A DNA stretch of 63,754 nt, the filler included. It is 4 parts of 4 records of this genome, joined end to end, with 100 filler letters (N's around TTAATTAATTAA, not from the genome) between each part and the next. Parts side by side here need not be neighbours in the genome. Positions count along the whole stretch, not along the records: positions 57,685 to 63,754 come from SRR20825006_204; 3 more parts are not named here. The stretch is one strand, 5' to 3'. Under the pieces are notes generated by a model that was not told the origin of the DNA, did not search any database, and saw nothing but the letters and a program-made list of their open reading frames with translations. Positions within the stretch are counted from its first letter, which is position 1; each line of letters opens with the position of its first letter. Below are positions 1-63,754 of this stretch, piece after piece. A program made the translations under genes and the position numbers.

Positions 1-65
1 TAATTTATATTATGTAAAATAGAATATTTGAAAACCCACTATCTCTCTTGGTGTTTAATTGAAAA

Positions 66-926
66 TTAATCTTTTACATTGTATACAAAAGCACGGTATT
101 TAAGCAATGCTACAAACACGGCACCTCCCAATGCGTTACCAATTAGTGCTAAGGCGATAAAGCTTAGGTAGTCTGTGAAATTAATTTGTGGTGAGCTTAT
201 ATAGCCGGCAAAGACTTCTACATTACCTACAATACTATGGTGTAATCCTGCAAATGATAAGATTGCTGTGATTATAAAAATGATTAGCAATCTGCTTAAG
301 GTATCTTTTGAAGCAGCTACCAGCCATGATAATAACCCCATAAGCCAGCCTGCAAGAATTGCACTCACAAAAACGGCACTGCCTTCGTGGTCTGTAACGT
401 GTATGGCTATTTTTTCAATGGTTTGGAGGTTAAAGATACCAAGTTTAGGGCCGAACCAAACTAATAGAAATGCAATAATATAACCTCCGATTAAATTACC
501 TATTATTACTAAGCCCCAGAGTCTTAAGAGACTTCTTAGGGAGCGTTTTTTATTTAGCACTGGTAATGTTAGCAATGAGGTTTGTTCGGTAAAAAGAATG
601 GATTGTCCTAGAATAACCATTATAAACCCTATGGGATAGACTATTGAAAGCGCTTTAATGATGGTATCTTCAGCCACTTTTCCTGAGAGAAAGAAAAACA
701 ACGCGCAGATCATTAAATAGCTAAAGCCAATTTCTAAACCTGCTGTAAGCGAGCTTAGTAGGATGCTCACTGGTTTTTTATCGTAAGTCTCCTGCCCTTC
801 AATAATCTGTTGTTTAAGGATTTCGCCATGAGATTTTGCTGTTGTAGAATCTGATGGTTTGGAGTTTTTGAGTTCCCTATCTATGTTTTGTTGTTTCTCC
901 TCTTTAATTTTTTCTTCTTCGTCCAT
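66..926 (-). CDS. Formate/nitrite transporter (FNT) family protein, YfdC-like
   Basis: About 6 TM helices; LFTE, GNLIGG, HHSIVG and GNALGG motifs of FNT channels. Confidence 0.85.
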   Translation of the reverse strand: MDEEEKIKEEKQQNIDRELKNSKPSDSTTAKSHGEILKQQIIEGQETYDKKPVSILLSSLTAGLEIGFSYLMICALFFFLSGKVAEDTIIKALSIVYPIGFIMVILGQSILFTEQTSLLTLPVLNKKRSLRSLLRLWGLVIIGNLIGGYIIAFLLVWFGPKLGIFNLQTIEKIAIHVTDHEGSAVFVSAILAGWLMGLLSWLVAASKDTLSRLLIIFIITAILSFAGLHHSIVGNVEVFAGYISSPQINFTDYLSFIALALIGNALGGAVFVALLKYRAFVYNVKD

Positions 927-946
927 TTTTTTGGTGGTTGTGATAT

Positions 947-1002
947 AAAAAAAGGTTTCGTTTCAAGAAAAGGGACTGTTATTGGTTTTGAAACGAAACC
1001 TT
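947..1002 (-). terminator. Probable intrinsic terminator after the oxidoreductase gene
   Basis: 15-bp inverted repeat AAGGTTTCGTTTCAA/TTGAAACGAAACCTT with an adjacent A-run (U-tract on minus strand). Confidence 0.6.
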
Positions 1003-1026
1003 ATGTAGTATTTAGAATTAAGGATT

Positions 1027-1656
1027 TTACTTATTTATTAATTCTTCTAGGTGTTTTCTATTTGTAGATTTCCCATAGATTTTTTGTTCTGGATCCATGA
1101 GGTTGGTTTTTTCCAAACCACCTATATATACTGCATCAAAGCCGATATCTTCAATAAGCTGTTGGGTTATATTTTTGCTATCCTCATCTTGGGCTGCAAA
1201 TGGAATTGCCAGTTTATCTGTAGTTTGAAACGCTCTGTCGCGAAGATGATCTGAATAAATTGTATTGAATGCTTTTGCTGTTTTTGCGGTTCCGAATTTC
1301 ATAGCGGTATATTCGGAAGCGTTACGGTTGCTATCGCGTACCTCTTGCGCCATTTCGCCATCTCTTTCTGGATATGGGTTTGTAGCATCAATGATAACTT
1401 TATTACCGTATTCGCCTGCATATAGTTCGGCTAATTTATCGATTGCTTTAAATGGGACAGCCAACAGATATACGTCTGCATTTGCTTCCCATGCTTCATC
1501 TAAGCTTACGGCTTTAGCCTTCCCTCCTGCTTCTTTTGCTAATTGGGTTAGTTGTTCTGGGTGTCTGGAGGTAAATAATACTTCATGACCTGCTTTAGCC
1601 CAATGTGTACCTAAGGCACCACCTATTTTTCCACTTCCTATTACTCCTATTTTCAT
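1027..1656 (-). CDS. NADP oxidoreductase, F420-dependent reductase family
   Basis: N-terminal GxGxxG (IGSGKIG), IDATNP and KAFNTI motifs. Confidence 0.85.
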   Translation of the reverse strand: MKIGVIGSGKIGGALGTHWAKAGHEVLFTSRHPEQLTQLAKEAGGKAKAVSLDEAWEANADVYLLAVPFKAIDKLAELYAGEYGNKVIIDATNPYPERDGEMAQEVRDSNRNASEYTAMKFGTAKTAKAFNTIYSDHLRDRAFQTTDKLAIPFAAQDEDSKNITQQLIEDIGFDAVYIGGLEKTNLMDPEQKIYGKSTNRKHLEELINK

Positions 1657-1862
1657 AACTTTTTGGTTTAATAATTAATTTAAAACTGCACTGTATTAAA
1701 ACCATTCTGGTTGGTACAGTTACTATTTTTTCTTTTAAAATTAGGATGTTTGATCTGTATTAAAAAGTTTTTAAAAAAGATTTAACGCTATATCAGAGTA
1801 TTAACATTTCCATATAGCATTTAATCTAAAATTGCATATATTTTTGTTTAAAACTTAATTAG

Positions 1863-2822
1863 ATGATTGTTTGGGTAATTTTTATAGCATTTATCATTTT
1901 ATTCTTAGCGTTAGATTTAGGTGTTTTTAATAGAGAGGCACATATAATTAAAACAAAGGAAGCTGCAATATGGACAAGTATATGGGTTACTGTAGCGTTA
2001 GGATTTTCTGGGGTTATCTATTGGTTGTTTAGTGACGGATTAATTGAAAACCCAACCAATCTTACACCAGAGCTCGCGGTACTTAAGTACGTTACAGGGT
2101 ATTTAATAGAGCTTTCATTGAGCATAGACAATGTGTTTGTGATTGCGGTAATATTTTCTTCTTTTTCAATTCCTAAAAAATATCAGCATGAAGTTTTATT
2201 CTGGGGAATTTTGGGGGCGATTGTATTTAGGGCGTTGATGATCTTTTTTGGGGTGGCACTTATCAATAAATTTGATTGGATAATTTATGTTTTTGGGGCA
2301 TTTCTATTAATTACAGCCTTTAGAATGTTGATACATAAGGAAGAAGAGTTTGATCCAAAAAAGTCTAAGATGTTTCGGTATTTAAAGCGGCTATTCCCTG
2401 TAACCTACCGTATGGATGGCGATAAGTTTTTCATAAGAAGAATGGGAGTTAAGGCAGCTACTCCCCTTTTTGTGGCACTTATTATTATTGAATTTACAGA
2501 CATTCTTTTTGCTTTAGACAGTATTCCTGCGATTCTGGCTATTACGGCAGACCCCTTTATTGTGTTTAGCTCAAATATCTTGGCTATTTTAGGACTTCGT
2601 TCCATGTATTTTTTAATCTCACGTATGCTTACTAAGTTTCGGTATATTAATTATAGTTTGGTAGTTATCCTTGCTTTTGTTGGGGTTAAAATGATACTTT
2701 CTCACAATGTTGAAATCCCAGAATGGTTATCGCTTGGTGTAATTGGTGTTTCGCTTGCTGGAGGGATTATAGCTTCGTTGGTTATACCAGATGAAAACCC
2801 TGCTATAGCGGAAGAAGATTAA
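1863..2822 (+). CDS. TerC/Alx family membrane protein
   Basis: GYLIELSLSIDNVFV and DILFALDSIPA TerC motifs. Confidence 0.9.
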   Translation: MIVWVIFIAFIILFLALDLGVFNREAHIIKTKEAAIWTSIWVTVALGFSGVIYWLFSDGLIENPTNLTPELAVLKYVTGYLIELSLSIDNVFVIAVIFSSFSIPKKYQHEVLFWGILGAIVFRALMIFFGVALINKFDWIIYVFGAFLLITAFRMLIHKEEEFDPKKSKMFRYLKRLFPVTYRMDGDKFFIRRMGVKAATPLFVALIIIEFTDILFALDSIPAILAITADPFIVFSSNILAILGLRSMYFLISRMLTKFRYINYSLVVILAFVGVKMILSHNVEIPEWLSLGVIGVSLAGGIIASLVIPDENPAIAEED

Positions 2823-2903
2823 TTTCACAAAATCCTACTAAAAGTTTGGAATGCTTTTTTGGCTATCGTATCTTTAAGATTAGATAATTATAAACCTATA
2901 TAT

Positions 2904-3206
2904 ATGAATATAAATTTCGAATATCACGAAGTAGCTGCAAGTGCTAGATTAGAGGGCTTAGTAGCGGAAAAGCTTAATAAACTTGAAAATAAATACGACG
3001 CCATTGTTGGTGCAGATGTGTATTTTAAAAAGGAAAACTCTTCTAACCCAGAAAATGGAAAAATATGTAGTGTTCGTTTAGGAATGCCTGGAACAACAAT
3101 ATTTGCTGAAACAGCTACGGGTTCATTTGAGGCATCTATCGCAAAAGTAATTTCTGAATTACGCACGCAGTTACAGAAGCGTAAAGAAAAATTGAACGCA
3201 CATTAA
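2904..3206 (+). CDS. Ribosome hibernation promoting factor (HPF/RaiA family)
   Basis: About 100-aa S30AE-like sequence; ATG at 2904 aligns with the homolog at 35987-36289. Confidence 0.8.
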   Translation: MNINFEYHEVAASARLEGLVAEKLNKLENKYDAIVGADVYFKKENSSNPENGKICSVRLGMPGTTIFAETATGSFEASIAKVISELRTQLQKRKEKLNAH

Positions 3207-3208
3207 TT

Positions 3209-3631
3209 ATGGATACTATGGGAATAATAGCTCGAGACAAAAGACAATTAACCCTGATATATAGCAGTAATACGCGTGTTGGAAAGCATACACTTAGTTA
3301 TTTAACTGGCATTGATGAAAAATATTTGGCTATAGATTTGGTAAATACTAAGGTTTCAGATACCCAATGGGCTGAAATTGCTGAGGCTTTAAATAAAAAT
3401 ATTGGTGACTTAGTTGATACTAGGGAGTTGGATTTAAGTTCAGAAAGCACTGTTACGTTTGGTCCTGATGATTGGATTAAGATTATACAAAAGAATGATT
3501 TTGTAATCTCTCGTCCTATTGCAATTAAAGGAGAACGAACCAAACAGATAAGCAATCCTCCTGAAATAATGGAGTTTTTTGACACTGATAGTGCCGCAAT
3601 TGAAGAAAGACCTTCTCTAGATACCGAGTAA
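3209..3631 (+). CDS. ArsC/Spx-like thioredoxin-fold protein
   Basis: ArsC-family pattern with C-terminal RPI motif; homolog at 35461-35871. Confidence 0.6.
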   Translation: MDTMGIIARDKRQLTLIYSSNTRVGKHTLSYLTGIDEKYLAIDLVNTKVSDTQWAEIAEALNKNIGDLVDTRELDLSSESTVTFGPDDWIKIIQKNDFVISRPIAIKGERTKQISNPPEIMEFFDTDSAAIEERPSLDTE

Positions 3632-3654
3632 GCGGATAAGACACTTATTTAAAC

Positions 3655-3689
3655 AAAAAAAGATGCGTGAGGACGCATCTTTTTTTTTT
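3655..3689 (+). terminator. Intrinsic terminator
   Basis: AAAAAAAGATGCGT-gagg-ACGCATCTTTTTTT hairpin with T-run. Confidence 0.8.
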
Positions 3690-3733
3690 GGGATAATTAT
3701 AAGTAAGTAGTTCGTATTACAAATTTGATAAAA

Positions 3734-3761
3734 AAAAGCCCGTACAATTGTACGGGCTTTT
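3734..3761 (-). terminator. Intrinsic terminator downstream of the OmpA-family gene
   Basis: Perfect 28-bp palindrome AAAAGCCCGTACAATTGTACGGGCTTTT preceded by an A-run. Confidence 0.8.
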
Positions 3762-3780
3762 AGCTTATTTAAGTTACTGA

Positions 3781-4488
3781 TTACTCACCAGCTTGTTTTT
3801 GTGCGTCTTGCTTCATTTTTTCGTTAGGAACGATAGCAAGGTTTACACGTCTGTTTTTTGCACGACCTTCAGCAGTAGTATTATCTGCGATTGGTGCTGT
3901 TTCACCATACCAGTTTGTGGTAAATCTTCCAGAGCTTAATCCTTTATTCTGAACAAAATAGTTAGTTACGGCTGTAGCTCTATTTTTTGAAAGCGTCATA
4001 TTCATTTCATCAGCACCAACACTATCGGTATGGCCAATAACAAGAACATCGGTATCAGGGTATTCTTTAAGAACACCAGCAAGTTTATCTAACAAAGCTT
4101 GTGAAGCTGTGTTAACGTTGTATTTACCAGTGTCAAAATACACACCACTATTCTCATCGAATGTAACAACGATACCGTCGTCTACACGTTCTACTTGAGC
4201 ACCAGGAATTTCCTGCTCAATTTTTTGAGCTTGCTTATCCATTTTTGAACCAATAAGCACACCTGCGCCACCACCTACAACACCACCAATTACAGCACCG
4301 AGTTCACCGTTACCACCTTTACCAATATTATTACCTAATATTGCGCCTAAAACGGCTCCACCAGCGGCTCCAATTACGGCTCCTTTCTGTTTATTATTTG
4401 CATTTTTAGTAGCTTCACAGCTTCCTAGACTAATAAGTAGCGTTAGTGCTAGTGTAGCTAATGCGGTTTGTTTTAAGAAATTTTTCAT
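3781..4488 (-). CDS. OmpA family lipoprotein with glycine zipper
   Basis: Lipobox (LGSC), Gly-zipper, GHTD..G...N..LS..RA and NRRV OmpA C-terminal motifs. Confidence 0.92.
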   Translation of the reverse strand: MKNFLKQTALATLALTLLISLGSCEATKNANNKQKGAVIGAAGGAVLGAILGNNIGKGGNGELGAVIGGVVGGGAGVLIGSKMDKQAQKIEQEIPGAQVERVDDGIVVTFDENSGVYFDTGKYNVNTASQALLDKLAGVLKEYPDTDVLVIGHTDSVGADEMNMTLSKNRATAVTNYFVQNKGLSSGRFTTNWYGETAPIADNTTAEGRAKNRRVNLAIVPNEKMKQDAQKQAGE

Positions 4489-4493
4489 AATAG

Positions 4494-4973
4494 TTAGTCT
4501 TGAATTTTAGAAAAGTTCATATTTATTTTAAAGGGTTTGCCTTCTAAATTTACTGTTTGTTCCCAGCGCATAGAAGATTCACTAAGTTGTGCCAATTGTA
4601 ATCTGATACCAACATTGGTTTCAGACTTGCCTTTAGCGTTTGTAGGTTTCAATAGAAAATCATAGAGTCCTGTTGCAGGATCGATTTCTTGAATAACGAA
4701 TACAAAGTCACGCTGACCTGTTGGGCAACTTGCGTTTTCAATTGTATAGTTACCAGTGTTGTTATTAGGTATAAATCTCCAGTTACTACCTTCGAAGCAT
4801 TCAGCTGAAGCATCGTTAAAAAGTGTAACATTGTATTTTCCTGGGGCACCATAAGTAATATCGTCTAAAGACCAATATCCTTTGATAACTTTACGAGATT
4901 CAATCACGGTTTTTGGTGTTCCGCAAGAAAATGCTGTGGCCGCAATAAGGGCCAAAATGAGGATTTTTTTCAT
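4494..4973 (-). CDS. Lipocalin-like lipoprotein
   Basis: Lipobox FSC, GxW motif (KGYW); co-oriented with the OmpA gene in both Flavobacteriaceae contigs. Confidence 0.7.
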   Translation of the reverse strand: MKKILILALIAATAFSCGTPKTVIESRKVIKGYWSLDDITYGAPGKYNVTLFNDASAECFEGSNWRFIPNNNTGNYTIENASCPTGQRDFVFVIQEIDPATGLYDFLLKPTNAKGKSETNVGIRLQLAQLSESSMRWEQTVNLEGKPFKINMNFSKIQD

Positions 4974-5010
4974 AAATAAATTAGTTTGATTAATTAGAGG
5001 TTAAGTTATT

Positions 5011-5172
5011 TTATCTTCTAAACAGTCTTGAAAGCAAAGACAGTACCAAAAGCACAATAAAAATGTAAAAAATAATTTGTGCGATATCTGTAGCACCTTC
5101 TGCGATTTTTCCAAATCCAAATAATGCTGCAATTAATGCAATTACTAAAAAGGTTATAATCCAACGTACCAT
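5011..5172 (-). CDS. DUF1328 (UPF0391) small membrane protein, not in ORF track
   Basis: Manual translation, 53 aa: [53 protein letters not shown]. Confidence 0.85.
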
Positions 5173-5270
5173 AATATATTGTTTTTAATGATTAGTATTC
5201 CACTAAATTAAATAACAATAATTATGCTTGAAGAATCTTTATCTAAAGTTTAACAGTAAAAGTTAAAATA

Positions 5271-7277
5271 TTAGTAAGATAGCAATTTTAGCAACAATAT
5301 TTTAAACTTTTCTTTAGGTAAGTAGGTTTTTTCTAAGTTTGCTGCAAATGGGATTGGGGTTTCCATGCTTGCAACACGCTGTACAGGAGCGTCTAAATAT
5401 TCAAAACAATTCTCCATTATCAATGCGGAGATATCAGAAGCGATACCACCAAATAAGGAGTCTTCTTGAAGAATAATAACTTTTCCTGTTTTCTTAACTG
5501 ATTGGTATATTGCTTCGGTGTCTAAAGGCACCAAGGTGCGTAAATCAATTAAATCTGCATCAATTTCAGGATGCCCGTCAAGGGTTTCTAATGCCCAATG
5601 TACGCCAGCACCATAGGTTATAATAGTAACGTTTTTTCCTTCTTTAATTAAAGAGGCTTTCCCAAATGGTAATGTGTAGTAGTCTGTAGGAACATCTTGG
5701 CGAATACTTCTATACAATGCTTTATGTTCAAAAAACATAACTGGATTTGGGTCTTCAATACTTGTAGCCAAAAGTCCTTTAGCGTCATACGGAAAAGCTG
5801 GATACACCACCTTAAGTCCTGGTGTATGCGTAAACCAAGCTTCGTTCGTCTGGCTATGAAATGGCCCTGCGCCTACTCCTGCACCACATGGCATACGAAC
5901 AACTACATCTGCATTTTCATTCCAGCGGTAATGGCTTTTAGCTAGGTAATTAATAATAGGATTAAAGCCAGAAGTAACAAAATCAGCAAATTGCATTTCA
6001 ACAACGGCTTTAAAGCCACTTATGGAAAGTCCCATTGCGGCAGAAACAATTGCAGATTCACATATAGGGGTATTGCGAACGCGTTCTTTTCCAAACTGCG
6101 CTACAAACCCTTCGGTTATTTTAAAAACACCTCCATATTCCGCTACATCTTGCCCCATAATTACAAGATTATCATGGCGTTCCATTGCTTGTTTTAATCC
6201 TTGAGAAATAGCATCTATTAAACGAATGTTTTCTTTTTCTGAATTTACACTAACTTCTTGATAATTAAATGATTTATAAACATCATTTAACTCGTTAGTT
6301 TCAGAAGATTCTATTTCAGGTTCGGCAAAAGCTATGTCAAGATTTTCATCAATTTCTTGTTTAAATTCGTCTTTAAACTTCTGGATATCGGTTTCGAAAA
6401 TAACTTCTTCAGCTAATAAAAAACTTTCAAAATTTAAAAGCGGATCACGCATTCCCCATTCATCTATTAAATCTACAGGAACATATTTTGTACCACTAGC
6501 CTCTTCATGGCCACGCATTCTAAAGGTTTTAAACTCTATCAAAATAGGTCTTGGATTGTTTCGCATGCTATCAACCAAACTTTTTAGCTTGGTGTAAACT
6601 TCCAGCACATTATTACCTTCAATAATATGTGATTCCATGCCGTAGCCTTTACCACGGTCGGCTAGATTTTCGCAATTATATTGTTCATTTGTAGGTGTTG
6701 AGAGTCCATAACCGTTGTTTTCAATACAGAAAAGAACAGGTAGTTGCCAAACAGAAGCTACGTTTAAAGCTTCGTGGATATCACCTTCACTGGAGCCGCC
6801 TTCTCCTGTAAAAACTGCACAAACCTTATTGTTTTGTTTTAATTTATTTGCAAGTGCTATACCATCCGCAACGCCAAATTGTGGTCCTAAATGCGAAATC
6901 ATCCCCACAATATTAAATTCTTGCGTACCAAAGTGAAAACTACGGTCTCTACCTTTGGTGAAGCCGTTTGCTTTTCCTTGCCATTGTGAAAATAACCTAT
7001 GCAATGGAATTTCACGCATCGTGAAGATTCCAAGATTTCTGTGCATTGGTAAAATGTATTCGTCTTTATCCAAAACCGCTGCAACACCTATAGATATTGC
7101 TTCCTGCCCTATTCCGCTAAACCATTTTGAAACTTTTCCTTGGCGAAGAAGAATGAGCATTTTCTCTTCTATCATTCGCGGTTTCAACATACCGCGGTAT
7201 AGGTTTATTAATGTATTGTTATCGATATCCTTTCTATTGTAATCGAAGAAAATATGTGGTTTTGTTTCAGATTTCAT
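5271..7277 (-). CDS. Fused 2-oxoacid (probably branched-chain) dehydrogenase E1 alpha/beta
   Basis: TPP-binding GEG...NN motif, RMRGHEE, beta-subunit NTPICESAI and GPFHSQ. Confidence 0.9.
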   Translation of the reverse strand: MKSETKPHIFFDYNRKDIDNNTLINLYRGMLKPRMIEEKMLILLRQGKVSKWFSGIGQEAISIGVAAVLDKDEYILPMHRNLGIFTMREIPLHRLFSQWQGKANGFTKGRDRSFHFGTQEFNIVGMISHLGPQFGVADGIALANKLKQNNKVCAVFTGEGGSSEGDIHEALNVASVWQLPVLFCIENNGYGLSTPTNEQYNCENLADRGKGYGMESHIIEGNNVLEVYTKLKSLVDSMRNNPRPILIEFKTFRMRGHEEASGTKYVPVDLIDEWGMRDPLLNFESFLLAEEVIFETDIQKFKDEFKQEIDENLDIAFAEPEIESSETNELNDVYKSFNYQEVSVNSEKENIRLIDAISQGLKQAMERHDNLVIMGQDVAEYGGVFKITEGFVAQFGKERVRNTPICESAIVSAAMGLSISGFKAVVEMQFADFVTSGFNPIINYLAKSHYRWNENADVVVRMPCGAGVGAGPFHSQTNEAWFTHTPGLKVVYPAFPYDAKGLLATSIEDPNPVMFFEHKALYRSIRQDVPTDYYTLPFGKASLIKEGKNVTIITYGAGVHWALETLDGHPEIDADLIDLRTLVPLDTEAIYQSVKKTGKVIILQEDSLFGGIASDISALIMENCFEYLDAPVQRVASMETPIPFAANLEKTYLPKEKFKILLLKLLSY

Positions 7278-7401
7278 CTTAAATAATTAACAATATCAAA
7301 AGTAGAAAAAAACCCATTGCAACAAGGATTATTAATGCAAATTTTATCTTCGGAAAAACTTTGGTAAATTGGTATCTTTGTACTTTAAAAATATAAATGC
7401 T

Positions 7402-8352
7402 ATGAATAATATACCCAGCGTAGATTTAGCCGATTTCCTTTCAGACGACCCGAAAAGGAAACAAAAGTTTGTAAATGAAATAGGAAGCGCATACGAAGAC
7501 ATAGGTTTTGTTTCATTAAAAAATCATTTTTTAAGCGATGCCTTGGTAGATAATCTATATAAAGAAGTTAAAAGTTTTTTTAGTCTTCCAGTTGAAGTAA
7601 AGGAATCCTATGAAATTGAAGGACTTGGAGGGCAAAGAGGTTATATTTCCTTTGGGAAAGAGCATGCAAAAGGTAAAAAAGAAGGAGATTTAAAAGAGTT
7701 TTGGCATTTTGGACAAGAGCCAAGTGCAGATGCAAACCTTTCAGAAGACTATCCAGAAAACATACACGTAAAGGAGCTACCTGATTTTAACCGTACTGGT
7801 ATGGAAGCGTATAGAATGCTTGAAAAAACAGGCATTTATGTTCTACGTGCTTTGTCTTTATATATTGGATTGGATGAGTTTTACTTTGACCATTGGGCAA
7901 CAAACGGCAATAGTATTTTGCGACCTATACATTACCCGCCAATTAAAGAAGAGCCAAAAGGTGCTGTACGTGCTGGTGCTCACGGAGATATTAACCTTAT
8001 TACACTTTTAATGGGTGCTTCTGCTGGAGGATTGCAAGTATTGCGTAAAGATGGTGAATGGATAGATGCAATACCAAATGAAGATGAGCTTGTTATTAAT
8101 GTTGGTGATATGCTAGAGCGCCATACTAACAATAAGCTACGTTCTACAATACATCGTGTTGTAAACCCACCTAAAGAAGAATGGGGTACGGCACGCTACT
8201 CTATTCCATTTTTTATGCATCCACGTAGCGATATGAAATTAAACTGCTTGCCAGAATGTATTGATTCGGAACATACAAAAGCGTATGATGATATTACCGC
8301 TGGAGAGTTTTTACACCAACGATTGGTGGAGATTGGATTAATTAAAAAGTAA
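7402..8352 (+). CDS. 2OG-Fe(II) oxygenase, isopenicillin N synthase family
   Basis: HxD (HGD), distal H (IHRV) and RxS (RYS) motifs; ATG 7402 matches the contig 2 homolog. Confidence 0.9.
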   Translation: MNNIPSVDLADFLSDDPKRKQKFVNEIGSAYEDIGFVSLKNHFLSDALVDNLYKEVKSFFSLPVEVKESYEIEGLGGQRGYISFGKEHAKGKKEGDLKEFWHFGQEPSADANLSEDYPENIHVKELPDFNRTGMEAYRMLEKTGIYVLRALSLYIGLDEFYFDHWATNGNSILRPIHYPPIKEEPKGAVRAGAHGDINLITLLMGASAGGLQVLRKDGEWIDAIPNEDELVINVGDMLERHTNNKLRSTIHRVVNPPKEEWGTARYSIPFFMHPRSDMKLNCLPECIDSEHTKAYDDITAGEFLHQRLVEIGLIKK

Positions 8353-8394
8353 GTTGTTAGTGGCAATTTGCAGATAAACTTGAAAATTTAGACT

Positions 8395-8724
8395 TTGAGA
8401 TCTTTAGAAGACCAATTAAAAAACCTTTTTCCAGACCATGAGCCCAAAGATATTCCTGAAACGCAGGAGGAATCAACACTTTGGATGCAAGATGATCCTT
8501 TAATTTGCAAATATGAAAAGCGAAAAGGAAAACCAATTACAATCATTGAAGGATATACAGGTGCCGATTCAGACTTTAAAATTCTTGCGAAAGAAATAAA
8601 GCAGTTATTGAGTGTTGGCGGTAGTTTTAAGAACGAACAAATAATTATTCAAGGGGATTATCGCGATAAAATTATGACCTTTTTAAAAGAAAAAGGGTTT
8701 AAGGTAAAACGTGTTGGAGGATAA
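8395..8724 (+). CDS. SUI1/YciH translation initiation factor family protein
   Basis: EKRKGKPITII, GGSFK, IQGDYR SUI1 motifs; TTG start. Confidence 0.88.
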   Translation: MRSLEDQLKNLFPDHEPKDIPETQEESTLWMQDDPLICKYEKRKGKPITIIEGYTGADSDFKILAKEIKQLLSVGGSFKNEQIIIQGDYRDKIMTFLKEKGFKVKRVGG

Positions 8725-8729
8725 ATAGT

Positions 8730-9602
8730 ATGGTGAAAATTAAAGAATCGGAGCTAATCCTTAATCCTGATGGAAGTATTTATCATCTCAATTTACTACC
8801 CCACCAACTTGCAGATACTATAATTACCGTTGGTGATCCAGACCGTGTAGCTACAGTTTCAAAATATTTTGACACCATTGAATTTAAAACCCATAAAAGG
8901 GAGTTTAAAACACATACCGGAAGCTTTAATGGAAAACGCATAAGTGTGATTTCTACAGGTATTGGGACTGATAATATTGATATTGTTTTAAATGAATTAG
9001 ACGCCTTAAAAAATATTGATTTTGAAACACGCACTATTAAAAATCAACTTACCCCTTTAAAAATAATCCGCATAGGAACTTCTGGTGCAATTCAGCCAGA
9101 AATAGCGATTGATAGTTTTTTGGTTTCAGCAAAAGCAATTGGGTTTGACAATTTGCTTCATTTTTATAAAGAAACTTCTTTCCTTGATACTGATTTTTCA
9201 GCAGCATTTACCGAACATACTAACTGGAACGCTAAAAAATCTGAACCCTATGTTGTTTCAGCGGATGATGAATTACTAAAAAAGTTTAGTTCAAAGGAAT
9301 TTATTAAAGGTATTACCGCCACAAACGTAGGTTTTTATGGGCCACAAGGACGTGTGCTTCGTCTTTCAACTGAAGATAAAAACATGAATGATAAAATCCA
9401 AAAATTCAATTATAAAGGTGCTAAAATTACCAATTTGGAGATGGAAACATCTGGAATCTATGGATTGGCAAGATTATTGGGTCATAGTGCAATATCGCTA
9501 AATGCTATTTTGGCAAATAGAGCAAATGGAACCTTTAGTCTTAATTCTGAAAAGACTATTGATTCTTTAATAAAAACGACATTGAAAATTATTTCTAAAT
9601 GA
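8730..9602 (+). CDS. Nucleoside phosphorylase (uridine phosphorylase-like)
   Basis: GDPDRV, STGIG, RIGT, FYGPQGR and NLEME motifs. Confidence 0.9.
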   Translation: MVKIKESELILNPDGSIYHLNLLPHQLADTIITVGDPDRVATVSKYFDTIEFKTHKREFKTHTGSFNGKRISVISTGIGTDNIDIVLNELDALKNIDFETRTIKNQLTPLKIIRIGTSGAIQPEIAIDSFLVSAKAIGFDNLLHFYKETSFLDTDFSAAFTEHTNWNAKKSEPYVVSADDELLKKFSSKEFIKGITATNVGFYGPQGRVLRLSTEDKNMNDKIQKFNYKGAKITNLEMETSGIYGLARLLGHSAISLNAILANRANGTFSLNSEKTIDSLIKTTLKIISK

Positions 9603-10447
9603 AAAACTTCCTGATTGGCGGGGTGCCAGAACACTTCAATTTACCTTGGTACATCGCACTTCGCGATAAGGAATTTCAGAAAAAGAATATTAACCTTCGT
9701 TGGAAAGATTATCCAGGAGGAACAGGACAAATGTGTCAAGCTCTTAGAGAAAAAGAGATTGATATGGCTGTTATACTCACTGAAGGCGTAGTTCGTGATA
9801 TTATTAATGGTAATGATTGCAAAATTGTGCAAGTTTTTGTGAAATCACCCTTAATCTGGGGGATTCATGTTGCTGCAAATTCAGATTACAAAACTGTTTC
9901 AGACCTAAAAGGAACGTCGGCGGCTATTAGTAGGTATGGTTCGGGCTCGCATTTAATGGCTTATGTAAATGCTGAAAACTTAGAATGGAATTTACAAAAT
10001 GACTTAAAGTTTAAAGTAATTCAAGATCTTGATGGTGCTTTGGAAGGTTTACCAAATGGAAACGGTGATTATTTTATGTGGGAAAAATTTATGACCAAAC
10101 CCTATGTTGATACTGGTGTTTTTAGATTGGTTGGCGAATCCCCTACTCCTTGGCCAAGTTTTGTGATTGCAGTTAGAAATGATGTTTTAGATAATGATGC
10201 TGAGGCAATACAAACTATTCTAGAAATAATAAACGCGACTACTAGAAGTTTCAAGCAATTAGAAAATATTGACCAAATTATAGCAAAAAGATACGGTCAG
10301 AAAATTGAAGATGTTCAAGAATGGCTTTCATTAACAGAATGGAGTGATAGTCAGTTAACGTTAGCAGAGCTCGAAAACATTCAACAAAAGTTATTAGAAT
10401 TAGATTTAATTGAAAATAAAATACAGCATACCAGCATTTTAAAATAA
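9599..10447 (+). CDS. PBP2-fold substrate-binding-domain protein (NMT1/THI5-like) without signal peptide
   Basis: GVPEHFNLPW, GTG, SRYGSGSHLM, WEKFMTKP, TPWPSF motifs conserved with 23951-24802. Confidence 0.7.
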   Translation: MKNFLIGGVPEHFNLPWYIALRDKEFQKKNINLRWKDYPGGTGQMCQALREKEIDMAVILTEGVVRDIINGNDCKIVQVFVKSPLIWGIHVAANSDYKTVSDLKGTSAAISRYGSGSHLMAYVNAENLEWNLQNDLKFKVIQDLDGALEGLPNGNGDYFMWEKFMTKPYVDTGVFRLVGESPTPWPSFVIAVRNDVLDNDAEAIQTILEIINATTRSFKQLENIDQIIAKRYGQKIEDVQEWLSLTEWSDSQLTLAELENIQQKLLELDLIENKIQHTSILK

Positions 10448-10519
10448 ATCACAAAAAAATTTAAATTTTACGCAACCCGAGAAAGCATACTGCATCTTAT
10501 TTGTATAAAATCAAATATT

Positions 10520-10627
10520 ATGACTACATTTTTAATCGTTTTGGGAGCGTTGTTGGTCACTAACTTTCTTTTGTTACAGTTTAGCTGTAATGATGCTACC
10601 GAACCAGAAGTACCCGAAGAAGAATAG
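10520..10627 (+). CDS. Small single-TM protein, 35 aa, not in ORF track
   Basis: MTTFLIVLGALLVTNFLLLQFSCNDATEPEVPEEE; hydrophobic helix and acidic tail; A-rich leader. Confidence 0.55.
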   Translation: MTTFLIVLGALLVTNFLLLQFSCNDATEPEVPEEE

Positions 10628-10694
10628 ATTGGTTTCTCCTCAACCTTCTATTCTATTTTTTTGAAACAACCACTTTTAGTTGTTATTACACAGG

Positions 10695-11372
10695 TTACCA
10701 GACTATTGGACTTTTACCTTTTTCTTTTAAAAAACTATTTATTTCACTAAAATTATTTTTAGTAAACCACTCCTCTTTATTTTTATTGACGCTTAATGGT
10801 GATGGGTGAATACTTTTTATCACTAAATGCTTTGTTTCATCAATATTTTTTCCTTTTTGCTTTGCATAATTTCCCCAGAGAATAAACACCAAATTTTCTT
10901 TTTCCGAAGAAAGCTTTTCAATAACAGCATCCGTAAATTTTTCCCAGCCTTTATTTTTATGACTACCAGGCTTTTTTTCTCGAACACTTAGTATTGCATT
11001 CAATAAAAGCACTCCTTGGCCTGCCCAACGTTCTAAATTACCAGACTCAGGAATCTCAGTTCCTAAATCCAAACTTATTTTCTTGAATATATTATTTAGT
11101 GATGGTGGTTTTTTAATTCCGTCATTTACTGAAAAACAAAGCCCATTGGCCTGCCCTGCTCCGTGATATGGATCTTGGCCAATTATTACAACTTTTACCT
11201 CATTAAAAGGGGTATGCTTGAAGGCTGAAAATAACTGTTCACTTGGCGGAAAACATTTGCTGACGCTTGAATTATACTCATTTTCAACAAATTCCATTAA
11301 ATTTTTAAACTCAGGGTTTTCTATTTCTTCCTTTAAAACCTGTTTCCAACTAGGTGGGATTGTTAGTTGCAT
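10695..11372 (-). CDS. ung: Uracil-DNA glycosylase
   Basis: GQDPYH, GVLLLN and HPSPLS motifs. Confidence 0.95.
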   Translation of the reverse strand: MQLTIPPSWKQVLKEEIENPEFKNLMEFVENEYNSSVSKCFPPSEQLFSAFKHTPFNEVKVVIIGQDPYHGAGQANGLCFSVNDGIKKPPSLNNIFKKISLDLGTEIPESGNLERWAGQGVLLLNAILSVREKKPGSHKNKGWEKFTDAVIEKLSSEKENLVFILWGNYAKQKGKNIDETKHLVIKSIHPSPLSVNKNKEEWFTKNNFSEINSFLKEKGKSPIVW

Positions 11373-11387
11373 TATTCTTACTTTTGT

Positions 11388-13586
11388 ATGATTGCTGAAA
11401 AAGTAAAATTAATGGAAATAAAACGGAAAGCCCGTATAGATACTAAAACTTTAGAAGACCTTGAATTCCCTTCGGTATTGCGGCAAGTTGCTGACAATTG
11501 CGTTACTGAACCTGGAAAAGAAAAAGTGCTTTTAATAAATCCATTTCAGGATTTTACTGAAATAGCTCCTGAGTTAAAGCGTGTAAAAGAGTTTACCGCT
11601 TCATTTGATGGAGAAAATCGTATTCCAAACCACGGTTTCGACCCTATTTTTAGAGAATTGCGCTTGCTAGATATTGAAAATAGCACGTTGGAAATCTCTG
11701 GATTTAGAAGGATTTTATCTATTTCAGAAACCACACGAATACTTTTAAAATTCTTTAAGAAATTTGAAGAATTCTATATTCACTTGAATCGATTTTCGGA
11801 AGAAGTAAATTATACTTCAATGATTTCCGAAGAAATACATAAACGTATTGATAAATACGGTGAAATTAAAGACGAAGCTTCTTCAGAATTAGGAGTAATA
11901 CGTAGAAGATTGAATGTAGTAAAAGGGAAAATAAATTCATCGTTTACCAAAGCGCTTTCGCAATATTTGCAGAATGATTATTTGGATGAAATTCGTGAAT
12001 CTATTGTTGAAAACCGTCGTGTGCTTGCAGTAAAAGCAATGCATCGCAAAAAAGTGAAAGGCGCTGTTTTAGGAAGCTCCAAAACTGGAAGCATTGTTTT
12101 TATTGAACCTCAGGAAACCCTTGAATACGCTAATGAACTCAGTAATTTGTTGTATGAAGAGGATGAAGAAATAAAAAAAATATTAAAAGCCTTAACTGAA
12201 TTTATTCGTCCCTATAATACGCTTTTGGCGGCTTACCAAGCGTATTTAACAACCATAGATGTGCTTTATGCAAAAGCGAAATACGCTATAAAAATAAATG
12301 CAGTTTTACCTATACTTACCACAGAAAAAAGAATTTTACTACAAAAGGCTTTTCATCCGTTATTGTTAGTTTCAAATAATAAACGAAAAGAAAAAACCTT
12401 CCCACAAACTATTGAATTGGTTCCTGATAAGCGGATTATTGTAATTTCTGGTCCCAATGCTGGAGGAAAAAGTATCACTTTAAAAACTGTTGGGCTATTG
12501 CAAGTTATGTTGCAAAGCGGAATGCTTATACCTGTGGAACCACAAAGTGAAGTTTTCTTCTTCAAACGAATTTTAACGGATATTGGCGACAATCAATCTA
12601 TTGAAAATCATCTAAGTACGTACAGTTACCGATTAAAAAAAATGAATCAATTTCTTAAGAAGTGTAATAAAAACACACTTTTTTTAATTGATGAATTTGG
12701 AACTGGAAGTGATCCTGAACTTGGTGGTGCTTTGGCTGAAACCTTTTTAGAAGTTTTTTATGAACGGGAAGCTTTTGGGATTATAACAACGCATTACACC
12801 AATTTAAAGCTATTGGCCAACGAATTGCCAAATGCTATAAATGCCAATATGCAGTTTGACAATAAATCGTTAGAACCGCTGTACCACCTTCATTTAGGTG
12901 AAGCTGGAAGTAGTTATACGTTTGAAGTTGCTCAGAAAAATGGGATTCCGTATAGTTTAATCAATAGGGCGAAAAAGAAAATTGAACGTGGCAAAGTACG
13001 TTTTGATAAAACCATAGCTAATTTACAAAAAGAGCGTTCTAACCTTCGGAAGACTTCTGAAGCACTTAAAAGTGAAGAACAAAAAGCCCGCGTAGAAGGA
13101 AAACAATTGGAAGAAATAAATGCTCGGGTTCAAGAAAAACTAGAAAGTTATCAGGAATTATTTGATGCCAACCAAAAACTTATTAGTCTTGGTAAAAAAG
13201 TAGCTGTGCTTTCAGAAAAATACTTTAACAACAAGCAGAAAAAGCAACTGATTGATCAGTTAATGAAGCTTGTTATGGTTGAAAATAGCAAACGAAAAAA
13301 GCTTGCTCCAAAACAAAAAAAGGCTGTAAAAGTTAAAGAACAAAAGGTAATTCAAGAAGTTGAAAAAAAGGTCGAGGTTATTCGTGAACGTAAGAAGGTA
13401 GAAAAGGAAAAAGCAAAAAAACTTCCACCACCAAAACCGAAAGTTACATTAAAAATTGGCGACAGAGTGCGTATGATTGACGGTCGCGCCATTGGAACGA
13501 TTGATACAATTGAAAAAACCAAAGCGATTGTTAATTACGGTATGTTTACTACAAATGTGAGTTTAGAAGAACTGGAAAAAGTATAA
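11388..13586 (+). CDS. mutS2: MutS2 family ATPase; start at 11388 or 11412
   Basis: GPNAGGKS Walker A, DIGDNQSIENHLSTYS, DEFGTGSDP, TTHY; C-terminal KOW-like domain. Confidence 0.9.
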   Translation: MIAEKVKLMEIKRKARIDTKTLEDLEFPSVLRQVADNCVTEPGKEKVLLINPFQDFTEIAPELKRVKEFTASFDGENRIPNHGFDPIFRELRLLDIENSTLEISGFRRILSISETTRILLKFFKKFEEFYIHLNRFSEEVNYTSMISEEIHKRIDKYGEIKDEASSELGVIRRRLNVVKGKINSSFTKALSQYLQNDYLDEIRESIVENRRVLAVKAMHRKKVKGAVLGSSKTGSIVFIEPQETLEYANELSNLLYEEDEEIKKILKALTEFIRPYNTLLAAYQAYLTTIDVLYAKAKYAIKINAVLPILTTEKRILLQKAFHPLLLVSNNKRKEKTFPQTIELVPDKRIIVISGPNAGGKSITLKTVGLLQVMLQSGMLIPVEPQSEVFFFKRILTDIGDNQSIENHLSTYSYRLKKMNQFLKKCNKNTLFLIDEFGTGSDPELGGALAETFLEVFYEREAFGIITTHYTNLKLLANELPNAINANMQFDNKSLEPLYHLHLGEAGSSYTFEVAQKNGIPYSLINRAKKKIERGKVRFDKTIANLQKERSNLRKTSEALKSEEQKARVEGKQLEEINARVQEKLESYQELFDANQKLISLGKKVAVLSEKYFNNKQKKQLIDQLMKLVMVENSKRKKLAPKQKKAVKVKEQKVIQEVEKKVEVIRERKKVEKEKAKKLPPPKPKVTLKIGDRVRMIDGRAIGTIDTIEKTKAIVNYGMFTTNVSLEELEKV

Positions 13587-13993
13587 TGCAGACTGCAACT
13601 GAAAATAAAATTATTCTTTTTGATGGGGTTTGCAACCTTTGCAATAACTCCATCAATTTTGTGATTAAACACGACCCGAAAAACAACTTCAAATTTGCAG
13701 CGTTGCAGAGTGAAATCGGGCAAGAACTACTTTCAAAATTTAATGTAAATACTGCAAAAGTAGATTCTATTATATTAATTGATGGTGACAAAAAGTATGA
13801 AAAATCATCAGCTGCACTTCATATAGCTAAAAACCTAGATGGAGCATACCCCCTATTTTTTGGGTTTATGATTGTTCCTAAATTCATAAGAAATGCAGTT
13901 TATGATTATGTTGCGAAAAACCGATACAAATGGTACGGAAAAAAGGAAAGCTGTATGATTCCTACACCAGAATTGAAATCTAAATTTTTATAA
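13586..13993 (+). CDS. DCC family thiol-disulfide oxidoreductase (DUF393)
   Basis: FDGVCNLC motif; YDYVAKNRYKWYG. Confidence 0.9.
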   Translation: MQTATENKIILFDGVCNLCNNSINFVIKHDPKNNFKFAALQSEIGQELLSKFNVNTAKVDSIILIDGDKKYEKSSAALHIAKNLDGAYPLFFGFMIVPKFIRNAVYDYVAKNRYKWYGKKESCMIPTPELKSKFL

Positions 13994-14019
13994 AGTGTTT
14001 AAAATCAATTAATTCTATT

Positions 14020-14808
14020 TTAATTAATTTGTTGTCCCGTATTTAATAAGCCTGGTGATTCAATTTCTGGAGAACTCCAGATAAAATCGTTATATGAATT
14101 TCCTGTTCCTTTAAGCTGTAGTGAATATCCAATTGACGTTGTGCTGGTTGATTCGGAAACCCCTATGTCTATAGATGTTGTGCCAATTGCGGTATTATTT
14201 GTAGCTATAAAACTTCCTTCATAACTTATAAACTGTATTACTTGATTAGTGGAAAGTTTAATGAGTGCTATTCCTTCCATATCATTTTGAATAGTAGTCG
14301 GGTAAAAACTTATAGCTCCATAATTATTAGATTCCATAGGAAGTATTCCCGATAAAGTAAATCCATCATATGTAGCGCCATTTGCTCCATTATAGAGCAA
14401 TATTCTATAATTACTCAAATCTAAACCAGATGGACCCGCAATTTCAATAAATTCACCAATATCACCTCCAATATTATCGTAGTGAAATTCATTAATCCAA
14501 GGTTCAATAGGAATTTTATCTAAGCAATAAATATTTTCCCAAGTACTACCATTCCAAATTTGAAAACATCCAATATTTTCAACAAAAACTAGCAAACCCA
14601 CATCATTAGAAATTGGATTAATTAAATCGCGCTGTGTCGTACTAGGAACCCTAGGGGGCATTAAACCTTTAAAAGTAATACCTCCATCTGAAGTACTACT
14701 TATTTCAAGCATTGAAGAATTAGCAGGGTATATTGTTCCAACTCCCACTTGGCTATATCCAATTCCCACTGTAAAGCCGCTAATAATAATTAAGGTATGT
14801 GTTTTCAT
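14020..14808 (-). CDS. Secreted hypothetical protein with lamin-tail-like domain
   Basis: Signal peptide, QVGVGT..P..S.MLEI Flavobacteria repeat, WINEFHYDN...EFIEI motif. Confidence 0.6.
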   Translation of the reverse strand: MKTHTLIIISGFTVGIGYSQVGVGTIYPANSSMLEISSTSDGGITFKGLMPPRVPSTTQRDLINPISNDVGLLVFVENIGCFQIWNGSTWENIYCLDKIPIEPWINEFHYDNIGGDIGEFIEIAGPSGLDLSNYRILLYNGANGATYDGFTLSGILPMESNNYGAISFYPTTIQNDMEGIALIKLSTNQVIQFISYEGSFIATNNTAIGTTSIDIGVSESTSTTSIGYSLQLKGTGNSYNDFIWSSPEIESPGLLNTGQQIN

Positions 14809-14943
14809 GACTATGAGTTTTATCATAGCCAAACAGAAAAAATCAATAAATAATAGATTGGGAAAACCAATCAGGGAGATGAACCTAATTTAGTGATTAT
14901 AAATTAATTACAATGCAAATATTTGTAAATTTTCAAAACTATT

Positions 14944-16389
14944 TTAAGAATCTAAATCGAAAGTTTCGGAAGGGTTTTCTTGAGGATTGTAATTTAGCAT
15001 TTCTTCACCATCCGCAATAATTGTACACACAGTAGCGTCTCCTGTTACATTTACAACAGTTCGGAACATATCTAAAATTCTATCTACTGGAAAAATAATA
15101 GCAATCCACGCAGGGTTTAATCCCACTGATTCTAAAACAATGATTAGCATAACCAAACCAGCGCTTGGCACTGCTGCGGAACCAATTGAAGCTAAAGTTG
15201 CTGTTAAAACAATGGTTAATTGTTGCCCAATTGTTAAATCTATCATGTGTAACTGCGCTAAAAATACAACCGCTACAGCTTGATATAAACAGGTTCCATC
15301 CATATTTACAGTTGCGCCGATAGGTAAAACGAAGCTGGTAATTTTTTTATCTACACCTAAGTTTTCTTCCACGCATTCCATAGTTACTGGAAGTGTTGCT
15401 GCGCTACTTGAAGTAGAAAAAGCTAAGGTTTGTGCTGGAGCCATAGCTTTAAAAAATCCTTTATATGGAATTTTCTTAACGAAAATCTTCATAAATAGCG
15501 GATAGATTATAAAAATCATCATCATAAGTCCTAAAAATACAGTAAGTGAATACCAGCTTAGGCCTTTAAAAATTTCATATACTTTACCAATATCGTCACC
15601 TGCCATCTTGCTTACAACTCCCGCCAATAAAGCAAACACGAAGAAAGGAGCAGCTTGCATAACCAAATCGACCATTTTTAGGAAAACTTCCATCATACTA
15701 TCCATAAAGGATGTAACTGGATGTGATTTTTCATTGGGAATCAATAACAAACAGACACCGAAAAATATTCCAAAGAAAATTATTTGAAGCATTAAACCGT
15801 TATCTGTTAAGGAAAAGAAGAAGTTCTCTGGCACTATATCCACTAATGGTTGTAATGGGGTAGCTTCTTTGGCTTGTTTCACAGTTTCCACTTTATCTGA
15901 AACAGCTGCATTATTTAATTCTCCTTTAGTTAAATCAGTAATTTTCTGGGCACGTTCAAAAAATTCAGGATCTTGAAGGTAATTTATTCCATCTTTAATT
16001 TCATGACCTTCAGATGCTGCCCAAATTTCATAGCTTATGCGGTTATCAATTCTACTTTGTTCATCAATAAGTTTTCCTGGTTGAATAATATTAACAAGAA
16101 TTAGCCCCATTGCTACTGCAAAAAGCGTTGTAAACAAATATGCTAATAGCGTTTTCCCTCCCATTCTACCTAAGCTAGAAGGATCGCCAATATTTGCCAC
16201 ACCACTTATAATTGAAACAAGAACCAATGGTACAGCGATCAACTTTAAAAGATTGATAAAAATCTTTCCAAAGGGTGCAATCCAATTAATGGTAAACTCG
16301 CTCCATCCTAATTGGCTAGAGAGTAAGGCCCAAATTATACCTAAAACTAATCCGATGATAATTTTCCAGTGTAGTGCGAGTTTCTTCAT
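14944..16389 (-). CDS. Dicarboxylate/amino acid:cation symporter (DAACS/GltP family)
   Basis: FSTSSSAATLP, GATVNMDGT, DRILDMFRTVVNVTGD motifs. Confidence 0.93.
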   Translation of the reverse strand: MKKLALHWKIIIGLVLGIIWALLSSQLGWSEFTINWIAPFGKIFINLLKLIAVPLVLVSIISGVANIGDPSSLGRMGGKTLLAYLFTTLFAVAMGLILVNIIQPGKLIDEQSRIDNRISYEIWAASEGHEIKDGINYLQDPEFFERAQKITDLTKGELNNAAVSDKVETVKQAKEATPLQPLVDIVPENFFFSLTDNGLMLQIIFFGIFFGVCLLLIPNEKSHPVTSFMDSMMEVFLKMVDLVMQAAPFFVFALLAGVVSKMAGDDIGKVYEIFKGLSWYSLTVFLGLMMMIFIIYPLFMKIFVKKIPYKGFFKAMAPAQTLAFSTSSSAATLPVTMECVEENLGVDKKITSFVLPIGATVNMDGTCLYQAVAVVFLAQLHMIDLTIGQQLTIVLTATLASIGSAAVPSAGLVMLIIVLESVGLNPAWIAIIFPVDRILDMFRTVVNVTGDATVCTIIADGEEMLNYNPQENPSETFDLDS

Positions 16390-16390
16390 T

Positions 16391-17470
16391 TTATTGTTGA
16401 ATTGTTGAAATTTTTGAAATCTTATTAAGCATATAAAAATCGGCTAAAACCAATGCGGCCATAGCTTCAACTATTGGAACAGCACGAGGTACCACACAAG
16501 GATCATGACGCCCTTTGCCTTCAGCTACTGCTTTATTTCCTTTGCTATCAATAGTATCTTGTTTTTGCATAATTGTAGCTACTGGTTTAAAGGCAACTTT
16601 AAAATAGATGTCTTCTCCATTACTAATTCCACCTTGAATTCCGCCACTAAAATTTGTTTTTGTACTTCCATCTTCATTAAAAGCATCGTTATGCTCGCTT
16701 CCTTTCATTGCAGTTCCCGCAAAACCACTTCCATATTCAAACCCTTTTACAGCGTTTATAGAAAGCATTGCTTTACCAAGTTCTGCGTGAAGTTTATCAA
16801 AAACGGGTTCACCCAAGCCAATTGGTACATTTTGAATTACACATGAAACGGTTCCTCCAACGGTATCACCTTCCTTTCTAATGAGCTTTATATACTCTTC
16901 CATTTTTGAAGCCATTTCGGCATCAGGACATCGTACAGGATTTTTTTCTATTTCTGAGAAATCGATTTCTGAATATGGTTTTTGCAACGTTAACGTGCCC
17001 ACAGAAGAAACGTAGGCTGTAATTTTTATAGTAGCGAGTAATTGTTTTGCAATTGCTCCAGCCACTACTCTACAGGCTGTTTCACGTGCTGAGGAGCGAC
17101 CCCCACCACGATAATCGCGAATTCCATATTTTTTATCGAATGTGAAATCTGCATGTGAAGGACGATAAATGTCCTTTATATGTCCGTAATCCTGACTTTT
17201 TTGATTTGTATTTTCAATTAAAAACCCTATTGACGTACCAGTTGTTTTTCCTTCAAATATTCCGGAAAGAAACTTCACTTCATCTTCTTCTTTACGTTGG
17301 GTAACAATAGCAGATTGTCCTGGTTTTCTTCGTTGCATTTCAGCGTTTATTGCATCAAAATCTAATGCGATTCCTGCTGGACATCCATCTATAATTCCAC
17401 CTATGGCTGAACCGTGAGATTCTCCGAAGGTGGTGGTTTTAAAGATTTTTCCGAATGAATTACCTGCCAT
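16391..17470 (-). CDS. aroC: Chorismate synthase
   Basis: MAGNSFG, FGESHG, RPSHAD, RSSARET, GRHDPC signatures. Confidence 0.96.
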
Positions 17471-17643
17471 AAAGTGGTTTTCAACAAATGTAAACGATAC
17501 GAATGAATAATGAAAATAAACTGTATTCATAATATTCTGGAAACATTCCAAACACTAAATAACCGTAAAAAGAAGCAAACGTAACATTTACGTAAAATAC
17601 TTAGTTACTTATTTTTAGAAATTTGTTTCATAAAATATACTAC

Positions 17644-18480
17644 TTGAAAAGAAAAGTTGAGATTGTTGTTATTTCAGACGTGCATTTAGGAACTTATGGT
17701 TGCCATGCCAAAGAACTTCTTAACTATTTAAACTCTATTAAACCGAAGAAAATAATATTAAACGGAGATATTATTGATATTTGGCAGTTTAGAAAGCGTT
17801 ACTTTCCTAAGGCACATCTTCTTATTATAAAAAAAATACTTTCGCTTGCTACAAAAGGAACAAAAGTATATTATATAACCGGGAATCACGATGAGCAATT
17901 ACGCCGTTTTAGCAATACTAAAATGGGTAATATTCAGATTATTGATAAATTAGTGCTGAATCTTGACGGTAAAAAAGCTTGGTTTTTTCATGGCGATGTT
18001 TTTGATGCTTCCGTACAACACGCCAAATGGATAGCAAAATTGGGAGGTTGGGGTTACGATTTACTTATTCTTCTAAATAGATTCATTAATTATTTCCTTA
18101 TAAAAGCTGGAAAGGAAAAATATTCGCTTTCGAAAAAGATAAAAAACGGTGTAAAAGGCGCAATCAAGTTTATTAATAATTTTGAGGAAACCGCAACCGA
18201 TCTTGCAATCGATAATAATTTTGATTTTGTAGTTTGTGGACATATCCACCAACCTTGTATGAAGGAAGTTAAAACGCCTAAAGGAAGCTGTACGTATCTA
18301 AATAGTGGCGATTGGATTGAAAATCTTACTGCTCTGGAGTATTCTAATGAAAGATGGACGCTATACAGTTATCAAGACAGAAAACATCTTTTAGTACCTG
18401 AAGAAACAGAAATAGAGAACGAAGAAACTGATTTTGCAACAATGATGGCAGCAATGAAAACGTTTAAAGCTTCTTTTTAG
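17644..18480 (+). CDS. Metallophosphoesterase, UDP-2,3-diacylglucosamine diphosphatase-like
   Basis: SDVHLG, GDIID, GNHD, HGD, GHIH and NSGDW motifs; start uncertain (TTG 17644). Confidence 0.8.
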   Translation: MKRKVEIVVISDVHLGTYGCHAKELLNYLNSIKPKKIILNGDIIDIWQFRKRYFPKAHLLIIKKILSLATKGTKVYYITGNHDEQLRRFSNTKMGNIQIIDKLVLNLDGKKAWFFHGDVFDASVQHAKWIAKLGGWGYDLLILLNRFINYFLIKAGKEKYSLSKKIKNGVKGAIKFINNFEETATDLAIDNNFDFVVCGHIHQPCMKEVKTPKGSCTYLNSGDWIENLTALEYSNERWTLYSYQDRKHLLVPEETEIENEETDFATMMAAMKTFKASF

Positions 18481-21419
18481 AACGAATTATCTTTTAACGC
18501 ATTTTTCAAAATTGTAATAGGATGCAAAGCTTTTCTACCTGTACCGTCATAGATTTGATGCCTACAACTTGTTCCATTTGCAGAAATTATAGTGTCATCT
18601 GGAGATTTCCTTACAGCTGGAAACAGCTTCAACTCCCCTATTTTCATGCTAATATCGTAATGTACTTTTTCATAACCAAAACTCCCTGCCATTCCACAAC
18701 ACCCTGAAGTTATAATAGTTGGTTTGTAGTTTTTTGGAAGGTTTAAAATATCGAAGGTTACTTTTTGGTTGCTAAGTGATTTTTGATGGCAATGTGAATG
18801 GATTTTAATGTTTTTTTCTTCTGAAGTAAATTGTGATTCTGAAATATATCCTTTTTGAATCTCTGAAGCTAAAAACTCTTCAATCAAAAAAGTGTTTTCC
18901 AAAATACTTTTTGCTGAAACAATATCATCTGCCATTCTAAGGTATTCGTCTCGAAAACTAAGTATTGCTGAAGGTTCAATACCTATCAATGGAATAGACG
19001 CTGTTACTTTATCTTTTAAATAAGAAATGTTTTTATTTGCCTCATTTTTAGCTTCCACCAAAAATCCTTTTGAAATAAGGGCGCGACCACTATCCAAAGT
19101 ATCAACAATCTCCACTTTGTAGCCTAAACTTGTTAAAAGTAGAAAGGAATCGAGTGCTATTTCTGCATCTAAATAATTACTAAACTCATCAACAAAAAGT
19201 AAAACAGATTTAGTTGTTTTTCCACAATTATAATTTTTATTAAAATTTTGATTTACAGCAGAATTAGCTATCCTACTAAAACTTTTTGTTGAAATATTTG
19301 GAAGTGTACGATTTTGATGTACACCACTACTATTTTTAATAATTCTTGAAGTAAAAGAATTTGAAAAAACCCAATTTGAAGCCTTTGGAAATCGTGAAGC
19401 AATTTTATTGAGTTTCGTGCTTTTTCCAAAGAGTTTATTTGAAAATGAAACCCCATTCACTTGATTATATTGGTATAAAAATTCAGCTTTTGCGGTACTA
19501 ATATCTACATTACTTGGGCATTCGCTAGCACACGCTTTACAACTTATACACAGATCAAAAACTTCTTTTAGTGCTTTTGAATTAAACTTATTTACCGAAT
19601 CATTATTTGTTAAAACCTCTCGTAAAGCATTTGCACGAGCGCGTGTGGTATCTTTTTCGTTTTTTGTAGCTTGATAACTCGGACACATTGCACCAGCTGC
19701 ATCTGCAGACTTACGGCAATCCCCACTCCCATTACATTTTTCAGCGAGCCGAAGAATTCCTTCAGAATCACTAAAATCCATTAAAGTTTTAATGTTTGGT
19801 TCCTCCCTATCAACTTTATATCGTAGTGATTCATCCATTTTAAAGGCGTTCACAATCTTTCCAGGATTAAATATATTTTGAGGGTCAAACGCGGTTTTTA
19901 TCCGTTTTAAAAGTTCATAATTCTTCTGGCCTATCATCAACGGAATAAACTCTGCCCGAACTATTCCATCGCCATGTTCCCCAGAAAAAGAGCCTTTATA
20001 TTTTTTACAAAGAAGCGCAACATCCGTAGTAATTTTTCTAAAATAAGTAATCCCTTCCTGCTCTTTCAAATTTAGAATTGGGCGTAAATGAAGCTCTCCT
20101 GCACCAGCATGCGCATAATAAACTGCTTGTTGGTCGTATTTTTTCATCAAATCTGAAAACTCCTTAATATAATTTGGCAAATCTTCAAGTGCAACGGCAG
20201 TATCCTCAATACAAGCCACAGCTTTTTTATCGCCCACCATATTTCCTAATACTCCTAAGCCAGCTTTGCGTAATTCGAGTGCCATTTCAATTTCTTCCCC
20301 TCTTAAAACTGGGGTGTGATAGCTATAATTCGAACTATTTAACGATTCTAGTAAATGCTTTATTTGCAGGTTTAAATCTTCTTCAGTATCGCTTTTCAAT
20401 TCTAATAATAAAATTGCTTTTGGATCATCTTTTACAAAAAAACGATACGGCACATACGTTTTGTTTTTTTTGGTGCAATCTAAAATCACATTATCCATCA
20501 TTTCGCAGGTATGCAATTTATGCTGCATCGCAACCACAACATCGTTTAAGCAAGCCTCTAATGTTTTATAATGTGTTGCCACCATTGCAGTAAATTTTGG
20601 TGGTAAAGGATCTAATTGAAGTGTGATTTCTGTAGTAAAAGCGAGTGTTCCTTCACTTCCACATAGTAAATTACAGAGATTAATTTCTTCATTAGCATCC
20701 CCAAAAGCAGAGGAATTCAATAACATATCAACTGCATAACCTGTATTACGTCTATGAATTTCTGGTTTTGGAAATTGTTCTTTTATTTCTTGCTGAACTT
20801 CTTTTGAACTTAATTCGGAATAAAGCGTCCTATATATTTTACCTTCTAAAGAATCTGTTTCTGCTTTCCTTAAAAATTCTTCCTTGGAAAGCGATTTAAA
20901 CTCAACTTCTTCACCATTTGAAAGAAGTGTTTTCAATTTTAAAACTTTGTCGCGAGTTACGCCATATTGGATAGACGTTGTGCCACTACTATTGTTTCCA
21001 ACCATACCGCCAACCATACAACGGTTGCTCGTTGAAGTATTTGGACCAAAAAAGAGCCCGAATTGTTTTAAATATGTATTCAATTCATCTCGAATAACTC
21101 CAGGTTGAACAGTAACCGTTTTTTTTACGGTATCAACAGCTAAAATTTTGGTGAAATGCTTTGAAACGTCTACTATAATTCCATCGCCAACACATTGTCC
21201 TGCCAAAGAAGTACCTGCGGTTCTAGGAATAAGCGATGTTTCATTTATTTCAGCAAAAGAGATTAGTTGCTTAATTCCACGTTTATTTTTTGGAAAAGCT
21301 ACAGCTAGTGGAATTTTTCTATAAACTGAAGCATCCGTAGCGTATATTGAGGTATAAAGTGAATCTGTGAAAAATTCACCATTAAAAATTTTCTGAAAAT
21401 CGGATAATTGTTTTTTCAT
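18477..21419 (-). CDS. FAD-binding and Fe-S-binding oxidoreductase (GlcD/GlcF-like fusion)
   Basis: GTSLAGQ, GSEGTL, GEHGDG, CISCKACASECP, CCGMAGSFG motifs. Confidence 0.9.
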   Translation of the reverse strand: MKKQLSDFQKIFNGEFFTDSLYTSIYATDASVYRKIPLAVAFPKNKRGIKQLISFAEINETSLIPRTAGTSLAGQCVGDGIIVDVSKHFTKILAVDTVKKTVTVQPGVIRDELNTYLKQFGLFFGPNTSTSNRCMVGGMVGNNSSGTTSIQYGVTRDKVLKLKTLLSNGEEVEFKSLSKEEFLRKAETDSLEGKIYRTLYSELSSKEVQQEIKEQFPKPEIHRRNTGYAVDMLLNSSAFGDANEEINLCNLLCGSEGTLAFTTEITLQLDPLPPKFTAMVATHYKTLEACLNDVVVAMQHKLHTCEMMDNVILDCTKKNKTYVPYRFFVKDDPKAILLLELKSDTEEDLNLQIKHLLESLNSSNYSYHTPVLRGEEIEMALELRKAGLGVLGNMVGDKKAVACIEDTAVALEDLPNYIKEFSDLMKKYDQQAVYYAHAGAGELHLRPILNLKEQEGITYFRKITTDVALLCKKYKGSFSGEHGDGIVRAEFIPLMIGQKNYELLKRIKTAFDPQNIFNPGKIVNAFKMDESLRYKVDREEPNIKTLMDFSDSEGILRLAEKCNGSGDCRKSADAAGAMCPSYQATKNEKDTTRARANALREVLTNNDSVNKFNSKALKEVFDLCISCKACASECPSNVDISTAKAEFLYQYNQVNGVSFSNKLFGKSTKLNKIASRFPKASNWVFSNSFTSRIIKNSSGVHQNRTLPNISTKSFSRIANSAVNQNFNKNYNCGKTTKSVLLFVDEFSNYLDAEIALDSFLLLTSLGYKVEIVDTLDSGRALISKGFLVEAKNEANKNISYLKDKVTASIPLIGIEPSAILSFRDEYLRMADDIVSAKSILENTFLIEEFLASEIQKGYISESQFTSEEKNIKIHSHCHQKSLSNQKVTFDILNLPKNYKPTIITSGCCGMAGSFGYEKVHYDISMKIGELKLFPAVRKSPDDTIISANGTSCRHQIYDGTGRKALHPITILKNALKDNSF

Positions 21420-21553
21420 TGCTGAGACCGTAAAAGTAACAAACTTCCTTAACAAAATTTTGTAAAAAATATGATTTAGATTAGCATCGCCTTAACTATC
21501 ATCGAATACTTTTAAGACTATATTTACGATATTAACAACTTAAAGAAAAAATT

Positions 21554-21817
21554 ATGAAAAAATCAATTTTAGTCGTTCTTGCCGTAGTGGCTTTTGGATG
21601 GCAAGCTACCGCACAAGAAATATCAGAAAACGCTATTGGACTTAGGTTTGGAGACAATGATGGCTTCGGAACTGAAGTTAATTACCAGCGTGGTTTGGGC
21701 GACAATAATCGTTTAGAATTAGGACTAGGATGGAATAGTAGCCGCCATTATGACGCTATAAAATTAACAGGAATTTACCAATGGGTTTGGAATATTGATG
21801 GTGGTTTTAACTGGTAT
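21554..21817 (+). CDS. Outer-membrane beta-barrel-like hypothetical protein, truncated by contig end
   Basis: Signal peptide, alternating beta-strand pattern, runs into N gap. Confidence 0.6.
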
Positions 21818-21917
21818 NNNNNNNNNNNNNNNNNNNNNNNNNNNNNNNNNNNNNNNNNNNNTTAATTAATTAANNNNNNNNNNNNNNNNNNNNNNNNNNN
21901 NNNNNNNNNNNNNNNNN
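21818..21917. other. Artificial contig linker
   Basis: N-run + TTAATTAATTAA + N-run. Confidence 0.97.
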
Positions 21918-23119
21918 TAGCTATAGGTGCTTAAATGGTTTTCTATGGATTGATTATCGCCAATATCGGTTAGAACATTGTCGAATAAACACATTTCACT
22001 CCGTTCATGTACAGGTACTAAAAGTCCACTTTGGAGCATAACCTGTAATAAACCAACGGTTTTAAGAGTAATACTTTTCCCACCCGCATTCGGTCCAGAA
22101 ATAACAATAATTCGGTTTTCCTGATGCAGTTCTATAGTTTGCGGATATGTTTTTTCTCGCTTAGCTTTATTGGTTAAATAGAGGAGTGGGTGGTAAGCAT
22201 CTATAATGTTAAATTGCCTTCCTTCTGTAATTTTAGGTAAAAGCGCATTCATCTTGTCTGCATACTTTGCTTTTGCAGCTACTACATCAATGCGTGTTAA
22301 AAATGCTTGATAATCTATTAATAAGTCTCTATAATCTCGGATGAAATTGGTAAGAGATTTTAATATTTTCTGAACTTCTTCCTTTTCTTCATACTCCAAA
22401 TTATTAAGTTCTCGGTTATAGTGGCGCGTAGCTTCTGGCTCAATATAAACAATACTTCCTGTTTTGGAATTTCCCATAATAGCGCCTTTTACACGCTTTC
22501 GATACATAGCTTTTACAGCAAGTACACGACGGTTATCAATTACCGTTTCTCTAATGTCGTCTAATAAACCTGCCGAAGCATAACTACTCAGCGCACCAGC
22601 AAAACTTTGATTGATTTTACCACGAACTAAATTCATATCCTTACGAATATTGAATAGCGAAGGAGAAGCATCATCTTTTATTTCTCCAAAACGATCTATT
22701 ACCTGTTCTATTTGTTGCTGAATTTCTTTTGTAAATTCAATCTCCTGCGCAAGTAGATGAAGCGTAGGATAATACTCATGAAATTTTTTATAAAAGAGAA
22801 TATGATTATTTACTGTTACAGAAATAGAAGCAATCTTTTTGAATCCTTCAACTTCAATAACCGTATTTTCAATTTTTAATAGCTGAATCTCTTTAGAAAT
22901 AGCATCAAAATAATGAGGTGGGATGCTATTATTATTTTCAAAAGAAGCCAGGTATTCATTCGTTAAATGCAAAGAAGTAAAAAGTTCCTCTTTTTTTCGA
23001 AATGGTTTTATTTGTAAAGCACTTTCTTTTCCTAGTTCGGTATTACAGATTTCGGAAACCTGTGTAAGGACTTTAGAAAATTCAAGGTCTTGTAATGTTT
23101 TATCGTGTATTTTATTCAT
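21918..23119 (-). CDS. mutS2: MutS2 family ATPase, N-terminal part, truncated by contig end
   Basis: Homologous to 11388-13586 through GPNAGGKS and QSIENHLSTYS. Confidence 0.9.
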
Positions 23120-23298
23120 ATAAATTAGATCCGAATGCTTTGGATTCCTGCAAATTTACATACTAATTTGGATTTATAGTTACTCGTATAAGAGTTTTAA
23201 AAACTAGCTCCTTTATTTTAAATTACTAAATGAAAATAGTATAATTTTCTATTTATAAAATCCTAAACTTTTATATTTACCATTCTAAATTATTAATA

Positions 23299-23964
23299 AT
23301 GAATATTGCTATTGAATCTAGTTGGAAAACGGTTTTACATAATGAGTTTGAGAAGGAATATTTTAAAGAATTAACTTCTTATGTAAAAGAAGAATATGCT
23401 CACCACACTTGTTTTCCTCCAGAAAATGAAATATTCAATGCTTTTAGTTACTGTCCATTTGATGATGTAAAGGTTGTTATTATTGGTCAAGATCCATACC
23501 ATGGGGTTGATCAAGCAAATGGCTTGTGCTTTTCTGTTAAGGAGGGGATTAAACATCCACCCTCCCTAGTAAATATTTTTAAAGAACTACAAACCAATGT
23601 AGGTAAAGAATACCCAGACAGTGGTAATTTAGAAGCTTGGGCAAAGCAAGGGGTACTTCTTTTAAATGCTACCTTAACTGTTAGAGCCCACGAAGCTGGA
23701 AGTCACCAAAAAAAGGGCTGGGAAACTTTTACAGATGTGGTTATTAAAACTATTTCTGATAAAAAAGAAAACGTTGTTTTTTTACTTTGGGGAGGCTATG
23801 CCAAAAGAAAAGTAAAATTAATAGACACCAACAAACATGATATATTAACTTCTGGACACCCATCTCCACTTAGTGCAAATAGAGGATTTTGGTTTGGAAA
23901 TAATCATTTTAGTAAGTGTAATGAGATTTTACTAAAAAACAATAAAGAGCCTATACTTTGGTAA
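23299..23964 (+). CDS. ung: Uracil-DNA glycosylase
   Basis: GQDPYH, GVLLLN, GHPSPLSA motifs. Confidence 0.95.
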   Translation: MNIAIESSWKTVLHNEFEKEYFKELTSYVKEEYAHHTCFPPENEIFNAFSYCPFDDVKVVIIGQDPYHGVDQANGLCFSVKEGIKHPPSLVNIFKELQTNVGKEYPDSGNLEAWAKQGVLLLNATLTVRAHEAGSHQKKGWETFTDVVIKTISDKKENVVFLLWGGYAKRKVKLIDTNKHDILTSGHPSPLSANRGFWFGNNHFSKCNEILLKNNKEPILW

Positions 23965-24802
23965 CAATTTTAGAATAAGGTAGTGTTTTTTCAATAATTG
24001 CCAATCTTTCTAGTTGTTCTTGAATGTTTTTAACCATAATAGGAGTGATGTTTTCCTGACTCCATCGGGTAATAGAAAGCCACTCTTGGATGTCTTCAAC
24101 TTTTTGTTCATATCTATTAGCTAACATTCTGTCAATGCTTGGAATGTCTTTAAAATCTTCCGTATAAGTATTAATTACTTCAAGAATATGATTTACTAGA
24201 GAAGGACTTTTCTCCAGCAATTTATCTGTAACCGCAATTACAAAGCAAGGCCATGGAGTAGGGCAGTCGTCAACTCTACGGAAAACGCCTTTATCTACCA
24301 AAGGTTTTGTTGTAAAGTGCTCCCACATAAAATAATCGGCAGTACCATTGTTTAAGGCTTCAATAGCGCCATCTACATTGTTTACAACCTCAAATTCTAG
24401 ATTTTTATAACTCCAACCATTATTATTGGCATTTACAACAGCCATTAAATGACTTCCGCTTCCGTATCTAGAAATAGCAGCCTTTTTATCTTTTAAATCA
24501 GCTACTTTTTTATTAGATGAATTAGCGGCAACATGAATTCCCCAATATAAAGGCGATTGTACAAAAACCTGAACTATCTTTGAAGGATTTCCTGCAACAA
24601 TATCTTTAACAATTCCTTCAGTAAGAATAATTGCAATATCGGTTTCACCTTCGCGAAGCATAGTACACATTCTTCCAGTACCTTCAGGAACTTCTGTCCA
24701 CTCTAAATCGATTCCTCGGTTTTCGAATGCACCGTCTTCTATAGCTAAATGCCAAGGTAAATTGAAATGCTCAGGAACACCAGCAATTTTAATTTTCTTC
24801 AT
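23951..24802 (-). CDS. PBP2-fold substrate-binding-domain protein
   Basis: Ortholog of 9599-10447 (GVPEHFNLPW, SRYGSGSHLM). Confidence 0.7.
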   Translation of the reverse strand: MKKIKIAGVPEHFNLPWHLAIEDGAFENRGIDLEWTEVPEGTGRMCTMLREGETDIAIILTEGIVKDIVAGNPSKIVQVFVQSPLYWGIHVAANSSNKKVADLKDKKAAISRYGSGSHLMAVVNANNNGWSYKNLEFEVVNNVDGAIEALNNGTADYFMWEHFTTKPLVDKGVFRRVDDCPTPWPCFVIAVTDKLLEKSPSLVNHILEVINTYTEDFKDIPSIDRMLANRYEQKVEDIQEWLSITRWSQENITPIMVKNIQEQLERLAIIEKTLPYSKIVTKV

Positions 24803-24868
24803 CTTTATACAGCTTTTATGTAGGGGTTTTTAGCAATTTTATCTTAGGTCAAAGCTAAATAAAAGAGT

Positions 24869-25744
24869 TTAAATGTGCGTAATTTTTTCTAGTGTATATT
24901 GAATAAGTTTTTCGGTAGCTTTTAGTGGATCTTTAGAAAAATTTCCGTTAGGTCGATTTGCAAGAATACAATTCATAGATACCGCTTTATGTCCTAGTAA
25001 TTTTGCCAAGCCATAAATTCCAGCGGTTTCCATTTCTAAATTAGTAATCTTTAGTCCGTTGTAATCAAAGGATGCTAATTTATCGTTTAAAGAGGGATCT
25101 TGAACTTCTAAACGTAATTTTCTAGATTGCGGACCATAAAATCCAACATTGGTTGCTGTAAATCCTAAATGTACATTTTCAGATAGTAATTTACTTGCTA
25201 AACTTTCATCATAAGCAACAACATAAGGCATTGATTTTTTCTGAAACCAATTGGTATGTTTTACTATTTTTTGCTGAATGTCTGTATATTGAATCTCTTC
25301 ACTTTGGTAAAAATGAAGCAAACTATCAAACCCCACCGCATATTCACTCATTAAAAAGTCGTCTACCTTAATTTCTGGCTGAAGAGAGCCTGTTGTTCCA
25401 ATTCTAATAATATTAAGAGAGGTGAGTTTCTTTTTTATAGTGCGGGTAGCAAAATCTATATTTACTAAAGCATCGAGTTCATTTAAAACAATATCAATAT
25501 TATCCGTTCCAATTCCTGTAGAAATTACAGAAATTCGCTTATTATTTAAGGTTCCGGTATGTGTTACAAACTCTCGTTTTCCTTTTTTCAACTCAATAGT
25601 GTCAAAATACTTAGAAACCGTAGCCACTCTGTCTGGATCTCCAACAGTTATTATGGTGTCTGCAATGTCTTCTGGAAGAAGATTTAAATGATAAATACTG
25701 CCGTCGTCATTCAGTATCAATTCAGATTCAGCAATTTTTGCCAT
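24869..25744 (-). CDS. Nucleoside phosphorylase
   Basis: Ortholog of 8730-9602 (GDPDRV, NLEMET). Confidence 0.9.
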   Translation of the reverse strand: MAKIAESELILNDDGSIYHLNLLPEDIADTIITVGDPDRVATVSKYFDTIELKKGKREFVTHTGTLNNKRISVISTGIGTDNIDIVLNELDALVNIDFATRTIKKKLTSLNIIRIGTTGSLQPEIKVDDFLMSEYAVGFDSLLHFYQSEEIQYTDIQQKIVKHTNWFQKKSMPYVVAYDESLASKLLSENVHLGFTATNVGFYGPQSRKLRLEVQDPSLNDKLASFDYNGLKITNLEMETAGIYGLAKLLGHKAVSMNCILANRPNGNFSKDPLKATEKLIQYTLEKITHI

Positions 25745-25745
25745 T

Positions 25746-26678
25746 TTATAGTTTTAGGAGTTGTTCACTATCTTCCATAAATAAAAAAGAATATTTTGGA
25801 GTCCCTCCTAAATATTCCTTGTCGCTACGTATGTTTGGATAGTAATTTTCTAATTTCTCGGCTACTTTAGCACCTGTTTTGGTAAGTTTTACAGGATTAA
25901 AAGATTTAAATAAAGGTCTTAAATTATTCGCCATTTTTACAAATTGAATGTCTCCAAAACCATAGATTCCTTGATCTAGAAGCATTTCTTGTATAATGTC
26001 GTCTTTTGACTTTAGTTGTTTATTAAGACTTTTTTCCAACATTTTATTTTCCAACTCATTCAATCCATTTTTTAAGCTCGGAAACCTATGAATATGAGAT
26101 TCCATAGCTTTGGATAAATAGGTAAGCTGACTCGTGTTTTGTTTGATTGCATTTTGAAGTCTTATAGGATTGTTCTCACAATACAATTGCCAGATATAAT
26201 CTCCATATTCAATATCATCTTTAGTTAGTAAAACTCTATTTTCGTAAAGTTTTTCTAATTTCTCTTTGCTGAGTTCTGTAAGTGCATATAGTTTATCTGT
26301 AGCATCTTCTTTTCCAGAACAAGCTAAAAATATATCTGCATCACTACGGTTTTTCTTTAACCAACTCAATACAGCAATCATATTAACTTGACAAAAAAGA
26401 TCGTATTCAAACCAGAGAACAATTTCCTCTTGACTCTTTTGATTACATAAGTTCCTATATTCTTTTAAAGTCCTATTTATAAAGGTGTCTTTTGTAATTT
26501 TATAGGCTCTGTTGAGGAATTCGTAGCGTTGACGCCAAAAGGATTCACTACCAACTTCATTAATAGTTTTTCCTTCACATAGCATTTCTCGCCACGTAAT
26601 TATATCACCAGAAATATTGAGTTCGTTTAAGACAGTAGTAAAGCTGTCTCCGTTTGTAATATGAAGTGTCTTAGCCAT
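25746..26678 (-). CDS. DUF1835-like protein
   Basis: LHITNGD, WREMLCEG and LWFEYDLFCQ motifs. Confidence 0.75.
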   Translation of the reverse strand: MAKTLHITNGDSFTTVLNELNISGDIITWREMLCEGKTINEVGSESFWRQRYEFLNRAYKITKDTFINRTLKEYRNLCNQKSQEEIVLWFEYDLFCQVNMIAVLSWLKKNRSDADIFLACSGKEDATDKLYALTELSKEKLEKLYENRVLLTKDDIEYGDYIWQLYCENNPIRLQNAIKQNTSQLTYLSKAMESHIHRFPSLKNGLNELENKMLEKSLNKQLKSKDDIIQEMLLDQGIYGFGDIQFVKMANNLRPLFKSFNPVKLTKTGAKVAEKLENYYPNIRSDKEYLGGTPKYSFLFMEDSEQLLKL

Positions 26679-26831
26679 TTAATATAGGGTTGAGGACTGT
26701 AAATGTATTAAATACGATTTAATAAACAAGAAAAAGTACGTTAATTCTATAACGATTCTAATTAATATTTATTGAATAAAAACTAGAATAATCCGAGAGT
26801 GCCTGCTATGGTTTATCTTCCAACTAATTCG

Positions 26832-27161
26832 TTAACCTCCAACACGTTTCACTTTAAAACCTTTTTCTTTTAATAGCTCCATTATAGTATCCCTAAAATC
26901 TCCTTGAAGGATTATTTTGTCATCTTTAAAAGAACCTCCAACACTAAGTTTTGTTTTTAATTCTTTGGCTAATTTTTTAAAATCTTCTGTAGCGCCAGTA
27001 TATCCGTCAATTATAGTAATAGGTTTTCCTTTGCGCTTTTCATATTTACATAAAAGCGGGTCTTCTTGCATCCAGATGGCGTTTGGATCTGCTTTTTGCG
27101 TTGGTTCTTCTTTAAATTCGTGTTCCGGAAATAAATTTTTTAATTGGTCTTGTAAGTCCAT
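26832..27161 (-). CDS. SUI1/YciH family protein
   Basis: Ortholog of 8395-8724. Confidence 0.88.
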   Translation of the reverse strand: MDLQDQLKNLFPEHEFKEEPTQKADPNAIWMQEDPLLCKYEKRKGKPITIIDGYTGATEDFKKLAKELKTKLSVGGSFKDDKIILQGDFRDTIMELLKEKGFKVKRVGG

Positions 27162-27190
27162 TTTTACGATTCGTAATTTTTAGAAAGAAA

Positions 27191-28141
27191 TTATACTTTA
27201 ATTAATCCAAGTTCAATTAAACGCTCATAAAGAAACTCTCCAGAGGTAATATCATCATAAAGTTTAGGATGCTCATCATCAATACAATTTTCTAGTACAT
27301 CTAATGGCATGTCACTTACAGGATGCATAAAAAACGGTACCGAATAGCGAGAAGTTCCCCAAAGTTCTTTTGGCGGATTAATAACTTGATGGATAGTAGA
27401 TTTTAGTCTGTTATTAGTATGTCTAGAAAGCATATCTCCAACATTAATCATTAATTCGTCGGGTTCTGCAATAGCATCAATCCATTCTCCCTCATGATTT
27501 TGTACTTGAAGTCCTCTTCCTTGAGCTCCCATTAATAAGGTAATCAAGTTAATATCTCCATGTGCGGCAGCTCTTACAGCATTTTTTGGTTCTTCTTTAA
27601 TTGGAGGGTAGTGAATAGGGCGTAAAATAGAATTCCCATTTTTAATGTACTTATCAAAATAGGTTTCTTCTAAATCTAAATGTAAAGCTAAAGCTCTTAA
27701 AACATATTTGGCAGTTTTTTCAAGCTGTTTATAGGTTTCTTTTCCTACTTCATTAAAATTTGGAAGCTCTGCTACTTGTACATTTTCTGGATATTCTTTT
27801 TCTAATTTAGGATTGTCTTCCACATATTGTCCGAAATGCCAAAACTCTTTTAAATCGCCTTCTTTGCGACCTTTAGCATGTTCTTTTCCGAAGGAAGTAT
27901 ACCCTCTTTGGCCTCCAATTCCTTCAATTTCATATTTGTCTTTTACCTCCTGCGGAAGGTCAAAAAACTTCTTAATTTCACTATATAAACCTTCTATTAA
28001 TTGATCTGATAAAAAATGACCTTTTAAAGCTACAAAACCAATATCTTCATACGCTTTACCAATTTCATTAATAAATTTCTGCTTTCGAGCAGGGTCTTCA
28101 GAAAGAAAATCACTTAAATCAACGCTGGGTACTTTATTCAT
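27191..28141 (-). CDS. 2OG-Fe(II) oxygenase, isopenicillin N synthase family
   Basis: HGD, distal H and RYS motifs; ortholog of 7402-8352. Confidence 0.9.
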   Translation of the reverse strand: MNKVPSVDLSDFLSEDPARKQKFINEIGKAYEDIGFVALKGHFLSDQLIEGLYSEIKKFFDLPQEVKDKYEIEGIGGQRGYTSFGKEHAKGRKEGDLKEFWHFGQYVEDNPKLEKEYPENVQVAELPNFNEVGKETYKQLEKTAKYVLRALALHLDLEETYFDKYIKNGNSILRPIHYPPIKEEPKNAVRAAAHGDINLITLLMGAQGRGLQVQNHEGEWIDAIAEPDELMINVGDMLSRHTNNRLKSTIHQVINPPKELWGTSRYSVPFFMHPVSDMPLDVLENCIDDEHPKLYDDITSGEFLYERLIELGLIKV

Positions 28142-28294
28142 TTTTATAACATTTTTAGAAGCCTAAGCCTCATATATATAACAAATGTAGCGATTTATTA
28201 TGCGATTCTATAATTTCAAAAAGAACATTTTTCAACACATAAAAACTACTTATATGATACTATTTTTTTCTAAATTTGATTTAAAGCTCTAGTT

Positions 28295-30298
28295 ATGAAT
28301 CATACTACTACGCCTTATTCTTTTGAATTTGATAATCGATTTGTTAGCAATCCTATACTTTTAGAATTGTTTCGAAACATGTTGAAATCTAGAATGATAG
28401 AAGAAAAAATGCTAATCTTATTGCGTCAAGGAAAGATTTCAAAATGGTTTAGTGGAATAGGGCAAGAGGCTATTTCTGTAGGCGTTACAATGGCGCTTCA
28501 ACCGGATGAATATATTTTACCGATGCATCGTAACTTAGGGGTTTTTACTACAAGAAAAATTCCCTTAAACCGACTTTTCTCACAATGGCAAGGGAAAGCT
28601 AGTGGTTTTACCAAGGGAAGAGATCGGAGTTTTCATTTTGGAACACAAGAATATAAAATTGTAGGAATGATTTCTCATTTGGGACCTCAATTGGGGGTAG
28701 CAGATGGGATTGCATTGGCACATAAACTTAGAAAGGAGGCAAAGGTAACTGCTGTATTTACAGGAGAAGGAGGAACTAGCGAAGGAGATTTTCATGAAGC
28801 TCTTAATATTGCTTCGGTGTGGGATTTGCCTGTACTTTTTTGTGTTGAAAATAATGGTTATGGACTTTCAACCCCTACAAATGAACAGTTTAATTGTAAA
28901 AATATTGCAGATAAAGGGATTGGTTACGGTATGGAAGCTCATATTATTGAAGGGAATAATGTTTTAGAAGTGTATACCAAAGTAAATGAGATTGCTAAAA
29001 GTGTAAGAGAAAACCCGAGACCTGTTTTATTGGAGTTTAAAACCTTTAGAATGCGCGGCCATGAAGAGGCTAGTGGCACTAAATATGTTCCAGATGAATT
29101 GCTTAATGAATGGGCTACTAAAGATCCAATTAGTAACTATAATAAGTTTTTAAATGATGAAGGAATCCTTACTAAGGATATAGAAACGTATTATAAAGAT
29201 AGTATTCAAGCAGAAATTGATGAGAATTTACAAATTTCTTATGCTGAAAATTCTATTGTTTCTGATCAAACTAATGAATTAAATGATGTTTATTATGATG
29301 CTGTTAATAAGTTATTTAAGAATTCGGAATCAAAAAATAACATTCGGTATATTGATGCTGTTTCAGAAGGTTTAAAACAGAGCTTAGAAAAGCATGATAA
29401 TCTTATTGTTATGGGGCAAGACATAGCAGAATATGGAGGTGTTTTTAAAATAACAGAAGGCTTTGTTGAACAATTTGGAAAAGATAGAATTAGAAATACG
29501 CCCATTTGTGAATCTGGAATTGTAGCTACAGCAATGGGACTTTCTATAAATAAAATGAAGGCTGTGGTAGAAATGCAATTTTCAGATTTTGTTTCTAGCG
29601 GTTTTAATCCAATTGTAAATTATTTAGCAAAATCGTATTATAGATGGGAGCAAAATGCCGATGTTGTTATTAGGTTGCCTTGCGGGGGTGGAGTAGGCGC
29701 AGGCCCTTTTCATTCACAAACTAATGAGGCTTGGTTTACAAAAGTGCCTGGGTTAAAAGTAGTGTACCCTGCATTTCCACAAGATGCAAAAGGATTACTT
29801 ATTGCAGCTATTAACGACCCTAATCCTGTTATGTTTTTTGAACATAAAGCTTTGTACAGAAATGTCTATCAAGATGTGTCAGATAATTACTTCGATATAG
29901 AATTAGGAATAGCCTCTGTTATAAAAGAAGGAAAAGACGTTAGTATTATTACCTACGGTATGGGGGTGCATTGGGCATTAGAAGTATTAGAAGCACATAA
30001 AGATATTTCTGTAGAGCTAATAGATTTGAGGACACTTTCTCCGTTAGATACGAAAATGATTTATTCTTCAGTAAAGAAAACAGGAAAAGCCCTTATTTTA
30101 CAGGAAGACACTCTTTTTGGAGGTATTTCAAGTGATATTTCTGCCTTAATTATGGAGAATTGTTTTGAGTATTTAGATGCTCCTGTTAAGCGTGTAGCTA
30201 GTTTAGAAACCCCAATTCCTTTTGCTAAAAGTCTTGAAAACCAGTTTTTAGCCAAGTCTAGATTGGAAAAAGAATTGTTGAATTTACTCTCATATTAG
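28295..30298 (+). CDS. Fused 2-oxoacid dehydrogenase E1 alpha/beta
   Basis: Ortholog of 5271-7277. Confidence 0.9.
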   Translation: MNHTTTPYSFEFDNRFVSNPILLELFRNMLKSRMIEEKMLILLRQGKISKWFSGIGQEAISVGVTMALQPDEYILPMHRNLGVFTTRKIPLNRLFSQWQGKASGFTKGRDRSFHFGTQEYKIVGMISHLGPQLGVADGIALAHKLRKEAKVTAVFTGEGGTSEGDFHEALNIASVWDLPVLFCVENNGYGLSTPTNEQFNCKNIADKGIGYGMEAHIIEGNNVLEVYTKVNEIAKSVRENPRPVLLEFKTFRMRGHEEASGTKYVPDELLNEWATKDPISNYNKFLNDEGILTKDIETYYKDSIQAEIDENLQISYAENSIVSDQTNELNDVYYDAVNKLFKNSESKNNIRYIDAVSEGLKQSLEKHDNLIVMGQDIAEYGGVFKITEGFVEQFGKDRIRNTPICESGIVATAMGLSINKMKAVVEMQFSDFVSSGFNPIVNYLAKSYYRWEQNADVVIRLPCGGGVGAGPFHSQTNEAWFTKVPGLKVVYPAFPQDAKGLLIAAINDPNPVMFFEHKALYRNVYQDVSDNYFDIELGIASVIKEGKDVSIITYGMGVHWALEVLEAHKDISVELIDLRTLSPLDTKMIYSSVKKTGKALILQEDTLFGGISSDISALIMENCFEYLDAPVKRVASLETPIPFAKSLENQFLAKSRLEKELLNLLSY

Positions 30299-30408
30299 CA
30301 TTTTTACGGAATTAAATAAATGTTAATTTAACAAGCAAATACTTATTTTAAGGCGGATTTTTATTATCTTAGATGTTACATCAACAATAATTATTAAACT
30401 AAACAATC

Positions 30409-30906
30409 ATGAAAAATAAGGCGTATATTCTTATACTTATGGTGTCTTTGGTATTAACTTCCTGCGGACTTAGCAAGGAGAATAAAGACAACCGAAAAAC
30501 CTTAGATGGAACTTGGAAACTCACAAATATTGATTATCAAAATAACGAAGGTTATTTTAAGTCAATTTTATTTAATGATGTTTCTGCAAAGTGCTTTAGA
30601 GGTAGCGAATGGTTTTTCCGCTCAAACAACAGTACAGGGTATTACAACATTTTAGATGGGGGAGAGTGTTCTCCAGGACAACGTAATATCCGTTGGTCTA
30701 TTCAAGACGATGCAAATGGTACTCCAAACCGTTTTCAATTTAAATTTATAGACGAAAAGAAAAATGATATTAGTGGAGGATATGGGTACGTATTCCAAAT
30801 CAATTCTTTATCTCCACAACAAATGGTAATTTCTGCGGATGCTAGCGTAGGCGCAGAAACTGTAACTGTAGTGTATCAGTTTACCAAAATTGCATCACTT
30901 AGATAA
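30409..30906 (+). CDS. Lipocalin-like lipoprotein
   Basis: Lipobox LTSC, GTW motif; homolog of 4494-4973. Confidence 0.7.
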   Translation: MKNKAYILILMVSLVLTSCGLSKENKDNRKTLDGTWKLTNIDYQNNEGYFKSILFNDVSAKCFRGSEWFFRSNNSTGYYNILDGGECSPGQRNIRWSIQDDANGTPNRFQFKFIDEKKNDISGGYGYVFQINSLSPQQMVISADASVGAETVTVVYQFTKIASLR

Positions 30907-30952
30907 AAATAAAACCCATAAATTGGGGATTAAATAAAAATAACTATACAAC

Positions 30953-31639
30953 ATGAAAAAAATAATTTTAAAAAGCGGTATTGTATTAACTTCAGTGTTA
31001 ATGCTTATAAGCTGTGAAGCTATTAAAAACTCTAATAACACACAGCGTGGAACAGCTATTGGAGCTGGTTCTGGAGCGGCTATTGGTGGAATTATAGGAA
31101 ATAATGTAGGAGACGGAAATAATTCTGTTTTAGGAGCTATTATTGGTGCAGCCGTTGGTGGTGCCGTTGGTAATAGAATTGGTAATAAAATGGATAGAAA
31201 TGCAGAGGCTATTGAAGAGGCAATTCCTGGTGCAGAAGTTACTAGAATTGGAGAAGGTATTAATGTTACTTTTGATGAAAATAGTGGTGTTAAATTTGCA
31301 TTGAATTCTGCTGATATATCTCCTGAAGGTCAGGAAACGCTTAGAAAAATGGCCGAAGTTTTTGTAGAGTATGACGATACAAATATTTTAATTGAAGGAC
31401 ATACAGATAGTTCTGGAGCAGATTCATATAATATGTCGCTTTCAGAAAAAAGAGCTAAGTCGGTTAGAGATTTTTTATCTGCTAATGGAGTAGCTTCTTC
31501 TAGAATGACTACAAAATGGTATGGAGAAACACAGCCTAAATTTGATAATAATACTGAGGATGGACGTGTTAAAAATAGACGTGTAGAGCTTGGTATTGTT
31601 GCAAGTCAAGAAATGATTCAAGAGGCTAAATCTGAGTAA
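30953..31639 (+). CDS. OmpA family lipoprotein
   Basis: Lipobox, Gly zipper, EGHTD and NRRVE motifs. Confidence 0.92.
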   Translation: MKKIILKSGIVLTSVLMLISCEAIKNSNNTQRGTAIGAGSGAAIGGIIGNNVGDGNNSVLGAIIGAAVGGAVGNRIGNKMDRNAEAIEEAIPGAEVTRIGEGINVTFDENSGVKFALNSADISPEGQETLRKMAEVFVEYDDTNILIEGHTDSSGADSYNMSLSEKRAKSVRDFLSANGVASSRMTTKWYGETQPKFDNNTEDGRVKNRRVELGIVASQEMIQEAKSE

Positions 31640-31658
31640 TTTCAGAAACCAATAAATT

Positions 31659-31689
31659 AAAGTCCGATTTTAAGTAATCGGACTTTTTT
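31659..31689 (+). terminator. Intrinsic terminator
   Basis: AAAGTCCGATT...AATCGGACTTT followed by T-run. Confidence 0.8.
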
Positions 31690-31718
31690 GTTTTAAACCT
31701 ATTTTAAAAGTAAATATT

Positions 31719-32582
31719 ATGAAAATTAATAACATTAAATTTTTATTGCTAATAGGAGTGATATCCTTTTCCATAAGTTGTAAAAGTGATAAAAAAAACA
31801 AAGAGGAAGTAATTAAGGAACCTGAAGTAGAAACCCCTCATGGCGGTCCTGAAATGACCATGATTAAAGGGGAAGAAATAAGCTATAAAGCAGATTCCAC
31901 AACCATGAAAGGTTATATAGCATACAATCCCGAACTAAAAGAAAAAAGACCTGGGATATTGGTTGTTCACGAATGGTGGGGACATAATGAATATAGCAGA
32001 CAACGAGCAGACATGCTTGCAGAATTAGGCTATGTGGCTTTGGCTGTAGATATGTATGGAGATGGAAAACAAGCAAAGCATCCTAATGACGCTGGAAAAT
32101 TCTCTGGGATGGTTATGAAAAATATTGAGGTAGCTAAAGCTAGATTTGATGCAGCTCTTAAAGCATTAAAAAGTAACCCACATGTAGATGTTAATGAGAT
32201 TGCAGCTATAGGCTATTGCTTTGGAGGAAGTGTTGTTCTAACAATGGCAAATATGGGAGAAGACTTGGATGCAGTTGCAGCTTTCCATAGTGGAGTACAG
32301 CTTCCTGTAATGCCTACAGATGCTATAAAAGCTAAAATTTTAGTGTGTAATGGAGCTGCAGATCCATTTGTTTCTGAAGAATCTATTGTTAATTATACAA
32401 AAGCAATGGATAGCGTAAATGCAGATTATGAGTACATAGCTTATGAAGATGCTGTGCATGCATATACCAGTAAAGATGCAGACTCTTTAGGTAAGAAATT
32501 TGATTTGCCATTAGCATATAATAAAGAAGCGGATGAAAAATCATGGGAGGAGCTTAAAAAGCTATTAGATGAAGTTTTCTAA
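31719..32582 (+). CDS. Dienelactone hydrolase family lipoprotein
   Basis: HEWWG, GYCFGG nucleophile motif, HAYT; lipobox ISC. Confidence 0.9.
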   Translation: MKINNIKFLLLIGVISFSISCKSDKKNKEEVIKEPEVETPHGGPEMTMIKGEEISYKADSTTMKGYIAYNPELKEKRPGILVVHEWWGHNEYSRQRADMLAELGYVALAVDMYGDGKQAKHPNDAGKFSGMVMKNIEVAKARFDAALKALKSNPHVDVNEIAAIGYCFGGSVVLTMANMGEDLDAVAAFHSGVQLPVMPTDAIKAKILVCNGAADPFVSEESIVNYTKAMDSVNADYEYIAYEDAVHAYTSKDADSLGKKFDLPLAYNKEADEKSWEELKKLLDEVF

Positions 32583-32605
32583 AATAGAATTCTTCCTAAC
32601 TATTT

Positions 32606-32633
32606 AAATCCAAGTGAAAGCTTGGATTTTTTT
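32606..32633 (+). terminator. Intrinsic terminator
   Basis: AAATCCAAG-tgaaag-CTTGGATTT plus T-run. Confidence 0.75.
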
Positions 32634-32761
32634 ATTCCTACAAATAAGGTATTGTTAAACAATCCTTAAACCTCCGTTAAAGTGCATTAAAACACATGGT
32701 TAGCTGTTAAAACTATTGTATCTTAAAGGGAATAATTAATTATCAACTCAAAAAATTAATA

Positions 32762-34738
32762 ATGAACAAACCCTTAAACGTAGCTCAAAAACTTATAAAA
32801 TCACATTTACTTCAAGGGGAAATGACTCCTGGAAGCGAAATTGGAATTAAAATTGACCAAGCGTTACTTCAAGATGCAACAGGTACTTTGGTACAATTGG
32901 AATTAGAGGCAATGGGTTTAGATACTGCAAAAACCGAAGTTGCTGTTCAATATGTGGATCATAATTTATTGCAAACAGATTTTAAAAATGCAGACGATCA
33001 TCTTTTCCTACATTCTGCCGCACAAAAATTTGGACTTTGGTATAGCCGACCTGGAAATGGAGTGAGCCATCCCGTCCATATGGAGCGATTTGGAAAGCCA
33101 GGAAAAACATTGGTAGGATCAGATAGTCATACGCCTGCAGCTGGATCTTTAGGGATGCTAGCAATAGGAACAGGAGGACTGGATGTTGCAGCGGCAATTG
33201 CAGGGCAACCATATTTTGTGAAAATGCCACAAGTTATGGGAGTTAAATTAACAGGAAAACTTCCAGACTGGGTAAGTGCCAAAGATGTTATTTTGGAAAT
33301 GTTAAGACGTTATGATGTAAAGGGTGGTGTAGGAAAGATTATTGAATATTATGGTGACGGATTAAAACATTTAAGCGCAATGGACAGGCATGTTATTGCT
33401 AATATGGGAGCAGAATTGGGCGCTACTACAACTGTATTTCCTAGTGATGAAGAAACCAAGCGCTTTTTGAAATCGCAACAAAGAGAAGATGATTGGGTGG
33501 AATTAATAGCCGATGAAGGGTGTGAATATGATCTAGAGGATGAAATTATTTTAGATGAATTGATTCCGCTTATAGCTTTGCCTACCAGTCCTGGTAATGT
33601 AGTTCCGGTTAGAGAAGTAGAAGGAAAAAGTATAAGTCAGGTTGTAATTGGTTCTTCTGCAAATCCTGGATTACGCGATTTTTGGATGGCAGGGGCTATT
33701 GTAAAAGATAAATCGATAAGTCCAGATGTTTCCTTTGATATTAATCCTACTTCCAGACAAATTATCCAGAATATGATTGATAATCGTGCTTTTGCTAATT
33801 TAATAAAGGCAGGAGGAAGATTCCATCAATCGGGGTGCATGGGATGTATAGGAATGGGACAAGCGCCAGCTAGTGGAACTATTAGTTTGCGTACAATGCC
33901 GAGAAACTTCCCTGATCGTTCTGGAACCAAAGACGACCAAGTGCATCTTTGTAGTCCAGAAACCGCAGCAGCTTCAGCATTAACAGGTAAAATTACCGAT
34001 CCAAGGGATATGGAAAAGCTTTTTAATATGAAGTATCCTGAATTTGAAGCTCCAGAAATAGATATTATTAATACAGATATGTTGGTTGCTCCTCCAGAAA
34101 ACGGACAAGAATTGGCTTTAAAGAAAGGACCTAATATAAAAGCATTGCCTCATATAGAACCTTTAAATGATACTTATGAGATTCCTGTGGTTTTAAAAAT
34201 GGGAGACAATATTTCTACAGACGAAATTTTAAAAGCAGGAGCAGAAGTGCTCCCTTTTAGAAGTAATATTCCCGAAATTAGTAAATATTCTTATACGGTT
34301 ATAGATGAGACTTTTTATGACAGAGCCATGGAGGCTAAAAACCAATATGGAGGTCATATTGTAGTTGCAGGCGATAATTATGCGCAGGGGAGTAGTAGGG
34401 AACATGCTGCTATTGCACCTAAATATTTAGGGCAAATAGCTGTTGTAGCCAAAAGTTATGCCCGTATTGCATGGCAGAACTTGGTTAATTTTGGAATTCT
34501 TCCTCTTGAATTTGTAGCTACTTCAGATTATGACAAAATCCATCAAGGAGCAATGGTTTCATTTAAAAATCTGTTAGAAGACGTAAAAAATAATAATCCA
34601 ATTCGGTTGGTTGTTTCTTATGAAAATAAGGTAGAAGAAATTCTTACTAAACATTCTATGAGCGAGCGTCAAATTAATCTTATTTTAAAAGGAGGAATAA
34701 TCAACGATTTTAAACAAAAACTAGCATCAAAAAAATAA
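32762..34738 (+). CDS. Aconitate hydratase family protein (short, 658 aa)
   Basis: QDATG, DHN, GSDSHT, CMGCIG, NYAQGSSREHA motifs. Confidence 0.88.
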   Translation: MNKPLNVAQKLIKSHLLQGEMTPGSEIGIKIDQALLQDATGTLVQLELEAMGLDTAKTEVAVQYVDHNLLQTDFKNADDHLFLHSAAQKFGLWYSRPGNGVSHPVHMERFGKPGKTLVGSDSHTPAAGSLGMLAIGTGGLDVAAAIAGQPYFVKMPQVMGVKLTGKLPDWVSAKDVILEMLRRYDVKGGVGKIIEYYGDGLKHLSAMDRHVIANMGAELGATTTVFPSDEETKRFLKSQQREDDWVELIADEGCEYDLEDEIILDELIPLIALPTSPGNVVPVREVEGKSISQVVIGSSANPGLRDFWMAGAIVKDKSISPDVSFDINPTSRQIIQNMIDNRAFANLIKAGGRFHQSGCMGCIGMGQAPASGTISLRTMPRNFPDRSGTKDDQVHLCSPETAAASALTGKITDPRDMEKLFNMKYPEFEAPEIDIINTDMLVAPPENGQELALKKGPNIKALPHIEPLNDTYEIPVVLKMGDNISTDEILKAGAEVLPFRSNIPEISKYSYTVIDETFYDRAMEAKNQYGGHIVVAGDNYAQGSSREHAAIAPKYLGQIAVVAKSYARIAWQNLVNFGILPLEFVATSDYDKIHQGAMVSFKNLLEDVKNNNPIRLVVSYENKVEEILTKHSMSERQINLILKGGIINDFKQKLASKK

Positions 34739-34744
34739 AAAATT

Positions 34745-35347
34745 ATGACAGCATTAGAACAATTACATTTAGATAAAATAGCAAAAACTAACCATGAGAT
34801 TTATGCACTTTTAAAAATGCGTTGGAGTCCAAGAGTTTTTAAAGAAGATAAACTTCCGGAGAATGAAATAAAACAGCTTTTTGAAGCTGCTAGGTGGGCA
34901 CCAAGCTCTTTTAATAGGCAGCCATGGAGATTTATGTATGCTGAAAAAGGAAGCGACACCTATGATAAAATTTTAGACTGTTTAAGCGATTTTAATAAGA
35001 GTTGGGTTACCAATGCTCCTTTATTGATGATTACCGCGTACAAAGAAAATACAGAAGAGGGTGATGTAAATTTCCATGCTTTACACGATTTGGGCTTAGC
35101 CGTTGGAAATATGAGTGTGCAAGCTCAATATATGAAAATAGGAATGCATCAAATGGCTGGAATCGATTGGGAAAAAGCCCAAAAAGTATTTAAAATTCCA
35201 AAGGGATTTCATGTAGCTACTGCTATTGCTTTAGGATATTATGGAGGCGATTTTGAGAAATTAAATAGTGAACTTCTAGAAATGGAAAAAAGTGAAAGAG
35301 ACCGGATTCCTCAGGAGGATTTTGCTTTTAAAGATTCTTGGAAGTAA
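34745..35347 (+). CDS. Nitroreductase family protein
   Basis: RWSPRVF and WAPSSFNRQPWRF motifs. Confidence 0.9.
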   Translation: MTALEQLHLDKIAKTNHEIYALLKMRWSPRVFKEDKLPENEIKQLFEAARWAPSSFNRQPWRFMYAEKGSDTYDKILDCLSDFNKSWVTNAPLLMITAYKENTEEGDVNFHALHDLGLAVGNMSVQAQYMKIGMHQMAGIDWEKAQKVFKIPKGFHVATAIALGYYGGDFEKLNSELLEMEKSERDRIPQEDFAFKDSWK

Positions 35348-35355
35348 TTATTACC

Positions 35356-35398
35356 AAAAAGCAGTTATTTTGAGTAGAATCTATATAACTGCTTTTTT
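35356..35398. terminator. Probable bidirectional terminator
   Basis: AAAAAGCAGTTAT...ATAACTGCTTTTT between convergent genes. Confidence 0.7.
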
Positions 35399-35460
35399 AT
35401 TCCTTAAGGAATATTTTAAAATATCACCATTGTTAAACTTCAAGTCTATAAATTAAATTT

Positions 35461-35871
35461 TTATGGTATTTTAACGTCAGAAGAATCTGGTTTTATAAGC
35501 TTTAAGATATCTGAAAATGTATGCGCCATTACTGCTTTGTCTCCACGTATTGCAATTGGATATACTAGTGTTTCTGGATTTTTATTTAAAACTTTTAGAG
35601 CATCTGTATTGTCCAATTCAATTCCTTCCCCATAAAGATTTGTAAATGCAGGATGGTCTTTTGCAATCAATTCTGGAACAGTTTTACCTATTCTCTCCGC
35701 TATTTCTACCCATTCGGTATCTGCAATTTTTGTTTTCGTTAAATCGATTGCCAAAATTCTAGCCTCAGAAGATAGGGCATAAGCTTGGCATTCTCGTCCT
35801 AATTTAGTGCTAGGATCAAAAATAAAAGTTATTTGTCGGTCGTTTGTTGATATAATGCTCATTTTTTCCAC
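35461..35871 (-). CDS. ArsC/Spx-like protein
   Basis: Homolog of 3209-3631 (AIDL..TK..DT.W.EIAE). Confidence 0.6.
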   Translation of the reverse strand: MEKMSIISTNDRQITFIFDPSTKLGRECQAYALSSEARILAIDLTKTKIADTEWVEIAERIGKTVPELIAKDHPAFTNLYGEGIELDNTDALKVLNKNPETLVYPIAIRGDKAVMAHTFSDILKLIKPDSSDVKIP

Positions 35872-35986
35872 GTATAAATGTTTTTTAATACCTCATAGAG
35901 GATTTAATTTTCTAATGCCTGCCTTGAGGTAGGATTTAATTAATATCTATATACTTAGCGTAGAATTTTTTAGGGGATTTGCCTTA

Positions 35987-36289
35987 TTACTTAGCTTTCA
36001 TTTTTTCTTTTTTCTTTCTCAATTGTTTATCTAGATCGTCTCCAGCTTCAGCAATAGAGATTTCAAATTTTTCATGAGAAGCCTCTGCAAATAATCTCGG
36101 GCCAGGAACGCTTAATCTGATATTACAGATTTTTCCAGTTTCTTTAGAAGAAGTATTTTCAGTTTTAAAAAAAACATCAGCTCTTACAATAAAATCGTAT
36201 TTATCTGCTAATTTATTAAGCTTTTTAGTAGCTAGTTCTTCCAAACGGTTGCTAGCAGCAACATTGTCGTACTCAAAATTTATTTGCAT
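35987..36289 (-). CDS. Ribosome hibernation promoting factor (HPF/RaiA family)
   Basis: Homolog of 2904-3206. Confidence 0.8.
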   Translation of the reverse strand: MQINFEYDNVAASNRLEELATKKLNKLADKYDFIVRADVFFKTENTSSKETGKICNIRLSVPGPRLFAEASHEKFEISIAEAGDDLDKQLRKKKEKMKAK

Positions 36290-36494
36290 AGTTATAGTTA
36301 ATTAGTGTTATCAATTAAGTACTTCTTTTTCTTTATTGAAGTAACTCTCTTAAAAATACTAAAATTAACAATGCTGATGAAGTAAACCTTAGGTTTTAAT
36401 ATGAATTTATGAAATACTCTTTTATGATTTGAAGATTTGAAAATGTGGAAATGAAAAGAAGTCGGAAGTCGGGAGGCTTTATGCTTTAAGCTAT

Positions 36495-36594
36495 NNNNNN
36501 NNNNNNNNNNNNNNNNNNNNNNNNNNNNNNNNNNNNNNTTAATTAATTAANNNNNNNNNNNNNNNNNNNNNNNNNNNNNNNNNNNNNNNNNNNN
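36495..36594. other. Artificial contig linker
   Basis: N-run + TTAATTAATTAA + N-run. Confidence 0.97.
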
Positions 36595-36696
36595 TGGATC
36601 CTCGGGTCAAGCCCGAGGATGACGGTGGTGTGGAGGTGAGGCCTGGACAAACTAACGCATTTACTTGCGTCATTACCGGACTTGATCCGGTAATCT
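36595..36696. repeat. Pair of REP-like palindromic elements in inverted orientation
   Basis: 36595-36623 reverse complement GTCATCCTCGGGCTTGACCCGAGGATCCA; 36669-36696 GTCATTACCGGACTTGATCCGGTAATCT. Confidence 0.75.
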
Positions 36697-36740
36697 ATGC
36701 AGCGTTTGCGTTATTATTCTGACTTAGATCTGTGAAGGCG

Positions 36741-37469
36741 CTACCCGTCTTTGCGATACCAATGAATAAATTCTTGGTTGCCATCGCTGCCCGAAATGGG
36801 TGAGGGCACATCGCCTAGTTTTTGCCAGTTCTTTTCTGAGAGAAATTCATCTACGCGAGTACGCGCCGCATCAATTGCCAATTGGTCTTTAACAATACCG
36901 CCCTTGCCGATGGCCGCGCGGCCAACCTCGAACTGCGGCTTGATGAGCAGCAGCGCATGGGCGCCTGCGGCGCATAAGTCCAAGGCCGGGCCAATCACTT
37001 TGATCAATGAAACAAAGCTGATGTCGCTGACAAGGATGTCGATTGGGTCGGTAATCAGGTCTGCAGTGAGGGCTGTGGCGTTAGTCTGTTCTAAATTCAC
37101 GACTTGAGGGGCGGATTTAATTTCGTCAGCGAGCTGGTCTTGCCCCACATCCACCGCATAGATTTTGGCGGCCTCGCCTTCGAGCAGGACTTGCGAGAAG
37201 CCGCCTGTAGACGCGCCGAGATCGAGGCACGTTTTGCCTGCAATTTCGATCTGGCTTTCCGCTAAGCCCTTTAACAACTTGAGTGCTGCGCGTGACACAT
37301 AGTTCGCGGACGGATCATCGATTTGGATATGATCGTCATCACTGACTTTGAAACCGGGCTTTGTGATCTGTTTGCCATTTACGATGACACAGCCCCGCAC
37401 AATGGCATCTCTGGCGCGGGCCCGAGACCGCACCAGATTTTGCACATCCAAAAATTGATCGAGCCGCAT
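36741..37469 (-). CDS. tlyA: TlyA family rRNA methyltransferase
   Basis: S4 domain, YVSR, DLGASTGGF, DISFVSL, KPQFE, GNQEF. Confidence 0.93.
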   Translation of the reverse strand: MRLDQFLDVQNLVRSRARARDAIVRGCVIVNGKQITKPGFKVSDDDHIQIDDPSANYVSRAALKLLKGLAESQIEIAGKTCLDLGASTGGFSQVLLEGEAAKIYAVDVGQDQLADEIKSAPQVVNLEQTNATALTADLITDPIDILVSDISFVSLIKVIGPALDLCAAGAHALLLIKPQFEVGRAAIGKGGIVKDQLAIDAARTRVDEFLSEKNWQKLGDVPSPISGSDGNQEFIHWYRKDG

Positions 37470-38074
37470 CAGCCTTCGATTTTAAGCAGGCGCTTAAGCT
37501 TGGCCACAGCGCTTTCTTTGCCTTCACCATAGGCAATGGTGCCAGCAAATTGACCATCCTCATCCAACAGGAAGAGCGTGGCGGTGTGGTTCACCAAATA
37601 ATCGGAGCTATCTTCATCGGTTACTTTTTCTGAGAAGATGCCATATTTAGCTTTGATGGCGTCAACCTGCGCTTGGGTGCCGGTAAGGCCGATAATGTCT
37701 TCGCCAAATGAGCCCAGATAAGCGTCTAATTGTTCTGGGGTGTCGCGCTCGGGATCGACTGAGACAAACACGGTTTTGATGTCTTCGCTGTTCAAATCCA
37801 AAGCTTGCCGCCACACATTGCTTTCATAAAGCGTGGTCGGGCACACATCAGGGCAGAAGGTATAGCCGAAGAACATCATGGTCGGCTCGCCCTTCAAATC
37901 CGCTTGGGTAAAGGTTTCGCCTTTGGTGTTCACCATTTCAAAATCGCCACCAATGCGCACGCGATCTGAATCCGGCAGCGTTTGGCGATATAGGGTGAAA
38001 ACCGTTGCGGCAAGACCAACGATTAAAACAAGGGCCCAAAGGATCAGGCGCACACGTGCGAGACTCATATTCAT
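37469..38074 (-). CDS. SCO1/SenC copper chaperone
   Basis: FGYTFCPDVCP, VDPERD and YLVNH motifs. Confidence 0.93.
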   Translation of the reverse strand: MNMSLARVRLILWALVLIVGLAATVFTLYRQTLPDSDRVRIGGDFEMVNTKGETFTQADLKGEPTMMFFGYTFCPDVCPTTLYESNVWRQALDLNSEDIKTVFVSVDPERDTPEQLDAYLGSFGEDIIGLTGTQAQVDAIKAKYGIFSEKVTDEDSSDYLVNHTATLFLLDEDGQFAGTIAYGEGKESAVAKLKRLLKIEG

Positions 38075-38218
38075 TCTCCAGCTCTGCTCGGATAGGTTGA
38101 AACCTAATTCTTAAGCAAAGTAAAGGCGATGCGACCCATCGTCCTTGCTGCGATTTATTGAATCAATGTGTGAAGTGCCAGAATCAATCTCTTAGCAACA
38201 AGCGCTAGCAGATTGAAG

Positions 38219-38437
38219 CTAAAGACCTTTTTCGACCATATTTTTGATTTTTACGGCTTTTTCAAAGTGGTCGAGCTGATGTTTTTCAATCCACCACTGT
38301 GCCGCTTCCATCAAAATATCTGGCGCGTCGTTTTTGTTTTTGAAGAAGGCATAAAAGGAAATGCCAACGCCTTCGCCCTTTTGGGCAATCTTTTTGTCGC
38401 AGATTTCGATCGCCTTTTGGCGCAAAGTTTCACGCAT
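38219..38437 (-). CDS. Small conserved hypothetical protein (DUF6500-like), 72 aa
   Basis: MRETLRQKAIEICDKKI...SFYAFF...HQLDHFEKA; ATG just after the xseB stop; family name from memory. Confidence 0.6.
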   Translation of the reverse strand: MRETLRQKAIEICDKKIAQKGEGVGISFYAFFKNKNDAPDILMEAAQWWIEKHQLDHFEKAVKIKNMVEKGL

Positions 38438-38441
38438 GGGA

Positions 38442-38690
38442 TTAGCCGTCGAGCGGCTCGGTGCCCTGTGGTTGGCCATTGCCATCCAGCGTAATTTTTT
38501 CAATCCGGGCTTCGGCTTGCTTGAGCAATTTTTCGCAATGCGCTTTGAGCAATCCGCCGCGCTCGTATACTTCAATGCTTTCTTGCAAAGGGGCGCGACC
38601 AGCTTCCAACTTGCCTACAATCTGTTCCAATTCAGAAAGGGCTGTTTCAAAATCCATTGCTGCAATGTCGCTATGCTTGTTCTCGCTCAC
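38442..38690 (-). CDS. xseB: Exodeoxyribonuclease VII small subunit
   Basis: FETALSELEQIVGKLE...YERG..L..HC pattern. Confidence 0.92.
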   Translation of the reverse strand: MSENKHSDIAAMDFETALSELEQIVGKLEAGRAPLQESIEVYERGGLLKAHCEKLLKQAEARIEKITLDGNGQPQGTEPLDG

Positions 38691-39663
38691 GCCAAATTCC
38701 TTCTATCTCTTTTGTCGCATCAAACGGCGTACCCATTTCCCCATGCTCTAGCATATTGATGTGCGCCGCAACACCTTCTGCCAGTGCATTTAAATGATAT
38801 CCACCTTCTAATAGCGAGACGATTTTATTGTCGCACCGCCGATCCGCAATATCCATGATTTTGCCGGTGACCCAAGCAAAGTCTCGCGGCTCCCAGCGCA
38901 AAGAGGCAAGCGGATCGCGGCTGTCGGCATCAAAGCCAGCTGAAAGCAAAATCAGATCCGGATTAAACCGATCTAAGGCGGGCAGAATGCGGTCCATATA
39001 GGCTTCGCGCATCATCGCCCCATCGCTGCCTTCCGTTAAAGGCGCATTGCAAATATTGCCTTCACCCGTTTCACGCTTCAGCCCGGTGCCGGGAAAAAGC
39101 GGCATTTCATGACTGGAGGCATAAAACATGTTGCGGTCATTATAAAAAATGTCTTGCGTGCCATTGCCATGATGCACGTCGAAATCGACAATGGCCACGC
39201 GCTCCAACCCATAATGCTCTCGCGCCCATAGGGCGGTAATCGCGATTGTGTTGAACAGGCAAAAGCCCATTGGCCGATCATGTTCTGCATGGTGTCCCGG
39301 CGGGCGAATGGCGCAAAATCCATTTTGATGGTGGCCATTCATCACGCTTTCAACCGCGTCCAACGCGCCACCAATGCCGCTCATCACAGCTTCAAAGCTG
39401 GTGGCGGCAATGAAGGTGTCGCCGTCAATCTCAGCAATGCTTTCAACCGGGCGGCGGGATTTTACAAACTGGATATGCTCTTTTGAATGGGCCAGTTCCA
39501 CCAAACCCAAATCTGCATATTTTGCTTCACGCTTTTCAAACTCGGCAAAGCGTTCATGGGCGAACAAATGGTCAAGATAGTGCAAGCGATCAGAGCATTC
39601 GGGGTGTCCCTTCGGCATTTGATGCTGCGCGCCTTGCGGATGTTGAATGAGCAAACATGCCAT
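38671..39663 (-). CDS. Histone deacetylase family protein
   Basis: RPPGHHA, DFDVHHGNGTQ, SAGFD, LEGGY motifs. Confidence 0.93.
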   Translation of the reverse strand: MACLLIQHPQGAQHQMPKGHPECSDRLHYLDHLFAHERFAEFEKREAKYADLGLVELAHSKEHIQFVKSRRPVESIAEIDGDTFIAATSFEAVMSGIGGALDAVESVMNGHHQNGFCAIRPPGHHAEHDRPMGFCLFNTIAITALWAREHYGLERVAIVDFDVHHGNGTQDIFYNDRNMFYASSHEMPLFPGTGLKRETGEGNICNAPLTEGSDGAMMREAYMDRILPALDRFNPDLILLSAGFDADSRDPLASLRWEPRDFAWVTGKIMDIADRRCDNKIVSLLEGGYHLNALAEGVAAHINMLEHGEMGTPFDATKEIEGIWREREQA

Positions 39664-39739
39664 TTATTTGTGTCGCCTTTACTCGCATTTGCTGAACTTG
39701 ATTCTTGACCTTCAGGCAAAGCCTTGTCAAACAGCAGCC

Positions 39740-40693
39740 ATGAAAGAGCCGCGCGATAACACACAATTCGTTAAAATTGAACATGCTGCCCAAATTTTAA
39801 GGGCAGGTGATGTTGTCGCTATGCCCACCGAAACAGTTTACGGCCTTGCTGGCAATGCCCAAAGCGATGATGCGGTGGTGAAGATTTTTGAAACCAAATC
39901 GCGACCCCGCTTCAACCCGCTGATTGTGCACTGCGCAACAAGGGAAATGGTGGAAGCCATTGCGGAGTTCCCGCCTTTAGCAGATATTTTGGCAGATAAA
40001 TTCTGGCCGGGGCCACTAACCATGGTTTTGCCCAAGCGTGATGATGCGGCTCTGTCCGATCTGGTGACAGCGGGGTTGGATACGGTCGCGATCCGCATGC
40101 CAAAACATGAAATGGCGCGCGAACTAATCCGCCAGGCAGGCTTTCCGGTAGCGGCGCCCTCTGCGAACCCATCTGGCAAATTGTCACCAACAAGTGCCCA
40201 ACACGTGCTGGACGGATTTGAAGGCAGAGTGCCTGTTATTGACGGCGGCTCGGCAACAGAGGGTGTGGAATCAACAATCGTAGCGGTGCAGGATGATCAG
40301 CTGATATTGCTGCGCCCCGGCACCATTTCGCGCGAGGCGCTGACCGAGGCGACGGGACGACCTGTGCTGGACCCGCAGGATAAAACCATCAAAGCGCCGG
40401 GCATGTTGTTGTCACACTATGCGCCCAATGCGGCAGTGCGGCTGAATGCTAGCGATTGCGTGGAGGGCGAGGCGGCGTTGAACTTTGGGCAGAGCGATCT
40501 GACCAGTGCAAAGGCAACGCTGAATCTTTCTCCTGAAGGTGACTTGGCGGAAGCGGCGCGCAATCTGTTTAGCTATCTGCGAAAGCTGGACCAAACCGGT
40601 GTGCACACGATTGCGGTGGCCCCAATTCCTGAGATGGGCTTGGGCGAAGCGATCAATGACCGCTTGCGCCGCGCCGCTGCTGATCGGAACTAA
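39740..40693 (+). CDS. L-threonylcarbamoyladenylate synthase (Sua5/TsaC)
   Basis: [31 protein letters not shown]. Confidence 0.93.
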
Positions 40694-41628
40694 CTGTCTT
40701 CCCGCGGAGTATATGGCTTCTGATCGCGCCAGAACCGCATAAGGCTTTCCAAGTCGGGGTCTTTTTTCTCGGGCAACACAATCCGCAAATTCACATAAAG
40801 ATCGCCTTCGCCAAAAAGGCCTTTGCCTTTCAGGCGAAGCGATTTTGATGTGTCCATGCCCGGCTGTACTTTGAGTTCAACGGCGCCAGAAAGCGTTGGC
40901 ACACGTACCTTGCCGCCCAACACAGCCTCATAAAGTGTGATCGGCACGTCCACGCGCAGATCATCGCCATCCTTGCGGAAATGTTTGTGCTTTTTAATTT
41001 TCACCTGCACCAACACGTCGCCGCGCTTGCCGCCCATGGGGGCCGCTTCGCCTTGACCTTTTAGCCGAACTTGCTGTCCGTCATTCAACGGGTAGGGCAG
41101 GTTCACTGAAAGAACTTTGCCGTTTGGCAAGGTCACAGGTACAGGTTCACGCGCATTGATCTCTTCCAAAGAGACATTCAGGCGCACCTTTGTATCTTCG
41201 CCTTTTGGCCGATTGCGGGCGCCCGTGGAGAAATTGCGGGCGCTGCCCATACCCATAGGGCCAGCACCGCCGCCGCGACCGCCAAAGCCGCCGAAACCAC
41301 CCATGAACTCTTTCAAAATGTCCTCAGGGTTCACGCCAGCGCTTTGCTGGCCACCGCCACCCCGACCGCCGCCAAAGCCGGAAAAATCAAATCCGGCCAT
41401 TTTGGGGTTGCCGTCCGCGTCTATTTCGCCGCGATCATATTGTTGGCGTTTTTGCTTATCTTGCAAAAAGTCATAGGCATTTGTGGCCTCGGAAAACTTT
41501 TCCTGCGCCTTCGGGTCATTCTTATTTTGGTCTGGGTGATAGGTCTTCGCCAGTTTACGATAGGCAGACTTGATCTCCTGATCGCTCGCCGAGCGCGCCA
41601 CACCCAAAACGCTATAGGGATCACGCAT
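40690..41628 (-). CDS. DnaJ-class chaperone without zinc finger (CbpA-like)
   Basis: J domain with HPD, G/F-rich linker, DnaJ C-terminal domain. Confidence 0.9.
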
Positions 41629-41762
41629 AAAACGAGTCACTCCAAAAATTGGCGCGGGCAGACATATTCCACCAACGCGATTTCACATTTGTTTCATATA
41701 TGGCGATGGGGCCACGCAATGTCCAGTTTTTCAGCGGAAAAGATGGGATTTTATGCGCTTTT

Positions 41763-42227
41763 TTAGATCGGCAGTGGCCGTTGCTCTTCAATCGCTTCCA
41801 TCGCGAAATAGGAGGTGACCGAATCCAACTCCACTTTCGAGATCAAGCGCTGATACACATCGTCATAGCTGGACATATCTTGCGTGACGACTTTGAGAAA
41901 ATAGTCGTAATCCCCGCCAATACGGAAAAAGTCGATCACTTCGGGAATGGTGGACACATGCGCGCGAAACTTCTCTAACCATTCAGCAGAATGGTGGCGC
42001 GTGCGCAGCATGACAAAGACCACAAGACCAAAACCTAAATCGTCACGATCCATCAAAATCGTGGAGCCTTTGATCAGCCCAGCAGTCTTTAAATTCTGCA
42101 ATCGCCGCCAACAGGCATTTTGGCTCAAATGCACAAGCGATGCCAAATCGCGCTGCGTTAAAGACGCGTCGCGCTGCATATGGCGGAGGATAGCGCGATC
42201 ATACTGATCTAATTTTATTCCCTTCAT
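41763..42227 (-). CDS. Lrp/AsnC regulator, DecR(YbaO)-like
   Basis: AsnC HTH; HHSAEW, GDYDY and VTSYFAME resemble the DecR subfamily. Confidence 0.85.
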   Translation of the reverse strand: MKGIKLDQYDRAILRHMQRDASLTQRDLASLVHLSQNACWRRLQNLKTAGLIKGSTILMDRDDLGFGLVVFVMLRTRHHSAEWLEKFRAHVSTIPEVIDFFRIGGDYDYFLKVVTQDMSSYDDVYQRLISKVELDSVTSYFAMEAIEEQRPLPI

Positions 42228-42330
42228 GTGGTCATTTGACCAAAAAAACGACATTTGTCCAACAAAAAATGAGAAATCAACACGAAGATTTGGTGCGATA
42301 ATAGATTCTCACGTGATTATGAGGGTCAAA

Positions 42331-43122
42331 ATGTGCCGCTGGATAGCTTATTTGGGTCAACCGACCCATATGGAAGATTATCTTTATGATGGCGAGCGCG
42401 CCCTGTGCGGGCAAGCGCTGAAATCCTATGAAGCGAAATTGGGCGTGCATGGGGATGGCGGCGGCCTTGGTTGGTATGATCGCAAACCATTTCCCGGCCT
42501 TTACCGAAATGCTGGTCCGGCTTGGGGCGACCCGAATTTGCGCGAGCTGACCGCGCAGCTGGAAAGCCATTTATTCTTCGCCCATGTCCGCGCATCAACA
42601 GGCGCACCCAATATCTTTGTGAACTGTCACCCGTTCCGCTGTGACAATTGGCTGTTTATGCACAATGGCCAAATTGGTGATTTTGAACGGGTAAAACGGG
42701 TTCTGGCGCAAAAATTAGATGATGAAAGCTATCAAATGCGCCAAGGCGACACAGATAGTGAGCTGATTTTTGCGCTGCTGTGCACCAATGGCCTGAAGCG
42801 CGATCCGCTGCGCGCAATTGAAGCCACCATCGATCAAATCCTAACCCATATGCGCAAAGCCAAAATCACTGATCCATTCCGGGCCACATTTGCCTTGGCC
42901 GATGGCGAGCATATTTGGGCTGTGCGCTGGTCAAGCGATGCGCATGCGCCTTCGCTTTATCAACGTTTGCATTGTGACCATCTGTTGCTCGCATCCGAGC
43001 CATTAGATGAAGAAAAATCGAATTGGCTGGAAGTGCCTGCAAATGCGGTGGTGCATGCGGCGCGGCAAGCCAATGGCAAAATTTCTATTTCCCAATCATT
43101 TTTATTCGAGAAGGTAGCCTAA
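42331..43122 (+). CDS. Class II glutamine amidotransferase (Ntn hydrolase; EgtC/Dug3-like)
   Basis: N-terminal MCRW nucleophile Cys, AHVRAST, NCHPF, MHNG, TDSE. Confidence 0.88.
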   Translation: MCRWIAYLGQPTHMEDYLYDGERALCGQALKSYEAKLGVHGDGGGLGWYDRKPFPGLYRNAGPAWGDPNLRELTAQLESHLFFAHVRASTGAPNIFVNCHPFRCDNWLFMHNGQIGDFERVKRVLAQKLDDESYQMRQGDTDSELIFALLCTNGLKRDPLRAIEATIDQILTHMRKAKITDPFRATFALADGEHIWAVRWSSDAHAPSLYQRLHCDHLLLASEPLDEEKSNWLEVPANAVVHAARQANGKISISQSFLFEKVA

Positions 43123-44577
43123 ATGTTTGAAAGCCTAACGCAAAAACTCGCAGCACAATCTGATTTGCCTGCATTTTTGCGCAGTCAATTGATTGGTGAA
43201 AACGTAAATATTGAAGGACCATTTGGCCCGAAAAAACTGGTCTATGCCGACTATGTCGCCTCAGGCCGGGCGCTGCGTGTGATTGAGGATTTTGTGGCTG
43301 AAGAAGTGTTGCCCTTCTATGCCAATTCCCACACCCGCGCATCATATTGCGGGGAAAAAATGACCGCTATGCGCGAGGCGGGCAGGGCCGTGATTGCCAA
43401 GACCATCGGCGCAGGGCCAAATCACTCAGTCATTTTCACAGGCGCGGGCGCAACCGCTGCCGTGAACCGGTTGGTGAAATTGCTCGGTTTGGAAGAAGCG
43501 GTGAGGGCAGGGGAAGACCCAATCGTCTTTTTGGGGCCGTATGAACACCATTCTAACATTCTGCCGTGGGTCGAAACCGGGGCGAAAATCATCTATGTGC
43601 CAGAAGCTGCTGATGGCGGCTTGGATTTGGACTTTCTTGCAGAGCAGTTGGACCTTTATGCGGATCGCAGTCTGCGCATCGGTAGCTTTTCTGCGGCCTC
43701 CAACGTTACAGGCATCACAACCGACATCGTGGAAACCACGCGGCTGCTGAAATCAAAGGGCGCCTTAAGCTTTTGGGATTTTGCAGGCGGCGCACCCTAT
43801 TTGCCTGTGCATTTGGTACCAGAGGCAGGGTTGGAGATCGACGCGCTGTTCCTTTCTGCACACAAATTTGCTGGTGGCCCTGCGGCTTCAGGTATCTTGG
43901 CGATGAAGAATGACATTGTGCGGCGCAATGTACCTTCTTGGCCAGGTGGCGGCACAGTGACCTATGTGTCTGAATGGGATCGCGATTATGTCGAATCGAT
44001 CGAAGAACGCGAAGAAGCAGGCACACCAAACATTGTTGGCGATATCCGCGCAGCACTGTGCTTTTTGGTGAAAGAGGCAGTCGGTGCCGACTTTATGGCC
44101 AAACGGCAGGCGGAGCTGGTGCAAATGGCAATGACGCGCTGGCAAGCCAATCCCAACATTCATTTGCTGGGCAATCTTGAGGCGCACCGCATCCCAATTT
44201 TCTCGTTCATCGTGACTGATGATAAGGGGATGCCCGTGCCGCACAATTTCTTCACCCGTGCGCTCTCAGACCTTTATGGCATTCAAGCGCGTGGCGGCTG
44301 TGCGTGTGCCGGACCATACGGACATCATTTGCTAAACATTGATCAGCATCAATCTGAACGCGTGCGCAATCAGATAAAGCAAGGAGATGTGTTGGCAAAG
44401 CCCGGTTGGGTGCGGCTCAATTTCAGCTACCTTTTTGATGATCAAAAATCCCAATTCATCATTGATAAGGTTGACGAATTGGCCAATAGTGCGGGCACAT
44501 ATCTGGATCAATATAAGCTGGACCCGAAGTCAGGCATTTTTTGCCATCAGGCGGATCAGCTCAAAGCAGTCGGCTAG
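43123..44577 (+). CDS. Class V PLP enzyme (cysteine desulfurase-like)
   Basis: YADYVASG, EHHSN, SAHKF (PLP Lys), RGGCACAG. Confidence 0.88.
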   Translation: MFESLTQKLAAQSDLPAFLRSQLIGENVNIEGPFGPKKLVYADYVASGRALRVIEDFVAEEVLPFYANSHTRASYCGEKMTAMREAGRAVIAKTIGAGPNHSVIFTGAGATAAVNRLVKLLGLEEAVRAGEDPIVFLGPYEHHSNILPWVETGAKIIYVPEAADGGLDLDFLAEQLDLYADRSLRIGSFSAASNVTGITTDIVETTRLLKSKGALSFWDFAGGAPYLPVHLVPEAGLEIDALFLSAHKFAGGPAASGILAMKNDIVRRNVPSWPGGGTVTYVSEWDRDYVESIEEREEAGTPNIVGDIRAALCFLVKEAVGADFMAKRQAELVQMAMTRWQANPNIHLLGNLEAHRIPIFSFIVTDDKGMPVPHNFFTRALSDLYGIQARGGCACAGPYGHHLLNIDQHQSERVRNQIKQGDVLAKPGWVRLNFSYLFDDQKSQFIIDKVDELANSAGTYLDQYKLDPKSGIFCHQADQLKAVG

Positions 44578-44618
44578 CACCAAAATTATGATGCCGACTT
44601 CATGTTAAGGAGCGGCAT

Positions 44619-45269
44619 ATGGCGCAGGACAATATCGAAGCTTTGGTTCAATCTCGCAACGTTGAACTGTTTGACCCGAACTTTTCGGGCGACATTGACC
44701 CATATGAGCTGTTTGACCGCTGGTTAGAATTGGCTTGGGAAAAAGAACCAGACAACGCCAACGCCATGTCGCTCGCGACCGTGGATAAGGACGGACTGCC
44801 AAACATACGGATTGTGTTGTTGAAAGAACGCGAAGCCGACGGTTTCACATTCTATACCAACACAACAAGCGCCAAAGGCAATGAACTGGCTGACCATCCG
44901 CAGGCCGCGCTTGGGTTCTATTGGAAATCCCTCGCTTGGCAAGTGCGCGTGCGCGGCAAGGTGCAACCTGTCACCGCAGAACGCGCAGATGCCTATTACG
45001 CATCGCGGCCGCGTGGCTCGCAAATCGGTGCACATGCTTCGCATCAATCACAACCGCTCAGCTCACGGCAGGAACTGATCGACCGGGTGGAAGAACTGAA
45101 CCAAAAATATGAGGGGCAAGACGTGCCGCGCCCCAGCCATTGGTCTGGCTACACCGTGCTGCCAAGCGAAATTGAATTTTGGTGCGACGGTGAGTTTCGC
45201 CTGCACAACCGCGTGCGGTTTACCCGCAGCGCGGACGGCACATGGCAGCGCCAACGCTTGAACCCATAG
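44619..45269 (+). CDS. pdxH: Pyridoxamine 5'-phosphate oxidase
   Basis: RIVLLK, FYTN, SRP..SQIGA, EFW....RLH.R, RLNP. Confidence 0.95.
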   Translation: MAQDNIEALVQSRNVELFDPNFSGDIDPYELFDRWLELAWEKEPDNANAMSLATVDKDGLPNIRIVLLKEREADGFTFYTNTTSAKGNELADHPQAALGFYWKSLAWQVRVRGKVQPVTAERADAYYASRPRGSQIGAHASHQSQPLSSRQELIDRVEELNQKYEGQDVPRPSHWSGYTVLPSEIEFWCDGEFRLHNRVRFTRSADGTWQRQRLNP

Positions 45270-45282
45270 GCAAAACGCACCA

Positions 45283-46092
45283 GTGCGCATTTTCATCAAA
45301 ACTTCAGCTTGGGCAGTTTGGGCAGGGCGCTTAGCGCGCCTTGTGATTCCGATTTATATCGTTTCCATTGCTGCCCACCATATCGAGCTGATTGACGCCC
45401 CCGTTTTTGTGACCATGTTTGCTTTGGCCACTTTTTTGGGCGTTTCGGCATTGTTTGTCGGGATATTGGCTTTTGTGCGCCTGTGGTACACAGGTGACCA
45501 TGGCTGGGGCATGGCGAGTTGGGCAAATCTGATTGGCGTTGGGGCTACGGCAGTTTTGGCTTTGGCGATCCTTTTGGGCGCGCAATATCCATCAACCAAT
45601 CAAATCACCACCAACATCAACAATATACCTACACTGGGTGTCGCTTCGCTGGAAACACCAGAAAAGCGCGCCGAGCTTGAGCGTATGGCCAATGAAGTTG
45701 CGATCAGCTTTCCGACAGCGGTCACACGCGCTTACCCGTTGGGCGGTGATGAGATGTTGCCGCTGTTGGAGCGGCAAATCGCTGCCGCAGGGTGGGGCGG
45801 ACGCGTAACGCGCCAGTCGGCAACGGAAAGCGAAACCAATTATGCGGGCGATGTGAAAACCTGGTTGGGTTTTAAAGATCGCGTGGCCATCCGTGCCATA
45901 TACGATGAAAGCCAAACCGAAATTGATATGCGCTCAGCGTCATATTTCGGCGAGTCGGATCTTGGTGCAAATGGGCGGCGGGTTCAGTCTTTTCTAGCAG
46001 ATTTGGACGCTGCTGTGCGTCAGAAGCTCTTGGCCCTTAGTCGCCAAGCGCCAGTAGCCGAAGAGGCCATTTCAGAGGATGAAGAAGGCTAA
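45283..46092 (+). CDS. DUF1499 domain membrane protein
   Basis: Three N-terminal TM helices; GFKD and DMRSAS..G.SDLGAN..R motifs. Confidence 0.8.
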   Translation: MRIFIKTSAWAVWAGRLARLVIPIYIVSIAAHHIELIDAPVFVTMFALATFLGVSALFVGILAFVRLWYTGDHGWGMASWANLIGVGATAVLALAILLGAQYPSTNQITTNINNIPTLGVASLETPEKRAELERMANEVAISFPTAVTRAYPLGGDEMLPLLERQIAAAGWGGRVTRQSATESETNYAGDVKTWLGFKDRVAIRAIYDESQTEIDMRSASYFGESDLGANGRRVQSFLADLDAAVRQKLLALSRQAPVAEEAISEDEEG

Positions 46093-46101
46093 GGCTTTCT
46101 G

Positions 46102-47028
46102 CTAGACCGCGATGAAGGTCGGCTGACGCAGCAAGCGTCGTTGCTTCTTCAACGCGCCCTGTTCTGCGAGATAATGCAAATGTGCTTTCACTGTCAGCAG
46201 GGCAGCGCCTCTAACAGCCATAGACACATCTGGATACATTTTGTCGGTCAATTGCCACGCGGTAAGTGGGCCATGCTTCGCCAACAGATCAAGAATTTGC
46301 TTGTTGCGCTGCAAACGATGACCTTTCAGCGCTCTGGCATAGGATTTACCTTGCACAATCCGGTCGCCATGTGCAGGCAAATAGATTTGGCCCGGGCAAG
46401 ACAAAATCAAATCCATCGAATCAAGGTAAGGACCGAGCGCGCCATCAGGATCGGCAATAAGGGTGGAGTTCCACCCCATAATATGATCGCCGGTTAAAAT
46501 GTGGGCGCGGTCTGAAAGCGCGAAGCACACATGATTGGCGCAATGACCCGGCGTTTCAATCACTTCGATCTGCACCGCACCGAAAGAGAGAATGTCCCCC
46601 TGTCGCAAGGTACGGTCAGGCTTAAGGCCGTAATGACCTGAGCGCTTCATAGGATCAATCTCAAACGGCCGTAAACTGCGGGCAGGGCGGTGCGGGCCGC
46701 CAAACATAAGCGGCACGCCATATTTTTCGGCAAGCTTAGGCGCCACTGCCGAATGATCGCGGTGCGTGTGCGTCAACAAAATTGCGCTGACCTTGCGGCC
46801 ATTAATGGCACGGTCCAAGGCATTGATGTGCACTTGCACGTCTGGTCCTGGATCGATGATGGCCAGCTCATCCTGCCCCACCAAAAAGCAGTTGGTGCCA
46901 GTAAAAGTATATGGCGATGCATTCGGCGCGACGATTCGCTCCACAAAGGGCGCAACACATTCCGCTTCGCCAATTTCAGGGGCAAAGTCGGTTTGATAGG
47001 TCGGCGCTGTTTGATGCTGCAAAGTCAT
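46102..47028 (-). CDS. MBL-fold metallo-hydrolase with C-terminal winged helix
   Basis: THTHRDH, TPGH, GDH, PAHG motifs. Confidence 0.9.
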   Translation of the reverse strand: MTLQHQTAPTYQTDFAPEIGEAECVAPFVERIVAPNASPYTFTGTNCFLVGQDELAIIDPGPDVQVHINALDRAINGRKVSAILLTHTHRDHSAVAPKLAEKYGVPLMFGGPHRPARSLRPFEIDPMKRSGHYGLKPDRTLRQGDILSFGAVQIEVIETPGHCANHVCFALSDRAHILTGDHIMGWNSTLIADPDGALGPYLDSMDLILSCPGQIYLPAHGDRIVQGKSYARALKGHRLQRNKQILDLLAKHGPLTAWQLTDKMYPDVSMAVRGAALLTVKAHLHYLAEQGALKKQRRLLRQPTFIAV

Positions 47029-47267
47029 AATCGCCTTAGGGCTAATGGGTGTGCTGAGAAAGCCCGAAATGTAGGGGCAAAACACAAGCACCGCAACAAT
47101 ATGCATTTTAATCAAATTGTGTGTGAACTGTGTAGACCTGATTGAGATTTGGCAAAAATGAAGCGGGCCGACAGAGTTGATAGGCCAAATTTCCACTCTT
47201 TGACGAAGCGAATGGGACGCTAAATACAAGTTTGTGCAAAAAGTTTGAAAAAGGTGGTTTTCAAAGG

Positions 47268-47296
47268 TTGCACATCGAAAATAAAACGCGTATAGA
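47268..47296 (+). promoter_or_regulatory. Sigma70 promoter of tRNA-Gln
   Basis: TTGCAC-N17-TATAGA, 35 nt upstream of the tRNA. Confidence 0.65.
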
Positions 47297-47331
47297 CCGT
47301 CACCGTTCAGTCATATTTTTGACGAACATGC

Positions 47332-47406
<75 letters not shown>

Positions 47407-47525
47407 TAATCTTCCTAATTTCCCGCACATTTATCCTATTAGCGAAATGGCGCATTGGTGCGTTTGAACGCATGTGTTATTGATCGCCTAAAAAGCGGCG
47501 CTGCCGCAACAATAGGGGATCAAAT

Positions 47526-48551
47526 ATGCAGCAAACGGCTAATCCAGTACTTGTTGAATTCACGCGCGGCAATTGGGTGGAAAATCGTCACCGTGCCGCA
47601 TTTTGCATTGCCGATTCGAGCGGACGAATCGTGGCCAGCGCTGGCGATATTGATCACCCCATTTTTCCACGCTCAGCGATTAAATCATTGCAAGCTTTGG
47701 CTCTGTTTGAAAGCGGCGCAGCGGAAAAATTTGATCTTGATGATCGTGACTTGGCGCTAGCCTGTGCCTCGCACAAAGGCGAGCCTGTGCATGTGGAAGG
47801 TGTTTTGCGCTTTCTCGACAAAATCGGCATGAGTGCTGACGACTTGGAATGCGGTGCCCATGTGCCCTCTGATGCGGTGGCCCGCAACGCCTTACGTGAA
47901 AAAGGTGAAGAGCCGAGTGCATTGCACAATAACTGCTCTGGCAAGCACACAGGCATGTTGGCCGTGGCCAAAGCGCTGGGCGTTGATCCCAAAGGTTACA
48001 TCGAGCAGGATCATGCGGTTCAAAAGCTTGTACGTGCCTGCGTAGAGCGCGCTGTGGGCGATACAATGAGCACAGACCGTTGTGGCCGCGATGGCTGTTC
48101 TATCCCCACCTGGGCGTCACCACTCCGTGGTTTTGCCGTTGGGTTCGCGAAGCTAAGCGATCCGAACTCAGATTTGCCAGACCTTTATAAAACAGCTGGC
48201 CAGCGCCTTTTCGACGCATGTGCGCAAAATGCGATGTTGGTGGCGGGCACAGATCGTATCGACACAAATGCGATGGATGCGTTTAAAGGCCAGTTGATGA
48301 TGAAGGTGGGCGCAGATGGCGTGTTCTGCGGCGCACTACGCGGCAGCCACCTTGGCTTTGCCCTCAAAGTGGATGACGGCTCTGTGCCTGCTGCTGAAGC
48401 GATTGTTGCAGGCTTGGTGGCACGTTTGGCCGATGCATCTGAAGAGCAAAAGAAATTGCTGGCGCAATGGTCGCACAAATCCACGAAAAACTGGCGCGGC
48501 TTTGAAGTGGGCACAGCACATCTAAGCGGTGAATTTGCCTCGTTCTTCTAA
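47526..48551 (+). CDS. L-asparaginase II (Rhizobium-type)
   Basis: RSAIK, CASH, HNNCSGKH, DGC motifs. Confidence 0.9.
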   Translation: MQQTANPVLVEFTRGNWVENRHRAAFCIADSSGRIVASAGDIDHPIFPRSAIKSLQALALFESGAAEKFDLDDRDLALACASHKGEPVHVEGVLRFLDKIGMSADDLECGAHVPSDAVARNALREKGEEPSALHNNCSGKHTGMLAVAKALGVDPKGYIEQDHAVQKLVRACVERAVGDTMSTDRCGRDGCSIPTWASPLRGFAVGFAKLSDPNSDLPDLYKTAGQRLFDACAQNAMLVAGTDRIDTNAMDAFKGQLMMKVGADGVFCGALRGSHLGFALKVDDGSVPAAEAIVAGLVARLADASEEQKKLLAQWSHKSTKNWRGFEVGTAHLSGEFASFF

Positions 48552-48563
48552 GAAGTTATGCGT

Positions 48564-49907
48564 TTAGCCAACAACATTGTTGGACACATAAATATGGTCT
48601 GGCGCGCGCTGCGTCAGATCATCAAAGGCAATATCTTGCCACTTGCTGCCCACAAGCGGTTGCTCGCATTCAAACAATGAATTGCCCGTAATGTTGATCG
48701 GCCCGTCACCTTCAACGGCAGAAGCGGCAACACCATATTTGCATTTGCGCACCAAATTGCCGTTGGCCAGCAAATTACGGTGATAAGGCCCCCAGCCGAG
48801 CAACATACCAGCACCGGGCACATTTTCCACCACATTGCCTGTGATGTTGCAATCTGCCTCCGCAGCGATGCCGAGCGGGATCGTGTCCGGATTGTTCGGG
48901 CTCTTCTCCCAAATATTGCGCACAATATTGTTGGAACATACGGCGAGATAGCCACCATCATTATAGTTGGTGATTGAGATGCCAGTGGCAGCCTCATCAA
49001 TCAGATTATTGCTGATCAGTGAGCCGGAAAACCCAAATTCGGAAAAAATGGCGACTTCGCCCAGCCGCTGGCAATTATTGCCAAGAATTTGGGTGTTGCG
49101 GGTACCATTGGCACGCACAGCGGTGAAGCCGCAATCGCTGATCACATTATTGGCCACAATCACATTTTGGGCGCGAAACACATTGATGCCATTGCCATTT
49201 TGCCCATTGCCGCCGCTGCGCCATTCAATATTTTGAATTTGGTTGTTGGCAACAATCGTCCCATCAAAACCCGGTTCATCGCGCCAGATCAAAATGCCAT
49301 TATTGCCACAGCCTTTGATGATATTTCCGCGCACTTGCGACTGCACGCCATTATTAAGAAAAATCGCGGCACTGCCCATCTGCTCGAAGCGGTTGCTGTT
49401 GATCTGCACCTGCGCGTCATAGCCCCAAACGCCATGCTTAGCGCTGGCAAAGAAGCCACATTCCTCAATGTTCACATTGCGCACGGACTGCATGTAAAGA
49501 ATGGCGTCTGCCGCCAAATCTTGCGCCCCGACCACATCAAACTGCTCAAGTGCAATATTTTGCGCTCCGATCAGTGAAAAGACGGGCTTGTCGGTCATCT
49601 GCACCAATTTTGTCGCGCTGCCCGCGCCAATAATTTGGGTGCCAGAGGGAAGGGCGACGTTGGAAATCTGATAGCTGCCAGCAGGCAAAAACAGTTTTTG
49701 CTTGGCGCTATTAGCGGCATTCACTGCCGTGTTCAGTGCCTCAGCCTGATCATAAGGTGCACCGGGCGTGAGGCCGAAATTACGACCATCCAAAAGAGCG
49801 CCGCTGACTGGGCTTTGCGCAAATGCAGTTGCTGACAGACCAGCCAAACTGGCTCCGCCCAAAATAGATGCACCACTTGATAGTAAAAAGCGACGCCGGT
49901 TCAACAT
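48564..49907 (-). CDS. Tat-exported beta-helix repeat protein (TIGR03808-like)
   Basis: NRRRFL twin-arginine signal; GGNGQNGNGINVFRA; Asn-rich beta-helix repeats. Confidence 0.8.
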   Translation of the reverse strand: MLNRRRFLLSSGASILGGASLAGLSATAFAQSPVSGALLDGRNFGLTPGAPYDQAEALNTAVNAANSAKQKLFLPAGSYQISNVALPSGTQIIGAGSATKLVQMTDKPVFSLIGAQNIALEQFDVVGAQDLAADAILYMQSVRNVNIEECGFFASAKHGVWGYDAQVQINSNRFEQMGSAAIFLNNGVQSQVRGNIIKGCGNNGILIWRDEPGFDGTIVANNQIQNIEWRSGGNGQNGNGINVFRAQNVIVANNVISDCGFTAVRANGTRNTQILGNNCQRLGEVAIFSEFGFSGSLISNNLIDEAATGISITNYNDGGYLAVCSNNIVRNIWEKSPNNPDTIPLGIAAEADCNITGNVVENVPGAGMLLGWGPYHRNLLANGNLVRKCKYGVAASAVEGDGPINITGNSLFECEQPLVGSKWQDIAFDDLTQRAPDHIYVSNNVVG

Positions 49908-50015
49908 GCATTCCTCCCCGATCAATACGCCTATTGAGCGCGATCTTGCCGGGAAATGCAAGCCATGCACTGGGTTACTGGTTAACTTATGCCGAGATAA
50001 TTCTAGGCGTGTGCC

Positions 50016-50342
50016 CTAGGTTTTGCGCAACTTCACTGCGGTGCCGGAGCAGGTGACCATCAACATCGCACCGCGCGAGCCAACTGTTTCGTAATCCAAA
50101 TCCACACCGATCACCGCATCTGCGCCGATGGCGCGTGCGCGATCACACATTTCTTCCAGAGCGGCTTTGCGCGACTTGCTAAGAGTTTCCTCATAAGCGC
50201 CGGAGCGGCCGCCAATATAGTCGGTGACGGTGGCCATCAAATCGCGAATGAAATTGGCACCCAAAATGGTTTCGCCCATCACGATGCCCATATATTCGGT
50301 GATCTCAAAGCCGTCTAATGTGTCGGTTGTGGTTGTTAGCAT
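50016..50342 (-). CDS. YbjQ (UPF0145) family protein
   Basis: GAN..RD......[22 protein letters not shown]. Confidence 0.92.
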
Positions 50343-50521
50343 GTACCAGCCCCCAAAAATTCATCTGCACGACAAATGGGGCAAGCCTGCCACAATTTCA
50401 AGTCAGTCCCGACGAAAGCCCCATCGGTTGGGCATATTTGTCAAAAAAATCAATGGTCCTATTGAGATTTCAGTGTTGCGCGGCTTATATGGATACTCAA
50501 ATTTTTGGAAGGGCATATTGG

Positions 50522-52054
50522 ATGTTTGTTGACGGCAAGGTCTATCTTGGCACTAGCACCCAAGCTGAATATCTTGATCTTAAACTGGCCAACCGCCACG
50601 GCCTGATCACCGGCGCAACCGGCACAGGCAAAACCGTTAGCCTCCAAATCATGGCCGAAGGGTTCTCACGCGCAGGCGTGCCCGTGTTTTGTGCGGACGT
50701 GAAAGGCGATCTTTCCGGCATCGCGGTGAGCGGAGAAAGCAAAGACTTTCTGGAAGAACGCGCCCAAAATATCGGTTTTGATGATTACGTCTATGAAGCC
50801 TTCCCAACCATTTTCTGGGATTTGTTCGGCCGTCAGGGCCATCCAATCCGCGCAACCATTTCTGATATGGGACCGCTATTGCTGGCACGCTTGCTGGACC
50901 TGACCGAGGTACAGGAAGGTGTGCTCAACATCGCGTTCGCTTACGCAGATGATGAAGGGCTTTTGCTGCTCGATCTGAAAGATCTACGGGCGATCTTGGC
51001 CAATATTGATGAGAATGACGATGTGATCTCGCGGCGATATGGCCGGGTTTCACGCTCATCCATCGGGGCCATCCAACGGTCTTTGTTGGTGTTGGAACAG
51101 CAAGGGGCAGAGCATTTCTTTGGCGAACGGGCGCTGGATATTCGCGACCTGATGCGTACCGACAAAGATGGACGCGGCATTGTGAGCGTTTTGGCTGCAG
51201 ATGAGCTGATGCAATCGCCGCGCCTTTACGCGACATTCCTTCTGTGGCTGCTGTCCGAATTGTTTGAAGAGCTGCCCGAGGTGGGCAACCCGGATAAGCC
51301 ACATTTGGTGTTCTTTTTTGATGAAGCGCATTTGCTGTTTGATGACGCGCCAGACGCCTTGATGGACAAGGTGGAGCAGGTGGTCAAGCTTGTGCGTTCA
51401 AAAGGGGTGGGCGTTTATTTCGTCACGCAAAACCCTTTGGACATTCCTGACCCGGTGTTGGCGCAATTGGGCAACCGCGTGCAACATGCGCTGCGGGCCT
51501 ATACCCCGCGGGAGCAACGCGCAGTTAAAACGGCAGCAGATACATTCCGCCCGAACCCGGATTTCAACACAGCAGATGTGATCACCCAATTGGGCGTGGG
51601 CGAAGCCCTAGTCTCAACGCTGGAGAAAAAGGGTGTGCCCTCAATTGTTGGCCGCACCATGATGCGTCCGCCATCATCGCGCTTGGGGCCAATTTTGCCG
51701 GAAGAGCGTGCCGTGATCATCAAGCAAAGTCCGGTTGCCTCGCTTTACGCGGAAACGCTGGACCGAGATTCTGCATATGAAGAATTACAGCGCCGTGCTG
51801 AAGCCAAATTGCGTGAAGAAGAACTGCAACTTGAGCGGGAAAAGCAGGACGATTTTGGCGATCTGTGGGAAACGCGCACAGGCTATCGCGATAAATACCG
51901 CGATGACCGGCCTAAAACTCAACGTAAAACCCGCCGTTCAACCCGGCAAACGCCTACTGAGGCTGCGGTGAAAACTTTTGCCCGCACAGTGGCGCGACAG
52001 TTGGGAAACCAACTTGTTCGTGGTATCTTGGGTTCACTGAAGCGGGGACGGTAG
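50522..52054 (+). CDS. HerA-like ATPase (DUF853/YjgR)
   Basis: [36 protein letters not shown]. Confidence 0.9.
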
Positions 52055-52055
52055 A

Positions 52056-52601
52056 ATGAAGGGCAAGAAGCCAATTAAAACCGCAGGATTTTTGGTGCCA
52101 GCCGGACGGGCAGAACACCAAAAACAAATCACCACCGCCCATAATATGGGTGAGTTTCTTGCTCAAAAAAATGTCGATATTTGTTGCGGCATGCCCACAG
52201 GTGAAGTGGCATCTGCGTTTGCCTCTGGCGCGCTGACCAAGGGCGGCCGTGTGATCATCTATCACCAACAAAATACGCCAAGTGTGAAGCTGCCTGAAGG
52301 CGGCGAAATCATTGAGATTGACGGCTCACCCATGAAACCCGTCGCTGAATCGGTTTCCCATTTCTGGGTTTTGCCATGTGGCGTGAAAGATCTGGGCCGC
52401 TATTTGGAAACGTGGCTGGCGTCAGCTTGTCGACCACTTGTTTGCTTGTCCAAAAATGACGAGTTCTTGTTGCTGCGCGGCTTTGTTGAAGAAATCGTCG
52501 CGGTCGATCGGCCAGACGCATTGGAAAAAATCATCTTCGCCAAAACGGTAGAAGAAGGTTGGGACCGCGTTGCCAATCTGCTCTCAGAGCAAGTCCGCTA
52601 A
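52056..52601 (+). CDS. Degenerate LOG/SLOG-fold protein
   Basis: N-terminal G.FLA....I..G...A.GAL..GGRV pattern resembles LOG; PGGxGT motif altered. Confidence 0.45.
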   Translation: MKGKKPIKTAGFLVPAGRAEHQKQITTAHNMGEFLAQKNVDICCGMPTGEVASAFASGALTKGGRVIIYHQQNTPSVKLPEGGEIIEIDGSPMKPVAESVSHFWVLPCGVKDLGRYLETWLASACRPLVCLSKNDEFLLLRGFVEEIVAVDRPDALEKIIFAKTVEEGWDRVANLLSEQVR

Positions 52602-52631
52602 TCATTGCATTTTAGGTGAAAGGGAAGCCGC

Positions 52632-53195
52632 TTAGTGCGGTTTGTCGGCGAGGCCCATCATTTTGGCGCGATAGGCGGCAAACTCGATCACATTGTCATG
52701 CTGGCTGGCCACATCATTGTTGAGCGGGCGCCGTAAATTTTCATTTTGGTTTGTTTCTTCACGCCAGTCTCGGCTAGAGGCGGCAGAAGTGGGGATGCGC
52801 ACAAATTGCCCATCAGCGCCCAACCGTGCGCTCACGCGCTCTTTGATATAGGCGGGCGACATGGGTTTGACGATAATTTCATCAATGCCTGCATTCACCA
52901 CACTGGCCTGCAATTCCCGATCAATATTTTTGATCATGGTGATGGTCTGCAACGCCTCAATATCAATATTAGGATTAGAGCGCAGACTGTTCAGCACATC
53001 CGGCGCTGAGCGGTCGGCAAGCTGATAATCAAGGATCAACAGGTCGAGCGGGGCAATATCGGCATAGCGAAGCAAATGCGCAGCGCTGGAAAATTCACGC
53101 AGCCGCAAACCCGTAATGTCGCGCAACACCATGGCGAGAATCGAGCTGAGCGCCGAATTTTGCGTAAGAATCCCAACTACTTTGGTTTGAAACAA
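52632..53195 (-). CDS. Response regulator receiver-domain protein
   Basis: DLLILDY phosphoacceptor region and IVKP; no recognisable output domain. Confidence 0.8.
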   Translation of the reverse strand: MFQTKVVGILTQNSALSSILAMVLRDITGLRLREFSSAAHLLRYADIAPLDLLILDYQLADRSAPDVLNSLRSNPNIDIEALQTITMIKNIDRELQASVVNAGIDEIIVKPMSPAYIKERVSARLGADGQFVRIPTSAASSRDWREETNQNENLRRPLNNDVASQHDNVIEFAAYRAKMMGLADKPH

Positions 53196-53211
53196 ATCAC
53201 CTCTCCCATGG

Positions 53212-53227
53212 TTAAAGAATGGTTAAC
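53212..53227. promoter_or_regulatory. CtrA-box-like site
   Basis: TTAA-AGAATGG-TTAAC equals TTAA-N7-TTAAC, immediately upstream of the receiver gene. Confidence 0.7.
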
Positions 53228-53275
53228 ACTTAGGAGGGGGCGTTGCCTAGAGATTCGTTTGTTTTTTCACAGCAC

Positions 53276-53310
53276 AAAAAAACTCGCCAAACCCAAGGGC
53301 TTGGCGAGTT
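53276..53310 (-). terminator. Intrinsic terminator of the superoxide dismutase gene
   Basis: AACTCGCCAA...TTGGCGAGTT with adjacent A-run. Confidence 0.75.
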
Positions 53311-53337
53311 GATCATCAAAACAATCTGTTAGATTGC

Positions 53338-53934
53338 TTATTTCGCAGCTTCGTAAAGCTCCGCAACATATTCCCAGTTTACCAATGAGTCGAAGAATGC
53401 TTCGAGATATTTTGGACGGGCATTGCGGTAATCGATGTAATAAGAATGTTCCCAAACGTCACAGCCCAACAATGGTGTTTCGCCATGTACCAATGGGTTT
53501 TCGCCGTTAGGTGTTTTGGTGACGGCCAACTTGCCGTCTTTCATCACAAGCCATGCCCAGCCTGAGCCAAACTGAGTTGCACCAGCGTTCAAAAACGCCT
53601 CACGGAACTCATCAACTGAGCCCAAGTCAGACTTGATTTGAGCTTCCAAATCACCAGGAATAGAACCACCGCCATTTGGCTTCATCCATTTCCAGAAATG
53701 GATGTGGTTGTAGTGCTGTGCCGCATTGTTAAACAAACCAGCATTTTTGCCGAAGCTTTCGCGCACAACATCTTCCAATGACTTGCCTTCAAGGCCAGAG
53801 CCTTCAAGCAATTTGTTGCCATTGGTCACGTAAGCTTGGTGGTGCTTATCGTGGTGATATTCAAGCGTTTCAGCTGACATATATGGGTTCAATGCATCAT
53901 ATGCATAGGGGAGTTCTGGCAATTCAAAAGACAT
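53338..53934 (-). CDS. sodB: Fe/Mn superoxide dismutase (probably Fe)
   Basis: HHDKHH, NAAQHYNH, FGSGWAW, DVWEHSYY. Confidence 0.9.
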   Translation of the reverse strand: MSFELPELPYAYDALNPYMSAETLEYHHDKHHQAYVTNGNKLLEGSGLEGKSLEDVVRESFGKNAGLFNNAAQHYNHIHFWKWMKPNGGGSIPGDLEAQIKSDLGSVDEFREAFLNAGATQFGSGWAWLVMKDGKLAVTKTPNGENPLVHGETPLLGCDVWEHSYYIDYRNARPKYLEAFFDSLVNWEYVAELYEAAK

Positions 53935-54030
53935 GATCGGCCTCCAATTTTGTTCGTTTGTCTCAAGGTGATAACACTTATAATCGGTTCTTTGTTCCGC
54001 AACAAGAGTTATGGAAAGAAAAAACTTTCT

Positions 54031-56109
54031 TTATTTTAAGCGCTTCGTGGTTTTAAGGGCAAATGCATAGGCAAGCGCGGTCTCTTTGATCTTCTCAAAT
54101 CGACCCGACATGCCCGCATGGCCAGCGCCCATATGGGTTTTGAAAATCAGCGGATTCGCATCTGTTTTCAAATCACGCAATTTGGCAACCCACTTGGCAG
54201 GCTCCCAATATGTCACGCGCGGATCCGTCAAACCGGCCATCACAAACATAGCCGGATAATCCTTCGCCTCAACATTGTCATAGGGCGAATAGCTGGCAAT
54301 GTAATCATAATCCTCTTTTGAGGTGATGGGGTTGCCCCATTCCGGCCATTCTGGTGGGGTGAGGGGAAGAGTGTCGTCCAACATCGTGTTCAGCACATCC
54401 ACAAACGGCACCAGCGCGATGATTGAACCGAACAGTTCCGGCGCTTGGTTGGCCACAGCACCCATCAACATGCCGCCAGCGGAACCGCCCATTGCAGCGA
54501 TATTGCCCTTGGCGGTGTATCCTTGTTCAACCAACATTTCGCCGGCCGCGATAAAGTCGCTAAAGGTGTTCTTTTTATTGTGCTTTTTGCCTGCTTTGTA
54601 CCAGTTGTACCCTTTCTCCATGCCGCCGCGAATATGGGCAATAGCATAGACCATGCCACGATCCACAAGGGAGAGGGTGGTGATGGAAAAGCCCGCACCC
54701 ATAGACATGCCATAAGAGCCATAGCCATAAAGCATCAAGGGTGCGCTGCCATCGGGCTTGAAATCGGCGCGGTGCAAAATGGTCACAGGCACTTGGGCGC
54801 CATCAGGCGCCGTGGCAAACAAGCGACGGGTTACATAATCGACAGGGTTGTGACCAGAAGGGATCTCCTGCGTTTTACGCAAGGTGCGCTCTTTGGTTTC
54901 GATTTTATAATCAAACACTTGCGGTGGCGTGGTGGGAGAAGAGTAATAATAACGAATTTCGTCATTATCAAACTCATAACCGCCAGCAACGGAAAGCGTA
55001 TAGGCTTCTTCTTTAAAGCTGATTTCTTCCTCTGTGCCGCTATCCAACTCGCGCACGATCACACGCGGCAAGCCCTCAAACTCTTCCTTGCGGATCAAAT
55101 AGCGTGACTTGAGGAAATAGCCTTTCAGCAACACACCGGGCCGATGTGGCACCAAATCTTGCCAATTTTCCATGCCCGGCTCAGCAACCGGAGCGGTCAC
55201 CAATTTATAATCTTCTGCACCATCCGTGTTGGTGTGGATGTAGAACAGGCCATTAGCATCATCCACATGATATTCATGCCCATTTTTGCGCTCGGCAATC
55301 AGGGTAGGGGCATCCAACTTATGCGCGTCGATGAAACGCACTTCGCTGGTTTCATGGTCGTGGCTATCAATCAGAATATAATTGCCTGAATTGGTTTTGC
55401 CGACACCAAGAAAGAAACCGGAATCCGGCTCCTCATAAATCATTTTGTCATTGGCGGGGTCTTCACCCAAATAATGGTGAAACACCTTGTGGGGACGGTG
55501 ATTTTCGTCCTGAACGGTGTAGAAGAAGCTCTTGGAATCCGCGGCCCACGTCACGCCGCCCGTGGTGCTTTCAATTTTGTCTTCAAGCTCTTCGCCAGTG
55601 CTCAAATCACGCACAAAAATGGTGAAATATTCAGAGCCTTTGCGGTCGGCGGACCAAGCAAGCAATTTGTGGTCTGGCGAATGGCTTGTGCCGCCAGAGC
55701 GGAAATAGCCTTCTCCAGCTTCCTTATTCATATCGATCAACACATGCTCATTGCCGCCATCGCGATCTGATCGACAAATCTGCGGATATTGCTGCCCTTC
55801 AAGCGTGCGGGTGAAATAGGCAAAGTCGCCATCTTTAAATGGCACCGAGCTATCATCTTCTTTGATGCGGCCGCGGATTTCTGCGTAAATCTCTTCACGC
55901 AGCGCAGCGCTATCATCCATATGCGCTTCGAAAAATGCATTCTCAGCTTCAAGATAGGCGCGAATATCCTTGTCCAACACTTCAGGATCACGCATGACCT
56001 GCTGCCAATTATCATCGCGCAGCCAATGATAAGGGTCGTTCCGCTCAATCCCGTGGTGAGTGGTCAAATGATCCTTCTTGGCGGCTTTGGGGGGCGTTAA
56101 ATCACTCAT
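54031..56109 (-). CDS. ptrB: Oligopeptidase B (S9A); start at 56109 or 56121
   Basis: DPYHWLR, GGSAGG, DPRV..WEPAKW, AGH catalytic triad motifs. Confidence 0.9.
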   Translation of the reverse strand: MSDLTPPKAAKKDHLTTHHGIERNDPYHWLRDDNWQQVMRDPEVLDKDIRAYLEAENAFFEAHMDDSAALREEIYAEIRGRIKEDDSSVPFKDGDFAYFTRTLEGQQYPQICRSDRDGGNEHVLIDMNKEAGEGYFRSGGTSHSPDHKLLAWSADRKGSEYFTIFVRDLSTGEELEDKIESTTGGVTWAADSKSFFYTVQDENHRPHKVFHHYLGEDPANDKMIYEEPDSGFFLGVGKTNSGNYILIDSHDHETSEVRFIDAHKLDAPTLIAERKNGHEYHVDDANGLFYIHTNTDGAEDYKLVTAPVAEPGMENWQDLVPHRPGVLLKGYFLKSRYLIRKEEFEGLPRVIVRELDSGTEEEISFKEEAYTLSVAGGYEFDNDEIRYYYSSPTTPPQVFDYKIETKERTLRKTQEIPSGHNPVDYVTRRLFATAPDGAQVPVTILHRADFKPDGSAPLMLYGYGSYGMSMGAGFSITTLSLVDRGMVYAIAHIRGGMEKGYNWYKAGKKHNKKNTFSDFIAAGEMLVEQGYTAKGNIAAMGGSAGGMLMGAVANQAPELFGSIIALVPFVDVLNTMLDDTLPLTPPEWPEWGNPITSKEDYDYIASYSPYDNVEAKDYPAMFVMAGLTDPRVTYWEPAKWVAKLRDLKTDANPLIFKTHMGAGHAGMSGRFEKIKETALAYAFALKTTKRLK

Positions 56110-56113
56110 AATC

Positions 56114-56533
56114 TCACTCATCTTCCGGTTGCGGCACAAAGTTCAAAGCGGTTCCATTGGTGCAATATCGTTTTCCTGTGGGTTGTGGCCCATCTTCAAA
56201 CACATGTCCAATATGTGATTTGCAATTGCCGCAAATTATTTCTGTTTTGCGCGAAAAAAAGGTGCGCTGGGCTTGTAGTTCGACTGCGCCACCTTGCGCC
56301 TCGTCATAAAAACTGGGCCAACCTGAGCCTGAATCATATTTATGCTGTGCGGCAAAAAGCAGCGCCCCACAAGCTTTGCACAAATATTGGCCGGGCGCAC
56401 TTTGCTTGTCATATGCATGCGAAAAGGCACGCTCGGTGCCCTTTTTGCGCAGCACATAATATTCCAGCTCACTCAGCTCTTGCTGCCAGTCTTGCTCAGA
56501 CTTTTGCTCGTTTGGTGGGTTTGACATACTCAA
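56114..56533 (-). CDS. msrB: Methionine-R-sulfoxide reductase
   Basis: GTERAF, SGSGWPSF, HIGHVF.DGP.PTG.RYC.N. Confidence 0.93.
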   Translation of the reverse strand: MSMSNPPNEQKSEQDWQQELSELEYYVLRKKGTERAFSHAYDKQSAPGQYLCKACGALLFAAQHKYDSGSGWPSFYDEAQGGAVELQAQRTFFSRKTEIICGNCKSHIGHVFEDGPQPTGKRYCTNGTALNFVPQPEDE

Positions 56534-56816
56534 TCAGGAAAGAATTGTGTTGGCAGTAACGCTTTAATTTGGGGAGCCTAAGCGAAACAATCAAGTCTTT
56601 GCAAAAAAAGGTGACGGTGTTTATACCGTATTTTTGATTTCGCTGATCCGAAAACACTGCAAAACCGTTGTTTCAGCGGCACTTGCCCTTGTCGTTTTCC
56701 TACAGACCGGGTCAAATTGTTTAACTTTTTTCTGCGATTCGAAATAGTGCGGAATAAAAGACGCTAAATTGCAAGATTGCGCCAAACATATTGGCGCGCC
56801 GAATGGAGAGTGATCA

Positions 56817-57584
56817 TTGTCCGACTTGCCAAATCACCATGCCTTGTTGCTGATTGCGCTGGCGCCGTTTGTGGCCGCCTTGTTCGCGCCATGGGTTAAT
56901 CGGTTTGCCAAAGGAATCTCTGGCTGGATTTTGGCCACCGTGCCAGCTGCCATCTTTTTGGTGCTGACCACCTTTATCGGTGACATTGCAGAGGGGCAAA
57001 CCAAGTCTTTCGCCATTTCATGGGTGGATGGACGCTATTTCCACTTCCCCATCAATTTGAGCTTCTTCGTTGACGGTCTTTCGCTGCTCTTTGCGCTGCT
57101 TATTTCCGGCATCGGCACATTTATCGTCACCTATTCAGGTGGTTATTTGAACGGCCACCGCCATCAGGGGCGGTTCTTCTCGTTCATTCTGATGTTCATG
57201 GGCTCCATGCTGGGCTTGGTGTTGGCAGACAACATCATCACCTTGTTCGTGTTTTGGGAACTCACATCCATCACATCATTTTTGCTGATTGGCTTTAATC
57301 ACAATAAAGAGGCTTCGCGCCGCGCCGCCATTCAAGCGCTTGTGGTTACGGGCGGGGGCGGCTTGCTGCTCTTGTTCGGCCTATTGATGATTTTTGCTGT
57401 GAGCGGTCATAGCGAACTGAGCACATTGCTCACAGATCAAAATGTGCTGCGCGACAGCCCGTTTTATTTGATGATTTTGCTGTTGGTGCTTGGCGGTGCC
57501 TTCACCAAATCAGCGCAAGTGCCGTTCCATTTCTGGTTGCCCAACGCAATGGAAGCGCCAACACCTGTTTCAGCCTATCTGCAC
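56817..57584 (+). CDS. Mrp/Pha Na+(K+)/H+ antiporter subunit A, truncated by contig end
   Basis: [39 protein letters not shown]. Confidence 0.9.
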
Positions 57585-57684
57585 NNNNNNNNNNNNNNNN
57601 NNNNNNNNNNNNNNNNNNNNNNNNNNNNTTAATTAATTAANNNNNNNNNNNNNNNNNNNNNNNNNNNNNNNNNNNNNNNNNNNN
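57585..57684. other. Artificial contig linker
   Basis: N-run + TTAATTAATTAA + N-run. Confidence 0.97.
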
Positions 57685-57716
57685 GGTCGCAGGTTCGAAT
57701 CCTGCCACCCCGACAA
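57685..57716 (+). tRNA. 3' part of a tRNA, probably tRNA-Pro; candidate att core
   Basis: GGTCGCAGGTTCGAATCCTGCCACCCCGAC is a T-arm plus acceptor 3' strand typical of tRNA-Pro; anticodon not visible. Confidence 0.75.
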
Positions 57717-57823
57717 AATAGCTTTTAAAAAGCTACAATAAAAATGTAAAATGATGATTTTCAGTAAACTACATTTTTATTAAAAACATTTGATTGTATT
57801 TAAAATCAATGAAAAAGTTACCT

Positions 57824-57850
57824 AATCGGTTACCTCTCAGGTAACCGATT
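57824..57850. repeat. 12-bp inverted repeat upstream of the integrase
   Basis: AATCGGTTACCT-ctc-AGGTAACCGATT followed by T-run. Confidence 0.85.
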
Positions 57851-57942
57851 TTTTTATTATCTTGTATTCGGGAGCTACCACAAGCTCTTATGATTTGACT
57901 TTCGTTTTGTATCACTGAATTATTCATGAAAAACGAGAGATT

Positions 57943-59172
57943 ATGCACGTTTCAAACACATTTTCCATTCTTTTTTGGTTGCATACAGCCAAGCAAAAAG
58001 ACAATTTAGCCCCTATTTACGTACGTATTACTGTTAACGGTAAAAGGACAGAAATTAGCTTAAAACGAACTGTATCGGTTACCTCTTGGGACAGTTCTAA
58101 AAATCGGGTTATTGGTAGGACAGATAGGGTAAAAAGTATTAATTCCTTTTTAGACCAGACACATGCCAAATTGCAGGATTGTTATAGTCAACTACAAAGT
58201 GAATTAAAGCTCATTACAGCACAAAGTATCAAAGCACGGTTTCTTGGTGCTGACGAAAACCATAAGACGCTTCTAGAGCTTATAAAGTATCATAACACAA
58301 ATATGAATGGTACTATTAAGCAAGGAACGATGAAAAATTACTTTAGTACAGAAAAATATTTAAAAAAGTTTCTGCTAAAGAAAATAAAAAGCAACGACAT
58401 CTACCTAAAGCACATCTCTTATAGTTTTATTGTTGATTTTGAAACTTTTTTAAGAACAGCTCCTACTTTAAAAAAACATCAACCATTGAGTAATAATGGT
58501 ATTATGAAACATTTGGAACGGTTAAAAAAACTTATCAACCTTGCTCTAAAACTGGAATGGATAGATAAAGACCCTTTTGCAAGATATAGCTTGAAGTTTA
58601 CAAAATTTGACAGGGTTTATCTTAATAAAGAAGAGTTGGAACAATTGGAGGGTACATCCTTTAAAAATACAACGCACCAAAAGACAAGAGATGTATTTGT
58701 ATTTGCCTGTTATACGGGGTTATCTTATGCGGATATAAAGACATTAACTTCTTCACATATTGTAAGAGGTATTAACGGAGAGTATTGGATTTATACCCGA
58801 AGAGAGAAAAGTAATACTTCGGTTAAAGTTCCATTACTGGATAAAGCACTGTCAATTATTAAAAAATATGATGAGAATCAAGATAGTAGCTCTAATCAAG
58901 TATTACTTCCAGTTTGTAGCAATCAGAAAATGAATAAGTACTTAAAAGAAGTAATGCAAGAATGTAAGATTCACAAAAGGATTACTTTTCATGCAGCAAG
59001 GCACACTTTTGCTACTACAGTTACGCTTTCTAATGGAGTTCCCATAGAAACCGTTTCTAAACTTTTAGGGCATACAAAAATAACGACTACTCAAATCTAT
59101 TCAAGAGTATTGGAACAAAAGATTGGAGATGATATGTTTGCTCTAAAGACAAAATTAAATATGGCTACATAA
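57943..59172 (+). CDS. Tyrosine site-specific integrase, Bacteroidetes type
   Basis: Arm-binding N-terminus (PIYVRITVNGKR), YTGLSYAD, HAARHTFAT, LGH, TTQIY. Confidence 0.95.
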   Translation: MHVSNTFSILFWLHTAKQKDNLAPIYVRITVNGKRTEISLKRTVSVTSWDSSKNRVIGRTDRVKSINSFLDQTHAKLQDCYSQLQSELKLITAQSIKARFLGADENHKTLLELIKYHNTNMNGTIKQGTMKNYFSTEKYLKKFLLKKIKSNDIYLKHISYSFIVDFETFLRTAPTLKKHQPLSNNGIMKHLERLKKLINLALKLEWIDKDPFARYSLKFTKFDRVYLNKEELEQLEGTSFKNTTHQKTRDVFVFACYTGLSYADIKTLTSSHIVRGINGEYWIYTRREKSNTSVKVPLLDKALSIIKKYDENQDSSSNQVLLPVCSNQKMNKYLKEVMQECKIHKRITFHAARHTFATTVTLSNGVPIETVSKLLGHTKITTTQIYSRVLEQKIGDDMFALKTKLNMAT

Positions 59173-59488
59173 GATGATATTTATAATCAAAATTTATAAA
59201 GGTGGAAGGCTTATTTTAAAAACGTCATAGCCTATTATTACTGCTATTCTGTAATTTTTATTTATTTATGCACACCTAATTGCATACTAAAACCAAGAAA
59301 AGAGCTTTGGAGATATAATTTACTCTCTTTTAATATTATAAAGATATGAAAATTAGTAAATAGCACAATCTCTGCAAAAAAATGGTTATACTACGTACTC
59401 ATTGAATTAATTGTCCAGTTTTTTGTTGCAAATCCAAAATATATCTGTAACATATTCCATACTTGTTCGTCGAAAGTTAAAAAAATAA

Positions 59489-60451
59489 ATGCGAACCATA
59501 CTCTTATTAATCTTATCGATCAAATGTCTGTTTTCATTCGCTCAAAATAATGAATTAAAGTGTTCTAAAAGTGACACTTTAGTTATTATCGAGAAGAATT
59601 CTGAAAAAGGTTTTTATCATGACTATATCTTGTTTATTCCAAAAGAAACACCCTTTAACAAAAAAACATACCTACTGGTAGAGCCAAATAATACAGGTAG
59701 AACTACCGATAGTATAGAAGTTCATAAAAAGTATGCTATTGATTTAGCGTCAATAAGTTCTGTAGGAAACAATGTTTCTACAATGCTAAAAATACCCTTA
59801 CTGGTTCCTATATTTCCTAGACCTGCCAAGCAAGAATTAATCTACACTCATGCATTAGACAGAGATGTTATGTTAGAAAAATCTCCTGAATTAAAACGGC
59901 TAGACTTACAATTACTTGCCATAATTAATGATGCTAAAATAGTTTTAAACAAAATGAATATTCAAGTTGATTCAAAAGTATTTATGAGTGGTTTTTCTGC
60001 ATCTGCCACGTTTACAAATCGTTTTTCTTTTATACATCCAGAAGCTATAAAAGCATTAGCCATTGGTGGGTTTAATGGTGAACTGATGCTACCTCAAAAG
60101 GATATTAATGGTACAAAATTAAATTACCCTCTTGGTCTAAACGATTTCACGGTTTTATTTGATAAAAAATTTGATATTGCTTCCTTTAAACAAATTACCC
60201 AATTTATTTATATGGGTGAATTAGATGAAAATGATGCTGTTCAGTTTGATGATGCCTACAGTGAGCATGAACGCCAAATCATTAACAACTACTTAGGGAG
60301 AGAAGTACAAGTAAGGTATTTAAAATGTCAAGAGTTATATTTGGAGAAAAACATTTTTCCGCTTTTTGAGAACTATGAAAATGTTGGACATTGGACAACT
60401 TCAGAAATAAATTTTGCTGTGATAAAATTCTTTTTCAATCAAATGAAATAA
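59489..60451 (+). CDS. Secreted alpha/beta-hydrolase-like hypothetical protein
   Basis: Signal peptide; nucleophile-elbow-like GFSAS, GELDEND, VGH. Confidence 0.6.
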   Translation: MRTILLLILSIKCLFSFAQNNELKCSKSDTLVIIEKNSEKGFYHDYILFIPKETPFNKKTYLLVEPNNTGRTTDSIEVHKKYAIDLASISSVGNNVSTMLKIPLLVPIFPRPAKQELIYTHALDRDVMLEKSPELKRLDLQLLAIINDAKIVLNKMNIQVDSKVFMSGFSASATFTNRFSFIHPEAIKALAIGGFNGELMLPQKDINGTKLNYPLGLNDFTVLFDKKFDIASFKQITQFIYMGELDENDAVQFDDAYSEHERQIINNYLGREVQVRYLKCQELYLEKNIFPLFENYENVGHWTTSEINFAVIKFFFNQMK

Positions 60452-60694
60452 TCTTACTGCTAACATTGTTAAAAAATGGATACATCAATAACTTTATATA
60501 TATTATTTTAGTTTTGTCTCACGTTACTTTATATAGCTGGTAATCGTTATGCATTATCTTACCCCGTGCTGAATATGAAGACATAGAAAATGGAATTAAG
60601 TAAGAATTAAACAACACATTTCATGTCGATGGACAGGTTTTTTCGATAGCACCTGATTTACTTTGCTAAGAAGCTTTTGAGTTAGGGAAACTAA

Positions 60695-60853
60695 AACTTT
60701 TCTGGGAGGGTGAAAATATGGTATGGTAGGAATATAAAAAAGGAATTGGAATTTTTTACATCATTGGGTTTACATCCCGAAACAGGTAAAACATTAGACC
60801 CAATTACAGATTATATGATAAAAAAATATGCGTGCCCTAAAAAAATGCCTTAA
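60695..60853 (+). pseudogene. Probable gene remnant (C-terminal fragment)
   Basis: Open frame reads VKIWYGRNIKKELEFFTSLGLHPETGKTLDPITDYMIKKYACPKKMP; in-frame TAA at 60692. Confidence 0.45.
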
Positions 60854-61130
60854 AATTAAGAGTTTAGACTCTTTTATCAATACTCTCTTTATCAAAAGCT
60901 ATTAAATTGAATAGCTGATGAATTCTTTAACTTGCTCGTTTACAGCATATCTATTATAAATCCTGTGCGTTCGGTCTTGTCGTTGCATGGGTTCTTATTT
61001 TTCAATACATAAATAAAATTGATTTTTTATCCTGATAAGTTCAACTTGTGATTAAGATTCTTGACACCAACATGTAGTTGGTTAACCTAGTAATTTAAAC
61101 AAAAAATATTAATTAAGAGTATGGTTGACT

Positions 61131-61358
61131 TTAGATAGCTCTTTCTGGCCAAAAGTCTTTAGGAGAACATTTGAATATTTTGGCAATTGCATTTAGATGA
61201 TTCAAATTGTATTTGGCTCTTCTGCTTTTAGCTTCTACATGAGATATAAAACTATCGTTCATTTCCAGTCTCTGAGAAAGCTCTAATTGTGTAATGTTGA
61301 GCTCTAAACGCTTTTTTCTAATTGAATTTATTATATGTTGTTCTATATCAGTTGCCAA
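61131..61358 (-). CDS. Xre-family HTH transcriptional regulator
   Basis: IRKKRLELNITQLELSQRL...FISHVE...LNAIAKIF; TTG start. Confidence 0.88.
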   Translation of the reverse strand: MATDIEQHIINSIRKKRLELNITQLELSQRLEMNDSFISHVEAKSRRAKYNLNHLNAIAKIFKCSPKDFWPERAI

Positions 61359-61404
61359 TTCGGGTAGATTTATTACAAAGAGCTACTATTTTTACATTCT
61401 TTTC

Positions 61405-61422
61405 AATGGTACATGTACCATT
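61405..61422. promoter_or_regulatory. Perfect 18-bp palindrome, candidate HTH operator
   Basis: AATGGTACATGTACCATT between the divergent HTH and sigma genes. Confidence 0.7.
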
Positions 61423-61438
61423 ATTTAAATAATTTTAT

Positions 61439-61446
61439 TATATTTG
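61439..61446 (+). promoter_or_regulatory. Bacteroidetes -7 promoter element
   Basis: TATATTTG matches TAnnTTTG and points toward the sigma gene. Confidence 0.55.
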
Positions 61447-61464
61447 ACTATCAGTTAATGATTT

Positions 61465-61830
61465 AGCATTAAAAGCATTGTCCTTAACAATATTTTAGTG
61501 CATACTAAATATAGACTCCCATATAAAAAGTTATCTATAACAAATGCTTTTTAGGATATTTAAAAGAGAAATTAAAATAATTGGTTTTTTCCGTTATGGG
61601 GATGGTGTAACTGTATTTGATATTCTATTTAAGAAAAAGCCAAAGAACCCAATATGATATTTTTAATTATAGGATACCCTGTTGCACTTTTTTAATTCCG
61701 GTAATCGATAATTTTAATCCTATAATTCACGCACTTCATTTTTCATGGTATCCGGCCATGCTTCTATTAATAAAGATTTAATGTTGATTCTTTCTTGTCA
61801 TTACAGGGCTAGGCAATTGCATGGCTTTGA
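61465..61830 (+). ncRNA. Putative structured leader or ncRNA upstream of the sigma gene
   Basis: No ORF of 60 aa or more; successive inverted repeats AAAAGCATT/AATGCTTTT, TTGGTTTTTTC/GAAAAAGCCAA, AATTATAGGAT/ATCCTATAATT, GCCATGC/GCATGGC. Confidence 0.35.
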
Positions 61831-61872
61831 TAATTTCAAGTGGTTTTAGCATTTAATAAAACAAAATCTATT

Positions 61873-62658
61873 ATGCCACACACAAACTTTGAATTATTAA
61901 AAAATAATGATCCCGCTGCTTTGGTTAAAATTCATGCGCAATACAACAGAAGTATCTTCTGGGTGGGCAAGCGATGGCTGGATGATGAATTTGTGATAGC
62001 AACCTTGGTTCAAAATGTTTTTTTAAAACTGTGGGTTTGTAGGGATAGAATAGAAACACCAAAACATATTTACTTTTTCTTAAAGTTTGTGATGAAAAGA
62101 GAATGTATATCCTACTACAGCAAGCCCAGAAATAAGTTTTATAGAAAAATTTATTCCTTAGATAATTTCAATAATTATCAAGATTATATGGTAGGCTATA
62201 ACCCAGAAAAAGTCGATACACATCTTCAAGATCAGGAATTCGAACAGCAGCAATTTGAAAAGCTCAAGAAGGTATTACCTCTCTTAAGTAACGAGAGAAA
62301 GCATCTAATAGAACTCTGTTTAAAATACGGTTTTCAATATAAAGCAATTGGTGCAGTGATGGGAAAAGGTATTACAGAGACCAGTAACGAGGTTAAAAGA
62401 GCCATAGAAGATTTAAAAACCATCATCCATCAGGGAGGTATGAAGGCAGTTATGAAAAGTCCAACTATTGGGATAAAGGTTCAAGGTGTAATGACCGAAG
62501 AACAAAAAAGAGTATTGGAGTTACGATGTAAAGAGAAACAGTCTTTTGCATTTATCGCCAATGAACTTAAACTATCCCAAAAGGAAGTCCACAAAGAATT
62601 TGTGGCTGCCTATAAGCTAATGCAAGAGCAACATAAGCAGCAATTAAAATCAGCATAG
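61873..62658 (+). CDS. Atypical ECF sigma factor (RpoE-like) with an extra C-terminal sigma4-like HTH
   Basis: sigma2 LVQNVFLKLW; sigma4 LSNERKHLIEL...YKAIGAVMG; second MTEEQKRVLELR...SFAFIANELKLS; ATG 61873. Confidence 0.8.
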   Translation: MPHTNFELLKNNDPAALVKIHAQYNRSIFWVGKRWLDDEFVIATLVQNVFLKLWVCRDRIETPKHIYFFLKFVMKRECISYYSKPRNKFYRKIYSLDNFNNYQDYMVGYNPEKVDTHLQDQEFEQQQFEKLKKVLPLLSNERKHLIELCLKYGFQYKAIGAVMGKGITETSNEVKRAIEDLKTIIHQGGMKAVMKSPTIGIKVQGVMTEEQKRVLELRCKEKQSFAFIANELKLSQKEVHKEFVAAYKLMQEQHKQQLKSA

Positions 62659-62660
62659 TT

Positions 62661-63754
62661 ATGGGGAAATCAACACTTAAACTCACTCGAAAGATTCAGA
62701 TACTAGTAGACCTGCCAACCAAAGAAGAGCGGAAGGAGAAACTAGACAAATTATATCAATACCAGAATCGGTGCTTTAGAGCAGCGAATATTATGATGTC
62801 TCATATGTATGTGCAGGAAATGATCAAAGACTTTTTTTACCTCTCCGAAGGAATTAAGTATAAACTAGCAGATGAGAAAAAAGATAAAGATGGTATTTTG
62901 CAGCGTTCCCGTATGAATACTACTTTCCGAGTGGTGTGTGACAAGTTTAAAGGAGAAATACCAACCGATATTCTATCGAGCTTGAACAATACCTTGTTGT
63001 CCACTTTTAACAAGAACAAATCGGATTACTGGAAAGGACTCTGCTCCCTACGAAATTTTAAAAGAGACATGGCATTTCCGTTCCCTGCGAAAACAATGAG
63101 TCGGATTTCCTATAATCCTGATAAAAAGGCATTTTGTTTCCGTTTGTTTTCCATACCGTTTAAAACATATTTAGGAAAAGACTATACTGATAAACGAAAA
63201 TTATTAGAGCGTTTGGTTGAAGGAAATATGAAACTATGTACTTCAAAGATTAAATTAAAGGATGGAAAAATATTTTGGCTAGCGGTATTTGAAATTGAGA
63301 AAGAAGAGCATGCTCTTAAACCTGAAGTTATCGCAGAAGCTTCGCTTTCTCTTGAGTATCCTATAGTAGTTAAAACGGGCAAAACAAAACTTACTATTGG
63401 AAGTCGAGAAGAATTTTTATACCGAAGGCTAGCTATACAAGCCGCCTATAAAAGAACACAGGAAGGAATTACTTATTGTAAATCAGGAAAAGGGAAAAAG
63501 CGAAAATTAAAGGCTGTGGAGAAGCTTCGAGATGCAGAAACTAATTATGTATCCCATCGCTTACATTTATACAGTAGAAAACTGATTGATTTTTGTGTAA
63601 AGAATCAAGTGGGAACGCTGATTTTAATAAATCAAGAGGACAAAATCGAGATTGCTAAAAAGGAGGATTTTGTCCTTAGAAATTGGAGTTATTATGAGTT
63701 AATGACTAAAATAAAATACAAAGCCGATAAGGCAGGTATTGAGCTTATTACAGC
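62661..63754 (+). CDS. Cas12f/TnpB-like protein with substituted RuvC residues (dCas12f-like); runs off the window end; not in ORF track
   Basis: 364 open codons from ATG 62661 (MGKSTLKLTRKIQILV...); HLYSRKLIDFC..NQVGTL and LRNWSYYELMTKIKYKADKAGIEL are Cas12f/TnpB RuvC-region motifs; IAEASLS replaces the usual GVDLG. Confidence 0.85.
   Translation, partial: MGKSTLKLTRKIQILVDLPTKEERKEKLDKLYQYQNRCFRAANIMMSHMYVQEMIKDFFYLSEGIKYKLADEKKDKDGILQRSRMNTTFRVVCDKFKGEIPTDILSSLNNTLLSTFNKNKSDYWKGLCSLRNFKRDMAFPFPAKTMSRISYNPDKKAFCFRLFSIPFKTYLGKDYTDKRKLLERLVEGNMKLCTSKIKLKDGKIFWLAVFEIEKEEHALKPEVIAEASLSLEYPIVVKTGKTKLTIGSREEFLYRRLAIQAAYKRTQEGITYCKSGKGKKRKLKAVEKLRDAETNYVSHRLHLYSRKLIDFCVKNQVGTLILINQEDKIEIAKKEDFVLRNWSYYELMTKIKYKADKAGIELIT

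Follow-up and report, generated by a model that had tools for sequence, protein, structure and literature searches.

The locus at the 3′ end of the DNA analysed here is very probably an RNA-guided transcription module, rpoE-dcas12f, in which an ECF-type sigma factor is coupled to a nuclease-dead Cas12f. Systems of this kind, represented by the Flagellimonas taeanensis dCas12f-σE system (PDB 9n9c, 9n9m, 9n9o, 9n9q), are known from Hoffmann et al. (doi 10.1038/s41586-026-10166-7 / PMC12259090; Nature 2026, published with cryo-EM structures), who catalogued 660 homologs, and from Xiao et al. (bioRxiv 10.1101/2025.06.10.658880). The assignment draws on homology, on the domain and residue state of both proteins, on gene order and, in the nearest genome, on a guide gene and matching sites. 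The window (the whole stretch, 63,754 nt) consists of four contigs with N linkers between them, and physical linkage to dcas12f is limited to positions 57685–63754, a 6,070-nt contig which begins directly after the linker at 57585–57684. The nearest genome, G001, matches this 6,070-nt contig with 100% identity throughout; it is not the window's own assembly and was taken as a proxy for guide and targets.

The dcas12f gene (62661..63754, plus strand) starts with an ATG located 2 nt after the TAG stop of rpoE, on the same strand. It is unannotated. Our ORF call reproduced it as it had been described in an earlier model reading of the letters (hereafter the sequence-only reading), with 364 codons up to the window end and no stop among them (translated span 62661..63752, 364 aa), and its translation contains all of the Cas12f/TnpB motifs quoted there. 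Position 63754 is the contig end; judged from the identical G001 locus, the ORF is short of its last codon and stop only. Extending the contig, as the reading had proposed and as could be done by proxy in G001, gave a protein of 365 aa ending in ...GIELITA and followed by a stop, with the guide gene downstream. The proposed Cas12f homology was borne out by a full-length match (residues 1–363) to the F. taeanensis nuclease-dead Cas12f, also 365 aa long (PDB 9n9c_A, E=3.4e-188, identity ~76%, 276/363 by hand count from the printed alignment), whose lid residue F337 is kept. Active type V-F Cas12f structures (PDB 9nzr, 9nzo, 8hr5 CnCas12f, 7wju AsCas12f and 7l48 UnCas12f) matched with E-values from 3e-41 to 1.5e-07 and share a homologous architecture as far as the lid and the next strand. 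In contrast to the present protein, they continue for ~90 more C-terminal residues beyond the query end, with a zinc ribbon and RuvC-III.

To examine the catalytic state, we aligned 31 sequences: the query and 30 homologs picked from 150 listed, 15 of them long (415–517 aa) and 15 short, chosen by length and spread. The RuvC-I column is occupied by Ser228 in the query (motif IAEASLS), whereas Asp is found in 13/15 long homologs and in 0/16 short sequences. Pairwise alignments to 9nzr and 9nzo also place Ser228 opposite the RuvC-I Asp of active Cas12f, and none of 121 close family members has Asp at this position. The numbering given for this residue in the sequence-only reading was right. For RuvC-II, the same reading had pointed to Ile323 (motif GTLILINQ). 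Its numbering again holds, and the 31-sequence alignment, ungapped at this point, places Ile323 in a column where Glu is carried by 14/15 long homologs and by 0/16 short sequences; each of the 121 close family members has L, V, M or I at position 323. However, HMMER pairwise alignments to 8hr5 and 7wju put the RuvC-II Glu on Glu326. Because the pairwise assignments conflict, the 31-sequence alignment was used to decide, and Ile323 as the RuvC-II Glu position, the less certain of the two RuvC calls, is favoured but not proven.

The reading had considered RuvC-III and the zinc finger impossible to assess at a window end. By proxy the point could be answered: since the identical G001 protein stops one residue after the contig end, both are absent, removed by truncation. 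Past the end of the query, 14/15 long homologs carry a Cys-rich ribbon and an ADYNAA-type motif, and the corresponding zinc ribbon and RuvC-III segment is lacking in the query. Judged from its residues, the RuvC active site is inactivated by substitution and C-terminal truncation, as in F. taeanensis, where the domain is likewise truncated and inactivated. DNA cleavage is predicted not to be possible, given Ser228 at RuvC-I and Ile323 at RuvC-II, where active Cas12f keep Asp and Glu, and the loss of the zinc finger and RuvC-III.

A shortened and inactivated ORF might also be a decaying TnpB/Cas12f remnant, a pseudogene lying beside an ordinary ECF sigma factor. The C-terminus is indeed missing compared to active Cas12f, and the family models remain below their cut-offs, with 18.4 bits against 30.5 for Pfam OrfB_IS605 and 59.5 against 100 for NCBIfam guided_TnpB. 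We nevertheless regard decay as barely credible. The shortened length is itself conserved, 106 of the best 120 homologs being exactly 365 aa long, and 365 aa are encoded in 25/29 related loci. Moreover, 989 homologs were counted at E<=1e-5, the reading frame is undisturbed, two copies with 99–100% identity are present in G001, and a protein of equal length has a solved, functional structure. The best 120 homologs listed are devoid of a precomputed Pfam domain and, where named by their source, are called ‘hypothetical protein’ or ‘transposase’.

The sigma factor encoded by rpoE (61873..62658, plus strand; ATG at 61873, TAG stop at 62656–62658) is 261 aa long, as is σE of F. taeanensis. It aligns without gaps to this solved partner (9n9q_C RpoE, 261 aa; E=9.5e-100, residues 3–261 on 3–261) with an identity of ~58% (149/259, hand count from the printed alignment). 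The NCBIfam sigma70-ECF model spans residues 16–183 only. Beyond it lies a C-terminal extension of approximately residues 190–261, with a second region-4-like match at 206–240 (Pfam); F. taeanensis σE carries such an extension too. Ten sigma residues are named in the structure paper as contacting dCas12f, DNA or RNAP (H65, Y105, L137, H144, Y152, I184, R218, F225, H240 and F243), and all ten are kept here under the same numbers. In the solved complex, four of them, R218, F225, H240 and F243, are the interface residues binding the truncated RuvC domain, and we infer that the extension docks onto dCas12f here as well. Both proteins are thus close full-length homologs of the characterised F. taeanensis pair, in agreement with the membership in a sigma-coupled dead-Cas12f class put forward in the sequence-only reading, which had also correctly stated that the class was already known, as its publication with cryo-EM structures attests.

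Gene order follows that of the published loci, where an oppositely oriented hth gene is present (Hoffmann et al., doi 10.1038/s41586-026-10166-7 / PMC12259090). Here hth (61131..61358, minus strand) encodes a 75-aa Cro/C1-type helix-turn-helix protein (Pfam HTH_3, E=6.4e-07, 29.7 bits against a cut-off of 23) and is divergent from rpoE, with 514 bp between them; rpoE, dcas12f and, as seen in G001, the guide RNA gene then follow as in F. taeanensis. A perfect 18-nt palindrome found by script, AATGGTACATGTACCATT (61405..61422), precedes the start codon of hth by 47 nt and is a candidate operator for the HTH protein. General family and PDB searches named four of the five larger ORFs of the 6,070-nt contig (tyrosine integrase, HTH protein, sigma factor and dCas12f), and neither cas1/cas2 nor a FecR-type anti-sigma gene is among these four. 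The fifth, of 320 aa, gave no family match in Pfam, NCBIfam and PDB searches. Active Cas12f use CRISPR arrays and tracrRNA (Hoffmann et al., PMC12259090). In contrast, array-like repeats were absent from the 6,070-nt contig, as the sequence-only reading had claimed, and from the 5 kb downstream in G001, and the guide, as read from G001, would be carried by a single RNA.

The sequence-only reading had left guide and target unknown. Neither lies in the window; the identical-locus genome G001 provided both a guide gene and three sites upstream of susCD. The guide RNA scaffold would begin ~17 nt beyond the window end and is seen in G001 at L001 2611–2695. A pattern search recovered a conserved scaffold, GAGGGTG...CATATACAAC, with a 3′ segment of varying sequence behind it, in 25/27 loci, nine of which contain a second copy. 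Folding of the single sequence gave no better result than shuffled sequences (z = -0.86) and was not informative, so an alignment-based fold was used instead; the consensus has 17 pairs, three of them with compensatory changes. An Rfam scan returned tRNA-Gln at 47332 as its sole match, with no family over the guide RNA or the target element.

As in F. taeanensis, the RNA read from G001 would be a single guide RNA with a 14-nt 3′ guide, G|GCGUGGGCUUUCUU; after the CATATACAAC scaffold end, the sequence expected from G001 is G GCGTGGGCTTTCTT. The guide start was placed directly after ACAAC because three loci from other genera (L011, L017 and L024) carry, in their own upstream element, a G-flanked site starting GCGTGGGC. 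Since an extra G follows ACAAC in this lineage, between scaffold and guide and in contrast to F. taeanensis, the 5′ boundary of the guide can be placed to within 1 nt. One and the same guide sequence is carried by three guide genes in G001.

We searched G001 with the 12-nt core of the guide, allowing up to 1 mismatch, and obtained 11 matches, while the reversed control gave 4. The guide genes themselves account for three of the 11. Another three are 5′-G sites that precede ORFs for SusC (Plug domain) and SusD, within a common conserved element of ~190 nt (flanking G at C1:2284265, C1:3650944 and C2:69455 (minus strand)), ~0.6 kb upstream of the susC starts and in the same orientation; predicted 5′-G targets upstream of susCD are shared with F. 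taeanensis. The remaining core matches, L036, L037, L038, L040 and L041, were judged to be chance, as reading of their flanks by eye revealed neither a flanking G nor an extended match. The predicted regulon in the proxy genome comprises three susC-susD operons for nutrient uptake, and an S9 peptidase gene is included in at least one of them.

In the window itself, two versions of the site were searched with up to 3 mismatches allowed and gave no match to the guide, so that self-regulation in cis is not supported here. A nhmmer search with the three G001 elements as query detected the ~190-nt target/ncRNA element in 11/30 related loci, but not in the window, in either module locus of G001 or in L047/L048; blastn on the window gave weak matches only, the best near dcas12f having E=0.036 (61722–61760). 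This is a difference from F. taeanensis: the hth-rpoE spacer of the present locus lacks the element, which occupies that spacer in 11/30 related loci.

It is conceivable that the module is real but has its sites of action outside the three susCD loci, or that it is currently idle in this organism. None of the predicted sites matches the guide perfectly; each of the three has one mismatch in the core, with T in the guide and C in the site, and in L039 the G of guide position 1 is additionally replaced by A. Of three substitutions near the target-adjacent motif relative to the solved protein (Y89F, H110N and Q144K), owing to which the motif preference may differ, two affect residues, H110 and Q144, that contact DNA beside the target there. 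In addition, an IS1595 transposase gene parts one target from its susC. Several points nevertheless make such a situation quite unlikely. The T-C mismatch would give an rU:dG wobble, native sites match at 13–14 of 14 positions in the published system, where guides >10 nt are active (Hoffmann et al., PMC12259090), N at position 110 is common in the family (48/121), and the three sites lie in a conserved element which bears cis targets in other genera.

By analogy with the solved system, the 365-aa dCas12f would bind a single guide RNA of ~85–90 nt encoded just downstream of its gene. An R-loop would form at a DNA site matching the 14-nt 3′ guide beside a 5′-G. The co-transcribed sigma factor, docked through its C-terminal extension onto the truncated RuvC domain, would then bring in RNA polymerase, and transcription would begin ~46 bp beyond the flanking G, with no need of -35/-10 motifs. 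For the present locus, homology predicts that RNA is bound, the sigma factor recruited and transcription activated.

A nuclease-dead protein of this family could instead serve as an RNA-guided repressor, TldR-like or of the CRISPR-linked dCas12f clade, the sigma factor being a mere co-transcribed neighbour. Nuclease-dead relatives of TnpB/Cas12 which repress genes are known, and a related dCas12f clade without sigma factor was proposed to repress efflux genes (Hoffmann et al., PMC12259090). The TnpB-like repressors TldR (bioRxiv 10.1101/2023.11.30.569447) are, like the protein studied here, nuclease-dead members of the TnpB/Cas12 family domesticated for RNA-guided control of host genes; they repress and are not known to have a dedicated sigma partner, whereas the present protein falls in a Cas12f-derived, sigma-coupled activator clade. 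We consider repression highly improbable for this locus: the sigma factor possesses the extension and all four interface residues, the closest solved homolog, with its ~76% identity, activates transcription, and the position and orientation of the sites relative to susC reproduce the published activator geometry. Activation of the type described for F. taeanensis is the function we favour.

The surroundings of the module differ from those described for F. taeanensis. The contig starts within a tRNA-Pro(TGG) gene, of which it holds the last 30 nt (57685..57714, plus strand); its first base corresponds to L047 7041 in the identical G001 stretch, where the entire tRNA-Pro gene occupies L047 6995–7070. 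Directly downstream of the tRNA lies a gene for a 409-aa tyrosine integrase (57943..59172, plus strand; Pfam Phage_integrase E=3.1e-23, Phage_int_SAM_5 3.6e-22, Arm-DNA-bind_5 3.2e-16). A tRNA-Pro gene adjoining an integrase gene suggests an integrated island. The main text of either version of Hoffmann et al. mentions neither integrases nor tRNA, and ‘Galbibacter’ does not occur in it.

A more speculative proposal, which we hold as a doubtful though not negligible possibility, is that the rpoE-dcas12f-guide module travels as island cargo at tRNA-Pro, spreads by duplication and plugs into pre-existing ~190-nt susCD elements. Besides the tRNA-Pro and integrase genes of the contig and the silence of the published main text on such features, hints in this direction, none of them decisive, come from G001. 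There, genes for an ArsR regulator, a MerT-HMA mercury-transport protein and a further integrase lie just downstream, a second copy of the module exists with 96% DNA identity (over the range that begins inside the hth-rpoE spacer and reaches the end of the window), and a third guide gene stands as an orphan. A search for an attR repeat downstream of the locus in G001 with the 23-nt pattern of the tRNA 3′ end, allowing up to 3 mismatches, found none and did not delimit the island. If the proposal is true, a complete unit for controlling nutrient uptake by guide RNA could pass between genomes by horizontal transfer.

The locus is a close relative of a published and structurally solved system; mechanism, structure and the link to susCD are already published, and no new question is opened. 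What it illustrates is that reading of raw sequence can pick out a system missed by routine annotation, curated models scoring dCas12f below their cut-offs. It also adds one more natural example to the class, together with a testable prediction for G001: one guide, encoded by three guide genes, would address three susC-susD operons.

Three linkers of 100 nt each (44 N, TTAATTAATTAA, 44 N; 21818-21917, 36495-36594 and 57585-57684) join four separate contigs in the window, and the rpoE-dcas12f module therefore lies on a contig of 6,070 nt (57685-63754) whose end is also the window end. This contig is 100% identical over all 6,070 nt to a stretch of G001, the nearest genome, and its last 2,594 nt, compared without gaps, showed 0 mismatches. 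Matches of the other contigs to G001 were unequal: 99% for the second (21918-36494), only 66-73% for the first, which overlaps in part the same G001 region as the second, and none found for 44000-57584. The joined sequence thus seems to derive from two related organisms. As judged from these matches, the module's contig is part of a G001-like organism, making G001 a fair proxy beyond the contig end.

The sequence-only reading had placed at 61873-63754 a nuclease-dead Cas12f-like protein coupled to an ECF sigma factor, and had assigned the pair to a class already known. This reading is correct: the locus is real and belongs to a class already published by Hoffmann et al. (bioRxiv 2025; Nature 2026, PMC12259090) and Xiao et al. 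(bioRxiv 10.1101/2025.06.10.658880). The dcas12f ORF (62661..63752, + strand), absent from the annotation track, was recovered in the ORF listing with an ATG start 2 nt past the sigma TAG and 364 codons open to the last window base; its translation carries the Cas12f/TnpB motifs quoted from it, and the numbering of Ser228 (IAEASLS) and Ile323 (GTLILINQ) is right. When PDB sequences were searched with phmmer, the best match was 9n9c_A, 'Nuclease-deactivated Cas12f' (365 aa), at E=3.4e-188 with residues 1-363 aligned to 1-363 and ~76% identity (hand count on the printed alignment), while active Cas12f structures scored E=3e-41 and weaker. Standard annotation does miss this protein, as had been supposed: Pfam OrfB_IS605 gave 18.4 bits vs a cut-off of 30.5 and NCBIfam guided_TnpB 59.5 vs 100. 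None of the best 120 homologs (out of 989) carries a precomputed Pfam domain, and where a source gives a name it is 'hypothetical protein' or 'transposase'.

The catalytic state was examined in a RuvC alignment that joins to the query 15 long (415-517 aa) and 15 short homologs, chosen among 150 listed. At the RuvC-I column, occupied by Ser228 in the query, Asp is found in 13/15 long sequences and in none of the 16 short ones (query included), in agreement with the proposed loss of this residue. At the ungapped RuvC-II column, Ile323 in the query, Glu is present in 14/15 long and 0/16 short sequences. Beyond the last residue of the query, 14/15 long homologs continue with a Cys-rich ribbon and an ADYNAA-type motif, which are the zinc finger and RuvC-III; unlike active Cas12f, the locus protein lacks both, as do the 15 short homologs. 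The replacement of the RuvC-II Glu by Ile323 stands in this 31-sequence alignment, but not in pairwise HMMER alignments to 8hr5 and 7wju, where the Glu is shifted onto Glu326. Ile323 is favoured as the equivalent position on sequence grounds, in agreement with the sequence-only reading, because Glu326 is kept in only 101/121 family members, position 323 is hydrophobic in all 121, and the lid motif begins at residue 325 in the text of the structure paper (Xiao et al., bioRxiv 10.1101/2025.06.10.658880). Conserved RuvC mutations with C-terminal truncation are features of the class as described (PMC12259090; bioRxiv 10.1101/2025.06.10.658880).

RuvC-III and the zinc finger had been thought beyond assessment at the window end. 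This did not hold, since the identical ORF in G001 ends ...GIELITA followed by a stop, complete at 365 aa with both segments absent. Length is conserved: dcas12f encodes 365 aa in 25 of 29 related loci, 364 in one and 362 in another (from a later match start), is interrupted in two, and 106 of the best 120 homologs (of 989) are exactly 365 aa. By this comparison the window copy is therefore short of only Ala365 and the stop codon. In the two interrupted loci, L029 (titled Empedobacter falsenii) and L031 (titled Cytophaga sp.), the reading frame ends prematurely, after 231 and 184 aa, and homologous sequence carries on past the break, which suggests frameshifted or broken copies.

The sigma factor gene (rpoE, + strand) extends from ATG 61873 to the TAG 2 nt before 62661 and encodes 261 aa. 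Among PDB sequences, phmmer matched it at E=9.5e-100 to 9n9q_C, 'RpoE' (261 aa), with residues 3-261 aligned to 3-261 and ~58% identity by hand count on the printed alignment; this chain together with 9n9c_A represents the Flagellimonas taeanensis system of Xiao et al. (bioRxiv 10.1101/2025.06.10.658880); lengths are the same in both pairs (365 aa for dCas12f, in G001, and 261 aa for sigma). An ECF model spans residues 16-183, and a second region-4-like segment at 206-240 is the C-terminal extension that binds the truncated RuvC domain in the solved complex (bioRxiv 10.1101/2025.06.10.658880). The structure paper names 10 residues of sigma, all of them conserved here at identical numbers: H65 and Y105 (DNA melting and sigma finger), L137 and I184 (lid contacts), H144 and Y152, and R218, F225, H240 and F243 (extension interface). 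In dCas12f, lid residue F337 is conserved, as are M85, R90 and S106 near the target-adjacent motif, where the F. taeanensis protein differs by Y89, H110 and Q144 vs F89, N110 and K144 here; N110 is common in the family (48/121).

Upstream, a 75-aa HTH_3 protein (Pfam) is encoded divergently from rpoE at 61131-61358 (hth), with a perfect 18-nt palindrome 47 nt upstream of its start, which fits the published description of hth genes of this kind, with inverted repeats no more than 50 bp away (PMC12259090). The ORF at 59489-60451 (+ strand), which separates the integrase gene from hth, encodes 320 aa with a hydrophobic N-terminus and matched no Pfam or NCBIfam model; it falls among 'hypothetical' protein-atlas clusters, with a weak esterase or alpha-beta hydrolase lead at rank 13. 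The first 30 nt of the contig, from 57685, are the 3' end of a tRNA-Pro gene that is whole in the G001 locus L047 (6995-7070). A tyrosine integrase gene follows, both lying within 57685-59172, and the module is their immediate neighbour. Within 4 kb past the guide gene, G001 carries a second integrase, an ArsR regulator and a MerT-HMA mercury-transport protein (L047 14345-17629). This neighbourhood looks like an island hotspot; an attR repeat searched in G001 was not found. The words 'Galbibacter', 'integrase' and 'tRNA' are absent from the main text of both Hoffmann et al. versions, whose supplements may list the locus.

No CRISPR-like repeats were found on the 6,070-nt contig, as the sequence-only reading had stated, and the guide gene was instead located, like the stop codon, through the identical G001 locus. 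Downstream of both G001 dcas12f copies ~105 nt are identical before the sequences diverge. A scaffold GAGGGTG...CATATACAAC was recovered by pattern search in 25/27 related loci, with a second copy in nine; its distance from the stop is 11-18 nt in 24 loci and 111 nt in L027, and its predicted start lies ~17 nt past the window end. RNAalifold on 24 sequences gave three hairpins and 17 pairs, 3 with compensatory changes, and Rfam holds no family for this RNA. The sequence after ACAAC differs between lineages, and three loci (L011, L017, L024) contain within themselves an upstream site cggG|GCGTGGGCT..., which places the predicted guide start directly after ACAAC with G as flanking base, as published. 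The G001/window lineage reads ACAAC-G-GCGTGGGCTTTCTT, so that its guide edge can be placed only to within one base. This extra G between scaffold end and guide (within 2676-2695 of the G001 locus L001) is also present in L030, other loci having mostly C; the guide gene itself therefore contains a perfect match next to a G, and might be a target of its own guide. A second rpoE-dcas12f-guide copy in G001 (L002/L048, G001:C1:407155-409478) is 96% identical in DNA, counted from inside the hth-rpoE spacer, and 99% in protein, and 2.4 kb further on an orphan third guide gene (L033, G001:C1:404686) has the same guide and a slightly diverged scaffold.

Searching G001 with the 12-nt guide core (≤1 mismatch) gave 11 matches vs 4 for a reversed control. 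Three are the guide genes, two after dcas12f copies and the orphan; five others were judged chance. The remaining three read G(G/A)CGTGGGCTCTCTTATT, their single core mismatch setting guide U against site C, which would pair rU:dG. They lie within a common ~190-nt non-coding element (L039, L042 and L043, around 1350-1580), each with two large ORFs downstream in the same orientation: a SusC-like protein of ~1,000 aa that carries TonB-receptor Plug and CarboxypepD_reg domains, then a SusD-like protein of ~470 aa. At L044 an S9 peptidase gene comes next, and on the upstream side an HTH_3 gene is encoded divergently. For two sites the distance to the susC start is ~610 and ~640 nt; at the third an IS1595-family transposase gene (L046 7825-8727, - strand) intervenes and may uncouple that operon from a guide-directed start. 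By nhmmer the element, probably the published hth-associated ncRNA, also occupies the hth-rpoE spacer of 11/30 related loci from several genera (L004-L030, ~1750-2110; E down to 5e-47), and is absent from the window's spacer and both G001 modules. No guide match was found within the window either, and there is therefore no sign, at sequence level, of cis auto-activation at this locus. A weak 40-nt similarity (80%, E=0.036), which may be chance, is shared by 61722-61760, which precedes rpoE by ~110 nt, and the leader of one target susC (L039 ~1874-1912) and includes a near-palindrome CATGG.ATCCGGCCATG.

The predicted target layout is the 'category I' arrangement in the text of Hoffmann et al. 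(PMC12259090). Homology and residue state are observed, and every activity would be as in the solved system from which the following steps are taken (PMC12259090; bioRxiv 10.1101/2025.06.10.658880). dCas12f would dimerise on a single guide RNA and the complex would open an R-loop at a matching site next to a G; the lid would turn helical and touch sigma region 4, and the sigma extension would substitute for the absent part of RuvC. RNA polymerase would then initiate ~46 bp past this G, in the downstream direction, with -35/-10 motifs unneeded.
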